From NCBI GenBank assembly GCA_041389885.1, contig JAWKRB010000006.1, positions 259,101-323,100 of the forward strand: 64,000 bases of DNA, in the 5' to 3' direction. Numbering within the stretch: position 1 is the stretch's first letter; every line of letters begins with the position of its first letter. The translations under genes and the position numbers were made by a program. The notes beneath the pieces are model-generated. The model did not search any database. It was given only the letters and a program-made list of their open reading frames with translations, and was not told the DNA's origin. This document shows, one piece after another, positions 1 to 64,000 of the stretch. Source of the stretch: Polyangiales bacterium. GTDB lineage: Bacteria > Myxococcota_A > Polyangia > Polyangiales > Ga0077539.

Positions 1-304
1 GATCGACCTCGCGAACCCCAAGAGCAACCGCGGCTCCCCGGGCTTCACCGACGAGGAGCGCGAGGACTTTCGCGGGTACCTCAAGGCCGGCCTGCGCGAC
101 GTGCTGCGCGACCGCCACCCCAACGAGAAGGGGCTGTACTCGTGGTGGTCGCAGCGCGGCGGCGCGAGGGCCAAGAACGTGGGCTGGCGCATCGACATGT
201 TCCTGGTCTCCGAGGCGCTGGCGGCGAAGGTGACCGACGCGAAGATCCACCCCGACGTCAAGGGCTCGGACCACTGCCCGATCTCCCTGGTGCTCGACCT
301 CTGA
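1..304 (+). CDS. xthA: Exodeoxyribonuclease III / AP endonuclease, C-terminal fragment; the 5' end lies outside the window
   Basis: Frame 2 is open from position 2 and stops at 302-304. The C-terminal motif ...WSQRGGARAKNVGWRIDMFLVS...GSDHCPISL matches the ExoIII/EEP family catalytic His region. Confidence 0.7.
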   Translation, partial: IDLANPKSNRGSPGFTDEEREDFRGYLKAGLRDVLRDRHPNEKGLYSWWSQRGGARAKNVGWRIDMFLVSEALAAKVTDAKIHPDVKGSDHCPISLVLDL

Positions 305-359
305 GTTCCGCGCCTTGTTGGCGGCGCGCCGCGCCGGGGTGCTACGACCGCCGGCGGCA

Positions 360-1013
360 ATGCTTCGGCGTGGAACCTGGATCGCGTGCGTCGGCCCCAT
401 CGGCGTCGGCAAGAGCACCCTCGCGGCGGTGGTGGCGCGGCGCACGAACGCGCGCTTCGTGCCCGAGCGCTTCGGCGACAACCCCTTTCTGCAGCGCTTC
501 TACGAGCCTGGCGGCATTCGCCGATGGGGCTTTCAGACCGAGGTGTCGTTCCTGACGCAGCGGGTGGAGCAGGTGCGGGAGATCTCCGCGATGCTCGCCC
601 GCGGCGAGTCGGTGGTCACCGACTTCGCGCCGCAGCAGAACCTGATCTTCGCGAAGATCACCGTCGACGCGCTGGAGTTCGACCTCTACGAGCGGCTCTT
701 TCACCAGCTCTTCGACGCCCTCCCGAGGCCGCAGCGGCTGATCTGCCTCGACGCCGACATGCGCAAGATCCGTCAGCGCATCCGCGCGCGCGGTCGGTCG
801 ATGGAGGACGGCATCTCGGTCACCTACCTCCGGCAGCTCCGCGAGGGCTACGCGGCCTGGCGCGAGCACCCGCCCGCGCCTGCGCTCTGGATCGACACGA
901 CCCGCATGCCCATCCCCAACGACCTCGTCGCGCGCGCGGCGGCCCTCGACGCCGTGATGCACTCGCTCGAGCCCGAGGTGCGCGACGCGCTCTTCGGCCG
1001 CACGGGCAGCTGA
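360..1013 (+). CDS. Deoxynucleoside kinase (dNK/dGK-dAK family)
   Basis: ATG at 360. P-loop GPIGVGKST, NPFLQRFYE motif and lid region are typical of deoxynucleoside kinases. Third codon positions are G/C-rich. Confidence 0.7.
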   Translation: MLRRGTWIACVGPIGVGKSTLAAVVARRTNARFVPERFGDNPFLQRFYEPGGIRRWGFQTEVSFLTQRVEQVREISAMLARGESVVTDFAPQQNLIFAKITVDALEFDLYERLFHQLFDALPRPQRLICLDADMRKIRQRIRARGRSMEDGISVTYLRQLREGYAAWREHPPAPALWIDTTRMPIPNDLVARAAALDAVMHSLEPEVRDALFGRTGS

Positions 1014-2150
1014 CTACAGGTCCTTCGTGTAGATCCGGTACTTCTTGTAGATCTTCGCGCCCATGTTCGCGATGCCGGCGTTGATGGGCGAGTCGTCCTC
1101 GCGGGTCCATGACAGCTCGCCCCAGGTGTAGCCCTTGGCCTTGCCGCGGGTGGCGACCTCGGCGTACATCGCCGCGCTCAGGCCCATGTACTGCCGCACG
1201 TTGCGCAGCTCGCTGCGAATGCCCAGGAGCATGAGCCGGGCGCTGCGCGGCGGGCGCTTCTGCACCTTGAGCCGCCAGCCCAGCTTCACCAGCGTGGTGA
1301 TCCAGTGGCTCCCCCGGAGCTCGTGGAGGATCTCGTTCACGTTCGGAAGCAGGATGCACATCCCCTGCGCCTTGCCGTCGACCTCGGCGATGAACGCCAG
1401 GTCGGGGTCGATGATCATCTCGAGGTCCTCGGCGATGGCCGTGATCTCGCTCGGCATCGTCGGCACGAAGATCCACTTGCCCTGCCAGGCGTCGTTGTAG
1501 ATGTCCATGACGAGCTTGAGCTCCTCGCGCATGCGCGAGGTGTCGATGGAGCGGAGCTTGACCTCGGGCATCTCCTTCACGTTGTTCCACGCGCGCTGCA
1601 CGCGGGCGGGGAGCTCGGTGACGTCGTAGCGCCAGGCCCAGAGGTCCTTCTCCTTCTCGAAACCCCAGGCCTCGGCGACGCGCGGCTGCCAGGTGCGCGA
1701 GTGCGCCATCATCAGCGCGGGGGGCGAGTCGAAGCCCTCGATGAGCATCCCGATCTCCTCGTTCGCGTAGAGCGAGAAGGGGCCGCTGATGGTCTTCACC
1801 CCTTTGCCCTTGAGCCAGGCCGCCGCGCGGTCGAGGAGCGCGGCGCCCACGGCGTCGTCGTCGATGGTGTCGAAGAAGCCGAAGAAGCCCCGGTCGTCCT
1901 TCCAGAGCTTGAGGTGCTCGGTGTCGATCGAGGCCGACACGCGGCCCACGAGCTCGCCGCCGCGCCAGGCCGTGAACAGCATCGCCTCGCCGCGCTCGAA
2001 GAACGGGTTCTTCTTCGGGTTGAGGCGCTTCTCGATGTCGATCTTCAGCGGCGGGACCCATTGCGGATCGTCGCGAAACACGACCTCGCCCGCGCGAAGA
2101 AAATCGCTGACGTCCCCACCCGGCGCGTGCTCGCGGATCTCGATATTCAT
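1014..2150 (-). CDS. Hypothetical GNAT/FemAB-like acyltransferase-domain protein
   Basis: 378-aa ORF with strong codon bias. No diagnostic motif could be confirmed by eye. Convergent with the deoxynucleoside kinase gene with zero gap. Confidence 0.45.
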   Translation of the reverse strand: MNIEIREHAPGGDVSDFLRAGEVVFRDDPQWVPPLKIDIEKRLNPKKNPFFERGEAMLFTAWRGGELVGRVSASIDTEHLKLWKDDRGFFGFFDTIDDDAVGAALLDRAAAWLKGKGVKTISGPFSLYANEEIGMLIEGFDSPPALMMAHSRTWQPRVAEAWGFEKEKDLWAWRYDVTELPARVQRAWNNVKEMPEVKLRSIDTSRMREELKLVMDIYNDAWQGKWIFVPTMPSEITAIAEDLEMIIDPDLAFIAEVDGKAQGMCILLPNVNEILHELRGSHWITTLVKLGWRLKVQKRPPRSARLMLLGIRSELRNVRQYMGLSAAMYAEVATRGKAKGYTWGELSWTREDDSPINAGIANMGAKIYKKYRIYTKDL

Positions 2151-2165
2151 GGTGTGCGGCGGATA

Positions 2166-3824
<1,659 letters not shown>

Positions 3825-3854
3825 GAGCCGGGCGGGATCGTATCATCGAAGGTC

Positions 3855-4859
3855 ATGCGCGCCGCACGTGCCTTCGTGATCGCGTCGTGCCTCGCCACGA
3901 CGGCCTGGGCGCAGCGCCCGCGGCTCCCCATCCCGATCCGCGGCGTCGCGTCCGAGCCCACCCCGGCGGAGCGCGAGTTCTCCGCGGGCGACGCGCTGCT
4001 GCGCCGCGGCGATTTCTCCGCCGCGCGGGCGCGCTTCGAGGCCGCGCGGCGGCTCGACGCCGCCGACCCGAGGCCGGTGTTCTACCTCGGCGAGGTCGCC
4101 TACCGCGAGGGTCGCTTCGCCGACGCCGAGCCGCTCTTTCGCGAGGCGATTCGCCTCCGCCCGACCATGGCCGAGGCCCACGCCGAGTTGGGCTCGACGC
4201 TGCGCGAGCTGGGCCGCCGCGACGACGCGGTGCGCGCGCTGCGTCAGGCCACCCGCTTGAGCCCCGGCCTCGGCGAGGCGCAGCTCAACCTCGGCATGTG
4301 CCTCGAAGACCAGGGCGACGCCGACGGGGCCCTCGCGGCCTACCGCGCCGCCGGGCGCAGCCTGCGCGACGACGCGGCGCCGATGGTGAACCTCGGGGTG
4401 CTCCTGGCCTCTCGCGGGCCCGCCGCGGGCTCTCCGGAGCACGTCGAGGCCCTTCGCGCCCTGAGGGAGGGAGCCCGCCGCGCCGACCGCGACGCCGCGA
4501 CCCTGGCGGCGGTGGGGCCGGCGCTTCGCAGGCTCGGTGACCCTCAAGGCGCGGTGCGGGCGCTGATTCGCGCGCGGGGGCTCACCGAGGCTCCCTCGGC
4601 GGCGCTCCTCACCGAGCTCGCGCAGGCGCACTACGCCGCGGGGCAGGCGCCCCTCGCGAGGGCTCGCATCGACGACGCGGTGCGCGTCGCGCCTCGAGAC
4701 GCTTCGGTGCACTACGTGCGCGCGCTGATTCGGGCCGCGGGGAGCGACCGCTCTGGGGCGGCGGCCTCGCTTCGAGAGGTGCTGCGCCTTTCGCCGACGG
4801 GGGAGCTGGCGACGCGGGCGCGGGCTCGGCTCGCGGCGCTGTCGCGCCCTGGGCCTTGA
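3855..4859 (+). CDS. Secreted TPR-repeat protein
   Basis: ATG at 3855 lies in frame within a long artefactual ORF. Signal peptide MRAARAFVIASCLATTAWAQ. Repeated A/L/R-rich 34-residue TPR-like units (AEAHAELGSTLRELGRRDDAVRALRQATRLSP...). Confidence 0.65.
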   Translation: MRAARAFVIASCLATTAWAQRPRLPIPIRGVASEPTPAEREFSAGDALLRRGDFSAARARFEAARRLDAADPRPVFYLGEVAYREGRFADAEPLFREAIRLRPTMAEAHAELGSTLRELGRRDDAVRALRQATRLSPGLGEAQLNLGMCLEDQGDADGALAAYRAAGRSLRDDAAPMVNLGVLLASRGPAAGSPEHVEALRALREGARRADRDAATLAAVGPALRRLGDPQGAVRALIRARGLTEAPSAALLTELAQAHYAAGQAPLARARIDDAVRVAPRDASVHYVRALIRAAGSDRSGAAASLREVLRLSPTGELATRARARLAALSRPGP

Positions 4860-4893
4860 GATCCTCGCGAAGGGGGACGATGTTTCGCGGGCG

Positions 4894-5817
4894 ATGAAGA
4901 CAGACCGCAGCTTCGCGAGGCTCGCGTCGGTGACCCTGGTGTTCAACCTCGGGGTGATCCTCTGGGGCGCCTTCGTGCGCGCGACGGGTTCGGGCGCGGG
5001 CTGTGGGGACCACTGGCCCACGTGCAACGGCCAGATCATCCCGCGCGCGCCGACGATTCAGACCGCCATCGAGCTGACGCACCGGGCGACCTCGGGTCTC
5101 GCGCTGATCCTCGTGGTCGCGATGGTGGTGCTCTCGCGCCGGCGCTTCGAGCGGGGCCACGCCGCGCGCACGGGCGCGCACTTCACGGGCGCGCTCATCG
5201 TGGTCGAGTCGCTCCTGGGCGCGGGCATCGTGCTGCTGCGCCTCGTCGCGGGGAACACCAGCACCACCCGCGGGTGGTACCTCGCCGCGCACCTCACCAA
5301 CACCTTTCTCCTGGTGGCGGCGCTGTCGCTCACGGTGTGGTGGGCCTGGGGCGGCGCGCGAATCCGCCGACCCCGCGGCGGCGTCGGCGCCGCGCTGGTC
5401 GTCGGGCTGGTCTCGACGGTGCTGCTCGCGGTGAGCGGCGGCATCGCCGCGCTGGGAGACACGCTCTTTCGCGCGAACTCCGTCGCCGAGGGCATCGCGA
5501 TGGACTTCTCGCCCTCGTCGCATGTCTTTCTTCGGCTGCGGCTCTGGCACCCCGTGCTCGCGGTGGGCGTCGGGATCTACCTCACCGTCATGGCCTGGAC
5601 GGTGCGGCACCTCCGTCCGACGCGGAGCAACGGGCACCTCGCGAGCGCGCTCACGGCGCTCTTCGTGACGCAGCTCGGCCTGGGCGTGGCGAACGTCTTC
5701 TTGCTCGCGCCGACCTGGCTGCAGCTGGTGCACCTGCTCGTGGCCGACCTCGTCTGGATCGCGCTCGTGCTCTTCGTCGCGTCGAGCCTGGGCGAGGACC
5801 CGTCCCCGGCGCGCTGA
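4894..5817 (+). CDS. ctaA: Heme A synthase (COX15/CtaA, type 2)
   Basis: Seven or eight TM helices. GCGDHWPTCNG Cys pair in the first loop. Conserved His residues in TM helices (ELTHRAT, AAHLTN, LWHPV, LVHLL). Confidence 0.75.
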   Translation: MKTDRSFARLASVTLVFNLGVILWGAFVRATGSGAGCGDHWPTCNGQIIPRAPTIQTAIELTHRATSGLALILVVAMVVLSRRRFERGHAARTGAHFTGALIVVESLLGAGIVLLRLVAGNTSTTRGWYLAAHLTNTFLLVAALSLTVWWAWGGARIRRPRGGVGAALVVGLVSTVLLAVSGGIAALGDTLFRANSVAEGIAMDFSPSSHVFLRLRLWHPVLAVGVGIYLTVMAWTVRHLRPTRSNGHLASALTALFVTQLGLGVANVFLLAPTWLQLVHLLVADLVWIALVLFVASSLGEDPSPAR

Positions 5818-5950
5818 CCCGCCGCGGGGACTCCAGGGCTCCCCTGCAACCAGGGGCCAGAACTTGTCGCCTTTCCATTCCGCCTGGGGTGACTATGCTT
5901 TCGCGACCGCGACCTCGGAGTCGTCGTCGCGAGGATACGGAGGTTGATCG

Positions 5951-6652
5951 ATGTACCAACAGCAGATCGCGAACGCTTACCGCACCCCCGCGCGCACGGG
6001 CCTGACCGCCGACGAGACCGAGACCTTTCTCGGGCAGGTCTACCGCTGGATGGCCGTGGGTCTCGGCATCACCGGCGCCACCGCGATGGGGGTGGCGTCG
6101 TCGCCCGAGGCCCTGGCGCTGATCTTCGGCACGCCGCTCTACCTCGGACTGATCATCGCCCAGTTCGTCCTGGTGATGGCGATCTCGCCCCTGGTCGGAA
6201 AGCTCAGCAAGCCGGTGGCCGGCGGTCTCTTCATGCTCTACTCGGCGCTCACCGGGGCGACGCTGTCGGTGATCTTCTTGCGCTACGAGATCGGCTCCAT
6301 CGCGACGACGTTCTTCGTCACCGCCGGGAGCTTCGCGGGGCTCAGCGCCTTCGGGCTGCTCACCCGCAAGAGCCTCACGAGCTGGGGTTCGTTCTTGTTC
6401 ATGGGGCTCTTCGGCATCGTGCTCGCGAGCGTGGTGAACCTGTTCATCGGCTCGGCGGCGATCCAGTGGGTCATGAGCGTCGCGAGCGTGGTGGTGTTCA
6501 CCGGGCTCATCGCCTACGACACCCAGCGCCTCAAGGACCTCGCGCCCGTCGCCGGTCGCAACGGCGCGATCCACGGCGCGCTGATGCTGTACCTCGACTT
6601 CATCAACCTCTTCCTCGCGCTGCTGCGCCTCTTCGGCTCGCGCCGCGACTGA
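5951..6652 (+). CDS. Bax inhibitor-1 / YccA family membrane protein
   Basis: Seven-TM topology. Conserved BI-1 family C-terminal region (YDTQRL...LYLDFINLF). GGAGG RBS upstream of ATG 5951. Confidence 0.75.
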   Translation: MYQQQIANAYRTPARTGLTADETETFLGQVYRWMAVGLGITGATAMGVASSPEALALIFGTPLYLGLIIAQFVLVMAISPLVGKLSKPVAGGLFMLYSALTGATLSVIFLRYEIGSIATTFFVTAGSFAGLSAFGLLTRKSLTSWGSFLFMGLFGIVLASVVNLFIGSAAIQWVMSVASVVVFTGLIAYDTQRLKDLAPVAGRNGAIHGALMLYLDFINLFLALLRLFGSRRD

Positions 6653-6661
6653 TCGCCTCGC

Positions 6662-7609
6662 TCACCCGCGCCGCCGCGCCCCGATCCTTCCCGTCATCGA
6701 CGCCGCCGCCAGCAGGGCCCTCACGCGCCTCGACGCGAGGGGGACCCTCGCGGGCCTCGGCGAGCCCGTGAGGGCGTCGAGCCAGGCCTCCGCGGAACCC
6801 CGACGCAGGACCCCCGCGTAGTCGAAGAGCGTGATGTCGTCGATGCCCTCGGCGGCGCAGAGCGCGACGTCGTCCGCGAGCTCGTCGGGCCCGCGGTAGG
6901 TGGGCTCGTCGCCAAGCGCTCCGGTGCCTACGGCGCCGAGCGAGACGCCTCCGCGGGGGCCGAAGCGGGCGCGGGCGCGACGGCAACCATCGACCAGGAG
7001 GTAGCGGGCGTCGTCGCGGGAGAGCGCGCCGCGCGACCACCCCTCGAAGATCGAGGTGTAGAGCATGACCGTGGCGCGGTCCCAGCCGACGTCGTCGACG
7101 GGGGTGCCCATGGCGCGCTGCCAGCCGCCGGTCTCGCGCTCGGGGTCGTAGAGGCACATCGGGACCACCGCCGCGAAGGCCTCCGCCCCCGCCGCGCGCA
7201 CCCGCCCCGCGAGGGCCTCGAAGCGCGAGACCGCGTCGCCCCACGCGACCGGTCCCCAGGCGTCTCCGAGGGGCCCCGAGCCCGCGCGGCGCGCGGAGAA
7301 CACCCGCGAGACCAGCCCGATCGGGGGCTCGAGGTCGAACGCGAGGTCGGGCGGCGCCACAGACGACGGAACCCGATCCAGGAGCCGCGACGCGTACTCC
7401 GAGAAGCGCGCGACGTTGGCGCGGCTCGGCCACCGCCCCTCGGCGTCGTCGAGCATGGGCCAGAGCCCGCACCGCACGCCCTCGCCGTCGCACGCGCGCA
7501 GCAGCTCGGGCACGTCGCTCGCCTCGTCGCCGCGCACGGCGGCGATGAGGTCAATTCCTCGGTCTCCGAGGGGCTTGAGCGCGCCCACGAGGGAGCGCGG
7601 CGGGAGCAT
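6662..7609 (-). CDS. Hypothetical protein, no confident domain; possibly carbohydrate-active given the divergent glycosyltransferase neighbour
   Basis: ORF 6662..7840. Start set to the internal ATG at 7609 so as not to overlap the divergent gene starting at 7665. Strong GC3 bias. Confidence 0.4.
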   Translation of the reverse strand: MLPPRSLVGALKPLGDRGIDLIAAVRGDEASDVPELLRACDGEGVRCGLWPMLDDAEGRWPSRANVARFSEYASRLLDRVPSSVAPPDLAFDLEPPIGLVSRVFSARRAGSGPLGDAWGPVAWGDAVSRFEALAGRVRAAGAEAFAAVVPMCLYDPERETGGWQRAMGTPVDDVGWDRATVMLYTSIFEGWSRGALSRDDARYLLVDGCRRARARFGPRGGVSLGAVGTGALGDEPTYRGPDELADDVALCAAEGIDDITLFDYAGVLRRGSAEAWLDALTGSPRPARVPLASRRVRALLAAASMTGRIGARRRG

Positions 7610-7664
7610 CTCGCACCAGATCCTTCGTCGCGTTCGGGGGGGCGTGAGAGGTAGCATCCCGGGC

Positions 7665-8759
7665 ATGAGGATCCTGTACGGCGTGGTGGGCGAGGGCATG
7701 GGGCACGCGATGCGCTCTCGGGTGGTGCTGGAGCACCTGATCGCGCAGGGCCACGAGATCGAGGTGATGGTCTCGGGGCGCGCGGCCGACTTTCTCCGCA
7801 AGCGCTTCGACGGCGTGCGCAAGATCCACGGCCTGCACATGATCTACGAGGAGAACCGCGTTCGAAAGGGGAGAACGCTCTGGTCCAACGTCGTCGCGGG
7901 GCTCACCGGGGTGCCCGAGAACATCGGCGCGTACTTCGACCTGCTCGGAGAGTTTCGGCCCGAGGTGGTGGTCAGCGACTTCGAGTCGTGGACCTGGCTC
8001 TACGCGAAGAACCACCGGCTGCCGGTGATCTCCGTCGACAACATGCAGATCATCAACCGCTGCGCGCACGAGCCCGAGATCATCGAGGGCGACGAGGTCG
8101 ACTTTCAGATCGCCAAGGCCTTCGTGAAGGCCAAGCTCCCGTGGTGCTCCTGGTACCTCGTGACGACCTTCTTTCGCCCGCCGATTCGCAAGTCACGCAC
8201 GAGCCTGCACCCGCCGATTCTTCGCCCGGAGATCCTCGCGGCGACGCCCACCCGCGGGGAGCACCTGCTGGTCTATCAGACCGCCGAGGGCAACGACGGG
8301 CTCCTCGACGCGCTCCGCGCGACGGGGATGCCCTGCAGGGTCTACGGCATGCGCCGCGGGATCACCGAGGACGTCGTCGAGGGCGCGCTGACGCACCGCC
8401 CCTTCAGCGAGGGCGGGTTCATCGACGACCTGAGCAGCTGCCGCGCGGTCGTCGCGGGGGGAGGCTTCACGCTGATGGGTGAGGCGGTGTTCCTCCACAA
8501 GCCGATGCTGGCCGTCCCCCTCGCGGGGCAGTTCGAGCAGATGATCAACGCGCGGTACCTCCAGCGCGAGGGCTACGGCCGCTGGGCGCGAGACCTCTCC
8601 GACCCCGCGACGCTGAGGGGATTCCTCGACGCCGTCCCCGCGTGCGAGGCGCGGCTCGCGGGCTACCGCCAGGACGGCAACCGCGACCTGCTCGGCGCCC
8701 TCGACGGGCTGCTGGCGAAGGCCGAGGCGGGCGACGAGCTCACCCGCGTCGGCGGCTGA
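7665..8759 (+). CDS. Glycosyltransferase, GT1 / UDP-glycosyltransferase (MJ1255-like) family
   Basis: ATG at 7665 in frame. N-terminal MRILYGVVGEGMGHAMRS G-rich nucleotide-sugar loop. Two Rossmann-like halves. C-terminal GGGFTLMGEA...HKPML matches the GT-B C-terminal signature. Confidence 0.65.
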   Translation: MRILYGVVGEGMGHAMRSRVVLEHLIAQGHEIEVMVSGRAADFLRKRFDGVRKIHGLHMIYEENRVRKGRTLWSNVVAGLTGVPENIGAYFDLLGEFRPEVVVSDFESWTWLYAKNHRLPVISVDNMQIINRCAHEPEIIEGDEVDFQIAKAFVKAKLPWCSWYLVTTFFRPPIRKSRTSLHPPILRPEILAATPTRGEHLLVYQTAEGNDGLLDALRATGMPCRVYGMRRGITEDVVEGALTHRPFSEGGFIDDLSSCRAVVAGGGFTLMGEAVFLHKPMLAVPLAGQFEQMINARYLQREGYGRWARDLSDPATLRGFLDAVPACEARLAGYRQDGNRDLLGALDGLLAKAEAGDELTRVGG

Positions 8760-8766
8760 GCGAGCG

Positions 8767-9516
8767 CTACACCTGGAGCATCGCGCGCAGCTTGCGCGAC
8801 GACTGACGCGACACCGCGAGGCGCGCGCCGGCCTGCGTGACCAGCACCGCGCGCCCGCCGGTCATGTCGTCGATGGCGGCGACGTGCTCGAGGTTCACCA
8901 GCAGCGCCCGGTGCGCCCGAAAGAAGCGCGCGGGGTCGAGGCGCGCCTCGAGGGCGGCGAGGGTGTAGTCGGTCGTGTGGCTGCCCCGGCTGGTGTGCAC
9001 CGTGACCAGCTCGTGCTCCACCACGCAGTGCGAGATCTCGCTCACGGGGATCAGCAGCACCCGCCCGCTCACGCCCACGGGGAGCTTGTCGGCGAGGGCG
9101 CGAGGCGTGGCGGAGCGCAGGGGCGCCAAGAGCTCCTCGGCCTGCGCGCGCATGCCCCGAGACTCGGCGCGCTCGACGGCGCGCACGAGGCGGCGCGTGT
9201 CGAAGGGCTTGAGCAGGTAGTCGATGGCGCCCGCGTCGAAGGCGTCGAGGGCGTAGCGGTCGTGCGCCGTGGTGAAGATGACGTAGGGCGCGGGCGAGGG
9301 GATGCGCGCGACGAGCCGGAGCCCGTCGTCGCCCGGCATCTGCACGTCGACGAAGGCCAGGTCGGGCGCGGCGCGCTCGATGAGCGCGAGCCCCGACTCG
9401 GCGTCGTCGGCCTCGCCCACCACCGTCACGCGCCCGGCGAGGGACTCGGCGATCAGCCGATGCAACCTCGCGCGCGCCGGCGCCTCGTCGTCGATGATCA
9501 CCGCCTTCGCGCTCAC
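8767..9516 (-). CDS. LytTR-family response regulator
   Basis: GTG start at 9516 with AGGAG 7 nt upstream. Receiver domain (IIDDE...DLAFVDVQMPGDDG...K) plus C-terminal LytTR DNA-binding domain. GTGA overlap with the upstream kinase. Confidence 0.8.
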   Translation of the reverse strand: MSAKAVIIDDEAPARARLHRLIAESLAGRVTVVGEADDAESGLALIERAAPDLAFVDVQMPGDDGLRLVARIPSPAPYVIFTTAHDRYALDAFDAGAIDYLLKPFDTRRLVRAVERAESRGMRAQAEELLAPLRSATPRALADKLPVGVSGRVLLIPVSEISHCVVEHELVTVHTSRGSHTTDYTLAALEARLDPARFFRAHRALLVNLEHVAAIDDMTGGRAVLVTQAGARLAVSRQSSRKLRAMLQV

Positions 9517-10598
9517 GTCGTGCTCCTGTCTGACCCGCCGAGCGGGCCGTGAATCGTCGCGGCGGTGGCGCCGCGGTCGGTCGCGATCTCGAAGCGCCCG
9601 GCCTCGCCCCAGGCGAGGGCCACGCGGCGCCGCACCAGGTCGACGCCGAGACCGCCCTCGCGGGGGCCGCGGTAGCCGCCGGGCGAGGTCACCGTGAGCA
9701 CGAGCTCGCCGTGCGCGGCCCGCGCCGAGACCCGCACGGGCCCGCGCGCGAGCTCGCCGTGGCGCACGGCGTTCTCGAGCAGCGGCTGCAGCAGCAGCGG
9801 GGGCACGAGCACTCCGCCCAGGGACTCGTCGGCGTCGGTCTCGACGCGCAGCTCGGGGAAGCGCGCCTGCAGCAGCGCGAGGTAGTCGGCGCAGAGGGCG
9901 AGCTCCTCGTCGAGGGGGTGCATCGCGCGGCGGCGCGTGTCGAGCACCGCCCGGAGCAGCGTCGCGAGCCGGCAGATGTTCTCCTCGGCGGCGCGCGCGT
10001 CGGTGGCGCACTGGCTCGCGATGGCGTTGAGCGCGTTGAAGAGAAAGTGGGGGTCGAGGTCGGCGCGGAGCGCGTCGCGCTGCGCCGCGGCGAGGGCGGC
10101 CTCGAGGCGCTCGCGAGACCCCTCGGCGCGGTCGTGCCGCTGCTCGAGCTGGATGTCGCGGGCCAGGCCCCATCCGCCGATGAGAAAGAGCAGCCACGCG
10201 ACGAGGAGCTCGCGGAGGTGCCCGAACACATAGACCCCCGACACCCGCGCCGCGGCCGCCGCGGTGCGGTAGAGCAGCACGAGCACGGCGAATTGCCCGG
10301 TCGCCACCGAGGCCGCGAGGAGCCAGGCGCGGAGCTTGCGCCCGCGGTCGCCGTCGGCCTCCAGGGGCACCAGCGCCCGCCAGGCGAGCGGGCCGATGAG
10401 CAGGGTGTAGAGCGACGAGAACGGGCCGAAGGCCGCGCCCAGCGGGTGCCCGGTGATGCTGTACTCCATCGCGCCGAAGCCCACGCCCAGGAGGAGCGTC
10501 GCGGGCAGGCGCCAGGAGCGCAGCGCCTCGCGCACGGTGTCTTCGACGAGGGGGCCGAGCTCGGAGGAGGCCGCGGGGTCGTCGGGCTCGGTGAGCAC
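9513..10598 (-). CDS. LytS/YehU-type sensor histidine kinase (His_kinase internal region)
   Basis: Five or six TM helices followed by the HFLFNALNAI His box and a HATPase-like C-terminus (LLLQPLLENAVRHG). Translationally coupled to the LytTR gene. Confidence 0.75.
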   Translation of the reverse strand: MLTEPDDPAASSELGPLVEDTVREALRSWRLPATLLLGVGFGAMEYSITGHPLGAAFGPFSSLYTLLIGPLAWRALVPLEADGDRGRKLRAWLLAASVATGQFAVLVLLYRTAAAAARVSGVYVFGHLRELLVAWLLFLIGGWGLARDIQLEQRHDRAEGSRERLEAALAAAQRDALRADLDPHFLFNALNAIASQCATDARAAEENICRLATLLRAVLDTRRRAMHPLDEELALCADYLALLQARFPELRVETDADESLGGVLVPPLLLQPLLENAVRHGELARGPVRVSARAAHGELVLTVTSPGGYRGPREGGLGVDLVRRRVALAWGEAGRFEIATDRGATAATIHGPLGGSDRSTT

Positions 10599-10675
10599 GG
10601 GGAGACTCTAATCCCCGCCGCGGCCGCGCGACGAGCGCCCTCGGGCGTCAGCGGCTCGCGGGGCGGGGCGAGCGG

Positions 10676-11101
10676 TCAATTCAGCTGGCTGGGGCGCGGG
10701 CCCTCGTCGGGGGGGAGCAGCTCGTCGGCCACGGGGGACGACTGGTGCAGCACGAGGCGCCACGCGCCGTCTTCGCGCACGAAGGCGTTGGTCGCGACGA
10801 AGACGCCGCGCTGGTTCTCCGAGGGGAGGGTCACGTGCTCCATGCAGATCACGTAGGCGACGTCGCCCAGGAGCGAGACCCTCGGCGACTCGCAGGAGAC
10901 CTCGGGCGAGCTCGGGTTCGCGAGGATCTCCAGCCACGAGCGCATCACGGCGTCTCGACCGACGATCGGACCCCAGCCCGGATGAATGCACGCCACGGGC
11001 GCGGTGCGGGACCACAGCCCGTCCATCGCGCCAAGGTCGCGTCGCTCGAAGGCGAGGTAGAAGCCCTCGTTGGAGCGCAGCACCTCGCCCTCGTCGAGCA
11101 T
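10676..11101 (-). CDS. SnoaL-like / NTF2-fold (DUF4440-like) protein
   Basis: 141-aa ORF. FYLAFERRDLGAMDGLWS...HPGWGPIVGRDAVMRSW is typical of the NTF2-like superfamily. TGATG overlap with the upstream DctP gene. Confidence 0.55.
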   Translation of the reverse strand: MLDEGEVLRSNEGFYLAFERRDLGAMDGLWSRTAPVACIHPGWGPIVGRDAVMRSWLEILANPSSPEVSCESPRVSLLGDVAYVICMEHVTLPSENQRGVFVATNAFVREDGAWRLVLHQSSPVADELLPPDEGPRPSQLN

Positions 11102-12093
11102 CAGCGGGACCGGCCCGCGTTGCGCACCCGGGTCATCCACGCCTCGTCGGAGACGGTGCCGATGAGCCGGCGGCGGGCGCGGTCGAAGAGGCCGTTCCAC
11201 TGGGTGCGCTCGGCGGGGGTGTACTGCACGAGCTGCACCCCGCGGCGGGTGAGCGAGGTGATCGCGTTGCGGTCGTCGCGGTCGACGTTGCGCTGAATGA
11301 GCCCGTTGAACTGCTGGATGACCTCGCGCAGGAGCGTCTGCTGCTCCGCGGGGAGGCCCTGGTAGGCGCGGTTCGAGAGCACGATGCCGCCGACGGAGTA
11401 GCTGTTGGCGCCCTCGGTCATGTGGGTCATGCGCGAAGCCCACTGGAGCGCGACCGCGGCGTAGGGCGGCGCGACGAGCGCGTTGATGCGGTTCGTCTGC
11501 AGCGCGCCGAGCACCTCGGGGAGCGCCAGGGGAACCCCGGTGGCGCCCGCCTCGCGGTAGAACGCCGGGAGGATCACGTCGTCGCGCCAGAGCCAGGGGT
11601 GCGCGCCGGCGAGGTCGCTCGGCGTGCGGATCGGCATGGTCGAGAAGAGCCGGGGCATTCCGCCGACGGCCCAGGAGATCAGCGAGAAGCCGTGAGACGA
11701 GAACTGCTGCTGCACCTCGGTGTCGAGGCTCGCCCTGGCGCGCTCGACCGAGGCCTGGCTGTCGAACATGCCCGGGAGCATGAAGGCCAGCACCGGGCGG
11801 TGGATGTTCCCGAGGCCGATGCCCGTGGCGACCACGCCGTCGAGGCGCCCGGCGCGCACCTTGCGGATCATCTCCGACTCGTCGCCCTGGATGCCGCCCG
11901 CGTAGAAGCGGATCGAGAGCTGCTGGTTCGAGCGGCGCCGGAGCTCGCGGTTCGCAGACTCGAGCCCGCGGATCCAGGTGGAGCCCGCCGGGGCGAGGGT
12001 GCCGATGGAGATCGTTCGCTGCGCCTGCGCCGCGCCGCCGAGCAGCGTGAGGCCAGAGACGAGCGCGAGCAGAGCCTTCGAGGGTGAGCGCAT
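11101..12093 (-). CDS. TRAP transporter solute-binding protein, DctP family (orphan; no DctQ/M adjacent)
   Basis: Signal peptide, then a DctP-like fold signature (RFYAGGIQGDESEMIRKVRAGRLDG...). No membrane-component genes nearby. Confidence 0.6.
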   Translation of the reverse strand: MRSPSKALLALVSGLTLLGGAAQAQRTISIGTLAPAGSTWIRGLESANRELRRRSNQQLSIRFYAGGIQGDESEMIRKVRAGRLDGVVATGIGLGNIHRPVLAFMLPGMFDSQASVERARASLDTEVQQQFSSHGFSLISWAVGGMPRLFSTMPIRTPSDLAGAHPWLWRDDVILPAFYREAGATGVPLALPEVLGALQTNRINALVAPPYAAVALQWASRMTHMTEGANSYSVGGIVLSNRAYQGLPAEQQTLLREVIQQFNGLIQRNVDRDDRNAITSLTRRGVQLVQYTPAERTQWNGLFDRARRRLIGTVSDEAWMTRVRNAGRSR

Positions 12094-12230
12094 GGGACGA
12101 GATCCTTCCTATGATCGTGCCGCGGGCGCAAGGGGCTCGGCCGCGCGTAGGCAGCTGGACGGCCCCGGGGCCCCTCGCATTCATCCCGCGCGTGCGGGCG
12201 GACGGGGTGTCGCGCTACGCTACGCGGCGG

Positions 12231-13496
12231 ATGTCGCCCCCAGAGAACAAGCCCGACGCGGTCGACCCCGACGACGCCGCGCAGAGCCTCGACGAGGTCG
12301 AGGAGCTGCTCAAGCGCATCCCAGGCGCCAAGAGCCTGCTCAAGGAGCTGAAGGAGCTCCGCGCCCTGCTCATCGACCGCCGCGCCCCGCGGGTGGCGTG
12401 CGTGGGCCGTCGCGGCGCGGGGAAGTCCTCGCTCGCGAACGCGCTGCTGGGCGAGGCCGTGCTCGCCGTCGGCCCCGTGGCCGACACCACGACGAAGCCC
12501 GGGTGGGTCGATCTGCGCGTGGCGCAGCGCTCGATGCGGTGGTTCGACACGCCGGGTCTAGGCGTGGGCGACGCCGAGGCGCGACGGCGAGAGGTGGCCC
12601 AGGCGCTTCGCCGCGAGCGCCCCGACGTGCTGATCTTTCTGTGCCGCGCGACGGAGGTCGACGCGGGCATCGACGACGACCTCGACGACCTGATCGAGGT
12701 GCGCCGCGCCACCACCGACGCGCGCGGCGCGCAGGTGCCCCTGGTCGCGGCGGTGACCAAGGTCGACGAGCTCGCGCCGCAGCACCTGCGCGCGCCGCCC
12801 TACGACGCCGACCCCGCCAAGCACGAGAACGTCGACGCCGCGGCCCGGCGGCTGCGAGAGCACCTCGAGCGAAAGGGCCTCGGGCAGGTCAAGGTCGTGC
12901 CCGTCGCGACCTACATGCGCTGGGAGGGCGACGCCCTCGAGGTCGACTGGCGCTGGAACCTCCCGGCCCTCGCCTCGGCGATCTTCTCGAAGCTCCCTGA
13001 GCCCGCGCAGGTCGAGGCCGCCCGCGCGTTCGTCGAGGCGAAGGCGCTGCGTCGGCGCGTCGCCATGCGCTTCGTGGGCACCGCCACCAGCGTCGCGGTG
13101 ATCGTCGGCGCGACGCCGCTGCCCTTCGCGGACGTCACGATCCTGCTGCCGCTGCAGTCGTTCATGCTCACGGCCATCGCCTACTCGTCGGGGCGCCCCG
13201 TCGGCCCGCGCGCGGTGAGCGCCTGGCTCGGCAGCCTCGGGCTCAACGTCGGCGCCGCGCTGGGGATGCGCGAGCTCGTGCGGGCGGTGTTGAAGGTGAT
13301 CCCCGGCGTGGGCGGGGCGCTCTCAGGCGCGGTGGCGGGCACCGGCACCTGGGCCCTCGGCGTCGCCGCGGTGCGCTTCTTCGTCGACGGCCAGACCGCG
13401 GCGCAGTCGCGCCAGGCCTTCGACGAGGCGCTGCGCGAAGGCCCAGACGAAGTCCCTGCGCCGCAGGGAGATCCGCCCGACGAAGGCGGGTCTTGA
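12231..13496 (+). CDS. Era/MMR_HSR1-like P-loop GTPase with C-terminal DUF697-like membrane domain
   Basis: G1 GRRGAGKSS, G2 DTTT, G3 DTPG, G4 TKVD. C-terminal hydrophobic helices (VGTATSVAVIVGATPLPFADVTILLPLQSFMLTAIAY...). ATG at 12231 chosen because it is divergent from the DctP gene. Confidence 0.65.
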   Translation: MSPPENKPDAVDPDDAAQSLDEVEELLKRIPGAKSLLKELKELRALLIDRRAPRVACVGRRGAGKSSLANALLGEAVLAVGPVADTTTKPGWVDLRVAQRSMRWFDTPGLGVGDAEARRREVAQALRRERPDVLIFLCRATEVDAGIDDDLDDLIEVRRATTDARGAQVPLVAAVTKVDELAPQHLRAPPYDADPAKHENVDAAARRLREHLERKGLGQVKVVPVATYMRWEGDALEVDWRWNLPALASAIFSKLPEPAQVEAARAFVEAKALRRRVAMRFVGTATSVAVIVGATPLPFADVTILLPLQSFMLTAIAYSSGRPVGPRAVSAWLGSLGLNVGAALGMRELVRAVLKVIPGVGGALSGAVAGTGTWALGVAAVRFFVDGQTAAQSRQAFDEALREGPDEVPAPQGDPPDEGGS

Positions 13497-14464
13497 GCGC
13501 GTGCCGCGAGGGCGTTCTCGGGGCCCTCGACGAGGTCGAGTCTCAGCTGGGCGAGCTGCCTGAGCTCGCGCGGGCGCGGGTCCGAGCGCGGGCGGGCGGC
13601 GCGGCGGCGCTGGCGGTGCTGGGGCGGCGGGGCGTGGGCAAGAGCAGCCTGCTCAACGCCCTCTCGCCCCGGGAGGTCGCGGCGGTGGGGCACGTCGTCG
13701 ACACCACGCGCGCCGCGAGCGCCCACGAGATCGACGGCGTGCGGGGCCTCCTCTGGGTCGACGGGCCGGGCCTCCGCGGCGCCCTCGAGGCGGTCTCGCC
13801 CGAGGCGGCGCTGGCCCCCTGGGACCCCTTCGCGACCCTCGTGGTGGTCGGGGCGACGGAGGTCGAGACGGGCCGCGAGGACCTGCGCCGCGCCGCGGCG
13901 TACCTCCACGCGCGGCCGAAGCGCCTGCGGCGCTGCGTGATCGTCGTGAACCGGGTCGACGAGCTCGACCCCGTCGACGACTACGCGCCGCCCTTTCGAA
14001 GCCCGAGGAAGGGGATCCACATCGCCGAGGCCTGCGCCCGCGCGCGCCGCGCGCTCGCGCGGGAGGGCGTCGACGCGGTCGAGGTGGTGCCGGTGAGCTC
14101 GGTGCTGGTGCGCGAGGGCGACGCGGTGACCTTCGACGGTCGCTGGAACCTCGAGGCGCTGCGCGCGGTGCTCCGCTCGCTGGCCGACGCCGACGCGGCG
14201 GCGCAGGGCGGCAGGGCGTTGGGGCGAGAGCTCGCGTCGATCGCGCTCCGTTACGCGGAGAGCCGGCGCGAGCTCTCGACGACGCCGACGGCGCCCGAGC
14301 GCGCGCTGGTGTGCGCGCTGTTGGGCGAGGAGCCCGCGCCGGGGGCCCTCGCGCGTCGGGTCTTCGGGGAGCGAGGGGCGTGGGTGCGGGCGGTCGCGAG
14401 CGCCGCGCGACGCGCGGGCGTCGACGCGCTCAGGCAGAGGGGCGTTCAGCGGGCGGGCGCGTAG
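13493..14464 (+). CDS. Paralogous Era-like P-loop GTPase without membrane domain
   Basis: G1 GRRGVGKSS, G3 DGPG, G4 NRVD. Shares the conserved segment VVPV...REGDA..DGRWNLEALRA with the upstream GTPase. TTG/GTG start overlaps the upstream stop. Confidence 0.6.
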   Translation: MSACREGVLGALDEVESQLGELPELARARVRARAGGAAALAVLGRRGVGKSSLLNALSPREVAAVGHVVDTTRAASAHEIDGVRGLLWVDGPGLRGALEAVSPEAALAPWDPFATLVVVGATEVETGREDLRRAAAYLHARPKRLRRCVIVVNRVDELDPVDDYAPPFRSPRKGIHIAEACARARRALAREGVDAVEVVPVSSVLVREGDAVTFDGRWNLEALRAVLRSLADADAAAQGGRALGRELASIALRYAESRRELSTTPTAPERALVCALLGEEPAPGALARRVFGERGAWVRAVASAARRAGVDALRQRGVQRAGA

Positions 14465-15345
14465 GCGCAGCGGACGCCGAGGTCGTAGTCGTGAAACGCG
14501 GGGTGCTGCCCCTCGCGAAAGGTCGTGCGCAGACGCTCGGTCTGGTCGTTGTTCCAGCCGCCGCCCCGGGTGACACGGGCCGAACCCTGCTCGGGGCCGA
14601 GGGGGTCTGACGCGCTGCCGGACGGATAGCTTCGCGCGTACCAGTCGGCGGTCCACTCCCAGACGTTGCCGCTCATGTCGAGCACGCCGAAGGGCGAGGC
14701 GCCCTGAGGAAAGCTCCCGACCGGGGAGGGGCCGACCCCGCGGCAGGAGTTTCCGCTCACGGTCCAGTCCGCGCGCTCGCAGTCGCTCGGCGCGTCTCCC
14801 CCCCAGGGAAAGAGCCGCCCGTCGGTGCCGCGCGCGGCGAACTCCCACTCGGCCTCGGTGGGCAGCCGTCCCCCCGCGAAGCGGCAGTAGCGCTCGCTCT
14901 GGTTCCAGTCGATGCTGGTGACGGGGACGTCTTCGGTGGGGCTCTGCGTGGCCGCGCGGGTGCACGCGCCCGCGGCGACGCAGCGGGTGTACTCGCGCGC
15001 CGAGACCTCGAGGCGGTCGATGCAGTAGTCGCTCAGCGACACCTCGTGCGCCGGTCGCTCGTCGGGCGGCGTGGACGGGTCGGCGGCGCCCATGGTGAAG
15101 GTCCCGCCGGGGATGTAGACCGCGCCGTCGGGGCACCGCGAGAGCGCCGCGGCCAGGGGGCCCTGCGCCGCCGGGGCCGCGTCGGCCGAGGGGGGCCCCG
15201 CGTCCTGGTGCGCGCGGATCGCGAGCCACCGGGGCGTGTCGTCGCGGGGCGCGCGGGGGCGCGCGGGGGGCGTCGCGCGAAAGATGCAGTGCGCGAGGGC
15301 GGCGGCTGCGAGGAGGGCGAGGGGAGCGCTGCGCGGCGCGGGCAT
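14446..15345 (-). CDS. FGE-sulfatase (SUMF1/formylglycine-generating enzyme-like) domain protein, secreted
   Basis: Signal peptide. Motifs GGTFTMG, RLPTEAEWEFAARG, GNVWEWT, RGGSW-like RGGGWNN characteristic of the FGE-sulfatase fold. Confidence 0.7.
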   Translation of the reverse strand: MPAPRSAPLALLAAAALAHCIFRATPPARPRAPRDDTPRWLAIRAHQDAGPPSADAAPAAQGPLAAALSRCPDGAVYIPGGTFTMGAADPSTPPDERPAHEVSLSDYCIDRLEVSAREYTRCVAAGACTRAATQSPTEDVPVTSIDWNQSERYCRFAGGRLPTEAEWEFAARGTDGRLFPWGGDAPSDCERADWTVSGNSCRGVGPSPVGSFPQGASPFGVLDMSGNVWEWTADWYARSYPSGSASDPLGPEQGSARVTRGGGWNNDQTERLRTTFREGQHPAFHDYDLGVRCAYAPAR

Positions 15346-15399
15346 GAGCGGCACTCTAACAGCGAGAGCGCCGCGCGCGTACACTCCCCGTCGCGGGGA

Positions 15400-18300
15400 T
15401 CAGCGGAGCGTGCCGTATCCGAGGATGCGAGACGCGTAGCGCGTGGCGTCGATCAGCCCGACGTAGTTGTGAAAGCGGGTGACCGCCTCGGCGTTGCGCT
15501 GCAGGTCGCGGTTGGCCGGCACCGGCTCGCGGGTGGTCGGGTCGAGCACCACGCGGTAGCTCCCGTCGGGGTTCTGCACCGGCCGACCGGAGAGGTCGAG
15601 CTCCACCTGGTAGGTGTCGCGCATGAGCAGGTTGGCGTGCGCGAGCATGCGCGAGGCGATGCCGCGGTCGGTCTCGACGCCGTCGACGCGGTCGGCCTCG
15701 AAGCGCCGCGCGACGTACACCACGCCGGTCTCGGGGTTGCGAAAGCGCACCCGCTCCTCCTCAGGCACGTCGACGGCCTCGGCGCCGCCCTCGGTCCAGA
15801 TGCGGAGCTTCTGGATCGTGGTGAGGTCCGAGTTGAGGGAGGAGAAGAGCATCGAGTAGACGACCGTCGGGAGCTCCTGGCGGTACCCGATGTTCGGGAA
15901 GAGAACGCGCGAGCCCGAGGGGCGCAGCGGCTCGCCGAAGGGGTCGCTGCGGGTCGGGGTGGTCCAGAGCGGCATGAGCTCGGGGGTGAGCGCGGTGAGG
16001 TTGCCCTCGCCGTCGATGCGCGGCGCCGTGGGCACGTGCATCGCCACCGCGTCCCAGTCCTCGGAGAGGATCCCGCCGAGGAGGCGGTCGTAGGCGCGCG
16101 GCATGTCGTTTCGGAAGTTCAGCTGGAACTCCCGGCCGTCGAGGAAGAGCGAGCGCGAGATGCTCGAGAAGGTCGGCCTCGTGTCGGTCAGCATGATCGC
16201 CGCGAGCGGCTTCTCGGGGTACGAGCCCGCGCGGCGCACGTACGAGTGGTAGTCCCACGAGCCGCCGATGGTGTTGTCGTACTCCTCGCCGATGAAGCGA
16301 CCGTCGCCGATGCTGATCTCAAACTGCGGCTCGTCGCCGGCGTTGTCGGGCACGTCGAAGAGAGGGCGGGTCTCCATCGGGAGCGGGCGGTTCGTCACCA
16401 GCTCGTAGTTGCCCGGCTCGGGTCGGAGCATCACGCCCGCGAAGAAGTCGAAGATCGCCGGGCCCGCCATGAGGTACGGGCGGAGCCAGTTGTCGTCGCG
16501 CGTGAGCCGCTCGTAGAGCCCCGACGAGAAGGCTTGCGAGTAGTACGCCGTGTCGCGGGCGACCGACCAGTGGTAGCCCCGCAGGCGGCGGAAGATCGTG
16601 CGCGCGAGGTAGTACGGGATGTTCATCCGGCCGAACTCGCGCTGGCCGCGGCGGAAGTACATCGACGCGTACGTCAGGTTGTACTTCTGGATCATCGACT
16701 GGGTGACCTCGTACGGGTCGGCCCCCTGGTCGAAGTAGTTGATGTGGGGGTAGCCCGTGGCGATGTCCCACCCCACGCGGTAGCCCCAGCGGAGCACCCC
16801 GCCGCCGGTGCGCGCGTCGCTGCGGGTGCGCCACATCGGGGCCACGCGGTCGGAGGTCGTGCTCGTGGGCGAGCTCTCGAAGTCGGTCATCGCCGCGTGG
16901 TCGCGGGGCGCGAACGAGCAGAGCTGGCCGTCGACGATGCGCCAGCGGTACCGAGCCTTCTCCTGCTCCGTCGCCGGGCGGCAGCGGCCGGGGTCGAACA
17001 CGCGCAGCTGCCGCGCGAGCTCGGTGTAGTGGATCGGGAGCACGCCGGTCTCGTTGAGCACCGGGTCGGTCCACTCGATCTGGTCGAGCTCAGAGAGCTG
17101 CGAGCGGAGCCTCGGCGCGAAGCGCTGCTGGTCCTCCGGCGCGAAGCCCCCGCGGGCGGTGTCGGGCTCCATGGTCTCGATGACGCGGCCGTAGAGCAGC
17201 CCCATCGCGTACACGTCGTACGAGCCGAGCCCCACGGTCTCGCCGAAGCGCTCCCACTGGTACTCCATCGTCGACGTGTTGCCGAAGTAGTTGATGCCCG
17301 CGTGGGGCGCGCTGCCCTCGGCGACGCCCTGCTCCTCGTCGCTGGGCGGGTCGATGTAGCGCGGGCCCATGCAGTTGTCGGCGTTGCGGTCCGCGTTGCG
17401 AATCGGGTTGCAGCTGTTCTGCGTGCAGCTCGGCAGGCAGGTCGAGGCGGCGGCGTTGTTGCGCGTGCGGAGCTGCCAGTACTGCGGGTTGTAGTTCATC
17501 GAGTCGTAGCTCGACGGGGGCATGTGGTAGAGCCCGAGCGAGTGGCCGATCTCGTGGAGCTGAATGCCCTTGTAGGCTTCGGTCAGCAGGTCGTCGTAGA
17601 TGCGCCGGGCGCGCTCCTCTCGGCTGAGCGTGCCGTAGCGCTGCTGAAACCACCGCGCGACGCCGCGCATGTCCTGGCTGCCCACGACCGCCGGTGCGCC
17701 GACGTCCTGGAAGCAGAAGCCGTGCCCCTCGAGGCGCTGCTGGAGCTGGTTGCGGGTGAGCTCCGCGGTGTCAGGGTCCATGCGGCGCAGGGGCGAGACC
17801 TGGTCGAGAAAGCTCGCTGACCGAGCCGCCGAGGGGTCGAAGCCGAGGTTCGAGAGCCAGTGCTCGTCGATCATGTCGGCCTCGATCGAGGTGTTCTGCA
17901 GCTGCGACGCGAGGGCGCGAAACTGCTGCGCGGAGCGGGTCGAGTCGGCCGACACGGGGCGCGCGGAGGCGAGGGCGCGGTCGTGGTTCTCCAGCGCCTG
18001 GCTCGCGTCTCGCGCCGCCGGCGCGCGAACGCCGGTGCTGGACGACAGGTTCGCGAGGTCGATGGCGCGGGCGCGCGCGCCCATCTCGGCGGGGGAGAGG
18101 GCGGGCGCGGCGGCCGCCGCGGGGTTGCGGAGGTTGCGCGCGAAGTTCTGCGCCGCGGCGCCTTCGACGTACTCGCTGACGTCGAGGTCGCCGATCATCA
18201 TCAGCACGTAGTCGCGCTGCTGCGCCGCCGCGAACTCCGCGGAGCGGCCCACGGTGAGCCCGCCGTTGGAGACCACCTCGCCGGTCAGGGGGTCGTAGCC

Positions 18301-19947
18301 CCAGTGGGTGATGCCGCCGAAGGGGGCGCGCGTGCGGCCGTTGACGTAGGTGATGTGGTTGTAGCGAATGTCGCCGAGGCGCGCGCGGTACCCGTCCTCG
18401 CGGCACGCGGGCTTCGGGTCGCTCGGGAGCACCGGGTTGTGACAGAGCACCACCGCCGGGCCGTTCGAGGCCTTCGGCCGCGGGCCGAGAAACGCGCCCA
18501 TCTCCTGCGCCTGCTCGCCCGAGTCGTAGAACTGCGCGTGGCAGGCGTCGCGCTCGCCCCCGGTGCGTCGGCACTCGACCTCTCGCGCGTCGGCGACGGC
18601 GCGCATGATGGCGACGTTCCAGGTGTCGATGATCTCTTCGGAGGGGCCGCGCACGATCGCGCTCGCCGCGTCTGCGGGCGTGACGAGCCTCCGCGCGCCG
18701 CCCTCGACCACGTGGTTCTGGAACTGCGCGGGCATGTCGGGGTTGACGTAGTACGCGATGGGGCGGACGCGGCGCTGACGGTAGGGCAGCGTGCACTTGT
18801 TCATCACCGTGTCGCACTGCGAGCCCGAGACCTGCTCGGCGGTGAAGCCCATGGTCATCGCGGCCTCGCACTGGTCGGCGGTGCCGTTGTTGTTCGCGTC
18901 GGCGTTCTCGGTGCACGACACGAACTGCGGCGGGGCCGTGCCCACGCGGCGCTGCAGGTGCGACTGCTCCCAGATGTTATGGATCATCTGGTAGCGATGA
19001 AAGTTCGAGTCGGTGGTGCCGTAGCCCGGGTCGTAGCCGTTGCGGTCGGCGCGCGGTCCGCCCACGAGGTCGTAGGGCGCGCGGGTCATCTCGAGCGGCT
19101 GAAAGTCACGGTCGACCACGCGGCGAAACGACGTGCGGATGGTCGTCTCTTGCTCGTTGCATGAGTAGACCGGGCCGTTGGCGAAGAAGTTGGCGATGAG
19201 GCAGGTGGGGAGGGGCTCGCCGAAGATGCGCGAGTTCTCCGGGCGCACCAGCCAGCGCGAGGTGATGTCGAAGTAGCCCGAGCTGAGCTCGGAGAGGTTG
19301 TTCGCGTCGGGGCTGCGGGGGTTCTCCTCGGTCCACGCCACGGGGGAGAACGAGAGGTCGCCGAAGACCGAGCCGTACCAGACCCACGCCCAGTCGGGGT
19401 TGGTCACCAGGTTGCGGGACCAGTCGACCCGGATGTACTCGCGGTCGTACCAGCGCCGGTCCGAGACGTTCTCCTCGACGATGTTGAGCTGCTCGCCCGT
19501 CGTCGGGTTGTACGACCGGCGGATGTCGAACTGGCTCTCGATGCGGTACGCGGCGACGATCATCCCGCGGTCGGTGCGCTGCGAGACGCGGGTGGAGCCG
19601 CTGTTCTCCTGCACGAACTCGTAGCTCTTGCGGGCCACGAGGAGGTTCTCTTGAATCTCCCAACGGATGCGGTCGACGTCGTCCCAGGTGCCGACGGGCA
19701 TCAGGGTCTGGTCGCTCGACCCTCCGACCACGTAGTTGTTCACGTAGAACTCGGGGTCGTCGTCGGTGTCGGTGTAGTTCTCACCGACGAAGAAGCGCTT
19801 GGGGAGCGCAGACTCCTGCACGCGGCTGATGGGATCGCGCTCCTGCGCGCAGTCCACTCCGCCGACGGCCAACGCGGCCAGCGCGAGCAGCGGCAGCGCG
19901 CGACGACCCGACGCCACGCGCCCGGGCCTCGACCTACGAGACGACAT
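15400..19947 (-). CDS. Very large (1515 aa) secreted Cys-rich zincin-like protein (HExxH metalloprotease motif)
   Basis: Signal peptide ALPLLALAALAVGG. LHEIGHSLGLYH zinc-binding motif. Many Cys pairs. Continuous GC3-biased frame; antisense ORFs judged artefactual. Confidence 0.6.
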   Translation of the reverse strand: MSSRRSRPGRVASGRRALPLLALAALAVGGVDCAQERDPISRVQESALPKRFFVGENYTDTDDDPEFYVNNYVVGGSSDQTLMPVGTWDDVDRIRWEIQENLLVARKSYEFVQENSGSTRVSQRTDRGMIVAAYRIESQFDIRRSYNPTTGEQLNIVEENVSDRRWYDREYIRVDWSRNLVTNPDWAWVWYGSVFGDLSFSPVAWTEENPRSPDANNLSELSSGYFDITSRWLVRPENSRIFGEPLPTCLIANFFANGPVYSCNEQETTIRTSFRRVVDRDFQPLEMTRAPYDLVGGPRADRNGYDPGYGTTDSNFHRYQMIHNIWEQSHLQRRVGTAPPQFVSCTENADANNNGTADQCEAAMTMGFTAEQVSGSQCDTVMNKCTLPYRQRRVRPIAYYVNPDMPAQFQNHVVEGGARRLVTPADAASAIVRGPSEEIIDTWNVAIMRAVADAREVECRRTGGERDACHAQFYDSGEQAQEMGAFLGPRPKASNGPAVVLCHNPVLPSDPKPACREDGYRARLGDIRYNHITYVNGRTRAPFGGITHWGYDPLTGEVVSNGGLTVGRSAEFAAAQQRDYVLMMIGDLDVSEYVEGAAAQNFARNLRNPAAAAAPALSPAEMGARARAIDLANLSSSTGVRAPAARDASQALENHDRALASARPVSADSTRSAQQFRALASQLQNTSIEADMIDEHWLSNLGFDPSAARSASFLDQVSPLRRMDPDTAELTRNQLQQRLEGHGFCFQDVGAPAVVGSQDMRGVARWFQQRYGTLSREERARRIYDDLLTEAYKGIQLHEIGHSLGLYHMPPSSYDSMNYNPQYWQLRTRNNAAASTCLPSCTQNSCNPIRNADRNADNCMGPRYIDPPSDEEQGVAEGSAPHAGINYFGNTSTMEYQWERFGETVGLGSYDVYAMGLLYGRVIETMEPDTARGGFAPEDQQRFAPRLRSQLSELDQIEWTDPVLNETGVLPIHYTELARQLRVFDPGRCRPATEQEKARYRWRIVDGQLCSFAPRDHAAMTDFESSPTSTTSDRVAPMWRTRSDARTGGGVLRWGYRVGWDIATGYPHINYFDQGADPYEVTQSMIQKYNLTYASMYFRRGQREFGRMNIPYYLARTIFRRLRGYHWSVARDTAYYSQAFSSGLYERLTRDDNWLRPYLMAGPAIFDFFAGVMLRPEPGNYELVTNRPLPMETRPLFDVPDNAGDEPQFEISIGDGRFIGEEYDNTIGGSWDYHSYVRRAGSYPEKPLAAIMLTDTRPTFSSISRSLFLDGREFQLNFRNDMPRAYDRLLGGILSEDWDAVAMHVPTAPRIDGEGNLTALTPELMPLWTTPTRSDPFGEPLRPSGSRVLFPNIGYRQELPTVVYSMLFSSLNSDLTTIQKLRIWTEGGAEAVDVPEEERVRFRNPETGVVYVARRFEADRVDGVETDRGIASRMLAHANLLMRDTYQVELDLSGRPVQNPDGSYRVVLDPTTREPVPANRDLQRNAEAVTRFHNYVGLIDATRYASRILGYGTLR

Positions 19948-20048
19948 TCTCGACCTCCTGAAATGACGGACGGTTCAAACAGGCCGTCGGCGCTGGGGTT
20001 TTCAGCGCCGACGCTTCGCGCGGACCCTACTACGATCCAGCACGGTCG

Positions 20049-21470
20049 TCAGGGCGAGACGCGGTGCTCTTCGCCGACCCGGCGGCCCTGGGCGTCGTAG
20101 CGGGCGAACCACACGTCCACGCCCCCGCCGCGCACGTCGGTCCACGCGATGCCGAACTCGCGGCCGTTCCACGCGACGCTGGGGAGGAGCCCCATGGAAT
20201 TGCGGGTGACCTGGGTGACGGCGCCCAGGGGCTTGCCCTCGCCGTCGAGCCGGGCGAGCCAGACGTCCAGGCCGTCGTCGCCGATGGTCGTCCACGCCAC
20301 CGCGTAGACCCCTCCGCCGAACGCGATCACGGGCTGCACCTGGAACCTGTCCCTCCGCGTGACCTCGCGGCGGGGCACGTCGACGCGGCCCGGCGACACC
20401 GCCGCGAAGGCCAGCCGGTTGAGGGGCGTGTCGTCGTCCTCGGCGGACATCTCGTCCTCCCAGATCACGCCGAAGTTCCTGCCCGACCACGCGAGGTTGG
20501 CGCTGCCGCACCGCTCGGCGCGCTGGGCGACCTTGAGCGGCGCCGAGGCCTCGCCGCCGGCGCCCACGCGGAGAAAGAGCGTCTCGGCGCGCTCGTCGCG
20601 CGGGATGTACGTGTTGAAGGCCACGCCGTACGCGTCGCCCGTGAACGCGAAGCCCAGCAGCCCGCTCGCGGCGAAGCGGCTGTGGAGGGTGGTGTCTCCG
20701 CCGACGCGGGCGCCGTCCTGGCCGTAGCGCGCGAAGCGCGCGCTCATCTGCGCCGCGACCGAGACGCCGTACCAGGCCGCGGCGTACTCGCGGCCGTTCC
20801 ACTCGACGCGCCCGCCGAAGTTGAAGCCGTCGCCGCCGAGGGTGATGGGCTGACCCTGCGCGGCGCCCTGCGCGTCGAGGCGGAGCACCCGCGTCGCGAG
20901 GTCGTTGTCGCCGATCTCGGTGTACGCGAGGGCGAAGCCCGCGGGGCCCGCGGCGAGGTCGGGCATGACCTTCACGGTGTCGGCGTTGGTGAGCCGACGC
21001 GCCGCGCCGACGCGCTTGCCGTCGGCCTGGAGCCGCGCGAACCAGACGTCGAGCCGCTCGTCTTCGATGCCGAGGAACGACAGCGCCCAGCCGTCGGCGG
21101 TGGGCGTGAGCGTCGGGGAGATCCACGCGTCGGCGTCGTCGGCGGCGGCGCGGAGGACGCGCGCGCTCATCCCCGTGACATCGACGCAGCGCTCGCCCGC
21201 GCCGCAGGTCAGGTCGCTGGCGCAGAAGGTCCCCGAGCGCGCGCACTGCCCCCCGGCGACGAGGATCGCGCGGGCGGGGCGTCGCGTCGCGGCGCGGGCG
21301 GGCTGAGGGTGCGGCGTCGGCGCGGCGCCGCGGGTCATCGCGAAGGGCGCGCTCAGGCCCAGGGCCGCGACGCAGAGACCGAGGGTCCTCCAGCGCCGGG
21401 GGTTGCGCGAGCGGTCGAGGCGCGCGAGGTGAAGGAGCATTCCAGCGATCGAGGTGGGACGACGGGACAT
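20049..21470 (-). CDS. Secreted repeat protein with W-x-G-R/W-x-G-x-x-F/Y-x-x-x-W motifs (beta-propeller-like)
   Basis: Internal repeats WNGREYAAAW / WSGRNFGVIW / AFGGGVYAVAW / WNGREFGIAW, each followed by DVWFARL-type strands. Paralogue at 35912..37195. Confidence 0.5.
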   Translation of the reverse strand: MSRRPTSIAGMLLHLARLDRSRNPRRWRTLGLCVAALGLSAPFAMTRGAAPTPHPQPARAATRRPARAILVAGGQCARSGTFCASDLTCGAGERCVDVTGMSARVLRAAADDADAWISPTLTPTADGWALSFLGIEDERLDVWFARLQADGKRVGAARRLTNADTVKVMPDLAAGPAGFALAYTEIGDNDLATRVLRLDAQGAAQGQPITLGGDGFNFGGRVEWNGREYAAAWYGVSVAAQMSARFARYGQDGARVGGDTTLHSRFAASGLLGFAFTGDAYGVAFNTYIPRDERAETLFLRVGAGGEASAPLKVAQRAERCGSANLAWSGRNFGVIWEDEMSAEDDDTPLNRLAFAAVSPGRVDVPRREVTRRDRFQVQPVIAFGGGVYAVAWTTIGDDGLDVWLARLDGEGKPLGAVTQVTRNSMGLLPSVAWNGREFGIAWTDVRGGGVDVWFARYDAQGRRVGEEHRVSP

Positions 21471-21586
21471 AGCGTGTGTTGCCTCCAGGAGGAGCGCCGG
21501 CGGGCACCGGGGGGCCCGGACGCCGTGGCTCGCAACGATACAGCGCCGCGCGCGGGACGCCAGCGTGGTAGAAGCATCCCACCGCC

Positions 21587-22426
21587 GTGAACGCCGATCG
21601 CGACCTCTCCCTTCGTGCCATGACCGACGACGGCTCGCTCCGCGTGATCGTCGTCGACGTGACTGAGACCGTGCGCGAGTCTGCTCGCGCCCAGCGCGCT
21701 GACGCCGCCGAGGCGAAGTGGCTCGGAGACCTGATCGCCGGCACCGTCATGATCCGCGAGACGATGTCGCCCGACCTGCGCGTGCAGGGGATCCTTCAGA
21801 TCGGCGCGGGCGCCTTCGTCGCCGACTCGCACCCCGACGGGGGCAGCCGGGGGCTGATCCAGCGCGGCTCGAAGGCCTCGTCCGCCGACGGCGCGCGGCT
21901 CCAGATGATGCGCACGCTCCCGCGGGGCAGCGTGCAGCAGGGGATCGTTCGCGTCGACGAGCGCGTCGGGGTCTCCGACGCGCTCATGCGCTACCTCCAG
22001 CACAGCGAGCAGGTCGAGTCGGCGCTGGCGGTCTCGACGCTGGTGCAGGGCGGCGAGGTGATCGCGGCCGGGGGCTACCTGATCCAGCTCCTCCCCGAGC
22101 TCGACGAGGCGACCCTCGCGCTCGTCACGGCGCGCCTGCAGGCCTTTCCGACGATGGAGGCGCTGCAGGGGGGCGCGGCCACCGTCGACGGGGTGATGGC
22201 CATGCTGCTCGAGCACCTGCCCTTCACCGAGCTGGCCCGGGGGCCGCTCCGCTTTCAGTGCCGCTGCGATCGGGCGCGGCTCATCCAGGCGCTCGCGTCG
22301 GTCGGGCGCGGCGAGCTCGAGTCGATGATCGCCGAGGCCAAGCCGCTCGAGATCGGCTGCGACTACTGCAACGCGCAGTACACCCTCGAGGTGAGCGAGC
22401 TGATCCCGCTGCTTCAGCCCAACTGA
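21587..22426 (+). CDS. hslO: Hsp33 redox-regulated chaperone
   Basis: C-terminal zinc centre CRCDR...CDYCN plus an Hsp33 N-terminal domain. Alternative start at 21620. Confidence 0.75.
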   Translation: MNADRDLSLRAMTDDGSLRVIVVDVTETVRESARAQRADAAEAKWLGDLIAGTVMIRETMSPDLRVQGILQIGAGAFVADSHPDGGSRGLIQRGSKASSADGARLQMMRTLPRGSVQQGIVRVDERVGVSDALMRYLQHSEQVESALAVSTLVQGGEVIAAGGYLIQLLPELDEATLALVTARLQAFPTMEALQGGAATVDGVMAMLLEHLPFTELARGPLRFQCRCDRARLIQALASVGRGELESMIAEAKPLEIGCDYCNAQYTLEVSELIPLLQPN

Positions 22427-22435
22427 CCCTGACGC

Positions 22436-23821
22436 TCAGCCGTCGTCGTCGCTCACGAAGGTCTCGACCTCGGTGAGCCGCGCGTCGATCTCGCTGAAGC
22501 GCTCGGCGAGGCTCCGCACGAAGCGCCCGAGCCACGCGTTGGCGCCGAGCTGCTCGGTGATCGACTCGCGGGTGAGCTCATAGGCGGTCACGGCGTCGAC
22601 GGCTTGAATGCTCGCGCTCCTCGGTCGGTTGGTGAGCACCGCGGTCTCGCCGAAGACGTCACCGGGACCGAGGTGGCGAAGGGTGCGCCGACGACCGTCG
22701 ACGGTCTTGAACACCTCGCAGTGGCCCGCCGTCACGATGTACGCGGTGACGCCAGGCTCGCCCTCGGCGACGATCATCTCGCCCGGCGCCCACTTGCGCA
22801 GCACGAAGCGGTCGGTCCCGCGGACGTAGCGCTCGATGTCCGCGCGGAGCTCGGCGACGGAGCCGTAGCGGTCGGCGGGCGAGGGCGCGAGGGCCTTCAT
22901 CGCGATGCGCGCCAGGGCGGGCGGGTAGTCGCCCTCGGCGACGACCTCGTCGATCGGGGTGACGTCGCCGCGGGTGGCGCGGAACACGGTCTCCCAGTAC
23001 GAGCCGCCGCCGTGCGGGGTGCAGCGGGTGATCATCTCGTAGAGCACGCCGCCGAGGAGGTACACGTCGGTGCGCGAGTCGATGTCGCGACGGTCGCCGG
23101 AGGACTGCTCGGGCGCGGCGTACGCGGGCGTGCCGACGAGGGTCTTTCGACCGCTGGGCTGCACCACGGAGCTGCGGGGATCGTCGACATCGAGGTGCCC
23201 GGCCGCGAGATCGGCGGCCTCGCCCCTCGGGTCGAGCCGCGCCATGCCCCAGTCCATGAGGTAGACCTGTCCGAAGGAGCCGACCATGATGTTCTGCGGC
23301 TTGATGTCGCCGTGGATCACCCCTCGGTTGTGCGCGAACGCGACGGCGTCGCAGACCTTGAGCAGCGCGTCGAGGAGCCCGTCGAGGCGGCCGCTGCGAA
23401 AGGGGAGCACCTCGTCTCGGTGGATCTCTCCCTCGAGGGTCTCGCCCGCGACGAGCTTCATCACGAAGTAGTGGCGCCCCGAGGCGTCGACCCCGAGCTC
23501 GTGCACCGGCACGATGTTCGGGTGGTCGAGCTGGCCGGTCACGCGGGCCTCGGCGATGAAGCGGTGCACCGCGTCGGAGTTCGTCTCGAGGGCGTCGTGG
23601 AGCACCTTCATCGCGACGCGACGCTGGAGCTCCTTGTCGATCACCCGGTGCACCGCGCCCATGCCACCGCGGCCGAGCACGCCGTCTTCGTCGAAGCGCA
23701 GCGACGCGCTCCGCAGCGGGACCGACCCGCCGCCCTCGGACTCGGCAGGCGCCAGGACCGTGTCGGTGTGGCGCGCGCTCAGGTGCTGCTTCGACTGTCG
23801 TTCGTCCGACACTGCACGCAC
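22436..23821 (-). CDS. Ser/Thr protein kinase fused to a C-terminal cyclic-nucleotide-binding (cNMP) domain
   Basis: Kinase motifs GRGGMGAVH, AMKVL, HGDIKPQNIMV, DWG. C-terminal cNMP fold FGETAVL...RSASIQA. Confidence 0.75.
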   Translation of the reverse strand: MRAVSDERQSKQHLSARHTDTVLAPAESEGGGSVPLRSASLRFDEDGVLGRGGMGAVHRVIDKELQRRVAMKVLHDALETNSDAVHRFIAEARVTGQLDHPNIVPVHELGVDASGRHYFVMKLVAGETLEGEIHRDEVLPFRSGRLDGLLDALLKVCDAVAFAHNRGVIHGDIKPQNIMVGSFGQVYLMDWGMARLDPRGEAADLAAGHLDVDDPRSSVVQPSGRKTLVGTPAYAAPEQSSGDRRDIDSRTDVYLLGGVLYEMITRCTPHGGGSYWETVFRATRGDVTPIDEVVAEGDYPPALARIAMKALAPSPADRYGSVAELRADIERYVRGTDRFVLRKWAPGEMIVAEGEPGVTAYIVTAGHCEVFKTVDGRRRTLRHLGPGDVFGETAVLTNRPRSASIQAVDAVTAYELTRESITEQLGANAWLGRFVRSLAERFSEIDARLTEVETFVSDDDG

Positions 23822-23869
23822 TTTTACGCGCGGGCCGGGGACGGCACAAGGGACCGAGGCGCTCGCGGG

Positions 23870-25030
23870 TCAGTCGAGGAACGAGGCGTGGTAGCCCGCG
23901 TCTTCGATGCCCGCGGCCGCGGCGGTGAGCTCGAGCGGGGCGAAGGTGTCGAGCATCACCGCCAGCTCCGAGGTCTCACAGCTGCCGATCGACGCCTCGT
24001 AGGCGCCGGGGTGCGGCCCGTGCGGGATGCCCATCGGGTGCAGGCTCACGCTGCCGGGCCCGACGCCGCGGCGCGAGGTGAAGTTCCCGCTGCAGTAGAA
24101 GAGGATCTCGTCGCAATCCACGCTGCTGTGGGGGTAGGGGCAGGGGATCGCCTCGGGGTGGAAATCGACCAGCCGCGGCACGAAGGAGCAGATCAGCGCG
24201 CCGCGTGTCGCGAAGGTGCCGTGCCAGGTCGGCGGCAGGTGCACGGTGCTCACCCGCGGCTGAAAATCGAGGATCGCGAAGGCCCAGGGGTAGCTGGTGC
24301 CGTCCCACCCGACGACGTCGAGCGGGCTGTGCTTCGAGCGCATGCCGTGGAACACCCCCCGGCGCTTGACCACCGTCTCGCGAATGCCTTCGTCGCGAGG
24401 GCCCTCGAAGACCGGGCGACGGAAGTCGCGGTGGCAGTAGGGCGCGTCCATGCGGAGCTGCCCCGTGGCGTTGCGCCACTGACGAGGGAGGTGCAGCCCG
24501 CCGAGGCACTCGACGCTCACCCAGTGCTGCTCGACCCCCGCGTCGACGAGGATGCGATGGGCGACCCCCTTGGGCACGTAGACGTAGTCCCCCTCGCCGA
24601 AGCGCACGTCCCCGAGGGTCGAGCGCACGGTGCCCCCGCCTCGAAAGACGTAGAACAGGTCGTCCGCGTCGCCGTTGACGAAGTACACCGGGTCGTCTCG
24701 ATCGGGCTTGAGCACGCCGAAGACCAGGTCGCCGTTGAACGCCAGCGGGACGCGCGCGTCGAGGGGCGCGCCGCCTCCAGACGGGAGCGCCAGCGTGAGC
24801 AGGTGACGCTTCGCCAGCGGCATCGGCGGCAGGGCGACGGGCGGCGCCCAGCCGTGGCGGGTGGGGGAGTGCGACTGCGCCTGCGGTCGGTGGAGGTGGT
24901 ACGCGAGGGTGTAGGGGCCGTCGAAGCCCTCGCGGGTGATGCACTCCTCGTAACGGAGCGCGCCGTCGGCGCCGCGGAGCTGGATATGGTGCTTGCGCGG
25001 GAGCTCGCCCGCGGACGTTCGATCGAGCAT
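23870..25030 (-). CDS. hmgA: Homogentisate 1,2-dioxygenase (short bacterial cupin type)
   Basis: HSPLDVVGWDG and PHGP motifs with cupin His residues. Operon context with maiA and FAH. The alternative antisense or other-frame ORFs are nonsense. Confidence 0.65.
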   Translation of the reverse strand: MLDRTSAGELPRKHHIQLRGADGALRYEECITREGFDGPYTLAYHLHRPQAQSHSPTRHGWAPPVALPPMPLAKRHLLTLALPSGGGAPLDARVPLAFNGDLVFGVLKPDRDDPVYFVNGDADDLFYVFRGGGTVRSTLGDVRFGEGDYVYVPKGVAHRILVDAGVEQHWVSVECLGGLHLPRQWRNATGQLRMDAPYCHRDFRRPVFEGPRDEGIRETVVKRRGVFHGMRSKHSPLDVVGWDGTSYPWAFAILDFQPRVSTVHLPPTWHGTFATRGALICSFVPRLVDFHPEAIPCPYPHSSVDCDEILFYCSGNFTSRRGVGPGSVSLHPMGIPHGPHPGAYEASIGSCETSELAVMLDTFAPLELTAAAAGIEDAGYHASFLD

Positions 25031-25061
25031 CGGGTCAACGCTCCCAGGCAGGAGTCGGGGA

Positions 25062-25709
25062 TCAGCCCTTCACCGCGTCGGGCTGCGCGTCGGGGTGCGC
25101 GGCCTGAAACGCGGCCATCGCGGCGCAGCGCGCCTCGACGCGCAGGAGGGTGGGAAAGTCGTCGAGGTCGACGCCGAAGCGCCGACACCCGAACAGCTGC
25201 GGCACCAGGCACACATCGGCCAGCGTCGGGGCGTCGCCGACGAGAAAGTCGCCCGCGGTCTGCGCCGCCGCCGCCTCGAGCGCGCGGGTGCCCCGGATCA
25301 GGAAGTGCCGGGTGAACGCCGCCGCGTCTCCCTTGAGCTCGTCGCGAATGAAGCGCTGCGCCTCGAGGTTCTGCATCGGCTGCATCCCTGCGTTGACGAT
25401 CTCGGCCAGGCTCCGCGCGCGCGCGCGCAGGAAGGGGTCGGCGGGGAGCAGCGGGGGTGAGGGGTGGGTCTCGTCGAGCCACTCCAAGATCGGCAGCGAC
25501 TGCGACAGCACGCGGGCCTCGCCGTCGTGCGACCACACCAGGGTGGGGACCTGCATCATCGGGTTGAGCGCGCGGTACGCGTCGCCGCGCTGCGCGCCCC
25601 CGTCGGCCACGAGGTTCACGGCGACGTACTCGTAGTCGATCCCCTTGAGCGCCAGGCCGATGCGCACGCGCCAGGACGCGGAGCTGCGCCAGTACCCGTA
25701 GAGCTTCAT
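25062..25709 (-). CDS. maiA: Maleylacetoacetate isomerase (GST zeta class)
   Basis: MKLYGYWRSSASWRVRIGLALKGIDYEYVAVNL...QVPTL zeta-GST signature. ATGA overlap with the FAH gene. Confidence 0.75.
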   Translation of the reverse strand: MKLYGYWRSSASWRVRIGLALKGIDYEYVAVNLVADGGAQRGDAYRALNPMMQVPTLVWSHDGEARVLSQSLPILEWLDETHPSPPLLPADPFLRARARSLAEIVNAGMQPMQNLEAQRFIRDELKGDAAAFTRHFLIRGTRALEAAAAQTAGDFLVGDAPTLADVCLVPQLFGCRRFGVDLDDFPTLLRVEARCAAMAAFQAAHPDAQPDAVKG

Positions 25710-26683
25710 CGCGCCTCCACGCGCTGACGAATCTCGCCGAAGATCGACCGCCCGGCGGGGTCGAGCATCTCGATGGCCACCTCGTCGCCGTCCTTCAGAA
25801 AGGGCGTGACCGCCGCGCCGCCGTCGATGATCTCGATCATGCGACGCTCGGCCAGGCACGAGATGCCGCGGGCTCGGTCCTCGTTCGACACCGTGCCGCT
25901 GCCGAGGATCGTGCCGGCCGTGTACGCCCGCGTGCGCGCGATGTGCTCGACCAGCTCGAAGAAGCTGAAGTGCATCTCCGGGCCGGCGTGGGGGTCACCC
26001 ACCAGCGCGCCGTTCAGCGTCACGCGCAGGGGGAGGTGCAGCCGCCCGCCGTGCCAGGCCTCGCCCAGCTCGTCTGGGGTCACCGCGAAGGGCGAGAAGG
26101 CGCTCGCGGGCTTGGACTGAAAGAACCCGAAGCCCTTCGCCAGCTCGTTCGGGATCAGGTTGCGCAGCGTGCAGTCGTTCACCAGCATCACGAGGCGCAC
26201 GTGCGCCCCGGCCTCGCTGGCCCGGGTGCCCTGCGGCGTGTCTCCGAGGATCACCGCGACCTCGCCCTCGAAGTCGAGGCCCCAGGACGGGTCGGCCAGG
26301 GGGATCGGCTGGGTCGGCGCGAGGAGCACCCCGCTGCCCCCCTGGTAGACCAGAGGGTCTGACTCGAGCGTCGGAGGGGGCTCGGCGCCGCGGGCCTTGC
26401 GCACCAGGCGCACGTGGTTGAGGTAGGCCGACCCGTCGACCCACTCGTAGGCTCGGGGCAGGGGGCTGTGCAGCGCCGAGACATCGAGCGGGCGCGAGTC
26501 GGCGACGCCCGCGGCGAGGTCGCGCGCGAGGGCCTCGAGCCGTGGAGAGAGCGCCTCCCAGTCGTCGAGCGCCGCCTGCAGCGTCGGGGCGATCTGCCCC
26601 GCGCTCGCGCAGCGGAGGCCGTCGGGAGAGACGACGAGGAGCGCGCCGTCGCGCGAGCCATTTCGAAGCGTCGCTAGCCGCAT
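25706..26683 (-). CDS. Fumarylacetoacetate hydrolase (FAH)-family protein, putative fumarylacetoacetase
   Basis: ATG at 26683 in frame within a long artefactual ORF. FAH-fold motifs (GDEVAIE..G, MLVNDCTLRN). Completes the homogentisate pathway with hmgA and maiA. Confidence 0.7.
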   Translation of the reverse strand: MRLATLRNGSRDGALLVVSPDGLRCASAGQIAPTLQAALDDWEALSPRLEALARDLAAGVADSRPLDVSALHSPLPRAYEWVDGSAYLNHVRLVRKARGAEPPPTLESDPLVYQGGSGVLLAPTQPIPLADPSWGLDFEGEVAVILGDTPQGTRASEAGAHVRLVMLVNDCTLRNLIPNELAKGFGFFQSKPASAFSPFAVTPDELGEAWHGGRLHLPLRVTLNGALVGDPHAGPEMHFSFFELVEHIARTRAYTAGTILGSGTVSNEDRARGISCLAERRMIEIIDGGAAVTPFLKDGDEVAIEMLDPAGRSIFGEIRQRVEAR

Positions 26684-26767
26684 GAAGCCGAAGGGGGTAG
26701 CACGCCCGCCGCTCGGGCGACAACCGCCGGTGGTGCGTCCGCGGCGCGAGGTGTTACGACTGCGCGG

Positions 26768-28345
26768 GTGCGGGTGCCGCTCCATATCAAGCTGGTGATC
26801 AGCTACATCCTGGTGGTGGGCCTCGCGCTCGTGCCCACCGCGGTCTACCTCCGCACGTCGCTGCAGAAGGAGCAGGTCGCGAGCGTTCGCCAGCAGCTCC
26901 GCGCCGACCTCACGGTGCTCTGCGGGAGGCTCCGGAGCGGGTCGCCGGCCGAGCTCGCCGCGCGAGCGGGCGCGTTTCGCTTCTCGGTGCTCACCCGCGT
27001 CACCGTGATGAACGCCTCGGGCGACGTGCTGGTCGACTCGGAGCGCCCCGACGTATCGCTCCCGAACCACGGAGACCGCGCGGAGTATCGAGACGCGCTG
27101 GCGAGGGGCGAGGGCTCGGCCGAGCGCGTCAGCGCGACCACCGGTCGGCGCATGCTCTACGTCGCGCGGCGCTGCGGGGACGCGGGCGCGCAGGCCTCCG
27201 TCGCGCGCCTCGCGGTGCGCCTCGACGGCATCGAGAGCGGCCGCGCGAAGATCGAGGGCGTGCTGCGCAACGCGGGCGCCGTGGCGCTCTCCGCGGCCGT
27301 GCTCCTCGGGCTGGTCGCGGCCCTCGTGGCCGTGCGGCCGCTGCGCGCCATCGCCTCGGCCGCGCACGCCATCGCGAAGGGAGATTTCGGCACCTCGCTG
27401 AGCGTCCACACGGGCGACGAGATCGAAGAGGTCGCGCACGCGATCAACTCGGTGGTCGACATGCTGCGCGACCGGCTGGTGGCCAGCGGCGCCGAGCGCG
27501 CGACGACCCAGGCGCTCCTCGACGAGCTGCCCGTGGGGGTGGTGGTGTACGACGCCGATCGACAGCCTACGCGGCTCAACCCCGCCGCGAGGCTGCTCTG
27601 CGGGCTCGAGCCCAACGTCGAGTCGGTGCGCTGCGCGGAGCTCGCTCGCCTCCCTGGGCAGCGCGCCGCGATGGAGCGCGCGGCGGTCGAGGCCAGGGGA
27701 GAGCCCGTCGCGCTGACGCTCCCGTGGATGCCCTCGGCGCGGCTCCGCGCGCGCTGGGTGCGCGTCTACGACGACGGCGGCGGCGACACCGCGGCGGTGA
27801 TCCTCGCGGACGCGTCGATCGAGCTCGCGCTGGAGGAGCGCGGCGCTCGGTTGCGGGAGGCCGCCTCGGCGCTCCGCCGCGTGGCGTCTTCGATCGCCGA
27901 CCCGATCGAGGCCACGTCGCTCCACCGCCTCGCCGACCGCTGCGGGGAGGTGGCCTCCTCGGGCGCTCCCGACGCGCCGCTGAGGGTCGAGGCCCTGGGC
28001 GCGCTCATCGACCGCGCGTGGTCCGAGCTCGGCGCGGTCGGCGGCGGCAGGGCGGTCGAGGTCGCGGGCGACGGCGCGGTCGACGTGTCGGTGGCCGAGC
28101 GAGGTGAGCGCTGCCTCGACGCGCTGCGCTCGCTGCTCCGCTGGGCGGCGGAGCCCCCTGGTGAGAGCGGGGTCGAGCTGAGGGTCACGCACGAGGGGGC
28201 GACGGTGCGCGTGAGCGCGAGGCGGCCCCTCGGGAGCGACGAGCCCTTCTTCGCCGCGCGGGCGCTCCGGGCGCTCTCGGGCGACGCGGGCCAGCGATTC
28301 GGAGAGGACCATGAAGAGCGCTGGCTCTCCCTCCCCTGCGCCTAG
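26768..28345 (+). CDS. Membrane sensor with HAMP domain and a degenerate histidine-kinase-like C-terminus (no clear H-box Asn/His)
   Basis: N-terminal TM, periplasmic-like region, second TM, HAMP (VRPLRAIASAAHAIAKGDFGTSLSVHTGDEIEEVAHAINSVVDMLRDRL). C-terminus resembles HATPase but lacks the N-box Asn. Confidence 0.55.
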   Translation: MRVPLHIKLVISYILVVGLALVPTAVYLRTSLQKEQVASVRQQLRADLTVLCGRLRSGSPAELAARAGAFRFSVLTRVTVMNASGDVLVDSERPDVSLPNHGDRAEYRDALARGEGSAERVSATTGRRMLYVARRCGDAGAQASVARLAVRLDGIESGRAKIEGVLRNAGAVALSAAVLLGLVAALVAVRPLRAIASAAHAIAKGDFGTSLSVHTGDEIEEVAHAINSVVDMLRDRLVASGAERATTQALLDELPVGVVVYDADRQPTRLNPAARLLCGLEPNVESVRCAELARLPGQRAAMERAAVEARGEPVALTLPWMPSARLRARWVRVYDDGGGDTAAVILADASIELALEERGARLREAASALRRVASSIADPIEATSLHRLADRCGEVASSGAPDAPLRVEALGALIDRAWSELGAVGGGRAVEVAGDGAVDVSVAERGERCLDALRSLLRWAAEPPGESGVELRVTHEGATVRVSARRPLGSDEPFFAARALRALSGDAGQRFGEDHEERWLSLPCA

Positions 28346-28955
28346 CGGCGGGCGCTCGACCGCGCGCTCCAAGCCGGGGCGTCGCAAGCGCGAGGGGCTC
28401 GTCGTGCAGGCCGAGGTGCACGACCGCCACCAGCTCGAGCTCCGCTTCAACCACCCCCTCGACGACGAGGGCGGCTGGCGCCTCGACATCGACGCGTTCT
28501 TCTTCGTCCCGCGCAACGTGGGCCTCAACCCCGGCAACTATTCGCGCGAGCAGTTCTACGCAGATTTCACCGCCCTGATGCGGGTCGACGCGCAGCCCAT
28601 CCCCCTGGACGTGCTCGCCGACGAGGGCGACCCCGCGTCGCCGCTCTACCGCTTCGTCGAGGCGCTGGAGCGCGCGCGGCGCGAGGCGCGTCCGCCCCCG
28701 ATGAGCCCGGTGAGCGTGCAGATTCGTCTCTTCGCGAACCTCTTTGCCACAGGCGTTCGAGAGGAGCTGCGGCGGCTCGAGCGCGCCCTCGAGCGAGAGC
28801 TCGGCGAGGCGGGGCTCTTTCGCGCCCGTCGTCTGAGCTCGCGGACGAGTCGACCCGACCTTCGCTCGAGCGCTCGTTCGAGGCCGACTCCGTCTCCGCG
28901 CGCTGAACCGCGCGGGGGGCGCTCTGGGCGTTTCCGCAAGGTCCGCGCGCGCTGA
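28311..28955 (+). CDS. Hypothetical protein; the C-terminal ~40 aa look out of frame (possible frameshift near 28820-28830)
   Basis: The first ~170 aa have protein-like composition and then degenerate into an R/S/P tail. An alternative frame gives acidic ...SELADESTRPSLERSFEADSVSAR* ending at 28906. Confidence 0.35.
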   Translation: MKSAGSPSPAPSGGRSTARSKPGRRKREGLVVQAEVHDRHQLELRFNHPLDDEGGWRLDIDAFFFVPRNVGLNPGNYSREQFYADFTALMRVDAQPIPLDVLADEGDPASPLYRFVEALERARREARPPPMSPVSVQIRLFANLFATGVREELRRLERALERELGEAGLFRARRLSSRTSRPDLRSSARSRPTPSPRAEPRGGRSGRFRKVRAR

Positions 28956-28993
28956 GGCCCTTCGAGCGCCTCTGCCCGCAGCAGCTCGCCGAC

Positions 28994-30097
28994 GTGATGC
29001 GGGCCTGCGACGAGTACATGTCCCTGGTGCTCGAGGAGCGCCTCGCGCAGCTCTCACAGCGCGTGGGCGCCGACCCGCGCCGCTTCGACGGCAGCGGCTT
29101 CGTGCCCGGCGTGCGCGGCCAGATCGTGGCGCTCGCGGAGCAGGAGCGGGTCTACCGCGCGCGCTACGGCTACCTCACCCTCGACGAGGGCTCGGCGCGC
29201 GGGGAGACCGACGCGTTTCAGCGCTCGCAGGGGGTGGTGGGCGCCGGGGAGTACTTCACCTACCGCGCCTCGCTGCTGAAGAAGCACGTGCAGCAGGCGC
29301 TCTACCTCGACGTGCGCGGATCGCGCGGAGACACGTACATTCGCAACGCGGTGAGCGCCGTCGGCGCCGCGCTGGCCGCGATCTGGGCCCTCGCCGCGCA
29401 GGTCCCGACGCAGATCGCGGGCCTGCCGACCCGAACGCAGTTCGCGCTCTTCGGCGGCGCGGTGCTCGCATACGTCATGAAGGACCGGATCAAGGCCAAC
29501 ACCAGCGAGTTTCTGCTCAAGCGCGCCCGCACCTTCGACCACGTCTCGTGGGTGCGCGGCGAGAGCCTGGGCGAGCTGGGCCTGGGCTCGCTCAAGGTGA
29601 AGGTCTCGGAGGCCGTGCGCTTCGTGAGCGTCGACGCCCTCGAGGCCCCCGTGCGGGCGGTGCGCGCTCAGCGGCGCACCGTACGCCACGCGGGCGTCGC
29701 GCAAGAGGAGGTGATTCACTACCGCAAGCGCATCGCCTCGGCGGGCCGCGCGGGGCAGGCGGCGGCGCCGGAGGGGTACCGGCTGCGCGACCTGCTGCGC
29801 ATCAACATCCGGCACTTTCTCATTCGCCTCGACGACCCCGAGGACCGGGTCGACTACTACGACCTCAGCACCCGCACGTTTCGCTCGGCGCTGCTCCCCA
29901 AGGTCTACCACGTGAACCTGGTGATCCGCCTGCGCCGCACCGTGGGGGGCGAGCGGCGGGAGCGCCTCGTTCACCTGCGCATCGTGCTCAACAAGGACCG
30001 CATCGTGCGGTGCGACGAGATTCGCGCCCGCGGCGACGGGCGCGCCCAGGGGGCGAAGGGCGCGAAGGGCGAGAAGGGGGCAAAGAAGAAGGGCTGA
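28994..30097 (+). CDS. Hypothetical protein with a central two-TM hairpin and Lys-rich C-terminus
   Basis: GTG/ATG at 28994/28997. TM segments AVSAVGAALAAIWALAAQV and FALFGGAVLAYVM. C-terminal GAKGAKGEKGAKKKG. No recognised family. Confidence 0.45.
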   Translation: MMRACDEYMSLVLEERLAQLSQRVGADPRRFDGSGFVPGVRGQIVALAEQERVYRARYGYLTLDEGSARGETDAFQRSQGVVGAGEYFTYRASLLKKHVQQALYLDVRGSRGDTYIRNAVSAVGAALAAIWALAAQVPTQIAGLPTRTQFALFGGAVLAYVMKDRIKANTSEFLLKRARTFDHVSWVRGESLGELGLGSLKVKVSEAVRFVSVDALEAPVRAVRAQRRTVRHAGVAQEEVIHYRKRIASAGRAGQAAAPEGYRLRDLLRINIRHFLIRLDDPEDRVDYYDLSTRTFRSALLPKVYHVNLVIRLRRTVGGERRERLVHLRIVLNKDRIVRCDEIRARGDGRAQGAKGAKGEKGAKKKG

Positions 30098-30258
30098 GCC
30101 CCGCGGGGCTCAGAGCGTGTCAGATCGGTCTCGCTGGGACGCCGTGGTCGAGGTGCGGGTTCGGCAGGGACGCTCGACCGCCGCGCAAGCGAGAGCGGAC
30201 GACGACGCGCGAAGCAGATCGGCCGCGAGCTGACGGAGAAATCCTCGCCAACAGCCTC

Positions 30259-32405
30259 TCAGTCCTCGGCGTCGGGGACGGTCTCGCCCCGCTCGCGGAG
30301 CCACTTGCGCATCTCGTCCTTGTCGATGGCCTTCTCGAGCGCGGCGGTGCCCTCGATGAGTCCGTCGTCCGCGAGCTTTCGCAGCGCGTCGTCCATGGCG
30401 ATCATCCCGGCCTTCTTGCCCAGCTTGATGAGGCCGCCGATCTGGTGGGTCTTCCCGTCTCGGAGCAGGGAGGACATGGCGGGGTTCGCGAACAAGATCT
30501 CGACCGCCGCGCACCGCCCGCCCCCCTTCTTGCGCAGCAGCTGCTGCGCGACGACGGCCTTCGTCACCGACGCGAGCGTGCCCCGCACGCCGGCCTGCTT
30601 GTCGGCGGGAAAGACGTTGATGATCCGGTCGAGGGTCTTGGCCGCGGAGTTCGTGTGCAGGGTGCCGAAGACGAGCACGCCCGTCTCCGCCGCCGAGAGC
30701 GCCATCGAGATGGTCTCGAGGTCGCGCATCTCCCCCACGAGGATCGCGTCGGGGTCCTCGCGCACCGCGGCGCGGAGCGCGGTGGAGAAAGCTCCGCGAG
30801 TGCGGCCCGACTCGCGCTGGGTCATCAGCGAGCTTGTTGGGGTGCACAGAGTCGATGGGGTCCTCGATGGTCACGAAGTGCACTGCGCCGCGTGGCGTTC
30901 ATCTCGTTGATGATCGCCGAGAGCGTGGTGCTCTTGCCCGAGCCCGTCGGCCCGGTGACCAGCACCAGGCCCGAGCGCATCGACACGATCTGCTTGATCG
31001 CCTCGGGTAGCCCGAGCTGCGCCACCGTCATCAGCTTCGTCGGGATGATCCGAAACACCGCGCCCATGCCCCGCTCCTGCTTGAACAGGTTGACGCGAAA
31101 GCGCGAGAGCCCTGGGACTTCGTAGGCGAAGTCCATGTCGCCAGACGCGAGGTACTCGGCCCAAAGGTGCGGCGGCGCGATCGGCTGCACCAGGCCGCGA
31201 AAGTCGTCGTTGTCGAGGGTGCGGTACCGAATGGGCTCCATGCGACCGCTGAGGCGAAAGATCGGCGGCCGCCCCACGGAGAGGTGCAGGTCGCTCGCGC
31301 CGCGGTCGTTCATGAGCTTCAAGAAGCGGTCGATGCGGTTCTGACCAGGCGCGCCGGGCGCGATGCTCGCCGCGGGCTTCGCCGACTTCGCCGTCGGCGC
31401 GTCGCCCAGCAGGGCGCTGAGCGCCGTAGGGTTCGCCGCGAGGGCCTCGAGGGTCTGCAGCACCTCGGGCGCCAGACGGGGGACCGCGGGCGCGCGTGGC
31501 GAGTCGGCTCCGAACTCCTGGCCGGGCGCCGCGGGCGGGGCCTGCGGAGCGAGGGGCGGGGCCTGCGGAGCCAGGGGCGGGGCCTGCGGTGGAGCCGCGC
31601 GCGGCGGCGTCGGTCGGGGCTCCGCCGCGGGGAGTTCGGGCTCCGTCGGACGCGCGCCCATCGCCACGGGCGGCGGGCGGTCGAAGGCGACCTCGATCTC
31701 CTCGACGGCGCGCGTGGCCTCGGCCACGAAGGTCGGGCTGGGGGGAGGCTTTGAGTCGGGGAGGACGACCCACTCCTGCACGAGGGACATCGGATCGGTC
31801 CACAGCGGTCGAATCGGCCGCTCGGGCGCGTGCGCCTCGATGATCGGAGCCACCTCGACCTCGACCGGCGCCGCGGAGGGGCGGCGCTCCGGCGGGCGTG
31901 AGTCCTTCTCTTCGATGAGGTTCAGCTCCAGGGGCTCGACGTCGTCTGGGATCTGCACCCACGACGTGCGAGTGAAGGTCGGCTCGATCGGGAGCTCCTC
32001 GTGCGCGATGGACGGCGGCGGCACCTGCACCCTCGCGATGACGCTCTCGTCCTTGATGCGCCCCTGGGGCGTCGCGGCGTCGGGAAAGAACACGGGCTCA
32101 GACGGCCGCGGCGGGCGCGCGCTCCCCGGCGCCCCGCGCTCCTCGCGGACACGGGGGCGGACGAACGGCTCCTCCGCCGTCGGGCGCCGCTCGACGCGCT
32201 CCTCGACGACCGGCCGACGTCGGAGTCGATCCTCCGCGCCGGAGGGGATCGAGACACGCTCCTCGACGATGGCCCTCCGAGGCGCCCGGTCGGGCGGCGA
32301 GGGGCGCGCGTCGAACGACTCCGGCGACGGCGCCCCGTCGTCTTCGCGCCTGGGGTCGAGGCCGCGGCTCGGCCTCGCGCCGAGGGGTGGCTTGCTCCCG
32401 CTCAC
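30259..32405 (-). pseudogene. PilT-family (type IV pilus retraction-like) ATPase with ~350-aa Pro/Glu/Arg-rich N-terminal extension; two apparent frameshifts inside the ATPase core (pseudogene or sequencing errors)
   Basis: Frame A gives the N-terminal extension plus ASDLHL...GPTGSGKSTTLSAIINEMNATRR, then garbage. Frame B gives HFVTIEDPIDSVHPNK. Frame C gives LMTQRES...REDPDAILVGEMRDLETI...GTLHTNSAAKTLDRIINVFP to the stop at 30259. The GTG at 32405 overlaps the upstream TGA (GTGA). Confidence 0.5.
31530..31600. repeat. Three imperfect ~21-bp direct repeats (gggcggggcctgcggagc-) encoding (PQAPPLA)n in the PilT-like N-terminal extension
   Basis: Read directly: cgggcggggcctgcggagcgag / gggcggggcctgcggagccag / gggcggggcctgcggtggagc. 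Confidence 0.5.
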
Positions 32406-34849
32406 GACGCCGCCCCCGTGAGCCGGGCCTCGAACTGCTCCTTGTTCTCCGCTCGCATGTAGGCCGTCTCCGCCGTGATGAGCCCGGCGTCCAGCAGGTC
32501 TGCCAGGCTCTGATCGAGCGTCTGCATCCCCTGCGCGCGAGAGATCTGCATCAGGCTCGGGAGCTGGTAGGTCTTGCAGTCGCGAATGAGGGTGCTGACG
32601 TTCATCGAGCCCTTGAGCACCTCGAAGACGGCCACCCGCCCCTTGCCGTCGGCGCGGGGGACGAGCGACTGCGAGACCACGAACTTCAAGCTCTCTGAGA
32701 GCCCCATGCGCACCTGCTGCTGCTCGTCGGGGGGAAAGCTCTCGATGAGCCGGTCGATCGTCGCGACGCAATTGGTGGTGTGCATCGTCGCGATCACGAG
32801 GTGCCCCGTCTCGGCCGCCATGAGCGACATGCGGATCGTCTCGATGTCGCGCATCTCGCCCACCATGATCACGTCGGGGTCCTCGCGGAGCGCCGCGCGC
32901 AGCGCGCGGCTGAAGCTCTCGGTGTTGCGCCCGACCTCGCGCTGATTGACCAGCGACTGCTTCGAGGGGTGCACGAACTCGATGGGGTCCTCGAGCGCGA
33001 TGATGTGGTCGCTCTTGCTCTCGTTCACGAGGTTGATGATCGCCGCGAGGGTCGTGCTCTTGCCGCCGCCCGCGGGGCCCGTCACCAGGATGATCCCCTG
33101 GTGGTAGTCGAGGAGCTGGGTGAGCTGGCCGGGGATGCGGAGGTCGGCGAAGGTCGGCGGGAGGTTCGGGATGCTGCGAAACGACGCGCAGGTGCCCAGC
33201 CGCTGCACGAAGGCGTTCGCGCGGTACCGCCCCACGCCGGGGATGGCGTGGCAGAAGTCGATCTCGCCGTGCTCCTCGAAGGACGCGCGGCGGGTCGGGT
33301 CGAGGATCTCGAGCACCCACTCCCGGGTCGTCTTGGCGTCGAGGGGCGGGTGCTCGACGCGCTCGAGCTGACCGTTGAGCCGAAACCACGGAGGCTCGCC
33401 CACGGTGAGGTGCACGTCCGACGCCCCGCGCTCCCTCGCGTCGGCGAGGAGACGGTCGAGGGGGCGCGAGAGGTCGCCTGAGACCACTGTCGACGTCGCC
33501 GCGTCGAGGCCGGCGCCGGTGTCTCCCTTCGCCCGCAGAATCTCCGCCGCCCGCATGCGCACGTCCTGGCTCGGGTCGCTCTCGACCACCTTGCGGAACA
33601 GCTTCGAGAGCCGCGGGTCGGTCGAGCGCGCGCAGGCCTGGAGCACTTCCATGCGCACCTCCTGCCGGTCGTCGTTGAGCAGCCCCACCAGCGCCCGGAG
33701 CGCCTGCTCCCCGCCGATCACCCCCAGCGCGTCGATGGCCGCCCAGCGCGTGTCCTTGTCGTCGAGCGCCTTCACCAGGTGCGGCGTGACCCGCTCGTCC
33801 TTGAGCTTCGCCAGCGTCTCGCAGGCGGTGATGCGGAGCCACCAGTCCTCGTCGTCGAGGAGCTTCACCACGGGGCCGACGAGCCTCGGGTCCTCGAAGT
33901 GCTCGCAGAGCACCAGCGCCTGCATCCGAATGTCGTCGTCGGGGTGCCCGAGCATCTCCACCGCGGGGCGCAGCACCTCGTCGCCGAAGGTGCGCAGGGT
34001 GTTCAAGATCCGGGTGCGGAGCCAGCCCAGCAGCGTGCGGCAGTGGTGGAGGATCTCCGCGATGACCTCCGAGGGAGAGCCCGTGCTCAGCAGCAGCTCC
34101 ACCGCGGTCCTCCGGATCGAGTCGTCGCCCTCGGAGAGCATCTTGAGCAGCCTCGGGCGAACGCGCGCCGGCATCGCCGCCGCCGCCGCCCGCACGGAGG
34201 TCAGTGCGTGTGAGCGCACCGTCGCGTTGTCGTTCGCGAAGCGGTCGAGCATCACGTCGAGCACCTCTTCAGACGGCGGCAATTGCGCGAGGAGCTCGAT
34301 GACACGCTCGCGCAGCCGGTCCTCGGGGTCGGCTACCAGGCTCATGAGCAGCGGCGCCAGCTGCTCGGGGCTCCGGTCCGCCGCGAGGCGCTGCAGCGCC
34401 GCGACGCGAATCGGCCCGGGGGCCTCGCGAATCGCGCGCTCGGCGAAGGTCGCGCGCGCGTCGCCGCCGAGCTCCAGCGCCACCTCCCAGCCCAGGCGCT
34501 TGCGCATCGCCGAGGCGTCCTTCAGCAGCACCTCGAGGCCCGGACCGACCACCTCGGGGCGAACGCGACCGAGCACCCGCACCGAGAAGGCGCGGGCGGC
34601 GGCGTGCTGCCCCGGCATCTCCCCGAGCAGCGCGGTCACCGCCTTCGCGTCGGCGCGCGACGCGAAGACGGTCGCCGCCGCGTTGCGCACCGTGTTGTCG
34701 CTCATCGAGAGGAGCGGGATCACGTCCGCGGCCCGCACCCCGGCGTCTTCGCGCAGCGAGTCCAGGAGCTGAGCCTTCTCGTCGTCGCTCTTCCACTGCT
34801 GCTGGACGAGCCGTTGCAGCGGCGAGCGTGAGGTGCCGAACAGGGCCAT
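32402..34849 (-). CDS. HEAT-repeat (PBS-lyase-like) domain fused to a complete PilT-type ATPase
   Basis: N-terminal ~450 aa of HEAT-like repeats (…VRMEVLQACARSTDPRL…, DDDIRMQALVLCEHF…). C-terminal ASDVHLTVGEPPWFRLNG...GPAGGGKSTTLAAIINLVN...HIIALEDPIEFVHPSKQSLVNQREVG...REDPDVIMVGEMRDIETI...ATMHTTN. Start set to ATG 34849 to avoid overlapping xerC. Confidence 0.65.
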   Translation of the reverse strand: MALFGTSRSPLQRLVQQQWKSDDEKAQLLDSLREDAGVRAADVIPLLSMSDNTVRNAAATVFASRADAKAVTALLGEMPGQHAAARAFSVRVLGRVRPEVVGPGLEVLLKDASAMRKRLGWEVALELGGDARATFAERAIREAPGPIRVAALQRLAADRSPEQLAPLLMSLVADPEDRLRERVIELLAQLPPSEEVLDVMLDRFANDNATVRSHALTSVRAAAAAMPARVRPRLLKMLSEGDDSIRRTAVELLLSTGSPSEVIAEILHHCRTLLGWLRTRILNTLRTFGDEVLRPAVEMLGHPDDDIRMQALVLCEHFEDPRLVGPVVKLLDDEDWWLRITACETLAKLKDERVTPHLVKALDDKDTRWAAIDALGVIGGEQALRALVGLLNDDRQEVRMEVLQACARSTDPRLSKLFRKVVESDPSQDVRMRAAEILRAKGDTGAGLDAATSTVVSGDLSRPLDRLLADARERGASDVHLTVGEPPWFRLNGQLERVEHPPLDAKTTREWVLEILDPTRRASFEEHGEIDFCHAIPGVGRYRANAFVQRLGTCASFRSIPNLPPTFADLRIPGQLTQLLDYHQGIILVTGPAGGGKSTTLAAIINLVNESKSDHIIALEDPIEFVHPSKQSLVNQREVGRNTESFSRALRAALREDPDVIMVGEMRDIETIRMSLMAAETGHLVIATMHTTNCVATIDRLIESFPPDEQQQVRMGLSESLKFVVSQSLVPRADGKGRVAVFEVLKGSMNVSTLIRDCKTYQLPSLMQISRAQGMQTLDQSLADLLDAGLITAETAYMRAENKEQFEARLTGAAS

Positions 34850-34937
34850 CGCGGCAGTATCCGTCAGGGGCGCGGCCCAGCGAAAGGCTCTCGCGAAGAC
34901 TTTGCGCGCGCGCCTCGGGGACCTACCCTGCGCGGCG

Positions 34938-35918
34938 ATGAGCACGGGGATGGCCGAGGCGCTGAGCGATTTCGAAACCTACCTCGCTCACGAACAGCGC
35001 GCGTCGCCGCGCACCGTCGAGCACTACCTCCGCGACCTGCGCACGCTGGAGACCTTTCTGCAGCGAGGCCGCGACGTCGCGCCGACCCTCGGCGACGTGA
35101 CCCTGCTCGCGCTGCGCGCCTGGCTCGGCGAGCGCGCGAAGGGGCGCGAGGGATCTACGATCGCGCGAAACGTCGCGAGCGTTCGCGCGCTCTTTCGTTG
35201 GGCGCGCAAGACAGGACGGGCCGAGCAAGACCCCTCGGCCACGCTGCGCTCGCCCAAGCTGCGACGCCCCCTCCCAGATCTGCTGTCGGTCCCCGACGCA
35301 GGGCGCCTGATGGAGACGCCGGGCACCCGCAGGATCGCCCGACCGGAGGGGGTGGTGCTCCGCGCCACGAGGGCGCGGATCGCGTTGCGCGACAAGGCGA
35401 TGCTCGAAGTCGTCTACGGGAGCGGGCTCCGTATCTCCGAGGCGGTGGGGCTCTCGCTGAACGACATCTCGCTCTCGCCCCGCGCCGCGCGGGTGCTGGG
35501 CAAGGGCTCGCAGGAGCGGATCGTTCCTCTCGGTCGCTCCTGCGTCGAGGCCCTCGAGGCCTGGCTCGCGGTGCGCCACGAGATGGTCGACCCCCGTACT
35601 GGCGCCCAGGACCCCGACGCGCTCTTTCTCACCCGCGCGGGGAGGCGAATCACGGTGCGGCAGGTTCAGCTCTCCTTCGCGGCCTACGGAGAGCTCGCCA
35701 CGGGCACCCCCGGGGTGCACCCGCACCAGCTCCGGCACGCCTGCGCCACGCACCTCCTCGACGCCGGGGCCGACCTGCGAGCGATTCAAGAGCTCTTAGG
35801 TCACTCGTCGCTCTCGACCACCCAGCGGTACACCCACGTCTCCATGGACCAGGTCATGAAGGTCTACGACGGCGCCCACCCCCTCGCGCGCTCTGCCGCC
35901 GAGGGCGACGATCAGTAG
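34938..35918 (+). CDS. xerC: Tyrosine recombinase XerC/XerD family
   Basis: N-terminal core-binding domain (FETYLAHEQRASPRTVEHYLRDL). Catalytic R...HxxR...Y (LRHACATHLL, TQRYTHV). Alternative start at 34950. Confidence 0.7.
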   Translation: MSTGMAEALSDFETYLAHEQRASPRTVEHYLRDLRTLETFLQRGRDVAPTLGDVTLLALRAWLGERAKGREGSTIARNVASVRALFRWARKTGRAEQDPSATLRSPKLRRPLPDLLSVPDAGRLMETPGTRRIARPEGVVLRATRARIALRDKAMLEVVYGSGLRISEAVGLSLNDISLSPRAARVLGKGSQERIVPLGRSCVEALEAWLAVRHEMVDPRTGAQDPDALFLTRAGRRITVRQVQLSFAAYGELATGTPGVHPHQLRHACATHLLDAGADLRAIQELLGHSSLSTTQRYTHVSMDQVMKVYDGAHPLARSAAEGDDQ

Positions 35919-37195
35919 CCCCGAATCGGGCACGGCCCGAGCGCCACCCGGTGCAGCGTGAGCGACCCGGCCGCGGCGGAGATCAACGCGAGGGTGTCTC
36001 CCCCCACGGTGACCACCGGGCGCCCCGCGCTGCCGTCGTGGTCCTGGACCTCGACGCGGCCTTCCTGCAGGCGCGAGCTCGCGTCGAGGGTGCGCACGCG
36101 CAGCCGCGCCCGGCCCTCTCGCGACACCAGCCACGCGGCGACGACCGAGCCCTCGCCCGCGGGCGCGAGGGCGGGGGTGTCGGCCGACTCGCCCTCCTCC
36201 CGAAGGTCGAGGGCGTCGCCGATCAGGTTGCCCCGCGCCGTCGCCCTGCGAACAAAGACGTGCGACGCGCCCGCGGTGACCTCGCTCCACGCGACGAAGA
36301 AGCCCGAGCCGTCCCAGGCGATGGCGTAGCGACCGCGGGGGTCGATGCCGCCGATGGCATGCGGCGTCAGGCGGTTGAGGGAGCCCAGGGTGTACCCGCG
36401 AGCGTCCATGCGGGCGAACTCCACGCGCAGCACCTCGCTCTGCACGCCGAGCGCGCTGACGCCCCACTGCGACCCCGTCCACACCAGGCCCGTCTCGGCG
36501 AGCGACACGCCGGTCTCAAGCAACATCGCGGGGAACGCCCGGGGCGCGTCGAAGGCGTCGAGCGCCTGCGCGTAGAGCCGCCATCGGCCGACCGAGGTGC
36601 GCGACACCCAGGCGATGCCGAAGCCCTGCGCCGTGCTCTCGATGCGCGGCTGGAGGTCGGTGCGGCGGCGCTCGCGGGTCATGCGCCAGGGGCGCCCCGC
36701 CGCGGTGCCCCGCGCGTCGACGCGGCCCTGGTAGATGTCCTCGGGCTCGCGCAGCCCGCCGCTCCACACGACGACCCAGCTCGTGCCGTTCCAGGTGATC
36801 GCGGGGTCGGCGGCCTGGGTGTGCGTCTCGCTCAGGCGCAGAGGGCTCCCGAGGAGCGCGCCGTTCGCGGCGACCCTCGCGAAGCGCACCATGCGCTCAC
36901 CGTCGACGGTGTCGCCCCAGACCACGCCGAAGTGCGTCCCGCTCCACGCCACCGACACGCCCGCGAGCGCCTCGACGTCGGCGATCGGCGTCGGGGGCGA
37001 GGCCCGCAGCGCGCAGCGTCGGGACGCGTCGAAGCGCGGCGCCGGCGCGTCGACCGCGGGCTCGACGACCCTCCGGTGCGACGCGGGCGCGCGGCGGTCG
37101 CAGCCCGGCCCGGCCGACAGCGTCAGCAGCGCGAGCGCTGCGCACGAGCCGGCGCGGCGGGGGCGGGGGCGGGCCCTGTTGCGTGGTGCGGTCAT
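35912..37195 (-). CDS. Secreted W-x-G repeat (beta-propeller-like) protein, paralogue of 20049..21470
   Basis: ATG at 37195. Repeats VAWSGTHFGVVWGD / ITWNGTSWVVVWSGG / QGFGIAWVSR / LVWTGSQWGVSALG / IAWDGSGFFVAWSEV. Signal-like N-terminus. Confidence 0.5.
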   Translation of the reverse strand: MTAPRNRARPRPRRAGSCAALALLTLSAGPGCDRRAPASHRRVVEPAVDAPAPRFDASRRCALRASPPTPIADVEALAGVSVAWSGTHFGVVWGDTVDGERMVRFARVAANGALLGSPLRLSETHTQAADPAITWNGTSWVVVWSGGLREPEDIYQGRVDARGTAAGRPWRMTRERRRTDLQPRIESTAQGFGIAWVSRTSVGRWRLYAQALDAFDAPRAFPAMLLETGVSLAETGLVWTGSQWGVSALGVQSEVLRVEFARMDARGYTLGSLNRLTPHAIGGIDPRGRYAIAWDGSGFFVAWSEVTAGASHVFVRRATARGNLIGDALDLREEGESADTPALAPAGEGSVVAAWLVSREGRARLRVRTLDASSRLQEGRVEVQDHDGSAGRPVVTVGGDTLALISAAAGSLTLHRVALGPCPIRGY

Positions 37196-37228
37196 CGCGG
37201 CGAACGCCCGTGGTGTATACGATCGCTC

Positions 37229-37576
37229 ATGCCGACGCGTGAACGATATGTGTGGGTGTGCACCAACCGCCGCCCCGATGGTCACCCCAAGGGGTCCTGC
37301 GGCGAGCGCGGCGCCGAGTCGCTGAAGGACGCGCTGAAGATCGCCTGCGCCAAGGCGGGCCTCGCGCCCCGGGTTCGGGTGATGCACTCCGGGTGCATCG
37401 ACCTGTGCGAGCGCGGCGTCGCCGTCGCGGTGATGCCCGACGACGCGCTGCTGGGAGGGGTGACCCTCGACGACGTCCCCGAGCTCGTCACGGCGCTCGC
37501 GGAGGGCGGCGTGCGGGCGTCGGCGGCGATGCGTGGACGCTCGATCCGCGACGAGGACCCGGGCTCGGGGACATGA
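37229..37576 (+). CDS. Thioredoxin-like [2Fe-2S] ferredoxin-family protein
   Basis: Four Cys with the spacing C-x13-C-x~32-C-x3-C (VWVCTN...GSCGE...SGCIDLCE). Confidence 0.55.
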   Translation: MPTRERYVWVCTNRRPDGHPKGSCGERGAESLKDALKIACAKAGLAPRVRVMHSGCIDLCERGVAVAVMPDDALLGGVTLDDVPELVTALAEGGVRASAAMRGRSIRDEDPGSGT

Positions 37577-38406
37577 GGGCCGCGCTCGCCGCCGCGGTGC
37601 TGTTTGGGTGCGCCTCGCGCCCCCTCCCGCGCGCGTCGGAGCCCGCGCCATCGCGGGCGCCGCTCGACGAGGCCGCAGCCCGGCGCGAGCTCACCGCGCT
37701 CGCGACCTCCCTCGTGGGCGAGAGCCCCGCGGCGCGCGCGGCGGCGAGGGAGCTCGGGGTCGCCCTCGAGGACGCCTCCGGCGAGACGAACCTCGCGGGC
37801 GAGCGAGAGGCCGACGACCAGGTGCGCGGCGCGGAGCTCGTGGTGTGCGCCGGGGGCGTCGGCGCCCTGCTCGTGACGACGCGCTGCGGCAACGCGCAGC
37901 TGGTGTCGCTCCGACGCACCGACCGCTGGCGCGTCGCGCGCAGGGTCGCGCTCATCGACGAGGCGAGGCTGGGCGCGTGCCTGCTGAGCGCCGCACGCGC
38001 CGAGCCCGCCGCGGTGATGGGCGCCGCGGCGACGGAGATCCTCGCGGCCTGGAGCGCCGAGCGCGAGGACGGCGACAGCGAGCGCGCGACGGTCTTCGGC
38101 GTGTTTCGCGTCGACGCCGAGGGCGGGCTGGTCGACCTCACCGGGCGCGTGCCCTTCGGGGGGGAGGACGACGCGACCGGCGCCGCGCGCGAAGGGCGCT
38201 GGTTCGTCGACGACGTGCTGCCCCCGCCGAGGGACGTCGTGCTCGAGATCCGACCCGCGCGCCGTGGCGTCGACGGCGTCGCGCTCACCCAGATCGAGCG
38301 CCAGGTCTGGAGGCCCTCGGGGCACAGGCTCGTTCGGGTGCTCGCGGAGTCTACCCCGATGCAGCCCCCCGCGACGTCGTCGACGCGCCTCGCGCCGTCG
38401 CCCTGA
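37573..38406 (+). CDS. Hypothetical lipoprotein
   Basis: ATGA coupling with the upstream gene. Signal plus lipobox LFGCAS. No recognised domain. Confidence 0.45.
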   Translation: MRAALAAAVLFGCASRPLPRASEPAPSRAPLDEAAARRELTALATSLVGESPAARAAARELGVALEDASGETNLAGEREADDQVRGAELVVCAGGVGALLVTTRCGNAQLVSLRRTDRWRVARRVALIDEARLGACLLSAARAEPAAVMGAAATEILAAWSAEREDGDSERATVFGVFRVDAEGGLVDLTGRVPFGGEDDATGAAREGRWFVDDVLPPPRDVVLEIRPARRGVDGVALTQIERQVWRPSGHRLVRVLAESTPMQPPATSSTRLAPSP

Positions 38407-38429
38407 GTTGCTATAAACCCCTGTCGACC

Positions 38430-39329
38430 ATGCGCTTATCTTGGATGTTGATCGCGGGCCTCGCCGCAGGGTGCGCTGAAGAGCGCGCCTCCCCGACCGC
38501 CGACGCCGCGGTCGACGCCGCGGGGCAGCCCGCCTACGACACCGCCGCGGCGGGCGACGTCGCCCCCTCGGAGCCCTGCTCCCTCGGCGGCACGGGTCGC
38601 CTGCGCGTGGCCGTCACCCTCGACCCGCTGCTGATGCGGCGCGCGCCCGAGGTGTGGCTCTCGGCGCGCTGCGGCAGCGACGACCGCGAGCTCCGGGTCG
38701 TGCGGTGGGATCGCTCGCCGTCGATGGTCCTCGATGGCTTCGGCCCCGGCGCGTACTCCGTGGTCGCTTCGTCGTTCATCGCGGCCCCGGCCCGCACCGC
38801 GCGCATCGACCTCGACCCCCGCTCGACCGCGTCGCTCAGCGTCACGCTCCCGGGTGAGCCCGCCGCCCTCGCGGTGGTGCGCGCGGGGGGCGCGGGCGCC
38901 GCCGACGCCGGGCTCGCGCGCCCGGACGGCGCCGTCGTTGAAGGCGACGGCGGGGCGCGCCCGAGCTGGTCGGGGCGCGTGGCCATCGACGGTACGCCCG
39001 GCGCGGCCGCCCTCGGGAGCGTCGAGGTCGACGCCGTGCAGGCCTCCGAGAGCGCCATCGAGCTCCGGGTCGTCGTGCGAAACACCTGCGCGACCTCGGC
39101 GTGCCCGGCGATTGTGCTCGCCGGGGCCGAGGCGCGGGCGCTCCTCGGCGACGTCCCCACGGGCGTGGCGGAGGGTCGCTTCGACCGCCCGCAGATCCTC
39201 GCGGGGGAGTCTTCGGCGCTCGTCGAGCCGATCTCGCTTCGCGGCGCGCTGCCGGGGGCCCAGGGCGCGCTGCACCTCGCGGTCTACGGCGTCGTGCGGG
39301 CGCCCGGAGCCGCGGCGATGCGACCCTGA
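38430..39329 (+). CDS. Hypothetical lipoprotein
   Basis: ATG at 38430, preceded by an unusual AT-rich gctataaacc. Signal plus lipobox LAAGCAEE. Confidence 0.45.
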   Translation: MRLSWMLIAGLAAGCAEERASPTADAAVDAAGQPAYDTAAAGDVAPSEPCSLGGTGRLRVAVTLDPLLMRRAPEVWLSARCGSDDRELRVVRWDRSPSMVLDGFGPGAYSVVASSFIAAPARTARIDLDPRSTASLSVTLPGEPAALAVVRAGGAGAADAGLARPDGAVVEGDGGARPSWSGRVAIDGTPGAAALGSVEVDAVQASESAIELRVVVRNTCATSACPAIVLAGAEARALLGDVPTGVAEGRFDRPQILAGESSALVEPISLRGALPGAQGALHLAVYGVVRAPGAAAMRP

Positions 39330-39386
39330 ACGCCGCCGTCGCGCGGCGTGGACGCGCGGGGCCCCGTGCGCAATGATGCGCGCGAA

Positions 39387-40673
39387 ATGGCAGATGAAAT
39401 TTCCCGATCCCTTCACGCGCGAGCGGTCCAGAGAATCCCCGGAGGGGTGAACTCCCCGGTGAGGGCCTTCAGGGCCGTCGGCGGCGAGCCGATCTACATC
39501 CAGCGCGCCGAGGGGGCGCACCTCATCGGCGCCGACGGCGCGCGCTACATCGACTACGTGGGCTCCTGGGGCCCGATGCTCCTCGGCCACGCCCGCGCCG
39601 AGGTCGTTCGCGCGATCTGCGACGCGGCCGCGTCGGGCACCAGCTTCGGCGCGCCTACGGAGCGAGAGGTGGTCTTCGCCGAGCGGCTCTGCGAGATGAT
39701 CCCCTCGCTGGAGATGGTGCGGCTGTGCTCCAGCGGCACCGAGGCGTGCATGAGCGCGATGCGCCTGGCGCGCGGGGCCACGGGGCGGGAGAAGATCTTG
39801 AAGTTCGAGGGCTGCTACCACGGCCACGCGGACTTTCTCCTCGTGAAGGCGGGCAGCGGCGCGGCGACCTTCGGGGTGCCCGACAGCGCGGGCGTCCCCG
39901 CGGATGTCGCGCGGCACACCCTCACCGCGCGCTACAACGACCTCGCGGCGGTCGACGCGCTGCTCGCCGAGCACGGCGCCGACCTCGCCGCGATCATGCT
40001 CGAGCCCGTGGTCGGGAACATGGGCTGCGTGCCCCCGGCCCCTGGCTTTCTCGAGGGGCTCGCGGAGCGCTGCCGTCGCGTCGGCGCGCTGCTGGTCTTC
40101 GACGAGGTGATGACCGGCTTTCGAGTCGCGCGCGGCGGCGCGCAGGCGCGCTACGGCGTGCGGCCCGACCTCACGACCCTCGGCAAGATCGTGGGCGGGG
40201 GGATGCCCCTCGCGGCCTTCGGCGGTCGGCGCGACGTGATGCAGCACCTCGCGCCCGTCGGCCCGGTCTACCAGGCGGGCACGCTGTCGGGGAACCCGGT
40301 GGCCACGGCCGCGGGGCTGAAGACGCTGGAGCTCTTGTCGGAGGACGCGGAGCTCTACGACCGCTTGGAGCGCACCGGCGCCGCGCTCGAGGAGGGGCTC
40401 CGGGCCGAGGCGAAGCGCGCGGGGGTGAAGGTCACCGTGCAGCGCGTGGGCGCCATGTGGACGGTGTTCTTCGGCGTCGATCAGGTCACCGACTGGGACA
40501 GCGCGCGCCGCGCCGACAGCGCCGCCTTCGGGCGATTTCACCAGGCGATGCTGGCGCGGGGCGTCTACCTCCCGCCGTCGCAGTTCGAGGCCGCGTTCCA
40601 CGGCGCGCTGCACGACGAGGTCCTCGTCGAGCAGACGCTGCGCGCGGCGCGCGAGTCGTTCGCGCAGGTCTGA
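39387..40673 (+). CDS. hemL: Glutamate-1-semialdehyde 2,1-aminomutase
   Basis: GGVNSPVRAF, the PLP-lysine region TLGKIVGGGMP, and overall class-III aminotransferase architecture. Confidence 0.85.
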   Translation: MADEISRSLHARAVQRIPGGVNSPVRAFRAVGGEPIYIQRAEGAHLIGADGARYIDYVGSWGPMLLGHARAEVVRAICDAAASGTSFGAPTEREVVFAERLCEMIPSLEMVRLCSSGTEACMSAMRLARGATGREKILKFEGCYHGHADFLLVKAGSGAATFGVPDSAGVPADVARHTLTARYNDLAAVDALLAEHGADLAAIMLEPVVGNMGCVPPAPGFLEGLAERCRRVGALLVFDEVMTGFRVARGGAQARYGVRPDLTTLGKIVGGGMPLAAFGGRRDVMQHLAPVGPVYQAGTLSGNPVATAAGLKTLELLSEDAELYDRLERTGAALEEGLRAEAKRAGVKVTVQRVGAMWTVFFGVDQVTDWDSARRADSAAFGRFHQAMLARGVYLPPSQFEAAFHGALHDEVLVEQTLRAARESFAQV

Positions 40674-40686
40674 GCGAGCCCGAGCG

Positions 40687-42339
40687 ATGCCCTCCGTGAT
40701 CACCGCCTTCAAGGACCTCGACCGCCTCCGGCAGATCGCCGTGGTGCTCGGCCGGCACGGGTTCGGGGAGGTGGTGCAGCGCATCGGCCTCGATGACCTG
40801 CTCATCGGCGCGAGGAGCGAGAGCGACCTGCGCACACAGTCGATCGGGCAGCGGCTTCGCCTGGTGCTCCAAGACCTCGGCCCGAGCTTCGTGAAGCTCG
40901 GGCAGATCGCGTCGACGCGCGCGGACCTCCTGCCCCCCGACGTGATCACCGAGCTCAAGGTGCTGCAAGACGACGTGCGGCCCGTCGCGTGGTCCGAGGT
41001 GCGCAAGGAGATCGAGGCCGACCTCGGCGCGTCGGTCAGCGACGTGTTCCAGTCCATCGACGAGCGCCCGCTCGCGAGCGCGTCGATCGCGCAGGTGCAC
41101 AAGGGGATCTACCTGCGCGAGGGGGTGGAGCACGCCGTCGCGGTGAAGGTGCAGCGCCCGGGCATTCGCGACACCGTCGAGCGCGACGTTGACCTGCTGT
41201 ACTGGTTCGCGCGCGCCCTCGAGCGCGCCGTGCCCGAGTCGCGGCGGTACTCGCCGGTCGACCTGGTGACCGAGTTCGACCGATCCATCAAGGCCGAGCT
41301 CGACTTCATGCAGGAGGCGGATCACGCCGAGCGCTTCGCCAAGAACTTCGAGGGCGACACCCGGGTTCGCTTCCCCGGCGTGTTTCGGGAGGCGAGCGGC
41401 AAGCGGGTGCTCACCCTCGAGTTCCTGGAGGGCAAGCGCCTCGACGAGGCCATTCGCGACGGCATGGACGGCCGTCGCCTCGCCGAGATGTCGGTGGGCG
41501 TGGTCATCAAGATGATCTTCGAGGACGGCTTCTTTCACGCCGACCCGCACCCCGGGAACATCGTGGTGATGGGCGACGCCGAGCGCCCCGTCCTCGGGCT
41601 CCTCGACCTCGGCCTCGTCGGCCACCTCTCGGGGCCCATGCGCGACAAGGCCATCGACCTCATGGTGGCCGCGGTGCGCGAAGACTTCTCGGGGGTCGCC
41701 GAGGCGCTGCACGCGCTCGGCCGACCCTCGCGCAAGGTCGACATGGACGTGTTCCGCTCGGACGTCGAGACCCTCGGGCGCAAGTACCTCGGGCGGCGCC
41801 TCCAGGAGATCGAGCTCGCCGGCTTCGTGCGCGACCTGACCTGGGGCGCGGTGAAGCACGGCATCGACATGCCCGCCGACTTCATGCTGGTGGGCCGCTC
41901 GCTGATGACCATGGAGGGCACCGGGCGGCAGATTCACCCGAACCTCGACATCGTGGGCGAGGCGCGCCCCCACTTTCTGCGCCTGGTCGCGCGGCGCTAC
42001 GCGCCCGACCGACTCACGGGAGATTTCGTGCGCACGGCGATGCGCGTGTCGAGCATGGCAGGCTCGATGCCCGAGCAGGTCAACGAGATCCTCGAGGACC
42101 TGCGCAAGGGCCACCTCACGCTGAAGTCGAGCGACCCCGAGCTGCCGCCGGCGCTCGATCGACTGGGTCGACGCGTGTACTCAGGGCTCACCGTGTCGGC
42201 CCTGCTCGGCGGGGGCGCGCTGCTCATCGCCCTCGATCGCCACCCCCTGGTGGGCGTGGCGATGTTGAGCGCCGCGGCGGTCACGGCGAGCGGCCACGTG
42301 ATTCGCGACTGGTGGCGCGCGCTCGGGATTCGCAGGTAG
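40687..42339 (+). CDS. ubiB: UbiB/ABC1-family atypical kinase
   Basis: ABC1 motifs (ASIAQVHKG, HADPHPGN, DLGLVG) plus a C-terminal TM. Confidence 0.8.
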   Translation: MPSVITAFKDLDRLRQIAVVLGRHGFGEVVQRIGLDDLLIGARSESDLRTQSIGQRLRLVLQDLGPSFVKLGQIASTRADLLPPDVITELKVLQDDVRPVAWSEVRKEIEADLGASVSDVFQSIDERPLASASIAQVHKGIYLREGVEHAVAVKVQRPGIRDTVERDVDLLYWFARALERAVPESRRYSPVDLVTEFDRSIKAELDFMQEADHAERFAKNFEGDTRVRFPGVFREASGKRVLTLEFLEGKRLDEAIRDGMDGRRLAEMSVGVVIKMIFEDGFFHADPHPGNIVVMGDAERPVLGLLDLGLVGHLSGPMRDKAIDLMVAAVREDFSGVAEALHALGRPSRKVDMDVFRSDVETLGRKYLGRRLQEIELAGFVRDLTWGAVKHGIDMPADFMLVGRSLMTMEGTGRQIHPNLDIVGEARPHFLRLVARRYAPDRLTGDFVRTAMRVSSMAGSMPEQVNEILEDLRKGHLTLKSSDPELPPALDRLGRRVYSGLTVSALLGGGALLIALDRHPLVGVAMLSAAAVTASGHVIRDWWRALGIRR

Positions 42340-42348
42340 CGACCCGAG

Positions 42349-43137
42349 CTACGCCGGGTCGCCGTCGTCGAGGAGCCTCAGCTCGAAGGCGTCGGCGTCG
42401 GCGCCCTCGAGGGGGATCGGCGGCATGGAGGCCGACGCGCCGGGCCGGTCGAGCATGCGCAGGAACACCTTGGCCGCCCGGTTCTTCGGCTCGAGCTCGA
42501 GCGCGCGCTCCCAGGCGCTGCGCGCCTCGTCTCGGCGACCGAGGGCGAGCAGGCTGAGCCCGCGAGAGGCGTGCGCGCGCGCGTACTCGGGGGCGTGGAG
42601 CACCGCCACGTCGAGCTCACGCAGGGCGGCCTCGTGCTCGCCCATCGCGCGCAGCACCGCGGCGCGACGCGTTCGGAGGTCGGCGAAGGAGGGGCACAGC
42701 GCGAGGGCGCGCTCGTACTCGTCGGCCGCCTCGGGGTTGAGTCCCAGCTCCTCGTAGGCGCGGGCGACGACGCCGTGGAGGTTCGCGAGCTTGCCTCGCG
42801 CGAAGGGGTCGATGCGGTCGCTCTGTCGGGTGCGCTGCGAGATGCCCACGGAGACCGCGCGCGCCTCGGTGTATCGCCCGAGCTCGTTGCACGTGATCGA
42901 GAGGCTCAGGGCGGCGTCGGTGTACTCGGGGTTGATCTCCAGCGCGCGCTCGAAGCACTCCCGCGCCTCGGCGAGCTCTCCGCGGTCGTGGTGAATCACC
43001 CCGAGCATGAAGTGCACGTCTGCCATCGCGGGGACCTTCTCGACGCAGGTGCGGAGGGGGACCTCCGCGGAGCGAAAATCGTTGCGGGCGAAGTGCTCGC
43101 GCCCGAGGGAGAGCAGGTGCTTGATCGAAGAGTCCAC
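42349..43137 (-). CDS. TPR-repeat protein
   Basis: Repeated TPR units (DVHFMLGVIHHDRGELAEARECFERALEINPEY...). Confidence 0.6.
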   Translation of the reverse strand: MDSSIKHLLSLGREHFARNDFRSAEVPLRTCVEKVPAMADVHFMLGVIHHDRGELAEARECFERALEINPEYTDAALSLSITCNELGRYTEARAVSVGISQRTRQSDRIDPFARGKLANLHGVVARAYEELGLNPEAADEYERALALCPSFADLRTRRAAVLRAMGEHEAALRELDVAVLHAPEYARAHASRGLSLLALGRRDEARSAWERALELEPKNRAAKVFLRMLDRPGASASMPPIPLEGADADAFELRLLDDGDPA

Positions 43138-43177
43138 GGCGTCGTTCTCCCTGTTAACCCGCGCGCCCGGCGCCGCC

Positions 43178-44077
43178 TCAGCGCCCGCCGCGCGGCGCCG
43201 TCTCCCTCACCCTCGGACGCGCTCCCGGCTCGGGCCGACGCGTCGGGCCGCGGTCGACCGCGACCACGGGGCCTTCGCCCGCGACCGCGAGGTACCGCCG
43301 CGCCGCGGCGACCTCGTTCGAGTCGGGGTGCCCGTCGATGAGCTCGCGAAAGGCCCCGCGCGCCTCGGGCTGCTGCCCCGTGCGGAGCAGGATCTCGCCC
43401 AGGGCCAGCAGCGCCCTCGGCTCGACCCCGGAGCCCTCGTACCCGTCGAGCAGCCCGCGGAGACGGCTCACGGCCGCGGTCCATCGCTCGCGAGAGGCGT
43501 AGAAGTTCGCGACGTAGAGCTCGTGCTGCGCGAGCATACGCCTCACGTCGCCCAGCACGCGCCTGGCCTCGGTCGCGTGCTCGGAGTCGGCGTGGTCGCG
43601 GAGAAAGCGCGTGAGCGCGCCCTCGGCGTCGTGCGCCGAGGAGAGGTCACGCTCGTAGGAGGGCGGGGTCAGGAACCAGTCGTCGGGGAGCTGCGCGACG
43701 TGGCAGCGGGCGATCATGAAGTGCGCGTAGGTCGCCTCGGACTGCGACGCGTGGTAGCGGATCCAGGCGCGAAACCCCGACAGCGCCTCGGTGTAGCGCT
43801 CCTGCTTGAAGTCGATGTCGGCGATGCGTAGCTCTGCCAGCCAGCCCCAGCGCGACGAGCTGTACTCCTGCCGCACGCGACGCATGGCCTCGAGCGCCTC
43901 GGGCCACGACTCGTCGCGGTAGAACACCATCGCGTCTTCGTAGGCCTGCTGCGCCTCGTCGCTGTAGTGCATGGCCGAGCGCCCGCTCGCGGCGCCGGTC
44001 GACGCGCAGCCCGCCCCCGCGAGGCAGAGTGCGACGAGGGTCAGCGCCGGCGCGCGCGCTGTGCGGGGTGCGTCCAT
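43178..44077 (-). CDS. TPR lipoprotein, BamD/YfiO-like
   Basis: ATG at 44077. Lipobox LAGAGC. The motif YEDAMVFYRDESWPEALEAMRRV...YHASQSEATYAHFMIARCHV resembles BamD. Confidence 0.5.
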   Translation of the reverse strand: MDAPRTARAPALTLVALCLAGAGCASTGAASGRSAMHYSDEAQQAYEDAMVFYRDESWPEALEAMRRVRQEYSSSRWGWLAELRIADIDFKQERYTEALSGFRAWIRYHASQSEATYAHFMIARCHVAQLPDDWFLTPPSYERDLSSAHDAEGALTRFLRDHADSEHATEARRVLGDVRRMLAQHELYVANFYASRERWTAAVSRLRGLLDGYEGSGVEPRALLALGEILLRTGQQPEARGAFRELIDGHPDSNEVAAARRYLAVAGEGPVVAVDRGPTRRPEPGARPRVRETAPRGGR

Positions 44078-44127
44078 CGCGCGGACCCTATCCGATGCGC
44101 GGGGTTGCTTCAACGTCGGCGGGGGGA

Positions 44128-45558
44128 TCAGGGTGACAGACGGAGCGGCCGAAAGAACGGCCAGACCAGCTGCGCCCAGTTTGGCGGGACGGCGTGACCC
44201 TCGCCGTCGAAGAGCGTCGTCTGCACGGGCATGCCGAGCGCGAGCATGCGCGCCTGCAGGGTGCACGTGTAGTAGACCGAGACGAGGGGGTCGTTGGTGC
44301 CGTGGGTGAGCAGTCCCGGCACGCGGCGCCCAGAGGTCGCGAGGGGGATCGGGAGCTCGGGGCCCGCGCAGTTGCACCACCCGCTGCGGGTGGCGAGGGT
44401 CGAGCAGGTGGTCCCGGCGCCACGAAAGCGGCAGGAGGTGGTGCGCGCGCAGGTCACGAGTCCTCCGGAGTTCTCCGAGAAGGCCGCGACGCGATCGCGC
44501 AGCAGCGTCGCGACGAACACCGCGAAGAACGCGCCGTTGGAGTGGCCCATGACGTACACGCGCGACGGGTCGACGTTGTACACGCGCTGCGCCTCGACCA
44601 GGATCGCGCGCACCAGCAGCACGTCCTCATTCGAATCCGGGTTCGGGTTGCGCTGGGTCTCCCAGTAGGTCTCTTCGGTGGCGTGGTCGAAGTCGCCCAC
44701 GCCGAGCCAGCGCGACGACGGCGCGGCGACGATCACGCCCTCGGCGCTGGCCAGGGCGGCGGCGTTCGACTCGGTCATGATCTGCGAGCCGTCTCCGTTG
44801 GTCCCATGAAAGAGCAGCAGGAGCGGCGGCGACGAGCCTGCGCTGGTGGGCACCGACAGTCGCACCGAGCGCGGGTTGCCGTTGATCCGCAGCGTCGCGG
44901 TGAAGTTCCCCGTGCGCGCGGCGAAGGTGCCCCCGTACGCAACCGGATCGTTCCCGGTGGCCCCGCTGTCCATGACGGTGACCACATCGGGGCGGTCGAC
45001 GGTGACCACATCGGGGCGGTCGACGGTGACCACATCGGGGCGGTCGACGGTGACGACATCGGGGCGGTCGACGGTGACCACATCGGGGCGGTCGATGGTG
45101 ACGACATCGGGGCGGTCGATGGTGACCACGTCGGGGCGGTCGACGGTGACCACGTCAGGAGCCGGCGGGACGACCACATCGGGGCGATCGAGGGTGACCA
45201 CGTCGGGAGGCGGCGGAACGACCACGTCGGGGCGGTCCATCCAGGGCGCGCTCGCGTCTTCTCCGCGAGTCACGTCGGGGAGGATGATGTCCCAACGCGC
45301 GGCGGAATCGCTGGCGTCGCTCGCGTCGCCTGCGTCTCCCGCGTCTCCCGCGTCTCCCACGTCTCCCGCGTCGCCTGCGTCTCCCGCGTCGCCTGCGTCT
45401 CCCGCGTCGAGGGGCTGGCTCGCGTCCGAGCTGGGCGCGCTCAGGTCTCCGTCAGGGGCCCCCATCGAGACCCCGTCTGCGCAGCCCGAAACGCCCAAAA
45501 GGAGACCAAGCATAAGACCGATTCGGTGCACGCCGGCAGTGGACGACGCCGTGCGCAC
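44128..45558 (-). CDS. Lipoprotein with (DAG)n and (VTVDRPDV)n tandem repeats and a C-terminal alpha/beta-hydrolase (esterase/PHB-depolymerase-like) domain
   Basis: Lipobox LLGVSGC. The repeats sit in the N-terminal half. GHSNG nucleophile elbow (VMGHSNGAFF). Confidence 0.6.
   Translation of the reverse strand: MRTASSTAGVHRIGLMLGLLLGVSGCADGVSMGAPDGDLSAPSSDASQPLDAGDAGDAGDAGDAGDVGDAGDAGDAGDASDASDSAARWDIILPDVTRGEDASAPWMDRPDVVVPPPPDVVTLDRPDVVVPPAPDVVTVDRPDVVTIDRPDVVTIDRPDVVTVDRPDVVTVDRPDVVTVDRPDVVTVDRPDVVTVMDSGATGNDPVAYGGTFAARTGNFTATLRINGNPRSVRLSVPTSAGSSPPLLLLFHGTNGDGSQIMTESNAAALASAEGVIVAAPSSRWLGVGDFDHATEETYWETQRNPNPDSNEDVLLVRAILVEAQRVYNVDPSRVYVMGHSNGAFFAVFVATLLRDRVAAFSENSGGLVTCARTTSCRFRGAGTTCSTLATRSGWCNCAGPELPIPLATSGRRVPGLLTHGTNDPLVSVYYTCTLQARMLALGMPVQTTLFDGEGHAVPPNWAQLVWPFFRPLRLSP
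44976..45235. repeat. 24-bp tandem repeat, ~10.8 copies (ggtgaccacatcggggcggtcgac), in-frame coding VTVDRPDV
   Basis: Visible directly in the sequence. Copies differ at one to three positions (cac/gac, atc/gtc). Confidence 0.85.
45316..45410. repeat. 9-bp tandem repeat (gcgtctccc/gcgtcgcct), ~10 copies, coding (DAG)n
   Basis: Visible directly in the sequence. Confidence 0.8.
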
Positions 45559-45576
45559 GGTGTCAATCCGCAGCGA

Positions 45577-46107
45577 TCAGCGCGCTGTGAAGAGGTGCTC
45601 CCACTCCCTCGGGAGCGGAGAGCCCAGGTAGGCGCCGGCCTTCTCGACGTCGGGGAGCATGAAGGTCACCGTCCCCATCGCCGCCGTGCGCCCGCCCTGT
45701 CGAAGCGTGACGTCGAGCGCGACGATGTTGCCGTTGTGCGCGCCGATGCTGGCCCGCGCCTCGACCTCGACTCCGACGCGCACCGGGCGAAGAAAGCGGA
45801 TGTTCAGCGAGGTGGTGAAGCCCATGCGCCCCAGCAACCCCACCAGCGCCCACCCCGCGACCTCGTCGGCGAGGGTTGACTGCAGGCCGCCGTGAAACAC
45901 CCCGGGAGGACCCTCCCAGCCCTCGGGCGGAGTGAAGCGGGTGACGACCGCGTCGCCGTCGCGCTCGAAGCGTAGCCGCATGCCCACAGGGTTGTTCGGA
46001 CCGCATCCGAAGCACCGCTGCTCGGTGCCGAAGGTGTGCGGGTCCAGCGCGACGACCTCGCCGGCGTGCGGATGCGCGGCTGCGTGAGGATGCTTGTGCG
46101 GGCTCAT
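45577..46107 (-). CDS. PaaI/4HBT-type hotdog-fold thioesterase with His-rich N-terminus
   Basis: ATG at 46107 with AAGGGA RBS (alternative start at 46125). Hotdog motif FHGGLQSTLADEVAG. Confidence 0.65.
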   Translation of the reverse strand: MSPHKHPHAAAHPHAGEVVALDPHTFGTEQRCFGCGPNNPVGMRLRFERDGDAVVTRFTPPEGWEGPPGVFHGGLQSTLADEVAGWALVGLLGRMGFTTSLNIRFLRPVRVGVEVEARASIGAHNGNIVALDVTLRQGGRTAAMGTVTFMLPDVEKAGAYLGSPLPREWEHLFTAR

Positions 46108-46210
46108 CGCCGGATCCCTTATCATCCCGAGGGCCCCATCGGCCTCGAGGTGACCCCGCGCCACGCGAAATTTGCGGGCCAGGAAGGCTCGCGGGGAGCC
46201 CTCACGGGCT

Positions 46211-46254
46211 TGACGCGCCGCGTTGCCATCACTAAAACTGAATGGCCATTCAGT
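46211..46254 (+). promoter_or_regulatory. Putative promoter (-35 TTGACG, 17-bp spacer, -10 TAAAAC) overlapped by a perfect 18-bp palindrome ACTGAATGGCCATTCAGT
   Basis: Palindrome at 46237..46254 read directly. Sits in a locally AT-rich island inside a ~72% GC genome, 47 bp upstream of the acyl-CoA dehydrogenase start. Confidence 0.55.
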
Positions 46255-46300
46255 GCGCAGGGCGGCTGGTACTCTGCGCCACTTTCGGAGGTGATTCCCC

Positions 46301-48148
<1,848 letters not shown>

Positions 48149-48158
48149 CCCCCTGAAC

Positions 48159-49460
48159 CTACCGACGCGGCCTGCGCACGGGGCGCTCGAGCTCCGCGCG
48201 CAGCGTCGCGATCGCCTCGGCGCTGACCCCCGGCCGCCCGTTCGCCGCGTCGAGCGCCTGTCGCGCCGTCGCGCGGTCGCCCTCGGCCAGCGCGATGCGC
48301 GCGCGGAGGAGCTGCGCGGGGCCGCTGTCGGGGTGGTCCTGAAGCACGCGCTCGAGCTGCGCGCGGGCCAAGGGGTACTGCGTCGTGCGGGCGGCGAGCT
48401 CGGCCGCGCGCAGCCGACCCTCGACCTCGGTGGGGCTGCGGTCGATCGCCGCGTCCCACGCCTGCATGGCCTCCGCGGCGCGGTCGGTGTGCTCGAGCAC
48501 GTCGGCGAGCGATCGCCACGCGAGCGCGTCGTTGTCGACCTGGCGAATCGCCTCGCGGAGCGGCGCCTCGGCCTGCGTGTACTGCCCCACGGCGATGCGC
48601 GCGCGCCCCAGCGCGTTCTGCACGCCCGGGGTCGTCGGCGAGAGCCGAGCGGCCTCTTCGGCGGCCCCGAGGGCCTCGTTCGGGGCGCCGCCGTCGAGCT
48701 GTGCCTGCGCGAGCAACGCGAGCGCCTCGGGCCAGTGCAGGCGCCCGGCGGTGGCCGCGCGGAGGTGCGGGAGGGCAGCGGCCGCGTCGCCCCGACGACG
48801 CAGCAAGAAGCGCCCGAGGGCGAGCTGCGCCGAAGGGTCGGCGGAGTCGACCTCGACCGCGCGGTGGTACGCCGCGCCCGCTTCGTCGAAGCGACGGCCG
48901 ATCTCGTAGAGCGCGCCCAGCCCGGTGTAGGGCTCAGATCGACCCGGAAGTGATTGCGCCGCAAGGCGATAGGCCGCCTCGGACGCCGGCACCTCCGAGG
49001 CGAGCCGCCTCGCGTCGGCGATCACGAGCTGCAGCTCCCCGTCGTTGGGCGCGATGGCCCCGGCGAGGCCGATGGCTCGGTTCGCGAGGGCCACGCGCTG
49101 CCAGACGAGGTACGCCCGCGCCATGCACACGTGCTGAGCGAGGTTGCGAGGATCGGTCGCCGCGCGCGCCAGGGGAAAGGCGCGGCACGCGGCCTCGGCG
49201 GCGCGAAAGTTCCCTTGATCGAAGCGCACGCGGGCGATCTCCCACGCCGCGTCGGCGCGGGTGGCGGGCGAGCGCGTCGCGGGTTGAAGCGCGCGCACGG
49301 CCTCGTCGAAGCGACCCGCTCTGCGCAGCGCCCGACCCAGCGCGACGGCGCCAGACGGGGTGCTGGCGCCGCCCTGCGCCGAGGCGACCGCCGACTCCTG
49401 GGCGTTCGCGGCGAGGGGCAGTGCGGAGAGGGCGAGGGTAAGAATCGCGCGACGAACCAT
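48159..49460 (-). CDS. Secreted TPR-repeat protein
   Basis: Signal peptide MVRRAILTLALSALPLAANAQ. More than eight TPR units. Confidence 0.6.
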   Translation of the reverse strand: MVRRAILTLALSALPLAANAQESAVASAQGGASTPSGAVALGRALRRAGRFDEAVRALQPATRSPATRADAAWEIARVRFDQGNFRAAEAACRAFPLARAATDPRNLAQHVCMARAYLVWQRVALANRAIGLAGAIAPNDGELQLVIADARRLASEVPASEAAYRLAAQSLPGRSEPYTGLGALYEIGRRFDEAGAAYHRAVEVDSADPSAQLALGRFLLRRRGDAAAALPHLRAATAGRLHWPEALALLAQAQLDGGAPNEALGAAEEAARLSPTTPGVQNALGRARIAVGQYTQAEAPLREAIRQVDNDALAWRSLADVLEHTDRAAEAMQAWDAAIDRSPTEVEGRLRAAELAARTTQYPLARAQLERVLQDHPDSGPAQLLRARIALAEGDRATARQALDAANGRPGVSAEAIATLRAELERPVRRPRR

Positions 49461-49498
49461 GAAGAGACCTCCGTGCCGCGGGGCGTCGCCCGCGCGGC

Positions 49499-50269
49499 TC
49501 ACAAGGGAACCGGACTGAGACGTGCGACCGAGGGGTGTTCCTTCATCGCCTCGAGCAGCGTCGGCCGCGGATGGACCAGCAGCGGGAGCGCGCTCCCGCT
49601 CAGAAAGCTCGCGTCCCAGCCCCCGTCGCCCATCGCGACCGCGGCGGGCCAGCGACCGGCCGCCCGCAGCGCCTCGACCTTTCCCCCGTGGAGCGGGATC
49701 GGCTGCGCCAGCGTCGGCAGCACCTGCCCGTCGTGAACGCGCAGTGATCCGCCGCTCACGGCGTCGACGACCAGGCCCGCCGCGCGCAGCGTCGCCTCGA
49801 CCAACGCCCCGAGGCTGCCGGTGACCACGTGCACCGCGAAGCCGTCTCCCCGGAGGCGGGTGAGCAGCTCGACGCTCTCGGGGCGCATCCGCGCCGCGAA
49901 CGATCCGCCCACCTCGGCGAGGAAGGCGTCGAGCTCGGCGATCGACCGCCCCCCAGCCGCCTCGGCCTCGAGGTCGCAGAGCGGCTCGATGGGGACGAGG
50001 CCGGCGGCGTGTCCCGCGATCAGCGCCTCGGCCTGCGCGGAGAGCCCCTCGGGGACGCGCGGGAGATAGCGGGCGCAGAGCTCCCGGGTGGCCTCACGCG
50101 CCCTCGCGTCCACGGCGTCGCGCGCGATGAGGTGGCGAAAGAGCGCGTCTCCCACGTCGCCGTCCCAGAGCGTGCCGTCGGCGTCTGTCGCGACCACGCG
50201 GAGAAATCCCGCGGGCGGCGAGCGCATCTCGTCGCACACCTCGTCGACCGTCATCTCTCGAATGGCCAT
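49499..50269 (-). CDS. HAD-superfamily hydrolase
   Basis: ATG at 50269 with GGGAGG RBS. Motif I DADGTLW. TGATG overlap with the upstream gene. Confidence 0.6.
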   Translation of the reverse strand: MAIREMTVDEVCDEMRSPPAGFLRVVATDADGTLWDGDVGDALFRHLIARDAVDARAREATRELCARYLPRVPEGLSAQAEALIAGHAAGLVPIEPLCDLEAEAAGGRSIAELDAFLAEVGGSFAARMRPESVELLTRLRGDGFAVHVVTGSLGALVEATLRAAGLVVDAVSGGSLRVHDGQVLPTLAQPIPLHGGKVEALRAAGRWPAAVAMGDGGWDASFLSGSALPLLVHPRPTLLEAMKEHPSVARLSPVPL

Positions 50270-51165
50270 CAGAACCTCCCGCTGGCGGTGAGCATGGCGC
50301 CGCTCGGGATCGGCGTCACGGCGGCCGCCACGGGAACGCGCCTGGGCCGCAGCCCGTCGACCAGGAGGAAGACGCCCGCGCCCACCGCCGCCGCGCCGGC
50401 TCCGACCCAGACCCAATTCAGGTCCGACGGTCGTTCGACCAGGAGTCGGTCATCGCTGAGCGTCTGGCTCACGCGCTCGCTCCCGGTGAGGCCCACCGTG
50501 CCCACGGTCACGGCGCCGACGCCGAGGGTGATCGCCGCGACGCCCGCGATCACCTCCGCGGTGTTGCGGCGCCCGCGCGCCTGCGCGGGTCGGGGCGCGG
50601 TGGGGGGCGCGGTGGGGGGCGCCGCGACGGGAGCCGCGGGCGGGTCGACGGGAGCCGGGGCGGGCGGATCCACCGGCGCCGGCTCGCGGGCGCGGATCGC
50701 CTCCGCGAGCGTGCCCGCGGCGAGGCGGGCGAGGGCGATGAGCTCGGCGGTGGTCGGCGCGAGGTCCTGCTCCGCGCGCTCGGCGATGACCTCTCCGCGG
50801 AGGTTTACGTATCTCGCCTCCACGCGCGCGGCGCCGTCCCGACCGCGGCTGACGCGCACGAGCACCAGCGCGCGCGCGTGCAGCGGGAGCGTGATCGAGG
50901 TGATGCACTCGAGCCCGTCGCAGTGCGCGGCCGAGGGGTTCAGCGCGTCGAGGCGGGTTCGGGTGTCGGTGGCGCTGAGCACGTCGGTCGTCACCCCCCG
51001 GATCACCTCGGCGACGGCGTCGGCGACGGCGATGCGCTCGGCGTTGGCCGCGGCGCCGCTCCGTCCCGCGGCGCGCACCGCGGCGACGTGAACGGGCACG
51101 GGATCGGCGCGCGCGGGCAGCGAGGCGAGACCGAGCGAGGCGACGACGAGGGCAACGCGCATCGG
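50269..51165 (-). CDS. Secreted hypothetical protein with Pro/Ala-rich linker and C-terminal TM segment
   Basis: Signal peptide MRVALVVASLGLASLPARA. Linker PAPVDPPAPAPVDPPAAPVAAPPTAPPTAP. TM segment VIAGVAAITLGVGAV. Confidence 0.4.
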   Translation of the reverse strand, partial: PMRVALVVASLGLASLPARADPVPVHVAAVRAAGRSGAAANAERIAVADAVAEVIRGVTTDVLSATDTRTRLDALNPSAAHCDGLECITSITLPLHARALVLVRVSRGRDGAARVEARYVNLRGEVIAERAEQDLAPTTAELIALARLAAGTLAEAIRAREPAPVDPPAPAPVDPPAAPVAAPPTAPPTAPRPAQARGRRNTAEVIAGVAAITLGVGAVTVGTVGLTGSERVSQTLSDDRLLVERPSDLNWVWVGAGAAAVGAGVFLLVDGLRPRRVPVAAAVTPIPSGAMLTASGRF

Positions 51166-51208
51166 GCGGGATCGTCGCACCGTGCCAGCAGAACTTGCAA
51201 CGAAGCCG

Positions 51209-51568
51209 TCAGCGCCGCGGCGGGCGCGCCTGGCGAAGGCGCTCGGCCTTGCGGGCCTTGCGCGCGGCGACGTCTTCGACCTCGGGCACCTCGACGTGCA
51301 CCTCGCCCTCGCCGTCGCAGCGCGCCTGGCACGCGAGCCGTAGGCCGACGATCTTGGCGATGGAGCCCAGGTGAACCAGCTCACCGTCGCCGAGGGGCGT
51401 GAGGTGCTCGCGGCCTGAGCGCACGGTGACCCTGCACAGCGCGCAGGTGGCGACTCCTCCGCAGGAGGTCGCGATGGGCAGGCGCGCGGCCTGGAGCACT
51501 TCGAGGAGCGAGGCGCCGGCGGCTGCGTCGAGGGGCTCCGCGACGCCGGCGACGTGAACGCGGGTCAT
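51209..51568 (-). CDS. Plant-type [2Fe-2S] ferredoxin
   Basis: C-x4-C-x2-C...C motif (SCGGVATCALCRV...CQARC). Confidence 0.65.
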   Translation of the reverse strand: MTRVHVAGVAEPLDAAAGASLLEVLQAARLPIATSCGGVATCALCRVTVRSGREHLTPLGDGELVHLGSIAKIVGLRLACQARCDGEGEVHVEVPEVEDVAARKARKAERLRQARPPRR

Positions 51569-51600
51569 CGGGCCATCTTCGCACGCGCGCCGAGGCGTCG

Positions 51601-52233
51601 TCAGCGCGCCTCGTCACGCTCGCGGAGAAACTTCTGGGTCAGGGCGAGGATCATCTCTCGCGCCACGGCGTTCTCGCCGCCCTCGGGGATGATGATGTCG
51701 GCGAAGCGCTTGGAGGGCTCGACGAACGCCAGGTGCATCGGCCGCACGGTCTCGTAGTACTGCTGCCGAATCTGCGCGAAGGTGCGCCCGCGCTGCTCGA
51801 TGTCGCGGCGCACGCGGCGCATGAGCCGGATGTCGGGGTCGGTGTCGACGAAGAGCTTGACGTCGAGGCGCGCGCGAATCGCCGGGAGGGCGAGCACGAG
51901 GATGCCCTCGACGACGATCACCGCCGAAGGCTCGACGCGGTCGGTGGTCGCCTCGCGCGCGTGCCGCGAGAAATCGTAGCGGGGCTTCTCGACCGCGCGC
52001 CCGGCGCGGAGCGCGTCGAGGTGCGCGACGAAGAGCTCGTTGTCGAGCGAGTCGGGGTGGTCGAAGTTGACCTGCGCGCGCTCTTCGATCGAGAGGCCCG
52101 TGAGGTCTTTGTAGTACGCGTCGTGCTCGACGAGCGAGACGCTCTCCACCGGCAGCGAGGCCACGATGGCGCGCGCGATGGTGGTCTTACCTGATCCGCT
52201 GCCGCCTGAGACGCCGACGAGAAGTACCGACAC
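51601..52233 (-). CDS. udk: Uridine kinase
   Basis: P-loop GVSGGSGSGKTT plus a uridine kinase/PRK family body. Alternative start at 52290. Confidence 0.8.
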   Translation of the reverse strand: MSVLLVGVSGGSGSGKTTIARAIVASLPVESVSLVEHDAYYKDLTGLSIEERAQVNFDHPDSLDNELFVAHLDALRAGRAVEKPRYDFSRHAREATTDRVEPSAVIVVEGILVLALPAIRARLDVKLFVDTDPDIRLMRRVRRDIEQRGRTFAQIRQQYYETVRPMHLAFVEPSKRFADIIIPEGGENAVAREMILALTQKFLRERDEAR

Positions 52234-52249
52234 GACGGCGCCGGTCGTA

Positions 52250-53131
52250 CTACACCCGGCCCCGCCGGGAGAAGCGCCGACGCGCGACAAGCAACGTCGA
52301 GAGGGCGAGGAGCCACCCTGCGCGGCCTCGCCGGGGCGCCGGGGAGGTCGAGCAGCCAGCGAAATAGTTTCCGAGGCTGGGGTTGACGCAGCGCTCGACG
52401 CGGTTGCCGTCGTCGCGTCCCGAGGGGTCGACCGCGAGCATGGTCAGGCACAGCGGCCCGCTGGTGTAGGCGCCGGGCACGCGCACGGTGCGCTGCGCCG
52501 AGCGGTCCCCCGCGAAGCCTGAGCCCTGCACGCGCGCGCGCTCGAGCACCCGCGGACCCGACACGCCCGCGCCGCGGGTGATGTAGAGCACGTACTCGAT
52601 GTCCGTGTCGGGCCAGCCCACGTCGCCGAAGGCCGACGCGCGCTGCGCCCGCTCGAAGCGGACCGTCACGTCGACCGCGCCGGGGTCACAGAGGTCTTCG
52701 GGCGCGCCCGCGAGGGTCGCCGAGGTCAGCCCGCCGAAGCGCGGGGGCGTCGAGCTGAGCCCCGTGCCCGTGCGAAAGCGAATGAGGTTGGAGCCCCCGA
52801 CCGTGTCGGAGAAGGTCGCGACGTAGTCTGTGAGGGCCTCGAGGGGGGCGAGGGCCTGCCACACGACCTCATCGCCGATGATCGACGCGCGCCCCTCGAC
52901 GCATCCGTCGCGGTCGCGTCGCCGCAGGCACACCGTGGCAGGCTCGGGCGGGCGCTCGAGGTACCGGAGGCGAATGAGCCCGTCGGTCGGCACCTCGGTC
53001 CCGAGGTCGGCGGGGAAGGTCTCTTGCAGCGTGCCGATCTCGTGAATCGGCGTGCCCGCGTCGCACTGCGCGCGGGCGGTCGCGGCGCACAAGAAGGCCG
53101 CTGCGAAGAGGGGGGTGACGGCGCGGAGCAT
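52250..53131 (-). CDS. Secreted protein with MYXO-CTERM-like C-terminal sorting tail
   Basis: Signal peptide. C-terminus has Cys (AGCSTSP), a hydrophobic stretch WLLALSTLLVA, then RRRFSRRGR. Confidence 0.45.
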   Translation of the reverse strand: MLRAVTPLFAAAFLCAATARAQCDAGTPIHEIGTLQETFPADLGTEVPTDGLIRLRYLERPPEPATVCLRRRDRDGCVEGRASIIGDEVVWQALAPLEALTDYVATFSDTVGGSNLIRFRTGTGLSSTPPRFGGLTSATLAGAPEDLCDPGAVDVTVRFERAQRASAFGDVGWPDTDIEYVLYITRGAGVSGPRVLERARVQGSGFAGDRSAQRTVRVPGAYTSGPLCLTMLAVDPSGRDDGNRVERCVNPSLGNYFAGCSTSPAPRRGRAGWLLALSTLLVARRRFSRRGRV

Positions 53132-53198
53132 CGGGTCGCGGTGAGGGTGCCCCCGCGCAGGGATCGCCGCAAGCGCGGCGGTGCTACCGTCCCCGGTC

Positions 53199-53777
53199 AT
53201 GCGCATCGGAACCGTCGCGACCGCACTGGCCCTGAGCGTCTTCGCGGGCGCGCCCCGCGGAGGGGCGCAGAGCGGATCGAGGGTCGAAGCCTCGATTCGT
53301 ATGCGACAGGGCGCCGCCGCGGCGCGTCGGGGAGAGTGGGAGGAGGCCCAGCGCCTCTTGCAGAACGCCGCGGACCTCGGCGCGCCTCCGCAGGTCTACC
53401 GCGCCCTCGCCGAGGCCTCGGAGGCGTTGGGGCAGCTCCGGGCCGCGTCCGAGGCGCTCTCGCGCTACGTCGCGCTGGCCACGGGCGCTGCCGATCGGGA
53501 GGAGGCCGCCGCGCGGCAGGAGCAGCTCCGTCGAACGCTGGGAGAGCTGCTCGTCGAGGTTCGTCCGGGCCTCGCGGGTCGAGCCGCGCGGGTGTGGGTC
53601 GACCGCGACGGCCCGCGGCCGTATCCCGCCGGAGGCCTTCGCGCGATGGTGGAGGGGGGGACGCACCGGGTGAGGGTGGAGTCGCAGGGGTGGCAGACCT
53701 TCGAACAGAGGGTCACGACGGGCTACGGCGAGCCGCTCGCGGTGCGGGTGCAGCTCACCGCGGTCGCGCCTCGCTGA
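53199..53777 (+). CDS. Secreted hypothetical protein with TPR-like middle and PEGA-like beta C-terminus
   Basis: Signal peptide MRIGTVATALALSVFAGA. C-terminal VEVRPGLAGRAARVWVD...HRVRVESQGWQTFEQRV. Confidence 0.4.
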   Translation: MRIGTVATALALSVFAGAPRGGAQSGSRVEASIRMRQGAAAARRGEWEEAQRLLQNAADLGAPPQVYRALAEASEALGQLRAASEALSRYVALATGAADREEAAARQEQLRRTLGELLVEVRPGLAGRAARVWVDRDGPRPYPAGGLRAMVEGGTHRVRVESQGWQTFEQRVTTGYGEPLAVRVQLTAVAPR

Positions 53778-53781
53778 TCGC

Positions 53782-55077
53782 TCAGCGGGGCTCCCAGCGC
53801 AGGGTCTCGCCGCCGCCGCCGAGGATCCGCTGTTGATTCAGCCCGTCCTGGTTCATCAGGTAGATGCCGCCGCGGCTGGAATTGAAGGCGATGAGCCGAC
53901 CGTCGGGCGAGAAGGTGGGATCGGTGTTCGTGCCCTGGTTCTCGGTGAGCCGGCGCGTCGCGCCGCTCGCGACGTTGACGGTGTAGATGTCGGTGCTGCC
54001 GCCGACGCGCCCTGAGTACACCAGCAGCTGGCCATCGGGGGACCACGAGGGCGAGGTGTTGTAGGTCCCGGTGAAGCTCACCCGCCGCGCGCCGCCGCCG
54101 CTGGCGCTCATCACGTAGATCTGCGGTCCGCCCGCGCGATCGCTCACGAACGCGATGCGGGAGCCGTCGGGGGACCACACCGGCGAGACGTCCGCGCCAG
54201 CGTCGTTGGTGACGCGCCGGAGGTTCGCGCCGTCGGTGCCCCCCACGTAGATCTCGCTGTTGCCGTCGCGCGTGAGCACCACGGCCATGCGCGACCCTGA
54301 GAACGCCGCGCCCATGACCAGCCCGTCGGCGCGGAGGATCGGCTCCCGCGAGCCCTGACGGAACAGCGCGAGGAATCCCTCGGGCGTCTGCGATGAGAAG
54401 TAGATCCCGCCCGGGCCCCACGCGGGGAGGAACGAGAGCCTTCGCCCCGACGAGACCTGCGCGAGGTTCTCTCCGTCGCAGTCGACGGTGAACACGGCCT
54501 TGCGCCCTCGGCCCGTGCGCCGCGCGAAGGCGATGCGGGTGCCGAAGATCCCCGGGGTCTGGGTGTAGAGCTGGATCAGGTCGTTGGCGATGCGGTGCGC
54601 CACCGCGCGGGGGCTCGCTGGACCGTACGAGCGAGAGAGCCGCGGCGCAGAGGGGGCGCCGGGCTCCCACACCCGCAGCTCGACGCGCGTCGCGTCGCCG
54701 CTGCCGGTGCTGCTGCCCTTCACCACGGCGGTCGCGCCCACGCCCGCCCAGGAGCCGGCGTTGATGTTCAGCCCCTCGGCGTCGAGGTCGGCGGTGAACG
54801 AGTGCGGGTCGAGCACGCGAAAGAGCGACGAGAGCCGCAGGTCGTTGGAGAGAACCGCCGAGATCTGGTCGCCGCCGGGGCCGCGGAGCGCGGGGATCGC
54901 GACCGGAAGGAGCCGCGACTCCAAGCCCTGCAGCGAGACCGTGATGTCGCCACCCCCCGCGGGGACCTGCGGCGCGGGCGCTTGAGGCGCCGGCTGGGCG
55001 ACGGAGATGTAGGGGGGGAGCAGGGCCAGTCCCGCGGCGACGCCGACCAGCGACCAGGATTGGAGGGTTCTCTTCAC
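53782..55077 (-). CDS. tolB: TolB periplasmic beta-propeller protein
   Basis: Signal peptide, TolB N-terminal domain, and repeated SPDG/SWSPDG beta-propeller blades. Confidence 0.8.
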   Translation of the reverse strand: MKRTLQSWSLVGVAAGLALLPPYISVAQPAPQAPAPQVPAGGGDITVSLQGLESRLLPVAIPALRGPGGDQISAVLSNDLRLSSLFRVLDPHSFTADLDAEGLNINAGSWAGVGATAVVKGSSTGSGDATRVELRVWEPGAPSAPRLSRSYGPASPRAVAHRIANDLIQLYTQTPGIFGTRIAFARRTGRGRKAVFTVDCDGENLAQVSSGRRLSFLPAWGPGGIYFSSQTPEGFLALFRQGSREPILRADGLVMGAAFSGSRMAVVLTRDGNSEIYVGGTDGANLRRVTNDAGADVSPVWSPDGSRIAFVSDRAGGPQIYVMSASGGGARRVSFTGTYNTSPSWSPDGQLLVYSGRVGGSTDIYTVNVASGATRRLTENQGTNTDPTFSPDGRLIAFNSSRGGIYLMNQDGLNQQRILGGGGETLRWEPR

Positions 55078-55116
55078 GGCTTCAACTCTAACGGACGGCG
55101 CGAGGGGGCGCGATCT

Positions 55117-55980
55117 TCATTGCGACTCGGGCTCGACGTTCACGTTGATGTTCCGGTCCGCGAGCTGCGCGAGCTCCTCGGGCGACAGGCCCGGGATCTC
55201 CGCGTGCTGCGCGACCAGCCGCTGCGCCTGCGCGACGTAGTCGTTGTCGAGGCTCTCGTTGCCCGAGGGCTGAGACAGCTCGGCGCCCACGATGGTGCCC
55301 GACCCGCTGATGCGCAGGCGAAATCGAACGCGGCGGCGGTCGCTGCCCGTGAGGGTCTGCGTGCGGTGAATGTTGCGCTGCAAGAACTCCTGCAGCTTCG
55401 CGATGGCGCCGTGGCTGGCCTGGCTCGGGTCGGTGGTGGTGCCCACCGCGCTGCCCGTCGCGGCGCCGGGACCCGCCGCGGTCGGGTCGGCGGCCTGCTC
55501 CGCCGCGGCCATCTGGGCGATGCGGTCCATGGTCTCCGCGAGGTCCTGGTTGCCCCGGCCGCGCACGGTGCGTCGGGTGATCGCGGCCATGTAGTCCTGC
55601 GCGCCGGCGTCGGGTCGCAGCGCCACCGCGGTGGGGTCTCGCACCGGGGTGATCGCCGCCGGCGCCGCCCGCTCGGCGCGCACGGGCGCCTCGCGATGAA
55701 TCACGCGCCTCGGGTCAAAGCTCCCGCCCCCGCGTCGCAGCAGCTGGGTCGAGACCACCAGCTCGTCGCGGCGGGGCGGCGGGGTGCGCGCGACGTTGCC
55801 CTCGTCACGGCCAAGGCGAAGCGCCGCCCCCGCGACGGTCGCGTGCACCAACACCGCGAGGAACACCCCCGTCGCCACGCCCCCACGGTCGTTCGTCCCT
55901 GTCTCCACCCCGCCGCGGCGAAGAGGAGAAGGCGGAATCGACGGCGACGACGGGAGCGAAGGCGGAATCGAGGGCGTCAT
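55117..55980 (-). CDS. tolA: TolA/TonB-family protein (energy transducer)
   Basis: Pro/Ser-rich N-terminus, a TM segment, a long charged central region, and a TonB/TolA-like C-terminal domain. Position between tolR and tolB. Confidence 0.5.
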   Translation of the reverse strand: MTPSIPPSLPSSPSIPPSPLRRGGVETGTNDRGGVATGVFLAVLVHATVAGAALRLGRDEGNVARTPPPRRDELVVSTQLLRRGGGSFDPRRVIHREAPVRAERAAPAAITPVRDPTAVALRPDAGAQDYMAAITRRTVRGRGNQDLAETMDRIAQMAAAEQAADPTAAGPGAATGSAVGTTTDPSQASHGAIAKLQEFLQRNIHRTQTLTGSDRRRVRFRLRISGSGTIVGAELSQPSGNESLDNDYVAQAQRLVAQHAEIPGLSPEELAQLADRNINVNVEPESQ

Positions 55981-56033
55981 GAGGCCTCCTGAGCCTGTCA
56001 GGGTCTGTACCAGAATCCCGGTCACCCTTGGGA

Positions 56034-56197
56034 TGTGTACAAACTGTGTACAAAGCTGGTCCGTTGACGGGGGAGATGGTCAAAAAATGATGCACATGGG
56101 CAAAAATTGATGCTCTACAGACGAGGCCGAGATCGCGGATTCTCCGCAAATACTGGGTGTCGGACCCTTGGCATCGTCCATGCACAATGATTGTGCA
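56034..56197. promoter_or_regulatory. AT-rich divergent intergenic control region: tandem TGTGTACAAA x2 (56034-56054), TTGACG, direct repeats GGNCAAAAA(A/T)TGATGC(A/T)C x2 (56078-56115), and the 17-bp palindrome TGCACAAT-G-ATTGTGCA (56181-56197)
   Basis: Read directly. The region is strongly AT-enriched relative to the ~72% GC background and lies between tolA (-) and the ECF sigma gene (+). Confidence 0.5.
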
Positions 56198-56228
56198 ACA
56201 CGGCCCCTACGCCGACGGAGATTACGCC

Positions 56229-56822
56229 ATGGATGCCCAGACGACCGCTTCAGCCCGTTCGACCGACCTGATCCCTGTGACAGCCGACATTCGTAAGACG
56301 GTCGAAGCTGCCTTTCGATCCTACGAGTCCCGGCTGTTTCACACGGCGCTTCGCATCACCCGCAACGACCAGGACGCGTGGGACGCCGTGCAGGAGGGCA
56401 TGGTCAGCGCCCTCCGCAACGCCGAGCGCTTTCGCGGCGACTCGGCCGTCGCGAGCTGGCTGTACAGCATCGTGGTCAACGCCGCGCTCTACCAGCGTCG
56501 CCGCGCCACCTCGCGCCGCCGCGGCATGGACCGCTTCGTCGAGAAGGTCTGGCCCGACGCCGAGCTCTCCCTCGAGGCGGGTACGGTGCAGCACGACCCC
56601 GAGGCGCACCTGATGGCCAAGATCGACCTCGACCGGGTCTCCGACCGCATCGCCGAGCTCCCCGCCGACCGCCGCGAGCTCCTCGAGCGCGCGCTGGGCG
56701 GCGACTCGTTTCAAGACATCGCCGACTCCATCGGCGAGCCGGTCGCGGCGGTGAAGAGCCGCGTGTGGCGCACCCGGGTCGGTCTCCGCGCGGAGTTCGG
56801 CGAGACCCTCGCGGCGGCCTGA
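56229..56822 (+). CDS. ECF (sigma-70 family group IV) sigma factor
   Basis: Region 2 (AAFRSYESRLFHTALRITRNDQDAWDAVQE) and region 4 (LPADRRELLERALGGDSFQDIADSIGEPVAAVKSRVWR). ATG at 56229 chosen; the upstream extension contains the palindrome. Confidence 0.7.
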   Translation: MDAQTTASARSTDLIPVTADIRKTVEAAFRSYESRLFHTALRITRNDQDAWDAVQEGMVSALRNAERFRGDSAVASWLYSIVVNAALYQRRRATSRRRGMDRFVEKVWPDAELSLEAGTVQHDPEAHLMAKIDLDRVSDRIAELPADRRELLERALGGDSFQDIADSIGEPVAAVKSRVWRTRVGLRAEFGETLAAA

Positions 56823-56825
56823 GCG

Positions 56826-57266
56826 CTACTGAGAAGAGACGGGGTCGGTGACGATCCCGAGCTTCTCGACCCCCGCCTCGCGCATCATCGCGAGCACCCG
56901 CACCACCACCCCGTACGACACGCTCTCATCGGCCTGCAGGTAGGCCTCGTGGTCTCGCTGCACGATGGCGTTGGCTCGCAGTCGCTCGGTGAGGCGCTCG
57001 ATGGGCACCTGGTCCTGCCCGACCCAGATCACGATGGGCGAGCGGGGGTTGTTGAGCTCTTGATGCCCGAGGGTGATCTGGAGCTTCTGGTCCCCGACCT
57101 GCATCTCGGGCGCGTTGGCGTTGGGGAGGTCGACCTTCATGCCGGCCTGCACGAGCGGCGCGGTCACCATGAAGATGATCAGCAGCACGAGCATGACGTC
57201 GACCAGCGGCGTCACGTTGATATCGCTCATGGGGCCGCCGCCCCCGCCTCCGGATGTGAACGCCAT
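56826..57266 (-). CDS. tolR: ExbD/TolR biopolymer transport protein
   Basis: Single N-terminal TM (VTPLVDVMLVLLIIFM) plus an ExbD periplasmic domain. Confidence 0.8.
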   Translation of the reverse strand: MAFTSGGGGGGPMSDINVTPLVDVMLVLLIIFMVTAPLVQAGMKVDLPNANAPEMQVGDQKLQITLGHQELNNPRSPIVIWVGQDQVPIERLTERLRANAIVQRDHEAYLQADESVSYGVVVRVLAMMREAGVEKLGIVTDPVSSQ

Positions 57267-57285
57267 CGGTCGCCTGCCTCTCAGC

Positions 57286-58020
57286 TCACTTGAGGATGTG
57301 CCGACGGACGATGTTCAGGAAGTCGTTCCCGAAGATGTCCATCTCGTTGGAGATCACGCGGATCTGCCGCACGAAATAGTTGAAGCCGATCACCGCGGGG
57401 ACCGCGGCGACGAGGCCGACGGCGGTGGTGAACAGCGCCTCGGCGATGCCCGGGCCGACCCGGTCGATGGTGCTCGACCCCTGCGCGCCCGTGAGCTGCA
57501 AGAACGCATGCATGATCCCGTACACCGTGCCGAACAGCCCGATGAAGGGCGCCGTGCTGCCCGTGGTCGCGAGGAAGGGCACCATGCTCTCGAGGATGGT
57601 CGTCTGCCGCGAGGTCGCCCGGCGCAGCGCCCTCTCGATGTTGCCGATGTCCGCCGCGGCCTCGTCGTCGGTCGACGCGGCCTTGACCCGCAGCAGCTCC
57701 TCGTAGCCGGCCTTGTACATCTGGGCGACGGGGCTGCGCGTGAAGCGCGTCGCGGCTTCGGCGGCGATGTTGAGCTGCCGGGTGTCTTCGAACACCTTCA
57801 AGAACGACTCGTTCTCCGCGAAGGCCCGCCGGATGTACAGCCACTTGTAGCCGATGATGTACCAGCAGATCACCGAGAACAGCAGCAGGATGAAGAGCAC
57901 GACCTTCACCGGCAGCGTCGCCTGCCAGATCAGGTCGAAGGTGCCGGGGATCGCGGTCGGCGCCCGACCCCCCTGCTGCTGGTGCATGTGGACCAGGTAC
58001 CCGTAGATCACATGGTTCAT
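57286..58020 (-). CDS. tolQ: MotA/TolQ/ExbB proton-channel protein
   Basis: Three TM helices. Conserved C-terminal TAPFIGLFGTVYGIMHAF motif. Confidence 0.8.
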   Translation of the reverse strand: MNHVIYGYLVHMHQQQGGRAPTAIPGTFDLIWQATLPVKVVLFILLLFSVICWYIIGYKWLYIRRAFAENESFLKVFEDTRQLNIAAEAATRFTRSPVAQMYKAGYEELLRVKAASTDDEAAADIGNIERALRRATSRQTTILESMVPFLATTGSTAPFIGLFGTVYGIMHAFLQLTGAQGSSTIDRVGPGIAEALFTTAVGLVAAVPAVIGFNYFVRQIRVISNEMDIFGNDFLNIVRRHILK

Positions 58021-58166
58021 GAAGGTCGCACGGGGGTATCGCCGCAGGTGCACCGCTGTCAATGCGTGGCGACGCTTGCGACGGCGACTCGGTACGGTTC
58101 AGACTGCGCCGGGTGCGCGGAGACGAAGAGAGAATTCGGTACCAGACGCCCACGGTGACCCGAACC

Positions 58167-58817
58167 ATGAAGGTCCTGTCGGCGGCCCTCGTGGGGATCT
58201 GGCTCCTCCAGGTGTTGACGAACTCCGCCGAGGTCCCCTTTGGCGCGTTTCGCTGGCTGACCCTCAAGCCCAGCGCGGTGCTCGAGGGGCACGAGCTGTG
58301 GCGCGTCGCGACCTACGCCGTGCTCGGCAACCCCGCCGATGTCGTCGCCATCCTCCTCGACGTGATGATCCTGCTGATCTTCGGCTCGGCGCTCGAAGAG
58401 CGCGCGGGGAGGGGGCGGGCCCTCGCCGCGATGTTCGCGGTCAGCGTCTTCGGCGCCCTCGCCGTGCTCGCCGCCAGCCGCGTCGACCTGTCGCTCCTGC
58501 ACGCCCAGGTGGTGGGGTCCTCGGCGGCGATGTCTGCGCTCATCGTCGCCTGGGGCGTGCAGCGCGCCGAGGAGCGCCTGAGCTTCTTCGGCGCCTTCGA
58601 GCTGCGCGGCAAGCACTTCGCCATGGTCGTCGCGGCGATGACGGTCGTGAGCTTTCTGCTCAACCGCAGCGGCGCGCACGTCGCGTCGGTCGCCGGGCTC
58701 GTGGCGGGACTCTTCGTCGCGCGCCTCGGTCCCCGCACGCCCAAGGCGCCGCCGCGCAAGCGGGTCGGGGGCCACCTGCGGGTCGTGCCCGAAGACCCCA
58801 AGCGCTACCTGAACTGA
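58167..58817 (+). CDS. Rhomboid-family intramembrane serine protease-like protein
   Basis: Six TM helices. GSSAAMSAL (GxSG-like) and AHVASVAGLVAG (catalytic His helix). Confidence 0.55.
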   Translation: MKVLSAALVGIWLLQVLTNSAEVPFGAFRWLTLKPSAVLEGHELWRVATYAVLGNPADVVAILLDVMILLIFGSALEERAGRGRALAAMFAVSVFGALAVLAASRVDLSLLHAQVVGSSAAMSALIVAWGVQRAEERLSFFGAFELRGKHFAMVVAAMTVVSFLLNRSGAHVASVAGLVAGLFVARLGPRTPKAPPRKRVGGHLRVVPEDPKRYLN

Positions 58818-58826
58818 GCGCGGCGG

Positions 58827-61101
58827 TCAGGCGTCGCCGCGCCAGGGGCGGTCGGACTCGTACTCCTCCTCGAGGTCGTCGGCCAGGGCCGCGCGCACCT
58901 GCGCGGGCAGGTCGTCGAGCGCGATGCGGGTGCCCTTCGCGCGCCGCACCGCGTGCTCGATCGCGGCGTCGAGCTCGTCGAGGTTGCCCGGCCAGCGGTA
59001 GCTCCGGAGCGCGAGCGCGGCCTCAGGGCCGACCCCCAGCGCCGCGCGGCCGTGCACCCGGCACGCGCGGTCGATCGACAGCAGCGTGAGCGACTCGAGG
59101 TCCTCGATCCGCTCGCGGAGCGGGGGCACCCGCACCGTGCGCTCGGAGAGCATGTCGAGCAGCGCGCGAGGGAGGTCGAAGCGCTCGGGTCGGTCGCGCA
59201 TCGTCACGACGACGCGCACGTCGACCGCGTAGCCGTGCTCGGCGCCCAGGCGCCGCGACGTGCCCGTGCGAAGCGCGTCGACGAGGGCGACCTGGGCGTC
59301 GTGTCCCAGCGCCGGGAGGTCTTCGAGGACCAGCGTTCCGCCCGCGGCGTGCTCCAGCCAGCCCGCGCGCTCGGGGCTCTCGCGGGCGTCGCCCACCAGC
59401 GCCGCGAGCAGCCCGTCGAGGCGCGCGCCCCCGGCGTCGAGGATCACGAACGGAGACGCCGCGCCGGGGCCCTGGTCGTGCAGCACCTTCGCGATCGCCG
59501 CCGCGCCCGCTCCTCCCTCCGACACGAGCGCCACAGGACCCCGCATCGAGAGCGCGATCGCCTTGTCTCGCAGCGACCTCGACGTCGCCGCGTACGCCGT
59601 CCAGCGCTCGTCGCGCTCGCCCAGCGCCCGCATGCGCCTGGCGCCCTCGTGGAGCGCGACGAGCCGCTGGGTCTCTCGCGACGCCTCGACCGCGAGGCGG
59701 TCTGCGCCCTCGGCGCGGGTCACGGCCTCGTCGGCGCGGGCGCGCGCGGTCGAGCGCCGCCAGCATCGAGACCACGCCCTCGACGCGCAGCGCGAGGGCC
59801 TCGACCCGGAGCTGCTCCTCGTAGCTCGGCACGGCGGTGCGCGCGCCGCGAGGGATGAGGATCGCCCCCACCAGCTCCTCCCCCTCGCGCAGCGGCACCG
59901 CGCCGAGCGCGCCGAGCTCGTCGAGCGCGGAGACCAGCGGGCGCAGCTCCGCGCGGCGCACCTCGTAGGGGCGGAGCGTGTCGGTGAACACCGCGCCGGG
60001 GCGCGCGCGCATCCACGACAGCACCGGCCGCGCGGTGTCGAGCCCCAGGGTCGCGCGCCGGGCCCCGCCGCTCACGTCGATGTGCAGCGCCTCGCGCTTG
60101 TTCAAGAGCCAGATCGCCGCGGGGGCGCGGAGGTTGCGGGCCGCCGCGCGGAGCGGGTCGAGCACGGCCGCCGCGAGGTCGATCTCGTCGCGGACCGCGG
60201 GCAACAGGCGCTCGACCTCGTCGCACGCGTCCAGCAGCCGGCCGTCGTCAGGGCGGAGCCGCCTCTCGAGCACCGGGATGAGCGCGAAGGTGGTCGCCAG
60301 GGCCACGCAGACCGCGAGCAGCGGCACCGAGGGGAGCGCGAGCGCCAGGGCGCCCCCCGCGAAGAGACCCGCCAGCGCGGCCGCGCTGCGACGCGCGAGG
60401 AGGGCCGAGCGGTCGAGGCCGAGGGCGCCGGTGCCGGCGGTGAGGCCGATGACCTGCGCCGAGGCGCCTGCCGCGAGCACGAGGGGGGAGACGTCGCGGC
60501 CCCACATCGCCCGCACGAGCATCGCCGCCGCGAGGATCGCCGCGCCGACGCCCGGCGCGATGAGCCGCGCCCGCTCCATGGGCATGAGGGGTCGGCGCAC
60601 GGCGTGGAGGTGGTAGAGCGCGCCGAACGCGCTCGCGCCGAACGCGCTGTACGCGCCGAGGGACCAGTCTCGCGTTGCGGCTGGCCACATGGCCAGGGTC
60701 GCGAAGCCGCCCACCAGCAGTCCCGGCAGCGCCGCGCGGCGAAGCGTGTCGACGCGCAGGGGGAGCGCCGCGGCCATCGCCGTCGCCACCCCGAGCACCT
60801 CGCCGAACAGGATCGCCTGCACCACCCGGAGCGCGTGCGTCGGGGGAACGGTGCCGGCCACGGTGGTCGCGACCAGCGAGGCCGCGAGGGCGCCGGTGAT
60901 CAGCGCGGCCTCCGCGGCGACGGGCGCGATGGCCGCGGCGGCGCGTCGGGGCGCGAGGGCGCACACGCCCGCGAGCGCGAGCGTGGCGGCGCCCTCGAGG
61001 GTCACGGGCCGACCCGAGAGCGACCACGCGGAGACGGCGACCCCCGCGCTCATCAGCGCGGCGAGCTCGCTCCAGGGCGCTCTCTCTCGTAGGGGTGACA
61101 T
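58827..61101 (-). CDS. Membrane (~8 TM) - GAF-like - degenerate sigma-54-activator-type AAA+ domain protein; frameshift in a (CG)n tract near 59738-59752; no DNA-binding domain
   Basis: ATG at 61101 with GAGGAG RBS. Frame A runs to ...VVSMLAALDRAR. Frame B runs from ...ADEAVTRAEGADRL... to the stop at 58827. AAA+ motifs: Walker B GGTLVLEDL, RFDLPRAL, PPLRERIEDL, YRWPGNLDELD. Walker A is SEGGAGAAA with no Lys, and there is no GAFTGA. Confidence 0.5.
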
Positions 61102-61169
61102 CGCGGGGCTCCTCGCTTGCCCGGCCGACGCTATGCCGACTCAGGGGCGCGCGCAAAGCACGCGCACGG

Positions 61170-62420
61170 TCAGGCGGGCTCGGCGACCATCGATGAGGCG
61201 GCGTGGTCGGTCTGCGCGTGAAAGCGGATCTCGGCCATGGTGCCGAGCTCCGTGAGCGCGTCGACGGCGTGCTGGAGCTCTTCCCAGGTGTGCCCGCGGG
61301 TGACGTTCACGCGCAGGCGCTCCTCGCCCACCTTCACGCCGGGATAGGTGATGGGGACCATGTGCAGCCCCTGCTCGAAGAGCAGGTGGTGGAGCATCAT
61401 GGCCTTGCGCTCGTCCTTCACCATCACGGGCATGATGTGGGTGTCGCTGGTCCCGAGGTCGAAGCCCCGCTCGACGAGGCGCGCGCGGAGCCACGCGGCC
61501 TTCTCGTGGAGCTCCGCCACGAGCGCGGGGCCGTCGTCTTCGAGCATCGTGAGGATCGTCGCCGCCGCGGCGACCACCGGCACCGGGAGCGTGGCCGAGA
61601 AGACGAAGCTGCGGGCGGTGTGCTTGATGAGGTCGATGACCTCCTCGCTCCCGAGGATGATCCCGCCGATGCCGCCGAAGACCTTGGAGAAGGTCGACAC
61701 CACCACCGGCGCGCGGCCCTCGAGGTCGAGGTCCTCGAGCACGCCGCGGCCGTGCTTGCCGAGGGTCCCCGAGCCGTGCGCGTCGTCGACCACGAGCGCG
61801 GCGCCGTAGCGGTCGCAGACCTCGATGATCGGCGCCAGCGCGCCCTTGTCGCCGTCGAGGGAGTAGATCCCCTCGACCAGCACCAGGGCGTTGGGGCGCT
61901 CGCGGCTCTTGAGCACGCGCTCGAGGGAGCGCGCGGAGTTGTGGTTGAAGAACCGAACCTCCGCTCCCCGCCCCGGCACCCCCGCCGCGAGGAACGACCC
62001 GTCGAGGATGCAGGCGTGCGAGAGGTTGTCGAGGATCAGCGTGGTGTCCTTGTCGGCCAGGGACATCACCGTCGCCACCATCGCTTGGTACCCCGTGGTG
62101 GTGACCAGGCAGGCGGGGAAGCCGAAGAACTTCGCGAGCCGCGCCTCGATCTCGACGTGCGCCGTGGTCGTGGCCTGCACGCGCGACGACGACAGCCCGC
62201 ACGCGAACTCGTCGACCGCGCGCTTCGCGGCCTCCTTCACGTCGGGGTGGTTGGTCAGCCCGAGGTAGTCGTTGGAGCTGAAGTTCACGAAGGGGTGACC
62301 GGCGACGGTGGTCCTGAGCCCGCCGGTCTCAAAGGCGCGAAAGAAGGGGTAGACCCCGGCCTCGCGGGCCTCGCGCACGCGGGCCAGATCCCGGTGGGCC
62401 TTGTCGTCGATCCAACTCAT
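61170..62420 (-). CDS. Alpha-oxoamine synthase family PLP enzyme (AONS / serine palmitoyltransferase / KBL-like)
   Basis: ATG at 62420 with GAGGAAG RBS. PLP-lysine motif STFSKVFGGIGG. DDAHGSG and NDYLGL motifs. Confidence 0.75.
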   Translation of the reverse strand: MSWIDDKAHRDLARVREAREAGVYPFFRAFETGGLRTTVAGHPFVNFSSNDYLGLTNHPDVKEAAKRAVDEFACGLSSSRVQATTTAHVEIEARLAKFFGFPACLVTTTGYQAMVATVMSLADKDTTLILDNLSHACILDGSFLAAGVPGRGAEVRFFNHNSARSLERVLKSRERPNALVLVEGIYSLDGDKGALAPIIEVCDRYGAALVVDDAHGSGTLGKHGRGVLEDLDLEGRAPVVVSTFSKVFGGIGGIILGSEEVIDLIKHTARSFVFSATLPVPVVAAAATILTMLEDDGPALVAELHEKAAWLRARLVERGFDLGTSDTHIMPVMVKDERKAMMLHHLLFEQGLHMVPITYPGVKVGEERLRVNVTRGHTWEELQHAVDALTELGTMAEIRFHAQTDHAASSMVAEPA

Positions 62421-62427
62421 CGCTTCC

Positions 62428-63606
62428 TCACTTTGCGCGCCGCACCACGAGGGCCGACGCATTGCCATAGAACCCGAGGGCGGTGATCACCACCGTGTCG
62501 ATCCTGGGAGGGATCTCCCCCGAGACCCCGTCCCTCACCGCCGCGCCCTCGAACCACCCGAGCGCGCAAGCCAGCGCCAGCGCGCCGCTCGCGCCGAAGG
62601 TCTCGCCGAGCCGCGCCTTGGGCGCGCACACCGCCGCCGCGGGGAGCGCCGCGGCGATCGCCGCCCGCTCGGCCTCGTCCAGCGCCGGCTGACCGCAGAG
62701 CCCGCTCACCACCAGGTCGACCTCGCCCGGCGCGACGCCCGCGTCGTCGAGCGCCTCGCGAATCGCCCGAGCCAGCGCCGTCGACGAGGGCGCGACCAGG
62801 TGCGGCGCCGCGGCGTCGTGGTCGAACTGGGAGCCGTAGCCCACGAGCTCCCCCAAGACCCTCGCGCCCCGCGCCGCGGCGTCAGCGGGCGACTCGAGCG
62901 CGAAGAGCGCGGCGCCCTCGCCGAGGGTGATCCCCGCGTTGGGAGGGTGGCGCTCGTCGCCCTCGCAGGCCAGCGCGCCGACGCGCAGCAGGCTCTCCCA
63001 CAGCAGCTCGCTCGACGCCTCGGCGCCGCCCGCGACGATCGCCCGCGCGCGGCCCGCGTCGAGGTAGACCCCCGCGCAGCTCATCGCGTCGAGGGGCCCC
63101 GTGGGCCCGTTGGTGACGGTCACGTTGAGCGCGCGCAGCTCCTCCCAGATGCTCACGTACCCGAAGGCCGAATTGATCACCGTGTTGGGGAAGCGCGCGG
63201 GGTTCAGGTACCGCGGGTCTTCGGTCTTCGCGATGCGGTTGTTCTCCGCGACGGCCTCGGTGCTGCCGTAGGCCGTCGACGCCACGACGCCCACGCCGTC
63301 GCCGTCGTACGACGTGAACGCGCCGCCGGCCTTGATCGCTGCGTGCTCGAGGCAGAGCCGGGCGGCGACGATCGAGAGCCGGGTGAGCCGGTCGTTGTTG
63401 CGCAGGCCCTTGTCGCCGACGTACCGCGCGGCGTCGAAGCCCGCGACCTCGGCGACGCGGAGCGCGGGGTGCGGCGAGCGCGGCACCGTCGCGGGCGCGC
63501 GCGAGAACTCCGCCGGGGCAGGGGAGCCGAGGGCCTCGACGAAGGCCGACCAGCCCACGCCGAGGCTCGACACGACGCCGACGCCGGTGATCGCGACGGG
63601 CTTCAC
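62428..63606 (-). CDS. Beta-ketoacyl synthase-like protein lacking the Cys-His-His triad (chain-length-factor/KS-beta-like partner)
   Basis: Thiolase/KAS fold (GVGVVSSLG...; AIVAGGAEA). At the active site it has TNGPTGPLDAM where Cys is expected. The His motifs are replaced (SGLCGQPALDE; KARLGETFGASGAL). ATGA coupling with the upstream KAS. Confidence 0.6.
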   Translation of the reverse strand: MKPVAITGVGVVSSLGVGWSAFVEALGSPAPAEFSRAPATVPRSPHPALRVAEVAGFDAARYVGDKGLRNNDRLTRLSIVAARLCLEHAAIKAGGAFTSYDGDGVGVVASTAYGSTEAVAENNRIAKTEDPRYLNPARFPNTVINSAFGYVSIWEELRALNVTVTNGPTGPLDAMSCAGVYLDAGRARAIVAGGAEASSELLWESLLRVGALACEGDERHPPNAGITLGEGAALFALESPADAAARGARVLGELVGYGSQFDHDAAAPHLVAPSSTALARAIREALDDAGVAPGEVDLVVSGLCGQPALDEAERAAIAAALPAAAVCAPKARLGETFGASGALALACALGWFEGAAVRDGVSGEIPPRIDTVVITALGFYGNASALVVRRAK

Positions 63607-64000
63607 GACCGCGCTCCAAAGGCCGGCAGGCGACCGGGGCGGGCGATGCAGAGCACCGCGTCGTATCCGCCGAACGCGAGGGCGTTGTTGAGCACGACAT
63701 CGACCCTCGCCTCGCGCGCCGCGTTGGCGACGAGGTTCAGGTCACACTCGGGGTCGGGCGTCTCGTAGTTCATCGTGGGGGGGATGATCCCGGTGAGGAG
63801 CGTCTCGACGCAGCTCACGGCCTCGAGGGCAGAGGACGCGCCCATGCAGTGCCCGATGACGCTCTTGACGCTGCTCACGGGGGGCCGGCGCGCGCCGAGC
63901 ACCTCGGCGATGACCTTGGACTCGACGCTGTCGTTCGCGGCGGTGCCGGTGCCGTGCGCGTTCACGAAGTCGACCTCGGAGGGGTCGAGCCCCGAGCGCG
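63603..64000 (-). CDS. Beta-ketoacyl-ACP synthase (KAS I/II type), C-terminal part; the 5' end lies beyond the window end
   Basis: MNAHGTGTAANDS (first His motif) and SVKSVIGHCMGASSALE (Lys/His motif). Open frame to position 64000. Confidence 0.7.
   Translation of the reverse strand, partial: RSGLDPSEVDFVNAHGTGTAANDSVESKVIAEVLGARRPPVSSVKSVIGHCMGASSALEAVSCVETLLTGIIPPTMNYETPDPECDLNLVANAAREARVDVVLNNALAFGGYDAVLCIARPGRLPAFGARS

Follow-up and report, generated by a model that had tools for sequence, protein, structure and literature searches.

A putative FadR/YsiA-type operator at the promoter of a long-type acyl-CoA dehydrogenase gene in a Polyangiales bacterium

Results

Genes and promoter elements at the locus

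The window considered here is the whole stretch of DNA that was analysed, 64,000 nucleotides (64 kb) from a Polyangiales bacterium (GCA_041389885.1 JAWKRB010000006.1:259101-323100), the G+C content of which is 66-77% throughout. The features of interest are a divergent pair of genes and, between them, a palindrome that is set into a putative promoter:

45577-46107, minus strand: divergent 4HBT hotdog thioesterase gene (Pfam 4HBT, E 3e-11)
46210-46215, plus strand: -35 hexamer TTGACG of the putative ACAD promoter, read from the sequence and conserved in orthologs
46233-46238, plus strand: putative -10 hexamer TAAAAC, read from the sequence
46237-46254, no strand assigned: candidate operator palindrome ACTGAATGGCCATTCAGT, a perfect 9+9 inverted repeat of 18 bp, read from the sequence
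46238-46253: 16-bp inverted-repeat core CTGAAT-GGCC-ATTCAG, inside palindrome ACTGAATGGCCATTCAGT
46287-46291, plus strand: ribosome-binding site GGAGG, 9 nt before the GTG start, read from the sequence
46301-48148, plus strand: gene for a 615-aa long-type acyl-CoA dehydrogenase (ACAD) with a GTG start, from the ORF list and Pfam

The original prediction had assigned these genes to a long-type, FadE-like ACAD and a divergent thioesterase, and the Pfam domains confirm both calls. Specifically, the ACAD contains Acyl-CoA_dh N, M and 1 domains followed by Acyl-CoA_dh_C (PF12806), all four above their gathering thresholds, and it reached no equivalog model in NCBIfam; the thioesterase scored below the cut-off of the NCBIfam hotdog thioesterase domain model. 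Homologs of the ACAD number in the thousands in Myxococcota and other phyla, and are plentiful in Myxococcota MAGs (Polyangiales, Polyangiaceae, Labilithrix). In the closest loci, which are those with ACADs of 69-89% protein identity to that of the window, the downstream gene order is also kept, with a TPR protein, a HAD hydrolase, a ferredoxin, a PRK-family (phosphoribulokinase/uridine kinase) protein and TolB. On the upstream side, the closest relatives have a gene for a TPP-dependent enzyme (546-548 aa; TPP_enzyme N, M and C domains) divergent from the ACAD:

L001:1149-3518, L003:6166-8000 and L004:6056-8000: regions of relatives compared with window 45577-46300

The TPP enzyme resembles a 2-hydroxyacyl-CoA lyase or an oxalyl-CoA decarboxylase. 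In one of these loci (L001) the 4HBT thioesterase comes after the TPP enzyme gene; the window has no TPP enzyme gene, and its thioesterase faces the ACAD directly.

A perfect 18-bp palindrome had been reported upstream of the ACAD, and we read it at 46237-46254, ending about 46-47 bp before the GTG start. It is unique in the window, with ACTGAATGGCCATTCAGT remaining single-copy even when 3 mismatches are allowed (expected 0.01). Perfect 18-bp palindromes as a class are not rare here (6 in the window versus 1.2 in mononucleotide shuffles), a count that can be cited for regarding the sequence as a product of chance. Against this, ACTGAATGGCCATTCAGT is the sole A/T-rich perfect 18-bp palindrome of the window, and 0 of 200 shuffles yielded one; it is conspicuous because the surrounding G+C content is uniformly high. 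The five other palindromes, at window positions 643, 1523, 30095, 30532 and 49582, are all G+C-rich (for example TGAGCCCCGCGGGGCTCA), and the excess of such G+C-rich palindromes may have its source in CG-rich codon or dinucleotide structure.

With respect to the promoter, the hexamers TTGACG and TAAAAC are separated by a 17-bp spacer, and the last two bases of TAAAAC are the first two bases of the palindrome, in agreement with the earlier description of an inverted repeat starting inside the -10 element. The sequence and spacing of TTGACG-17-TAAAAC are likewise as first described, and its start was placed one base late, at 46211 rather than 46210. The description of this element as sigma-70-like stands in part. 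It agrees with the sigma-70 consensus at 9/12 positions, but our sigma-70 scan of the window, for which 16-18 bp spacing and a -10 hexamer with A at position 2 and T at position 6 were stipulated, did not call it as a promoter because its -10 hexamer lacks the T at position 6. Nevertheless, as the -35 hexamer and a CTA at the -10 position are conserved in orthologs, we interpret TTGACG-17-TAAAAC as the putative ACAD promoter, with a weak -10 hexamer. The transcription start predicted on this basis lies at about 46245, inside the palindrome. The GGAGG ribosome-binding site is kept in the related loci L001 and L006. As for the divergent gene, about 130 bp separate the thioesterase start from the site, and no second site is found there; this distance renders control of the thioesterase geometrically less likely, and its co-regulation by the palindrome is possible.

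Conservation of the site upstream of ACAD orthologs

The intergenic DNA of the ACAD orthologs with 69-89% identity diverges save for a block of the form CTTGACGCG-N15-CTAnnnACTGAAnnnCnATTCA, such that the -35 hexamer and CTAnnnACTGAAnnnCnATTCA are the only conserved intergenic elements in this alignment. All 7 orthologous upstream regions in the alignment have the CTTGACGCG block unchanged, and sequence farther upstream diverges. At the -10 position the aligned relatives have TACCAA or TAACGA, with CTA invariant, and in many orthologs, including more distant ones, the -10 hexamer reads TAnACT, the ACT of which corresponds to the first three bases of the palindrome.

A metagenome scan added 80 orthologous ACAD loci. 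Among the 70 distinct upstream regions with enough sequence, 49 contain TGAAT-N4-ATTCA with at most 1 mismatch, and in the orthologs that carry it the centre of the site is located 24-193 bp before the ACAD start codon (median 83). Outside the ACAD upstream region, ACTGAATNNNNATTCAGT (at most 2 mismatches) was found in a single copy in 886 kb of ortholog loci; this lone copy (L053:198-215, CAAACTGAATCGCCATTCAGTGAT) is near a contig end. A position weight matrix (PWM) of 22 columns was built from 43 distinct orthologous sites, and its symmetrised consensus is AGACTGAATGGCCATTCAGTCT, which means that the window site equals the consensus core. The window site scores 34.8 bits with this PWM, versus -1.1 for the next best position in the 64 kb. 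The outer base of the half-site is C in 64% and A in 34% of the orthologous sites, and C in the window. Moreover, the 4-bp centre varies (GGCC, CGCC, CACC, CGCG, GAGC and others) between arms that are fixed, which is the pattern expected of a dimeric DNA-binding protein.

Because it is conserved before the ACAD orthologs, the site is beyond what chance would produce. The notion that the palindrome plays no part in regulation, being a chance sequence or a dispersed repeat, can draw on the number of palindromes in the window and on a MAG in which perfect copies of the motif lie beside non-lipid genes (see below). It is contradicted by the conservation data, given that the position of the site is kept before orthologs of many lineages, and by the strong tie of the motif to beta-oxidation genes, and we accord it next to no weight.

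The same alignments bear on whether the palindrome could act at the level of RNA, by folding into a hairpin within the ACAD 5' leader transcript and so influencing stability or attenuation. As RNA, a 7-bp stem with a 4-nt loop could indeed fold about 47 nt before the start codon. Across 44 distinct sites, however, the four inner arm pairs are invariant, arm pair 5/20 is simply broken in 27 with essentially no compensatory change, and the arm covariation score is lower than that of column shuffles. This lack of covariation in the arms argues for a DNA site rather than an RNA hairpin. Further observations against a hairpin are that no terminator-like feature or U-tract was called at the palindrome, that the site has no Rfam match at E up to 1, that the predicted transcription start falls inside the palindrome, and that the motif is found in either orientation before divergent genes. 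We consider a hairpin function extremely unlikely.

Separately, one clade of ACAD orthologs (L026, L030, L032, L036, L040, L043, L044, L046, L056 and L065) is without TGAAT-N4-ATTCA. Its members have another conserved palindrome, TTGAYTC-N4-GARTCAA (for example ATTGACTCTAGAATCAAT), about 70-125 bp before the ACAD start, which suggests that a different regulator may have taken over the ACAD gene in this clade.

Correspondence to the Bacillus FadR/YsiA operator

The boxes recognized by Bacillus subtilis FadR (YsiA) have the form WTGAATGAMTANTCATTCAN (PMC5397183). In the crystal structure of the Bacillus halodurans FadR-DNA complex, two TetR-family dimers are each seated on a 16-bp inverted repeat with a 4-bp centre; the two repeats of the Bacillus box are offset by 4 bp, so that a dimer of dimers is bound (PMC5397183). 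Each FadR monomer reads the 6-bp sequence ATGA(A/G)T, and the contacts to bases are made by Gly42 and Tyr45 in its recognition helix (PMC5397183).

The window sequence CTGAAT-GGCC-ATTCAG constitutes one such 16-bp inverted repeat, and its core half-site TGAAT and 4-bp centre are as in the FadR complex. No second inverted repeat is present in the window at a register shift of either +4 or -4 bp (ATGGCC...AGTGCG), and the window site would therefore represent a single-dimer version of the operator. A 22-bp Bacillus-type double box, ACTGAATGA-N4-TCATTCAGT, does occur before the ACAD orthologs of L035 and L037 (0 mismatches) and L050 (1 mismatch), which ties the single and double architectures to one target gene. 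Given a single repeat here versus the double boxes of Bacillus, affinity or stoichiometry may differ.

Genes associated with the motif in other genomes

A search for the motif elsewhere had been proposed as a way to define a regulon. We scanned a genome collection with the query ACTGAATSSSSATTCAGT and obtained at least 120 loci, which are examples rather than a census; the window itself has no second site. Among the matches listed, at least about 45 are from Myxococcota, and in high-GC genomes the centre is almost always SGCS. The genes found beside the motif, again among the matches listed, include long ACAD orthologs (L099, L102, L104, L108, L129, L141, L187), other ACADs (L107, L140, L142, L116), MFE-2-type dehydrogenase/hydratase-2/SCP2 proteins (L094, L113, L115, L159 and others), ETF (L106, L122, L138, L183, L190), thiolases (L096, L111, L145, L182, L126), a 3-hydroxyacyl-CoA dehydrogenase (L191) and a family III CoA-transferase (L154). 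Sites thus precede beta-oxidation genes in related Myxococcota genomes, where the motif appears to mark a beta-oxidation regulon. The Bacillus FadR regulon of Matsuoka et al. (2007) reportedly comprises the same beta-oxidation functions as are marked by the motif here.

This gene context also bears on whether the site could serve as operator for a dimeric helix-turn-helix regulator of an unrelated kind (MarR, GntR, ArsR/SmtB or LexA-like), with TGAA-N6-TTCA in common by coincidence. The arrangement TGAA-N6-TTCA is similar to the cores of ArsR/SmtB 12-2-12 sites, CTG-N10-CAG is similar to LexA boxes, and no regulator adjoins the ACAD. Nonetheless, the genes that carry the motif are those of beta-oxidation and not of metal or SOS responses, the recurrent regulator neighbours are all of the TetR family (among the matches listed), and the half-site and spacing fit the solved FadR complex exactly; a regulator of another family is in our estimation very unlikely. 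Two specific candidates were discarded: the ArsR/SmtB-like TGAA-N6-TTCA on gene context, and LexA (CTG-N10-CAG and the LexA box of M. xanthus) on the beta-oxidation gene context and on mismatches at several core positions.

Matches beyond the Myxococcota fall into several sets. In Acidobacteriota, perfect sites (GACTGAATGGCCATTCAGTGTAT) were found at L127, L136, L155, L160, L168, L185, L098 and L204, in Ca. Angelobacter, Terriglobia and Terriglobales; L185 carries the label Ca. Limnocylindrales. These sites precede a conserved protein of about 397 aa without a Pfam match. The L098 site also lies before a 203-aa protein without a Pfam match, and short ORFs on the opposite side in L136, L155 and L160 cluster with that protein. 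At L087 (Ca. Acidiferrum), a motif site is directly adjoined by a TetR_N gene. Evidently, the motif is in use in Acidobacteriota too, partly on genes without annotation.

In MAGs of Actinomycetota (L092:85, L114:2036, L130:1529, L199:5719), the 18-mer is the core of a 28-bp perfect palindrome, AGTTCACTGAATGGCCATTCAGTGAACT. This palindrome lies between divergent genes for the alpha subunit of a Rieske ring-hydroxylating oxygenase and an S9 peptidase in L114 and L199, and one of these two genes is seen in L092 and L130. As part of a longer, different palindrome that is probably another regulator's operator, the Actinomycetota copies were set aside as irrelevant.

A further MAG, CAZCUX01 (L131, L177, L178, L188, L189, L195; 61-64% GC), contains six perfect copies of ACTGAAT-SSSS-ATTCAGT. 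They adjoin NikR, a thiamine-binding protein and unannotated ORFs, not lipid genes. These copies, which may represent either a dispersed repeat or another large regulon, were likewise set aside as irrelevant. The label of this MAG, Enterobacterales, is doubtful at such a G+C content.

Finally, matches from low-GC Clostridia/Lachnospiraceae share GCAAAACTGAATGCCCATTCAGTTGCAC, with a GGGC/GCCC centre (L091, L093, L101, L118, L120 and L123, as well as L134, L150, L151, L164, L172 and L201). The gene concerned encodes a conserved MFS transporter (about 380 aa); GCAAAACTGAATGCCCATTCAGTTGCAC lies within its 5' part or immediately ahead of it, and these copies most likely reflect coding-sequence conservation unrelated to FadR.

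Candidate regulators

The regulator had been expected to act in trans. An HMM built from the candidate regulators described below detected no TetR or fadR gene in the 64-kb window. Likewise, with a crude TetR HMM based on the TetR(B), QacR and AcrR N-termini, almost no TetR genes were detected within 6 kb of the orthologous ACADs, with rare exceptions. The absence of a TetR gene from both the window and the vicinity of orthologous ACADs bears out the expectation of regulation in trans. Regulators recurring as neighbours of the motif were, among the matches listed, of the TetR family only, and two types were distinguished:

L086:4601-5257 and L167:303-965: type A TetR (YsiA-type FadR ortholog), with TetR_N and TetR_C_4 'YsiA-like' domains
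L146 (Polyangiaceae), L137 and L203: type B TetR, with a TetR_C_24 domain, at most 24 nt from perfect sites

The type A proteins exceed the Pfam cut-offs for both TetR_N (58 bits) and TetR_C_4 (68.7 bits). Against the PDB they match B. subtilis FadR (1VI0/3WHB) best, at E 1e-34, and then B. halodurans FadR (5GP9) at 8e-31; the hit that follows is far behind, at 3e-16. They have every residue of the recognition helix GVADGTIYLYFK in common with B. subtilis FadR. The best NCBIfam model is the FadR equivalog NF053878 at 165.7 bits, which is under its 200-bit cut-off, and the next family scores 70 bits. Orthologs of type A with 67-99% identity are common in MAGs of Polyangiales, Polyangiaceae and Myxococcales, and are annotated by JGI as 'TetR/AcrR family fatty acid metabolism transcriptional regulator'.

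A version of the motif, GTGACTGAA(T/C)-N4/5-TTCA, is present at or just before the annotated start in 6/8 fadR loci (L086, L167, L206, L207, L208, L210), about 8 nt after a TTGAC(G/T)-17-N6 promoter, and this placement just after the fadR promoter indicates autoregulation. Moreover, fadR and other motif loci occur together in one genome, both in JAEUKI/GCA_016793325.1 (L207 with L140 and L153) and in Sandaracinaceae JAIBCE (L167 with L117). Look-up of the assemblies closest to the window (GCA_963853115.1, GCA_016792845.1) did not find a fadR locus; from its occurrence in relatives, we infer that fadR is present in the window's own genome.

The type B gene is divergent from a gene for a PEP-utilising-enzyme mobile domain protein. 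It is conceivable that this TetR_C_24 paralog, instead of the YsiA-type ortholog, binds the site and occludes the promoter in the same way, as type B genes are found within 24 nt of perfect sites at all three loci, the Gly and Tyr with which FadR touches bases are retained in their helix-turn-helix VGTGTFYLYF, and FadR structures are among their top PDB matches (E about 3e-9). The type B proteins are, however, far less FadR-like than type A (E 3e-9 versus 1e-34), their adjacency is explained equally well if type B genes are themselves FadR targets, such loci number just three among the matches listed, and the gene beside type B is not a lipid gene. Type B may accordingly be either a target or an alternative binder of the motif, and we judge it improbable as the regulator of the ACAD.

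Discussion

A model for control of the ACAD promoter

The original prediction had viewed the palindrome as the operator of a dimeric repressor of the TetR, FadR or MarR type. Comparison with related genomes and solved structures supports this view and narrows it to a TetR-family repressor of the FadR/YsiA kind, for which binding is predicted. We consider it likely that a YsiA-type FadR dimer, encoded in trans, binds the palindrome, blocks initiation at the ACAD promoter and is released by long-chain acyl-CoA. The starting points of this model, which are the site, its conservation, the match to the FadR repeat, the make-up of the regulon and the autoregulated FadR orthologs of Myxococcota, come from direct analysis. 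Specifically, one FadR dimer would set its recognition helices on the half-sites CTGAAT and ATTCAG, with the 4-bp centre between them. Since the site runs from within the -10 hexamer across the predicted start at about 46245, the bound dimer would cover both and keep RNA polymerase from initiating the ACAD transcript.

With respect to release, it is known for B. halodurans FadR that the distance between the recognition helices grows from 38 to 49 Angstrom when ligand binds (PMC5397183). By the same route, fatty acids activated to acyl-CoA would provide a ligand for the C-terminal domain, and occupancy of this domain would push the recognition helices apart. The repressor would then leave the DNA, and the ACAD would be transcribed together with the other motif-bearing genes of beta-oxidation.

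Significance

Our literature searches found no description of a FadR/YsiA-type regulon in myxobacteria. The switch itself is already known from Firmicutes, and it is most likely that the present analysis extends it, unsurprisingly, to myxobacteria; the understanding of how such switches work is unchanged. What the comparison shows is that the FadR/YsiA recognition code, as judged at the level of sequence, reaches from Firmicutes to Myxococcota, and probably also, on motif evidence, to Acidobacteriota. A concrete candidate regulator and effector are thereby assigned to a conserved promoter element of Polyangia-type myxobacteria, which are little studied and mostly uncultured, and the PWM is ready for use in annotating beta-oxidation regulons in these genomes.

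A broader reading, which we put forward tentatively and hold to be rather unlikely, is that Myxococcota, and apparently Acidobacteriota, use a minimal one-dimer FadR operator (a single 16-18-bp repeat with an SGCS centre), that other lineages keep the two-dimer box before the same ACAD, and that TetRs of the YsiA and TetR_C_24 types may share the motif. If true, this would provide a natural series of operator architectures, and possibly a two-regulator circuit, for one recognition helix across distant phyla. The occurrence of single and double repeats before orthologous genes also offers a simple system for the contribution of the second FadR dimer.

Comparison with known systems

Among myxobacterial regulators, the isovaleryl-CoA-dependent AibR of M. 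xanthus resembles the system proposed here in being a TetR regulator of acyl-CoA metabolism with an 18-bp palindrome as binding site. AibR has ACCTACCG-N2-CGGTAGGT as its operator and requires its ligand for DNA binding (PMC5389471). AibR was excluded because of this operator, and both the operator sequence and the logic of AibR are unrelated to the window site.

A survey of proteobacterial regulons describes FadR of the GntR family and the TetR-family regulators PsrA and FadP for fatty acid degradation, with Myxococcales unmentioned (PMC5343134). These regulators have the same physiological role as that proposed here, but belong to other protein families or subfamilies and recognize other motifs; a GntR-type FadR was not found beside the motif among the matches listed. 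The FadR proteins of Thermus thermophilus (3ANG/3ANP) and Sulfolobus acidocaldarius (PMC6449355) are, like the predicted regulator, TetR-family repressors of fatty acid degradation that are released by acyl-CoA. The T. thermophilus structure 3ANG is among the PDB matches of the candidate regulators, and the similarity of these two FadR proteins to the candidates is far weaker than that of the Bacillus proteins (E 5e-12 versus 1e-34). The T. thermophilus and S. acidocaldarius FadR operators are not known to contain TGAAT-N4-ATTCA.

The closest known counterpart is FadR of Bacillus (PDB 1VI0, 3WHB, 5GP9, 5GPC), from which the present system differs in several respects. The Bacillus box comprises two repeats, whereas the window has a single perfect one, in which the centre is G+C (SGCS) and the outer base is C rather than A; the host here is a high-GC, Gram-negative myxobacterium; and, unlike in Bacillus, the fadR genes of the myxobacterial loci studied do not sit within a fad operon. 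In common with Bacillus, the half-site core is TGAAT and each dimer would be served by a 16-bp repeat with a 4-bp centre, fadR itself has such a site over its promoter, as do genes for beta-oxidation (ACAD, ETF, thiolase, 3-hydroxyacyl-CoA dehydrogenase), and the Myxococcota orthologs have an identical recognition helix together with a YsiA-like C-terminal domain.

Follow-up and report, generated by a model that had tools for sequence, protein, structure and literature searches.

The stretch of DNA analysed here, referred to as the window, is 64 kb long and contains a tol gene cluster that is interrupted by a gene for an ECF sigma factor on the opposite strand. The ORF list and profile assignments place tolQ (57286–58062), tolR (56826–57266), a tolA-like gene (55117–55980; 287 amino acids, with AGGAGG before the ATG at 55980) and tolB (53782–55077) on the reverse strand. 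The sigma gene (56229–56822; 197 amino acids, Pfam Sigma70_r2 and r4_2, NCBIfam sigma70-ECF) lies on the forward strand, convergent with tolR and divergent from the tolA-like gene. The tolA-like product has a weak Pfam TonB_2 match at its C-terminal end (E = 2e-4), and the position of its gene between tolR and tolB is kept in orthologous loci. The divergent genes are separated by a spacer of about 250 bp with a G+C content of 51–52%, compared with 66–83% in the flanks. The search of GTDB MAGs yielded 24 close relatives, comprising 20 orthologous loci and 4 paralogues located elsewhere, and further orthologous loci were drawn from metagenome contigs; one of these (L064, the contig with P0003) was left out because its upstream sequence would not align. 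The order tolQ-tolR, opposite-strand sigma gene, tolA-tolB is conserved in at least 20 loci. An Rfam scan of positions 55500–56800 at a permissive threshold returned only two matches, both at chance level and to eukaryotic families, so there is no known RNA element in this region.

The stop codons of the sigma gene and tolR are 3 nt apart (56822–56826), with no predicted intrinsic terminator in the gap, so the two convergent transcripts should overlap. The placement of an opposite-strand gene inside a set of co-oriented, functionally linked genes is the arrangement of a noncontiguous operon, and transcripts reading through from tolQR would run antisense to the sigma gene and in the sense direction of tolA-tolB. 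On the tolA side of the spacer, CTGGTACAGA (56004–56013, reverse strand), which resembles an extended −10 element (TGnTA), is located 25–30 nt upstream of the tolA start. Among the 27 loci scanned, 23 have it, as TCTGGTA(C/G)A, TGTGGTACA or TGATA; it is 93–100% identical in two relatives (L058 and L059), lies outside the interval given in the preliminary description of this DNA, and is a candidate extended −10 promoter element of tolA. Since tolA has its own conserved upstream element, read-through from tolQR is not required for its expression. The TGnTA element is without the usual final T of a −10 hexamer.

Two further genes near the cluster deserve description. The neighbour at 58827–61101 (reverse strand) corresponds in L061 to a 759-amino-acid membrane protein with a degenerate sigma-54-interaction AAA+ domain, in which the Walker A lysine is lost and GAFTGA is replaced, and which is without an HTH. 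In the window this gene is split over two frames (change near 59747–59749), by a frameshift or an assembly error, and at least 11 loci keep it in synteny with the tol-sigma cluster. In L005 (4578–6278, reverse strand), and also in L006, L007 and L010, which form one clade, a 566-amino-acid hybrid histidine kinase with GAF, HisKA, HATPase and receiver domains is encoded between the sigma gene and tolR. This inserted kinase may feed into the circuit of the sigma gene.

The preliminary description of this DNA correctly reported that no anti-sigma gene adjoins the ECF sigma gene and that the region contains no ECF-type AAC/CGT promoter. With no anti-sigma partner, the activity of the sigma factor would be set mainly by a transcriptional switch. 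Its homologues (n = 94, mostly 195–203 amino acids) come from uncultured Myxococcota/Polyangiales. Searches against NCBIfam gave only generic ECF matches, none of which reached its equivalog cut-off (the highest score, 90.7 bits for PRK11922, compares with a required 204), and by sequence the protein falls outside the HrpL/ECF32 group. The C-terminus ends in Ala-Ala in 80 of the 94 homologues, and here reads ...LAAA (56814–56822). In the orphan ECF sigma factor AntA, a C-terminal di-alanine is a ClpXP degron (PMC8999054); by analogy, the sigma factor studied here may be short-lived through its conserved C-terminal Ala-Ala.

Upstream of the sigma gene, TGGCAT-cgtcc-ATGCA at 56169–56184 (forward strand) has the form of a sigma-54 promoter, with GG at 56170–56171 (−24) and GC at 56182–56183 (−12). 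Matches were accepted when the GG and GC doublets were 10 nt apart and at least 9 of 11 positions agreed with TGGCAC-N5-TTGCA. The element in the window scores 9/11, its −12 part being ATGCA and not TTGCA, and it is the sole match at or above this score on both strands of the window (128 kb). Of 26 orthologous loci, drawn from MAGs of uncultured Polyangiales/Myxococcota, 24 have a site scoring 9/11 or higher in the zone 40–200 nt ahead of the sigma ATG; the other ~351 kb of sequence gave five such sites only, a frequency that predicts about 0.06 in the target zones. Among orthologues the element takes the form YGGCAY-N5-TTGCT, in which the hexamers are conserved and the N5 spacer is variable. 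We infer that TGGCAT-N5-ATGCA is the −24/−12 promoter of the sigma gene and that its transcription depends on sigma-54. Neither an RpoN box nor an rpoN gene is present in the window, and Myxococcota encode sigma-54 (PMC9765219, PMC12754779). Searching 56020–56200, from the repeats to the promoter, for the IHF consensus with up to two mismatches gave no site. It is very improbable that the −24/−12 match is coincidental and that a sigma-70 promoter, or an ECF promoter under autoregulation, drives the sigma gene instead. A sigma-70 match (TTGACG-16-AATGAT, 56064–56091) and a GCAAC in the right arm of the downstream palindrome could be taken for such promoters, but L058, the relative at 98%, already departs from TTGACG, a CG-containing element at a suitable distance from GCAAC exists only as the Shine-Dalgarno sequence ACGGAGG, and the −24/−12 element is conserved in 24 of the 26 loci.

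Paralogues of the sigma gene are found outside the tol cluster in L011, L018, L020 and L021, three of them in one MAG. Those in L020 and L021 also have −24/−12-like elements. In L011 and L018 the sequence is GGAAC where the orthologues have GGCAC, and GTAACG-type dyads precede it, so these two may belong to a different promoter class.

The usual distance of 12 nt after the −12 GC places the predicted transcription start at about 56195 and gives a predicted 5′ UTR of 56195–56228, with a hairpin formed by CGGC (56201–56204) and GCCG (56211–56214) and a Shine-Dalgarno sequence, GGAG, at 56217–56220. Hairpins were evaluated from folds of each sequence separately; MAFFT misaligned loops of different length. 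In most orthologues the hairpin begins 5–7 nt past the predicted start, with unrelated stem sequences, and is followed downstream by ACGGAGG and then the start codon. This position fits the predicted start near 56195. The differing stems suggest that selection acts on the structure, for example through mRNA stabilisation. A 15-nt inverted repeat (56132–56146/56216–56230) was considered as a mask of the ribosome-binding site and rejected, as it is not conserved in L058.

The spacer contains three sets of repeats. The sequence TGTGTACAAA occurs in tandem at 56034–56043 and 56045–56054 (period of 11 nt), the 18-mers GGTCAAAAAATGATGCAC and GGGCAAAAATTGATGCTC lie at 56078–56095 and 56098–56115 (20 nt from start to start), and a perfect palindrome, TGCACAAT-G-ATTGTGCA, leaves 31 nt between its end and the ATG at 56229. 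All three had been listed in the preliminary description, with coordinates that were off by about 1 nt. None of these motifs recurs elsewhere in the 64 kb, with 0.01–0.09 occurrences expected from shuffled sequences, and the random recurrence that would have spoken against them was thus not seen at this scale. In a footprint alignment with relatives at 98%, 81% and ~73% protein identity, the conserved blocks are 76–100% identical to the relatives, compared with 32–47% for the intervening spacers. Because conservation is block-wise, the repeats are phylogenetic footprints and more than chance. This bears out the earlier view of a genuine regulatory region with conserved sites of the protein-binding type, the binding itself being predicted from sequence. 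We give hardly any credence to the explanation that the repeats are accidents of an AT-rich spacer or part of an N-terminal coding extension of the sigma gene from GTG 56157. One perfect 8+8 palindrome is roughly expected in 64 kb and the reading frame is indeed open from 56157, but the block-wise conservation and the specificity of the motifs argue against accident. The longer ORF, which had been raised as a possibility in the preliminary description, conflicts with the alignment of homologue N-termini at the ATG at 56229 and with an in-frame stop codon in L059 39 nt upstream of the ATG, and the promoter would fall inside the supposed extension.

The palindrome is not a free-standing operator. 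This dyad, S3 (TGCACAA-TGA-TTGTGCA, 56181–56197, about −14 to +3), overlaps both the −12 element and the predicted start of the sigma-54 promoter, which had been missed, and its left arm is itself the −12 element. The tandem TGTGTACAAA repeat likewise had to be reinterpreted: relatives do not preserve the direct repetition, and what L058, L061 and L001 retain is a 17-bp dyad, TGnnCAA-N3-TTGnnCA. In the window this dyad, S1, reads TGTACAA-ACT-GTGTACA (56036–56052, centre at about −151) and matches TGNNCAANNNTTGNNCA at 9 of 10 positions; it is TGTACAA-ACC-ATGTACA in L058 and TGAACAA-ACC-TTGTTCA in L061 and L001, and its identity to relatives is 76–88%. By sequence, S1 and S3 are the same motif, placed ~145 bp apart. 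Matches to TGNNCAANNNTTGNNCA at 9/10 or better number 15 at the promoter and 6 at S1, and two further dyad copies (L013 and L023) fall between the promoter and the sites upstream of it. Elsewhere, away from the promoter, S1 and spacer positions upstream of the sigma gene, only 2 copies occur in 241 kb. S1 and S3 are 144–145 bp apart in five loci; three others have distances of 149, 181 and 181 bp.

Within S3 the two arms carry different weight. In many unrelated metagenome sequences TTGCTCAA follows −24 elements and is a common −12 context, so that the left half of S3 is simply a good −12 region and only the right arm counts as independent evidence for an operator. The right-arm block (56185–56197) is 69–100% identical to relatives, and 100% in L058 and L059. 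The promoter is kept in clade C without the S3 right arm, so the right arm (56190–56197) is not a promoter requirement. S3 also occurs in a symmetric variant, TGCTCAA-AGG-TTGAGCA, in L003, and with the same arms and the spacer ACC in L014. A dyad that covers the core promoter and is conserved beyond what the promoter needs makes S3 a probable operator for a putative binding protein. To our knowledge, operators placed directly over sigma-54 promoters are uncommon. A metagenome scan with the composite TGGCAY-N5-TTGCTCAA-N3-TTG, which sought a regulon, matched at least 120 contigs; among the 120 matches listed, no contig had the sigma gene or the upstream repeat motif, and the high-G+C ones among those listed look like unrelated sigma-54 promoters. 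The dyads bear some likeness to LexA, CRP/FNR, Fur and PurR boxes, but these were rejected as identities for them, as the two middle bases of each half-site are free to differ from one orthologue to another.

Between S1 and the promoter lie the direct repeats DR1 (TGGTCAAAAAATGATGCAC, 56077–56095, centre at about −109) and DR2 (TGGGCAAAAATTGATGCTC, 56097–56115, centre at about −89). DR2 is 89% identical to DR1 over 18 nt and is located two helical turns from it. DR1 is 79–95% identical to relatives and DR2 45–75%. Both have little internal dyad symmetry in the window, which becomes clear only in the orthologues, where the place of DR1 is taken by GGTCACGAAACGTTGCAC or TGCAACGAAACGTTGCT dyads. 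The upstream dyads of orthologues include GGTCAC-GAAAC-GTTGCA and TGCAAC-GAAAC-GTTGCT, and also GCAACG-AAA-CGTTGC, and a third clade has a different pair of sites, GGATCATCC and GAAATCATCCAC. Two upstream dyad-like sites are thus found in every clade, Group-B orthologues included, and their sequence differs between clades; this clade-wise change of paired sites suggests that they have co-evolved with a dedicated activator. Dyads at a distance of more than 50 bp upstream are the usual form of enhancer sites, and the presence of several such sites assists oligomerisation (PMC12754779). At least two conserved sites are indeed present ~80–150 bp upstream here, their symmetry being weak in the window. 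DR1 is therefore a probable main enhancer site for a sigma-54 activator, and DR2 a putative second, weaker activator site. No gene for a GAFTGA-type activator was found in the window or within ~4 kb of any orthologous locus, so the activator must be encoded elsewhere. The sole match to an NtrC central-domain probe is the degenerate domain at 58896–59528.

The repeats are less distinct from one another than the preliminary description had proposed. That they exist was upheld; that they are three separate elements was not, since S1, DR1, DR2 and S3 are all built from TGNNCA hexamers in a 6-N5-6 layout and S1 repeats the S3 motif. TGNNCA occurs 7 times in 56026–56228 against 0.7 expected (P ~7e-6). 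The half-sites nonetheless form two classes, KGYMAC in the repeats, with a conserved asymmetric GAAAC centre in orthologues, and TGNWCAA-N3-TTG in S1 and S3. This bears on a possible, though rather doubtful, alternative in which one NtrC-like activator binds all four sites and no separate repressor would be needed: S1 and the repeats would serve as the enhancer, and S3 would be a governor of low occupancy that limits or stops transcription once the activator is abundant. The common hexamers and layout speak for this reading. S3 further agrees with the NtrC enhancer TGCACC(W4)TGGTGCA at 10 of 12 half-site positions and shares its A/T-rich centre (PMC4987338), Myxococcus xanthus NmpR uses the same geometry (PMC11841059), and M. 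xanthus PexR is a dual repressor-activator enhancer-binding protein (PMC12754779). However, a single activator fits poorly with the two classes of half-sites and with Group-B orthologues, which are without S1 yet keep S3 and both repeats.

S1 could also have a different target. We consider it unlikely that S1 mainly regulates the divergent tolA promoter and not the sigma gene, a reading suggested by its spacing: S1 starts 28–30 nt from the tolA TGnTA element in five loci and 37 nt from it in a sixth, which puts its centre near −47 of the putative tolA start. In L061 and L001, however, the distance to the tolA motif is 61–63 nt, and S1 is still 144 bp from S3 and 40–41 bp from DR1. Group-B orthologues have the tolA motif without S1, and the tolA promoter is itself a prediction. 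The spacing of S1 is thus kept to tolA in some lineages and to the sigma promoter in others, and the joint control of tolA and the sigma gene suggested in the preliminary description is a putative one.

Taken together, the 250-bp spacer is likely the enhancer-dependent, sigma-54 promoter region of an orphan ECF sigma gene. The proteins that would occupy it, and the sign of their effects, are read from the positions of the sites. In the mechanism that we favour, sigma-54 RNA polymerase would bind TGGCAT-N5-ATGCA as a closed complex, and an AAA+ enhancer-binding protein would remodel this complex so that transcription starts near 56195, and would not start otherwise. The activator, encoded elsewhere, would sit at the 18-bp repeats at about −109 (strong and conserved) and −89 (weak), and in the resulting mRNA a short hairpin at the 5′ end would precede the ribosome-binding site. 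A dimeric protein bound to the promoter dyad would exclude sigma-54 polymerase, which is why we read the dyads, most likely, as elements of negative or limiting control, possibly with looping between S1 and S3; the distal copy S1 may stabilise the protein on the promoter dyad in this way. A more elaborate proposal, which we consider quite unlikely, is a hitherto undescribed envelope-surveillance circuit in uncultured Polyangia that would have the sigma gene as its output and would combine an unlinked sigma-54 activator, a dyad clamp (possibly an S1–S3 loop), antagonistic sigma and tol transcripts and a neighbour-encoded sensor or anti-activator. Within this proposal, the sigma/tol antagonism may operate as a noncontiguous operon, and the sensor may be the membrane protein with the dead sigma-54-interaction domain.

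If the enhancer-dependent reading is right, uncultured myxobacteria of a large clade probably regulate an ECF sigma factor that has no anti-sigma partner by a cascade from sigma-54 to ECF, as is the case for hrpL, and not by anti-sigma release. Negative control of a sigma-54 promoter could then be tested on the conserved dyad that covers the −12 element and start, and the conserved placement within the Tol cluster ties the switch to the cell envelope.

Comparison with known systems indicates that the regulatory design is a known one, found here in a new lineage, that of uncultured myxobacteria, and in a new gene context. By analogy, the closest counterpart is the control region of hrpL in Pseudomonas syringae, an ECF32 sigma gene that is transcribed by sigma-54 with HrpR/HrpS and subject to negative feedback at its promoter region (PMC5263251, PMC8999054). 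Both sigma factors are without an anti-sigma partner, and both genes have a divergent intergenic region with a sigma-54 promoter, upstream activator sites and a negative element overlapping the control region, these elements being predicted in our case. The phylum and the ECF lineage are unrelated to those of hrpL, no IHF site was found here in the searched interval, the activator genes are not adjacent, and the surrounding genes form a tol cluster and not a secretion-system cluster. The negative elements also differ: here it would be a dyad over −12/+1, whereas in hrpL it is an occluding divergent ECF promoter. With respect to noncontiguous operons and excludons, in which an opposite-strand gene lies inside an operon (PMC11034616, PMC7154746), the sigma gene is similarly embedded between tolQ-tolR and tolA-tolB, as judged here from sequence alone, but tolA has its own conserved upstream element. 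NtrC-type enhancers, as in Escherichia coli/Salmonella glnAp2 and M. xanthus NmpR and PexR, resemble the sites described here in having at least two 17-bp copies with a 6-N5-6 layout, ~80–150 bp upstream of a −24/−12 promoter (PMC4987338, PMC11841059, PMC12754779), and S3 agrees with the NtrC form TGCACC-N5-GGTGCA at 10 of 12 positions. Their half-sites are TGCACC, in TGCACC(W4)TGGTGCA (PMC4987338), or GCGCA, in the NmpR site GCGCA-N5-TGCGC (PMC11841059), in contrast to TGNWCA and KGYMAC here. A further difference is that one copy here is located on the promoter itself, and this promoter-overlapping dyad is the least ordinary feature of the region.

Follow-up and report, generated by a model that had tools for sequence, protein, structure and literature searches.

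Gene, reading frames and neighbouring genes

Near the high-numbered end of the window (i.e., the whole stretch of 64,000 nucleotides that was analysed), the minus strand carries one gene whose halves are distributed over two overlapping ORFs, as given by the ORF list: frame A (59023–61101) and frame B (58827–59723). The start codon (ATG at 61101) has a Shine-Dalgarno-like GGAG 7 nt on its 5' side. The window stems from an NCBI metagenome-assembled genome (MAG), in which the C-terminal piece is annotated as a separate 298-aa protein (MEZ4390133.1), the AAA+ fragment starting with GTG at 59723. The proposal, made in a preliminary description of the locus, that the two frames form one gene is borne out by 21 intact orthologues (20 loci plus L024), each of which possesses a single uninterrupted ORF of 750–768 aa; both halves are continuous in every one of them, with no genuine stop in between. 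Likewise, the features that headed this description, i.e., a membrane domain, a GAF domain, an NtrC-like ATPase domain with lost motifs and a frameshift, are all present on the minus strand where it had placed them (Table 1).

Table 1 Coordinates of the gene, its domains and motifs, the frameshift site and the adjacent genes (positions within the window)
Feature	Position	Strand	Remarks
Whole gene	58827..61101	-	758 aa once the 2 missing bases are put back
Coding path as given	frame A, 61101 to ~59746; frame B, ~59745 to 58827	-	Stop codon 58827-58829
Polytopic membrane domain, residues 10-281	60259..61074	-	~10 TM helices
GAF domain, residues 284-420	59842..60252	-	Alpha/beta fold in AlphaFold2 model
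Long continuous helix, residues 427-494 (68 residues)	59619..59823	-	GAF-to-AAA+ linker; AlphaFold2 H427-494
Frameshift site	~59733..59752	-	CG-rich tract, coding strand CTCGACCGCGCGCGCCCGCGCC
Degenerate bEBP-type AAA+ domain and lid, residues 505-740	58881..59588	-	
Walker A remnant SEGGAGAAAIAKVLH	59478..59522	-	Lys to Ala, first Gly to Ser
L1 loop remnant GDARESPERAG	59361..59393	-	5-residue deletion where bEBPs have (GA)FTGA
Degenerate Walker B TLVLED	59319..59336	-	Glu-Asp for Asp-Glu
Acidic C-terminal tail DDLEEEYESDRPWRGDA	58830..58880	-	Where relatives carry a Fis-type HTH
Alpha-oxoamine synthase (AONS; BioF/Kbl/SPT family)	61170..62468	-	Upstream neighbour
KS-like protein	62428..63606	-	fabF 143.5 bits vs 387 bits for the neighbouring KS of L001
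Beta-ketoacyl-ACP synthase (KS), 3' part	63603..64000	-	Runs off the window
Rhomboid-family intramembrane protease	58062..58817	+	Convergent downstream, 9 nt away; Pfam Rhomboid 46.7 bits

The gene lies directly downstream of those for KS, a KS-like protein and AONS on the same strand, as stated previously, with AONS ending 68 nt upstream. AONS matches the NCBIfam models bioF (306 bits) and serine palmitoyltransferase (294 bits), in both cases below the equivalog cut-offs. The part of KS inside the window shares 85 % identity with the C-terminal end of the KS at locus L001, and the weak FabF match of the KS-like protein suggests that it may be a chain-length-factor-like partner. Beyond the rhomboid gene on the other side follow genes for TolQ, TolR, an ECF sigma factor and TolB. 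Scanning positions 58000–64000 for sigma-70 promoters and terminators yielded nothing useful.

Domain architecture and motif loss in the AAA+ domain

Joined across the frameshift, the gene encodes an inner-membrane protein whose ~10 TM helices are followed by a GAF domain in the cytoplasm, a long helix, an AAA+ domain of the kind found in bacterial enhancer-binding proteins (bEBPs) and, lastly, an acidic tail. The AlphaFold2 model of the joined protein (mean pLDDT 87.3) displays the TM helices, an alpha/beta GAF-like domain, the long helix and the AAA+ domain, so that the membrane and GAF-like regions previously placed upstream of the AAA+ domain are recovered. The outer loops of the membrane domain are very short and its inner loops Arg-rich, which points to both termini lying in the cytoplasm. 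The membrane domain matches no Pfam family; retinal binding was considered for it and rejected, since the residues conserved across the TM-domain alignment do not include a Lys. In case of the GAF domain, the window protein itself gave no direct Pfam match, and the evidence comes from its relatives: the aligned region of the homologue P0020 matches Pfam GAF with 26.9 bits (cut-off 22.4) over profile positions 2–130 of 133, and a GAF match at E ≤ 1 was obtained for 6 of 22 family members. The modelled helix connecting GAF and AAA+ domains probably serves for signalling or forms a coiled coil. The residues beyond the lid amount to 17 and are acidic; in the alignment, the tails of the orthologues are acidic as well and end mostly with [GD]DA. 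In agreement with the earlier statement that the protein lacks an HTH, a Pfam profile search of the joined protein matched no HTH family.

The assignment of the C-terminal domain to the AAA+ domains of sigma-54 activators holds, as the joined protein matches Pfam Sigma54_activat (PF00158) with 49.6 bits (E 4.6e-13; curated cut-off 20.2) and AAA_lid_14 with 49.5 bits (cut-off 27). Its motif columns were compared residue by residue with NifA, DmpR and NtrC1, and within the family column by column for 29 sequences. SEGGAGAAAIAKVLH aligns on GESGTGKELIAxxIH with Ala at the position of the Walker A Lys, as reported before; the segment reads SEGGAGAA and thereby departs from GxxGxGK(E/T). As for conservation of this exchange, Lys is absent from the position in all family members (0/29), and the P-loop sequence is not conserved even within the family. 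The GAFTGA motif is indeed gone, its position being taken by ‘ARES’ followed by the deletion, but the ALVGDA named as its replacement aligns with ELFGHE instead. The GGTLVLEDL previously read as a Walker B motif turned out to be degenerate, carrying a Glu-Asp pair instead of the expected Asp-Glu; among the relatives, this pair is ED, EH, EN, EE, SS, CD, VD, ER or AD. Arginine fingers are absent (LPRALLDMLS aligns on FREDLYYRLN, with Pro and Met at the two Arg positions), and the sensor II Arg is replaced by Asp (GNLDEL vs GNVREL in bEBPs). In a regular-expression screen of 173 proteins, canonical GxxGxGK and GAFTGA were present in most of the soluble bEBP matches and in none of the TM-bearing family. 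The losses are found in 29 of 29 family members compared, HTH-keeping relatives included, and the orthologues possess neither motif intact; motif loss is a trait of the whole family and not peculiar to the copy in the window.

Judged from its sequence, the protein cannot perform canonical ATP hydrolysis or contact sigma-54 via a GAFTGA loop, which is in line with the ATPase-dead, sigma-54-independent protein predicted in the preliminary description. That it still works as a sigma-54 activator by means of non-canonical residues is barely credible: the Sigma54_activat score does exceed the Pfam threshold, but none of the Walker A Lys, the Walker B motif, the two Arg fingers, GAFTGA and the HTH is left, the P-loop varies within the family, and sigma-54 promoter-like sites (TGGCAC-N5-TTGCW, ≤ 2 mismatches) number 4 in the window, from which the KS operon promoter is missing, against a chance expectation of 13.4. 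None of these sites is located beside the genes neighbouring the gene. We infer that the protein is neither a sigma-54 activator nor a DNA binder.

Nature of the frameshift

As compared to the orthologues L024, L002 and L006, 2 bases are missing near 59745/59746, their exact place within the repeat being ambiguous. The global alignment with L024, the intact relative closest to the gene (90.5 % nucleotide identity), contains one 2-nt gap as the sole indel in 2277 nt. Within the protein, the site falls inside the long helix (residues 427–494), and the junction peptides of the orthologues read LDR(A/S)RARA(D/E)(E/A)AV. The two frames had been described as joining in a slippage-prone CG tract, and the join was located accordingly in CTCGACCGCGCGCGCCCGCGCC. 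Either the deletion arose very recently or it is an artefact of assembly; a programmed or phase-variable feature is not supported.

The chances are about even that the frameshift was introduced during assembly or consensus building and that the organism forms the full 758-aa protein. A single 2-nt gap, positioned in a CG-repeat tract within a window of 72.5 % GC, would agree with such an error, as would the absence of an excess of nonsynonymous change: the window branch accumulated 13 nonsynonymous and 61 synonymous codon changes vs 10 and 34 on the branch of the intact L024 (outgroup L001). Moreover, obvious frameshifts occur in highly conserved neighbours at other MAG loci, i.e., in AONS of L002, L013 and L015 and in TolQ of L015. 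On the other hand, a 2-nt gap is unlike the typical homopolymer error, and the 64-kb window contains no other frameshift according to a GC3 frame plot, the ambiguous region 37300–39400 representing two separate lipoprotein-like genes upon inspection. A frameshift-like ORF that is unique within 64 kb indicates that the assembly is not generally riddled with indels. Nor did reads or independent assemblies of the strain emerge that would reveal the error: an exact-protein look-up of the 298-aa fragment retrieved no contig, JGI metagenomes scanned for patterns spanning the junction gave no match, and a scan of species-representative genomes yielded only relatives of ≤ 72 % identity.

Somewhat short of an even chance is given to a real, recent loss-of-function mutation, the gene being either a pseudogene in its nascent state or a variant present in part of the population. 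Translation would then yield no more than a TM-GAF protein cut short and ending in an out-of-frame tail, possibly accompanied by the 298-aa AAA+ fragment translated from GTG 59723, and it may be that nothing functional is produced from this copy. The two halves are out of frame in the available sequence, NCBI lists the C-terminal piece as a protein of its own, and mutation by slippage is plausible in short CG repeats. However, secondary lesions are absent, relaxed selection is not seen, and 21 of 21 orthologues are intact. Phase variation, brought up earlier as an alternative to sequencing error, is very improbable: while the indel equals one repeat unit in a tract resembling a dinucleotide repeat, this tract comprises only about four CG units, the corresponding sequence of the orthologues differs and is interrupted (L024, GACCGCTCCCGCGCC; L006, CGCGCCCGCGCCCGCGCC), and every orthologue is in frame.

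Family relationships and proposed function

The HTH-less clade to which the gene belongs is nested in a larger Myxococcota family (800–860 aa; ~100 clusters at 50 % identity) that has the same membrane domain and dead ATPase motifs and has kept a Fis-type HTH. The HTH-bearing membrane homologues (P0018, P0020, P0029, P0033, P0043 and others) share with the window protein the order of TM domain, GAF, helix and degenerate AAA+ domain as well as the motif losses, and differ from it by the C-terminal Fis-type HTH_8 (41–48 bits); in one profile search of relatives, HTH_8 was matched only by P0018, P0020 and P0021. They are usually encoded beside a Ser/Thr kinase (4 of 5 loci) and not beside KS/AONS genes, the kinase gene residing upstream in place of KS/AONS in case of the positional orthologues. 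P0029 is encoded at the same rhomboid/TolQR/ECF sigma/TolB locus as the window gene. The gene order at L027 is Ser/Thr kinase, HTH-bearing homologue, rhomboid, TolQ, TolR, ECF sigma factor, one further gene and TolB, and its downstream order is that of the window. As evident from the five loci examined, the HTH-less Polyangiales form descends from membrane-anchored, ATPase-dead relatives with a Fis-type HTH, encoded beside a Ser/Thr kinase.

Of 19 informative loci of the HTH-less clade, at least 16 have KS, KS-like and AONS genes directly upstream on the same strand, including loci whose protein identity is as low as 43 %; the adjacency is missing at L003/L011 and L012. Extra DNA is inserted between the gene and the rhomboid gene at L008, L018 and L021, and none between the gene and AONS; at L007, the block of KS, AONS and the gene occurs without rhomboid or TolQ within 8 kb downstream. 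The frequent adjacency is consistent with, yet no proof of, the suggested role as regulator or sensor of the KS/KS-like/AONS pathway. It could also represent inherited synteny among related genomes, and the deepest-conserved neighbourhood is that of rhomboid, TolQR, ECF sigma factor and TolB, not of KS/AONS. Release of the cytoplasmic part by the rhomboid protease was considered and given up: the rhomboid gene goes with TolQ rather than with the gene examined (L008, L018, L021), and an HTH-less product would have no DNA target.

Altogether, it appears rather probable that the window harbours one gene of a conserved family, the product of which is a membrane scaffold or signal transducer derived from a bEBP, and which has suffered a 2-nt lesion in this copy. 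With the catalytic, sigma-54-contacting and DNA-binding parts lost, the protein probably signals via protein contacts rather than by switching genes on. From domain logic and gene neighbourhood, its most likely role is that of a membrane-tethered signal transducer or scaffold. The helix would relay a signal perceived within the membrane or bound by the GAF domain to the dead AAA+ module, and this module would act through protein-protein contacts alone; candidate partners are either an HTH-bearing paralogue or the proteins encoded by the KS/KS-like/AONS operon, which runs in the same direction.

More tentatively, one may speculate that a sizeable undescribed family of bEBP-derived membrane proteins, with dead ATPase and devoid of a sigma-54-contacting part, exists in the Myxococcota, the ancestor of which was a membrane-bound Fis-HTH factor paired with a Ser/Thr kinase at a rhomboid/Tol-Pal locus. 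One Polyangiales clade would then have lost the HTH to become a sensor or regulatory subunit of the KS/KS-like/AONS pathway, the AAA+ shell serving purely as a signalling scaffold and the product of the pathway presumably being an amino-lipid or sphingoid-like compound. The open-access literature on membrane-anchored or pseudo-ATPase bEBPs and on the KS/AONS cluster contained no description of this family, and none was found there of a 10-helix membrane domain on a bEBP homologue.

Alternatively, the dead AAA+ domain might serve as an anti-activator or co-factor by hetero-oligomerising with either a canonical bEBP or a paralogue that bears an HTH and holding this partner at the membrane, which we consider unlikely. 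With a partner thus retained, it is transcription that would be affected and not the KS/AONS enzymes. Despite the lost catalytic residues, conservation of the bEBP fold and lid is good, HTH-bearing paralogous lineages of the same architecture are present in the Myxococcota, and membrane sequestration is a documented form of bEBP control, RedR2 being held at the membrane by BtdS (PMC10084136). However, the window encodes no other bEBP, and the genes most strongly conserved beside the HTH-less clade encode enzymes and not regulators.

Signal transduction or scaffolding by the protein would depart from the known systems in several respects. bEBPs are the textbook ATP-driven activators of sigma-54, and the exceptions known to us drop only one or two features, i.e., a working GAFTGA motif in case of VpsR, TyrR and NtrX or the DNA-binding domain in case of FleT, FlgR and CtcC. 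In the family described here, both the ATPase site and the sigma-54 loop have been dropped, and the HTH-less clade has parted with the DNA-binding domain as well, yet the family is still well conserved. From the canonical GAF-bearing bEBPs (NifA, FhlA and PexR of M. xanthus), the window protein differs by its 10-TM anchor and by the lack of the Walker A Lys, the Walker B DE, the Arg fingers, GAFTGA and the HTH. The absence of an HTH is common to the window protein and FleT (Rhodobacter sphaeroides), FlgR (Helicobacter) and CtcC (Chlamydia), which likewise act through protein contacts, FleT working jointly with FleQ; but the latter three are soluble and activate sigma-54 with active ATPase motifs and GAFTGA. 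VpsR, TyrR, NtrX and NtrC of Rhodobacter and Caulobacter resemble the window protein in having a bEBP fold without functional GAFTGA, and act without sigma-54; VpsR and NtrX are also among its structural and sequence matches. Yet proteins of the VpsR/TyrR/NtrX type are soluble transcription factors that have kept the HTH, whereas the window protein is membrane-integral and HTH-less, with a non-conserved P-loop.

As to ligands, TyrR binds ATP. NtrX was crystallised with ATP, and FleQ and VpsR have c-di-GMP bound on the same fold (PDB titles); VpsR lacks conserved residues needed for canonical function, as stated in the respective study (PMC6158489). The motif losses of the present family leave room for non-canonical binding of a nucleotide or second messenger.

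Should the proposed role be true, the protein would represent a clear case of a bacterial AAA+ pseudoenzyme reused as a membrane signalling module, and would provide a handle on the KS/KS-like/AONS pathway of uncultured Polyangiales. At present, members of the family bear the label ‘sigma 54-interacting transcriptional regulator’ or ‘DNA-binding NtrC family response regulator’, neither of which is supported by their sequences.

Reading frames of the split gene

The gene under study is distributed over two reading frames (A and B). Past '...VVSMLAALDRAR', frame A continues as an Arg/Gly/Pro-rich read-through, as expected of out-of-frame high-GC sequence. According to the GC3 frame plot, the phase switches at 59760-59820 without an intergenic gap, and frame A remains free of stops for ~770 nt past the end of its own coding signal. 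A search of 5.8 billion proteins retrieved 17 full-length homologues (754-767 aa, 44-77 % identity, 96-100 % coverage), with the two halves continuous in all of them, and 20 uninterrupted ORFs of 750-768 aa were found among species-representative loci and loci fetched by exact protein. The preliminary description had joined both frames into one gene, which is borne out by these homologues. Each of the 18 loci from species-representative genomes belongs to a MAG of uncultured Polyangiales or other Myxococcota. Frame B has been deposited separately at NCBI as a 298-aa 'sigma 54-interacting transcriptional regulator' (MEZ4390133.1; 356-kb contig of a Polyangiales MAG), a name that overstates the sequence support and a gene model that hides the frameshift.

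Compared to its closest relative (P0174 at locus L024; 758 aa, 94 % amino acid and 90.5 % nucleotide identity), the window gene contains a single indel in 2277 nt: it is 2 bases short at about 59746, within CTCGACCG--CGCGCGCCCGCGCC. The orthologous peptide across this site is LDR(A/S)RARA(D/E)(E/A)AV. With locus L001 as outgroup, the codon changes on the window branch are 13 nonsynonymous against 61 synonymous (10 and 34 on the intact L024 branch), the pattern being alike in both gene halves. This indicates purifying selection until essentially now, so the lesion must have arisen very recently or be an artefact. An assembly error and a real, very recent mutation are about equally probable. The highly conserved alpha-oxoamine synthase (AONS) gene is split across reading frames (tblastn) in the related MAG contigs L002 (6704-7922), L013 (5509-6781) and L015 (6646-7883), as is TolQ in L015 (11077-11848), which points to indel errors being common in assemblies of this group; however, no other frameshift-like gene was found within the 64-kb window. 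Phase variation, also suggested for the tract previously, is not supported, since the tract is short and not conserved among the orthologues, all of which are in frame.

Coordinates of the split gene, domains of the restored protein (AlphaFold2 model) and related loci
Feature	Location	Strand	Remark
Frame A ORF, 692 aa	59023-61101	-	N-terminal, hydrophobic, well-behaved protein
Frame B ORF, 298 aa	58827-59723	-	AAA+ part
AONS gene	61170-62468	-	longest ORF 432 aa
KS-like gene	62428-63606	-	FabF 143.5 bits (partner KS in L001, 387 bits)
Membrane part	residues 10-281		ten helices
Alpha/beta domain (GAF)	residues 284-420
Single long helix	residues 427-494
AAA+ alpha/beta domain and helical lid	residues 505-740
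Acidic tail	after residue 740; 58830-58880	-	disordered; also from alignment A1 (orthologues)
HTH-bearing homologue, L005	8001-10541
HTH-bearing homologue, L025	6001-8562
HTH-bearing homologue, L026	6001-8436
HTH-bearing homologue, L027	5001-7409
HTH-bearing homologue, L028	5001-7403

Domain architecture and motif losses

The restored 758-aa protein was modelled with AlphaFold2 from a 22-sequence alignment (mean pLDDT 87.3). Its membrane domain exposes almost no external surface. The middle domain is identified as GAF through its relatives: the aligned region of the homologous protein P0020 matches Pfam GAF over the whole profile (26.9 bits, cut-off 22.4), and GAF was matched in 6 of 22 family members. 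The acidic tail is conserved in the HTH-less clade, with D/E runs and the usual ending [GD]DA (RGDA, HDDA, LDDA).

Two Pfam families recover the NtrC-like AAA+ domain noted earlier, Sigma54_activat at 49.6 bits (cut-off 20.2) and AAA_lid_14 at 49.5 bits (cut-off 27); matches to many NCBIfam bEBP equivalogs are partial and sub-threshold. In sequence as well as fold, the window protein is a member of the Sigma54_activat homology family; none of the functional features of a sigma-54 activator that could be checked is present. Motifs were compared via HMMER alignments to NifA, DmpR and NtrC1 and a 29-sequence family alignment.

Motifs of sigma-54 activators and their counterparts in the window protein and its family
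Motif	bEBP	Window protein	Family
Walker A	GESGTGKE	SEGGAGAA	A, V, S, L, P, I or D at the Lys position
L1 loop	GHEKGAFTGA	GDARES, then 5-residue deletion	loop absent in every member
Walker B	LDE	LED	ED, EH, EN, EE, SS, CD, VD, ER, AD
Arg fingers	FRxDLYYRL	Pro and Met at both Arg positions	lost too in relatives
Sensor II	GNVREL	GNLDEL	Arg kept in some members

The reported replacement of the Walker A Lys by Ala holds, and the loop itself varies across the family (e.g., EPGAGAAAVAR vs. AAVGVSVRPAAG). GAFTGA is indeed lost, but not to ALVGDA as proposed, since the latter aligns to ELFGHE; the L1 deletion is common to all family members except P0018, which has an unrelated insertion there. GGTLVLEDL, previously read as Walker B, is degenerate. 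In a control screen of 173 retrieved proteins, GE[ST]GxGK[ED], GAFTGA-like and GGTxxLDE motifs were present in most soluble bEBPs and in no member of the TM-bearing family. Family-wide loss against this control implies that the Lys-to-Ala change is ancestral.

Gene neighbourhood and family history

Of the 19 loci with sufficient upstream sequence, at least 16 have KS, KS-like and AONS genes directly upstream on the same strand (exceptions L003/L011 and L012), with gene-AONS gaps of 51-68 nt where measurable, and this adjacency is seen at protein identities as low as 43 %. In L008, L018 and L021, the gene and the downstream rhomboid gene are set apart by extra DNA, with none towards AONS, and L007 has the KS-AONS-gene block without Tol genes nearby. 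In most loci, AONS identity is ~77-92 %, as opposed to 43-77 % for the homologue of the window protein. AONS scores similarly on BioF, Kbl and serine palmitoyltransferase models, below every equivalog cut-off. In the window, its longest ORF and the KS-like ORF share 41 nt; in L001 and L024 the called gene has 416 aa. The KS-like protein could be an inactive KS resembling a chain-length factor. Further upstream, L001 and L004 also have two ACP genes and a ~1400-aa gene without family match.

In a profile search covering 1.84 billion representatives, the HTH-less clade (754-767 aa) proved to be small. Among the best 150 matches, ~100 clusters at 50 % identity (800-860 aa) match nearly the whole profile; these Myxococcota relatives share the TM-GAF-degenerate AAA+ architecture and the missing motifs, and carry a Fis-type HTH at the C-terminal end. 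In four of five inspected HTH-bearing loci a Ser/Thr kinase gene is adjacent (divergent in L005 and L025, same strand in L026 and L027), and three loci (L026, L027, L028) are located beside TolQ and TolR, together with a rhomboid gene in L026 and L027. The order in L027 is kinase, homologue P0029, rhomboid(-), TolQ, TolR, ECF sigma(-), one further gene, TolB. On the downstream side of P0029, this order equals that in the window (L027:3375-12409 vs. window 53782-61101), making the window gene the positional counterpart of the HTH-bearing one, whereas upstream a Ser/Thr kinase gene (6-nt gap) takes the place of KS/KS-like/AONS. The HTH-less clade has lost the HTH and has KS/KS-like/AONS as upstream neighbours where the HTH-bearing gene has a kinase.

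Proposed mode of action

The window protein is tethered to the membrane, and between its membrane domain and its AAA+ fold, which derives from bEBPs, lie a GAF domain and one long helix. Residues that would serve ATP hydrolysis, arginine sensing between subunits, contact with sigma-54 or DNA binding are absent. Most likely, the protein functions as a transducer or scaffold resident in the membrane: a signal, either intramembrane or bound by GAF, would alter how the helix and the dead AAA+ module are disposed, and this module would then work via contacts with other proteins. Operon-like adjacency slightly favours enzymes or carrier proteins of the KS/AONS pathway as partners. An HTH-bearing paralogue or a kinase would be the alternative, in line with the family ancestry. 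The 64-kb window encodes no second bEBP. RedR2 and BtdS provide a precedent for membrane sequestration of a bEBP (PMC10084136).

No sigma-54 promoter signal was detected in the 64-kb window, GG-N10-GC-type matches being fewer than expected by chance. TGGCATCGTCCATGCA (56169-56184, +), at the start of the ECF sigma ORF (56157-56822), has GG-N10-GC spacing with 2 mismatches to the sigma-54 consensus.

Descriptions of membrane-integral, ATPase-dead bEBP homologues were not found in the searchable literature, and the nearest functional analogues each share only one or two losses with the window protein. The sigma-54-independent bEBP-like factors VpsR, TyrR and NtrX are soluble and retain the HTH, in contrast to the membrane-tethered, HTH-less window protein. 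FleT, FlgR and CtcC, bEBPs without a DNA-binding domain, are soluble, active ATPases. Elsewhere in the window (32402-34945, -), an 847-aa protein is encoded with N-terminal HEAT repeats and a T2SSE (type II/IV secretion ATPase) domain.

What the first reader, a model, noticed from the sequence alone, without database searches (positions are those of the whole stretch)
61170..64000. KAS / Cys-less KAS-like / alpha-oxoamine synthase cluster: candidate dedicated amino-lipid or sphingoid-type pathway
The cluster is an active KAS I/II-type ketosynthase (HGTGT and GHCMGASS motifs) translationally coupled to a KAS-fold paralogue lacking all three catalytic residues (a CLF/KS-beta-like partner). It is followed, with a strong RBS, by an AONS/SPT/KBL-family PLP enzyme with an intact Lys (STFSKVFGG). 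Heterodimeric KS/CLF pairs build defined-length acyl chains. AONS-family enzymes condense an amino acid such as Ser, Gly, Ala or cysteate with an acyl thioester. Together they predict synthesis of a specific long-chain amino-ketone (sphingoid base, sulfonolipid-like or related signalling lipid). The cluster continues beyond the window end.
Basis: partly seen in the sequence, partly recalled or inferred. Interest (0 to 1): 0.7.

Follow-up and report, generated by a model that had tools for sequence, protein, structure and literature searches.

The report
Myxobacterial ketosynthase pair plus amino-ketone synthase
Three co-transcribed genes (an active ketosynthase, a conserved catalytically dead ketosynthase partner, and a divergent serine-palmitoyltransferase-like PLP enzyme) belong to an uncharacterised gene cluster that is widespread in Polyangia-type myxobacteria and most likely builds a long-chain amino-ketone (sphingoid-type) envelope lipid on its own carrier proteins.

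Summary
On the minus strand lie a FabF-type ketosynthase (KS, cut by the window end), a 392-aa KS-like protein whose GTG overlaps the KS stop, and a 416-aa alpha-oxoamine-synthase (AOS) enzyme. The KS-like protein lacks Cys, His and His (Gly167, Gly302, Glu335). Gly167 and Glu335 are invariant in 35 relatives at 46-89% identity, so it is a conserved partner, not a pseudogene.

In 80 metagenome loci KS precedes it in 52/53 and the AOS gene follows in 35/45. Two distinct ACP genes (33/34) and a fatty acyl-AMP ligase (27/34) lie divergently upstream. Some lineages add an acyl-ACP desaturase, a cyclopropane-synthase-type methyltransferase and a YbgC-like thioesterase.

The AOS enzyme fails every curated NCBIfam cut-off (BioF, Kbl, three SPT types, ALAS, CqsA). 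It forms its own clade (198/200 NJ bootstraps). One clade member is fused to a reductase resembling 3-ketosphinganine reductase.

Best reading: an ACP-tethered route to a long-chain amino-ketone, probably a sphingoid base, near Tol-Pal and other envelope genes. The amino acid, chain length and product are unknown. I found no paper on it in the held library. New variant of a known kind.

The parts
63603..64000 (-). 3' part (131 codons) of a FabF/KAS II-type beta-ketoacyl-ACP synthase. The gene continues beyond the window end.
   Evidence: Translation carries NAHGTGT and GHCMGASS. Pfam Ketoacyl-synt_C E 8.9e-24. Best NCBIfam model fabF, 136 bits for the fragment. Full-length orthologues of 406-431 aa carry Cys-His-His. 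The L005 orthologue scores 392 bits on fabF, below the cut-off of 494, so it is a FabF paralogue and not the housekeeping enzyme.
62428..63606 (-). KS-like (KAS fold) protein of 392 aa without the catalytic triad; presumed non-catalytic partner of the KS.
   Evidence: GTGA start/stop overlap with the KS gene at 63606-63603. Pfam ketoacyl-synt N and C domains. Cys->Gly167, His->Gly302, His->Glu335 against FabF 4ls6. 56 invariant columns in 35 relatives of 46-89% identity. AlphaFold model pLDDT 88.9 with a KAS II fold, TM about 0.8 to FabF structures. Best solved relative is chain 9s5h_C (E 7e-39), which also has Glu at the second His.
61170..62420 (-). Divergent alpha-oxoamine synthase (AONS/SPT/KBL family) PLP enzyme, 416 aa.
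   Evidence: Pfam Aminotran_1_2 E 1.7e-45. Below every NCBIfam cut-off, while the positive controls BioF, Kbl and Spt of E. coli pass theirs. About 32% identical to each of those three. Lys, His and Asp-His are retained. Clade-specific changes: NGT->QAT(T), GxxAN->GYQAM (120 of 120 close homologues), a 6-residue insertion, and VP->VK. Distinct clade in 198/200 NJ bootstraps.
62423..62429 (-). Shine-Dalgarno-like GAGGAAG overlapping the KS-like stop codon, upstream of the AOS ATG (62420-62418).
   Evidence: Read directly from the sequence. Orthologous KS-like/AOS gene pairs are separated by 3-24 nt in L005, L009 and L011.
58827..61101 (-). Conserved downstream neighbour in the window's lineage: a multi-pass membrane protein fused to a sigma-54-type AAA+ module. 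It has no detected DNA-binding domain and a degenerate Walker A. In the window it is interrupted by a frame change near 59748. Whether it belongs to the pathway is uncertain.
   Evidence: Pfam Sigma54_activat + AAA_lid_14 on the 3' part only. It is one ORF of 758-760 aa directly after the AOS gene in L001, L005, L011, L014, L015 and L036. tblastn shows the frame switch between 59749 and 59747 in a CG-rich run.

Best explanation
The three genes are the core of a dedicated, carrier-protein-bound lipid pathway that is conserved in Polyangia-type Myxococcota.

Proposed mechanism:
1. A fatty acyl-AMP ligase of the AasR type loads a long-chain fatty acid onto one of two dedicated ACPs.
2. In some lineages the ACP-bound chain is desaturated by a soluble acyl-ACP desaturase and methylated or cyclopropanated by a CMAS-type enzyme.
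3. The active KS, paired with its catalytically dead KS-like partner (which would shape the acyl pocket, as a chain-length factor does), extends the chain with malonyl-ACP. Reduction would be done by housekeeping FabG/FabZ/FabI, because no reductase or dehydratase is encoded in the cluster.
4. The divergent AOS enzyme condenses an amino acid, most likely L-serine, with the acyl-ACP. This releases a 2-amino-3-keto long-chain base (a 3-ketosphinganine analogue) destined for an outer-membrane lipid.

Shown: gene identities, loss of the triad, conservation, operon structure, conserved co-location of the parts, and the separateness of the AOS clade.

Inferred: the heterodimer, the number of extension rounds, the amino acid, the reduction steps and the destination.
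For: Operon and coupling:
- GTGA overlap of KS and KS-like, and a 7-nt gap to the AOS gene.
- Called gene pairs overlap or abut in L005, L006, L009 and L011.

Conserved cluster in 80 metagenome loci:
- KS upstream in 52/53.
- AOS directly downstream in 35/45, plus 2 within 8 kb.
- ACP genes divergent in 33/34.
- FAAL divergent in 27/34.
- Starting instead from two AOS homologues (71% and 77% identical), KS and KS-like again precede the AOS gene.

Carrier proteins and loading:
- Both ACP types keep the DS(L/M) serine.
- The FAAL is 34% identical over its full length (E 1.6e-106) to the E. coli BL21 AasR that sits next to spt.
- Its best NCBIfam model is NF006624, the model that AasR itself passes.

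Long acyl chains:
- An FA_desaturase_2 gene lies between the two ACP genes in L016-18, L045, L055 and L098.
- A CMAS-type methyltransferase is present in the L016 type.

AOS enzyme:
- Catalytic Lys, His and Asp are intact, but it lies outside all named families.
- Clade member P0374 (47% identical, with the same clade motifs) is fused to an SDR. That SDR is 40% identical (188 bits) to the human 3-ketodihydrosphingosine reductase sequence as I recalled it. It also hits TSC10 (8jat) at 91 bits over most of its length.
- Sister member P0376 sits in an ACP-PPTase-AOS-MAT-dehydratase set with a divergent KS and three SDRs.

Envelope context:
- tolQ-tolR-tolA-like-tolB beside the cluster in the window and in L005, L011, L014 and L098.
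- YbgC-like thioesterase.
- Lip_A_acyltrans, LpxB, and Pal-like/CpoB-like (OmpA-domain and TPR/YfiO) proteins, MlaE and MurJ in other loci.
Against: - No keto-reductase, dehydratase, enoyl-reductase, KDSR-like, CerR-like or ceramide-synthase-like gene lies in the window or in any of the myxobacterial loci. Chain processing and all downstream steps therefore rest on genes elsewhere.
- The AOS enzyme does not group with either characterised SPT type (0/200). It scores only 270-294 bits on SPT models whose cut-offs are 500-640.
- Several otherwise conserved AOS motifs are altered, so the substrates could be unusual.
- The P0374 fusion has no KS pair beside it.
- In 8 of 45 loci no AOS gene lies within about 10 kb.
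- In the window's own lineage no FAAL lies next to the ACP genes.
Confidence: 0.55

Rival explanations
1. Prodigiosin-MBC-like logic (PigI/PigG/PigJ/PigH). An adenylating enzyme loads a starter on a carrier, and a KS paired with a dead KS performs a single malonyl extension. The AOS enzyme then condenses an amino acid directly with the beta-ketoacyl-ACP, and the product cyclises to an alkyl-hydroxypyrrole or similar small heterocycle. The product would be a signal or specialised metabolite rather than a membrane lipid.
For: - The part list is the same: adenylating ligase, two carrier proteins, an active plus a dead KS, and an AOS enzyme.
- No KR, DH or ER is encoded in the cluster, which fits retention of the beta-keto group.
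- KS/KS-like pairs that perform a single extension are known: the full-length L005 KS orthologue scores 239 bits on cispentacin AmcF.
- In the window's lineage a membrane-bound sigma-54-type protein follows the AOS gene and could act as a sensor.
- The pathway scheme itself is from my own knowledge of prodigiosin biosynthesis.
Against: - PigJ model scores are 28-81 bits against a cut-off of 900.
- The ACPs are free-standing, not fused to the AOS enzyme.
- None of the ACP-AOS fusion-length representatives is sister to this clade.
- An acyl-ACP desaturase and a CMAS imply long fatty chains.
- The AOS enzyme is 70-92% identical across orders and the neighbours are housekeeping envelope genes. That looks like core metabolism, not a specialised product.
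- A KDSR-like fusion occurs in the clade.
Confidence: 0.12
2. A diffusible alpha-amino- or alpha-hydroxy-ketone signal of the CqsA/LqsA type, made from a dedicated acyl-ACP and sensed by the adjacent membrane-bound sigma-54-type protein.
For: - CqsA-type enzymes belong to the same AOS family. The CqsA model hits at 173 bits.
- A membrane sensor-like protein with a LuxO/NtrC-type AAA+ module lies directly downstream in L001, L005, L011, L014, L015, L036 and L098.
Against: - The CqsA score is far below its cut-off (428) and lower than the scores on the BioF, SPT and Kbl models.
- The sigma-54-type neighbour is confined to one sub-lineage, about 8 of the loci.
- That neighbour has no detected DNA-binding domain, and its Walker A lysine is replaced.
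- The envelope-gene context, desaturase and CMAS fit a structural lipid better.
Confidence: 0.1
3. A non-canonical biotin route. KS and KS-like, with the ACPs, build the pimeloyl moiety, comparable to BioZ or to the FabF-like genes recalled from Desulfovibrio bio operons. The AOS enzyme would then be a divergent BioF.
For: - bioF is the top-scoring NCBIfam model for the AOS enzyme, by 12 bits.
- bioB lies within 10 kb of the cluster in 2 of 90 sequences, L064 and L045. By a rough estimate of about one bioB per genome, that is more than chance would give.
- The Desulfovibrio precedent is from memory and was not checked here.
Against: - The score of 306 is below the cut-off of 426, while E. coli BioF scores 497.
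- It grouped with BioF in 2/200 bootstraps.
- No bioA or bioD lies in any locus, and none lies next to the two bioB genes.
- A fatty acyl-AMP ligase, an acyl-ACP desaturase and a CMAS make no sense for a C7 diacid.
- The N-terminal extension and full-length matches resemble SPT/Kbl rather than BioF.
- A KDSR-like fusion occurs in the clade.
Confidence: 0.07
4. The AOS gene is an unrelated neighbour (for example a Kbl-type enzyme of threonine/glycine metabolism), and the KS pair serves ordinary or specialised fatty-acid synthesis.
For: - Kbl is the best E. coli match by a small margin (194 bits against 176 and 174).
- 8 of 45 loci keep KS and KS-like without an AOS gene nearby.
Against: - The genes are tightly spaced and the order is conserved in 35/45 loci and in loci found from the AOS side.
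- Kbl models score 243-282 bits against cut-offs of 460-493.
- No tdh homologue was found in about 1 Mb of loci.
- Sister AOS clades also sit among ACP-dependent genes.
Confidence: 0.05

Closest known systems
AasR-AcpR-Spt sphingolipid module of Caulobacter crescentus and E. coli BL21(DE3) (PMC9386255; BL21 locus read here as L096)
   Same: A fatty acyl-AMP ligase loads a dedicated ACP, and an AOS-family enzyme condenses an amino acid with the acyl-ACP. The myxobacterial FAAL is 34% identical to BL21 AasR and shares its best NCBIfam model. One of the two ACPs gives a weak match to AcpR.
   Different: - The cluster here has two ACPs and adds a KS plus a dead KS.
- It has no CerR-type reductase gene.
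- The AOS enzyme is about 32% identical to BL21 Spt and fails the SPT models that Spt passes.
- The gene order is different.
Anammox (Brocadiaceae) KS/KS-like pair, PDB 9s5h/9s5i chains B and C, in the ACP-FabZ-KS-KS-like-desaturase-radical-SAM cluster (the 'ladderane' attribution is from my own knowledge)
   Same: It is the best solved relative of the KS-like protein (E 7e-39). It has the same replacement of the second His by Glu, the same loss of Cys, and the shared YGS...NPxxFPNTVxN stretch. The pair likewise sits next to a dedicated ACP.
   Different: - Overall sequence similarity is low.
- There is no AOS gene or FAAL in the anammox cluster.
- It comes from a different phylum.
- I found no paper for the entry, and it is absent from the top 50 Foldseek PDB matches, a library limited to entries released by April 2026.
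Type II PKS KS/CLF heterodimers (actinorhodin 1TQY, ishigamide 6KXD)
   Same: An active KS is translationally coupled to a KAS-fold partner without the catalytic Cys, and a dedicated ACP is present. 1tqy_B and 6kxd chains are significant sequence and fold matches.
   Different: - The Cys position holds Gly, not the Gln used for decarboxylative priming.
- Both His residues are also lost.
- There are no cyclase, aromatase or KR genes.
- Similarity to FabF is at least as high as to CLFs.
Prodigiosin MBC enzymes PigI/PigG/PigJ/PigH (RedM/RedO/RedX/RedN); scheme from my own knowledge
   Same: The same set of activities: adenylating loader, carrier proteins, a KS with an inactive KS half, two ACPs, and an AOS-type enzyme that releases the chain with an amino acid.
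   Different: - In MBC the ACPs are fused to the AOS domain and the two KS halves are fused.
- The starter there is prolyl/pyrrolyl.
- NCBIfam PigJ scores here are 28-81 bits against 900.
Polyketide-synthase-derived sphingolipids of Pseudomonas fluorescens MYb115 (PMC12134224; only title and abstract were seen here)
   Same: Precedent that bacteria can make sphingoid lipids with a PKS-type chain-building system instead of drawing on bulk fatty-acid synthesis.
   Different: As I recall it, that system is a type I PKS. Here the parts are discrete type II proteins with a dead-KS partner.

Membership tests
KS/CLF (KS-alpha/KS-beta) heterodimer of type II PKS | Catalytic subunit with Cys-His-His | tested here: met
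   Both His motifs are in the window fragment. The Cys (ACAAG) is present in four full-length orthologues, but the window itself ends before it.
KS/CLF (KS-alpha/KS-beta) heterodimer of type II PKS | Partner of KAS fold lacking the catalytic Cys, encoded directly downstream | tested here: met
   Gly167 is invariant at the Cys position. GTGA overlap. KAS II fold model.
KS/CLF (KS-alpha/KS-beta) heterodimer of type II PKS | Gln at the Cys position of the partner (malonyl decarboxylation for priming) | tested here: not met
   Gly in all 35 aligned sequences.
KS/CLF (KS-alpha/KS-beta) heterodimer of type II PKS | Physical heterodimer | not testable with these tools
   Only monomer prediction is available. 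The nearest solved homologue is deposited as two different chains in one entry.
Serine palmitoyltransferase | AOS fold with PLP Lys, stacking His and Asp-x-x-His | tested here: met
   TFSK, SHAC and DDAHG align with E. coli Spt and S. multivorum SPT.
Serine palmitoyltransferase | Reaches a curated SPT model cut-off or groups with characterised SPTs | tested here: not met
   Scores of 294, 270 and 218 bits against cut-offs of 640, 500 and 670. BL21 Spt passes with 599 against 500. It never grouped with either SPT reference in 200 NJ bootstraps.
Serine palmitoyltransferase | Uses L-serine and a long-chain acyl thioester | not testable with these tools
   No reliable sequence rule exists. The N100-type motif is changed (NGT->QAT).
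Serine palmitoyltransferase | Genomic link to sphingolipid enzymes (acyl-ACP synthetase/ACP, 3-keto reductase, ceramide synthase) | tested here: inconclusive
   AasR-like FAAL and ACPs are linked. No CerR- or KDSR-like gene lies in the loci. A KDSR-like domain is fused to clade member P0374.
8-amino-7-oxononanoate synthase (BioF) | Reaches the bioF model cut-off | tested here: not met
   306 bits against 426. E. coli BioF scores 497.
8-amino-7-oxononanoate synthase (BioF) | Neighbourhood of bioA/bioD/bioB | tested here: not met
   No bioA or bioD in 90 sequences. bioB alone occurs in 2. The window's only class-III aminotransferase is hemL.
Glycine C-acetyltransferase (Kbl) | Model cut-off and tdh neighbour | tested here: not met
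   282 and 243 bits against 460 and 493. No tdh homologue in the loci.
5-aminolevulinate synthase | Model cut-off; organism lacks the C5 route | tested here: not met
   215 bits against 339. hemL in the window passes its cut-off.
CqsA/LqsA autoinducer synthase | Model cut-off | tested here: not met
   173 bits against 428.
Housekeeping FabF | Reaches the fabF equivalog cut-off; sits next to acpP/fabG/fabD | tested here: not met
   The L005 KS scores 392 bits against 494. Its neighbours are two non-AcpP ACPs that fall below the ACP cut-offs.

The most novel reading that the evidence does not exclude
Polyangia-type myxobacteria make their long-chain bases, or a still unknown amino-lipid of the outer membrane, by a self-contained, ACP-tethered type II assembly line. 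A ligase loads the chain, it is optionally desaturated and methyl-branched while on the carrier, a KS/dead-KS heterodimer sizes it, and a new clade of AOS enzymes releases it. This would be a third bacterial route to sphingoid lipids, beside acyl-CoA/ACP-fed SPT and type I PKS-AOS fusions, and it would be linked genomically to Tol-Pal envelope maintenance.
Probability: 0.35. Interest if true: 0.72.

Novelty: new variant of a known kind. Interest (0 to 1): 0.6.

Why it matters
Myxobacteria are reported to contain sphingolipids, and I recall that at least one Sorangium strain is reported to lack LPS. Their long-chain-base synthase has only been assigned by homology (PMC9386255 and the work it cites).

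This cluster is a concrete, widely conserved candidate with an unusual architecture: a dead-KS partner, two non-equivalent ACPs, and on-carrier desaturation and methylation in some lineages. It offers three things:
- a testable route to unusual sphingoid or related amino-lipids;
- a second natural family of KS/dead-KS pairs outside aromatic polyketides, related to the anammox pair;
- a new AOS clade whose altered active-site motifs could inform substrate-specificity rules for SPT-like enzymes.

Tried and rejected
- Exact look-ups of the window's own KS-like and AOS proteins and of the 100%-identical P0001 found no contig, so the window could not be extended directly.
- The genome-collection scan returned only one true orthologous locus. 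The other three hits were acpP-fabF or weak matches.
- A literature search for PDB 9s5h, for the locus tags around MXAN_6636/sce7053, and for FAAL + CLF + oxoamine synthase gave nothing beyond PMC9386255. The Stankeviciute et al. paper was not held under the id I tried.
- All-against-all clustering of neighbouring ORFs was noisy because of shadow ORFs in DNA of over 70% GC. A GC3-based gene caller was used instead.
- Genes inserted between the KS-like and AOS genes in some loci looked like unrelated secreted or unknown proteins, judged from their sequences only; they were not scanned against Pfam.
- The 461-aa protein after the AOS gene in L009 is not related to the membrane part of the sigma-54-type protein.
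- The first NJ bootstrap in Biopython timed out and was redone with a numpy NJ.
- Foldseek against the PDB did not list 9s5h among its top 50 matches (that library holds entries released up to April 2026), so no entry title was obtained.
- ALAS, Kbl, BioF and CqsA memberships were considered and rejected on model cut-offs and context.

Full report
**1. What is in the window**

The window has about 73% G+C. The named relatives of its proteins are all MAGs of Polyangiales, Myxococcales or Sandaracinaceae. Three genes lie head to tail on the minus strand between 61170 and the window end.

- KS fragment, 63603..>64000. It ends with NAHGTGT...GHCMGASS...NNALAFGG. Pfam Ketoacyl-synt_C gives E 8.9e-24, and fabF is the best NCBIfam model.
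- KS-like gene, 62428..63606, 392 aa. It starts at a GTG that overlaps the KS stop (GTGA, 63606-63603).
- AOS gene, 61170..62420, 416 aa. Its ATG (62420) lies seven bases after the KS-like stop, behind GAGGAAG.

One limit applies: the catalytic Cys of the KS lies outside the window. Four full-length orthologues have it (ACAAG) together with both His.

**2. The KS-like protein is a conserved, catalytically dead partner**

- Against B. subtilis FabF (4ls6) the catalytic Cys aligns with Gly167, the first His with Gly302 and the second His with Glu335. The active-site Lys (K330) is kept.
- In 35 relatives at 46-89% identity there are 56 invariant columns, including G167, K330 and E335. No sequence has His in the first-His segment. 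Such conservation across relatives only 46-89% identical argues for a functional protein, not a decaying pseudogene.
- An AlphaFold model built from that alignment is confident (pLDDT 88.9, pTM 0.90) and has the KAS II fold, with TM about 0.8 to many FabF structures and to KS/CLF chains.
- It is not a classical chain-length factor, because the Cys position holds Gly rather than Gln.
- Its best solved relative is chain C of PDB 9s5h/9s5i (E 7e-39), deposited together with a normal KS (chain B). That chain also has Glu at the second His and has lost the Cys.
- Searching with the 9s5h_C sequence showed it is about 90% identical to Brocadia and Jettenia (anammox) proteins.
- In the anammox genomes it lies in an ACP-FabZ-KS-KS-like-amine-oxidase-type-radical-SAM cluster with no AOS gene.
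- KS/dead-KS pairs of this sort therefore occur in at least two unrelated lipid-type clusters.

**3. The cluster is larger than three genes and is strongly conserved**

Close relatives (67-68% identity) show the same order: KS, KS-like, AOS, then a membrane sigma-54-type protein, a rhomboid, tolQ, tolR, an ECF sigma factor, a tolA-like gene and tolB. In L005 two ACP genes lie divergently upstream of the KS.

A more distant lineage (52% identity) has FAAL-ACP-ACP-YbgC-like thioesterase divergent from KS/KS-like.

A metagenome scan with the KS-like alignment gave 80 further loci. Scoring all ORFs against reference proteins gave these counts:

| Feature | Loci with the feature / loci with enough sequence |
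|---|---|
| KS directly upstream of KS-like | 52/53 |
| AOS gene directly downstream | 35/45 (2 more within 8 kb) |
| ACP genes on the opposite strand upstream | 33/34 |
| FAAL on the opposite strand upstream | 27/34 |

- Looking up two AOS homologues instead (71% and 77% identical) again found KS and KS-like in front of the AOS gene.
- The two ACPs form two distinct orthologous groups, and both keep the phosphopantetheine serine.
- In L016-18, L045, L055 and L098 a soluble acyl-ACP desaturase gene (FA_desaturase_2) lies between the two ACP genes.
- In the L016 type a cyclopropane-synthase-family methyltransferase lies next to the FAAL.

These two enzymes act on long fatty chains. This is the strongest evidence that the carriers hold long acyl groups rather than short diacids.

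**4. The loader resembles the sphingolipid acyl-ACP synthetase**

- I read the E. coli BL21(DE3) sphingolipid locus: FAAL (AasR), epimerase-type reductase, ACP (AcpR) and spt.
- The myxobacterial FAAL is 34% identical to AasR over 556 residues (E 1.6e-106).
- Its best NCBIfam model is NF006624 (525 and 505 bits, cut-off 600). AasR itself passes that model with 870 bits.
- I infer, but could not verify, that those genes belong to the cluster described here.

**5. The AOS enzyme is a separate clade**

- It keeps the PLP lysine, the stacking His and the Asp-x-x-His.
- It fails every curated model: bioF 306/426, SPT-CFB 294/640, SPT-beta 270/500, SPT-alpha 218/670, Kbl 282/460, ALAS 215/339, CqsA 173/428.
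- The controls behave as expected: E. coli BioF 497, Kbl 747 and BL21 Spt 599 all pass their own models.
- It is about 32% identical to each of those three. Its PDB matches to SPT, Kbl and BioF/Kbl enzymes are tied at about 205-208 bits.
- Within myxobacteria it is unusually conserved: the 120 best hits are 69-100% identical, against 47-100% for the 120 best hits of the KS-like protein.
- In a search of 1.84 billion cluster representatives the score falls from 507 bits to about 290 after only a handful of sequences. The next representatives also fail all curated cut-offs.
- In a neighbour-joining analysis of 148 sequences and 385 columns, the myxobacterial enzymes plus P0373, P0374 and P0376 form a group in 198 of 200 bootstraps. 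The only regular sister is P0380. BioF joined in 2/200, and Kbl and both SPT references in 0/200.
- Clade-specific changes: NGT->QAT(T) with a one-residue deletion, GxxAN->GYQAM (120/120), a six-residue insertion, and VP->VK.
- hemL is present in the window, so the enzyme is not needed for haem synthesis.

**6. Functional hints from fusions and sister clades**

P0374 (744 aa, 47% identical, with the same clade motifs) is an AOS-SDR fusion.
- Its SDR half matches yeast-type 3-ketodihydrosphingosine reductase TSC10 (8jat) at 91 bits over residues 20-253, among other SDRs of similar score.
Its label rests on my memory.
- The fusion lies next to an MFS transporter and has no KS pair beside it.

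P0376 (47% identical) lies in an ACP-PPTase-AOS-malonyl-transferase-dehydratase set with a divergent KS and three SDRs.

The wider clade therefore works with dedicated ACP-based chain synthesis, and at least once with a ketosphinganine-type reductase. No KDSR-like or CerR-like gene occurs in the window or in the myxobacterial loci.

**7. Context**

The cluster repeatedly sits among envelope genes:
- tolQRAB in the window's lineage;
- a YbgC-like thioesterase inside the ACP operon (110 bits against a cut-off of 141 on the Tol-Pal-associated model);
- Pal-like and CpoB-like (OmpA-domain and TPR/YfiO) proteins in L064;
- LpxB in L045;
- a lipid A acyltransferase family gene in L092 (an unscanned ORF family with an LpxL-like H-x-G-N-W-E motif occurs in 11 loci);
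- MurJ in L006-8;
- MlaE in L009 and L097.

This fits a structural envelope lipid, though it is circumstantial.

**8. Mechanism and rivals**

The best-supported scheme runs as follows:
1. The FAAL loads a fatty acid onto an ACP.
2. The chain is optionally desaturated and methylated on the carrier.
3. KS/KS-like extends it with malonyl-ACP, with reduction borrowed from housekeeping FAS.
4. The AOS enzyme condenses an amino acid, probably Ser, to give a long-chain 2-amino-3-ketone.

I put this at 0.55.

The absence of any KR, DH or ER leaves room for a PigJ/PigH-like scheme, in which the beta-keto intermediate is condensed directly and cyclises (0.12). A CqsA-like signal sensed by the neighbouring sigma-54-type membrane protein is also possible (0.10).

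A biotin/pimelate role (0.07) has two points in its favour: bioF is the nominal top model, and bioB lies nearby in 2 of 90 sequences. Against it stand:
- the failed cut-off;
- the tree;
- the lack of bioA/bioD;
- the lipid-modifying enzymes;
- the reductase fusion.

Mere adjacency of unrelated genes (0.05) is unlikely given the conserved order.

**9. Novelty**

All parts belong to known families, and the logic (loader, carrier, KS, AOS release) has precedents. The combination is new: a KS/dead-KS pair with Gly/Glu replacements, two non-equivalent free ACPs, an AasR-like loader and an AOS clade outside all curated families, conserved across Polyangia-type Myxococcota. I found it in no paper in the held library. 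I rate it a new variant of a known kind, with interest 0.6.

Noticed in passing
window 58827-61101 (-), frame change near 59748: The membrane plus sigma-54-type AAA+ protein is a single 758-760 aa ORF in L001, L005 and L011. In the window it is split by a frame change inside a CGCGCGCGCCCGCGCC run, which may be an assembly error or a real disruption. A comparable split at a different position occurs in L098. The protein has no detected HTH domain, and its Walker A lysine is replaced (SEGGAGAAAIAK), so it may be a pseudo-ATPase.
   Followed up: partly
window 53782-58817: The tol cluster has an unusual layout: a rhomboid (+), tolQ, tolR, an ECF-type sigma-70 gene on the opposite strand, a tolA-like gene and tolB. 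The inserted sigma gene is conserved in L005, L011, L014 and L098.
   Followed up: partly
window 39330-40673 (+): hemL (glutamate-1-semialdehyde aminomutase) passes its NCBIfam cut-off, so the organism uses the C5 haem route. This was used to exclude an ALAS role for the AOS enzyme.
   Followed up: yes
window 15400-19974 (-), and also 1014-2165, 20049-21746, 28907-30097, 35912-37690, 49748-51091: A 1524-aa ORF and several ORFs of about 380-600 aa with good codon-position GC signatures have no Pfam match. The smaller ORFs were also scanned against NCBIfam without a match; the 1524-aa ORF was scanned against Pfam only.
   Followed up: no
window 32402-34978 (-): A type II/IV secretion ATPase (T2SSE) domain preceded by HEAT repeats in one 858-aa ORF.
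   Followed up: no
window 22436-23869 (-) and 2166-3842 (-): Ser/Thr protein kinases. One is fused to a cyclic-nucleotide-binding domain.
   Followed up: no
window 23870-28537 (-): A fumarylacetoacetase domain at the C-terminus of a stop-to-stop ORF of 943 codons. Its N-terminal 600 codons have very high first-position GC, so the real start is probably further downstream. Next to it lies a weak homogentisate-dioxygenase-N match.
   Followed up: no
L016-18, L045, L055, L098 (e.g. L098 6190-7026; L016 4600-5448 and 5783-6778): A soluble acyl-ACP desaturase gene lies between the two ACP genes of the cluster. In the L016 type a CMAS-family methyltransferase lies beside the FAAL.
   Followed up: partly
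L064 5704-6648; L045 19971-20912: bioB (58% identical to E. coli BioB) lies within 10 kb of the cluster in two loci, both of which lack an adjacent AOS gene. There is no bioA or bioD nearby.
   Followed up: partly
L099 2991-5225 (P0374); L100 9723-11111 (P0376): Sister-clade AOS enzymes. One is fused to a KDSR-like short-chain reductase and lies next to an MFS transporter. The other is embedded in a complete dedicated ACP/PPTase/MAT/DH/KS/SDR set in an uncultured 'Deltaproteobacteria' MAG.
   Followed up: partly
window 62428-63606 (-), residues 114-145 of the KS-like protein: The most conserved stretch of the family (YGS..E....ED.RY.NP..FPNTV.N, also shared with the anammox chain 9s5h_C) is the only part of the AlphaFold monomer model with pLDDT below 50. 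It may become ordered only in the dimer.
   Followed up: no
L013 7916-14171: The anammox cluster around the 9s5h_C-type protein reads ACP, FabZ-like, KS, KS-like, amine-oxidase/phytoene-desaturase-like, B12 radical SAM. It is the context of the only solved structure of this kind of KS-like protein, and I found no paper for that PDB entry.
   Followed up: partly
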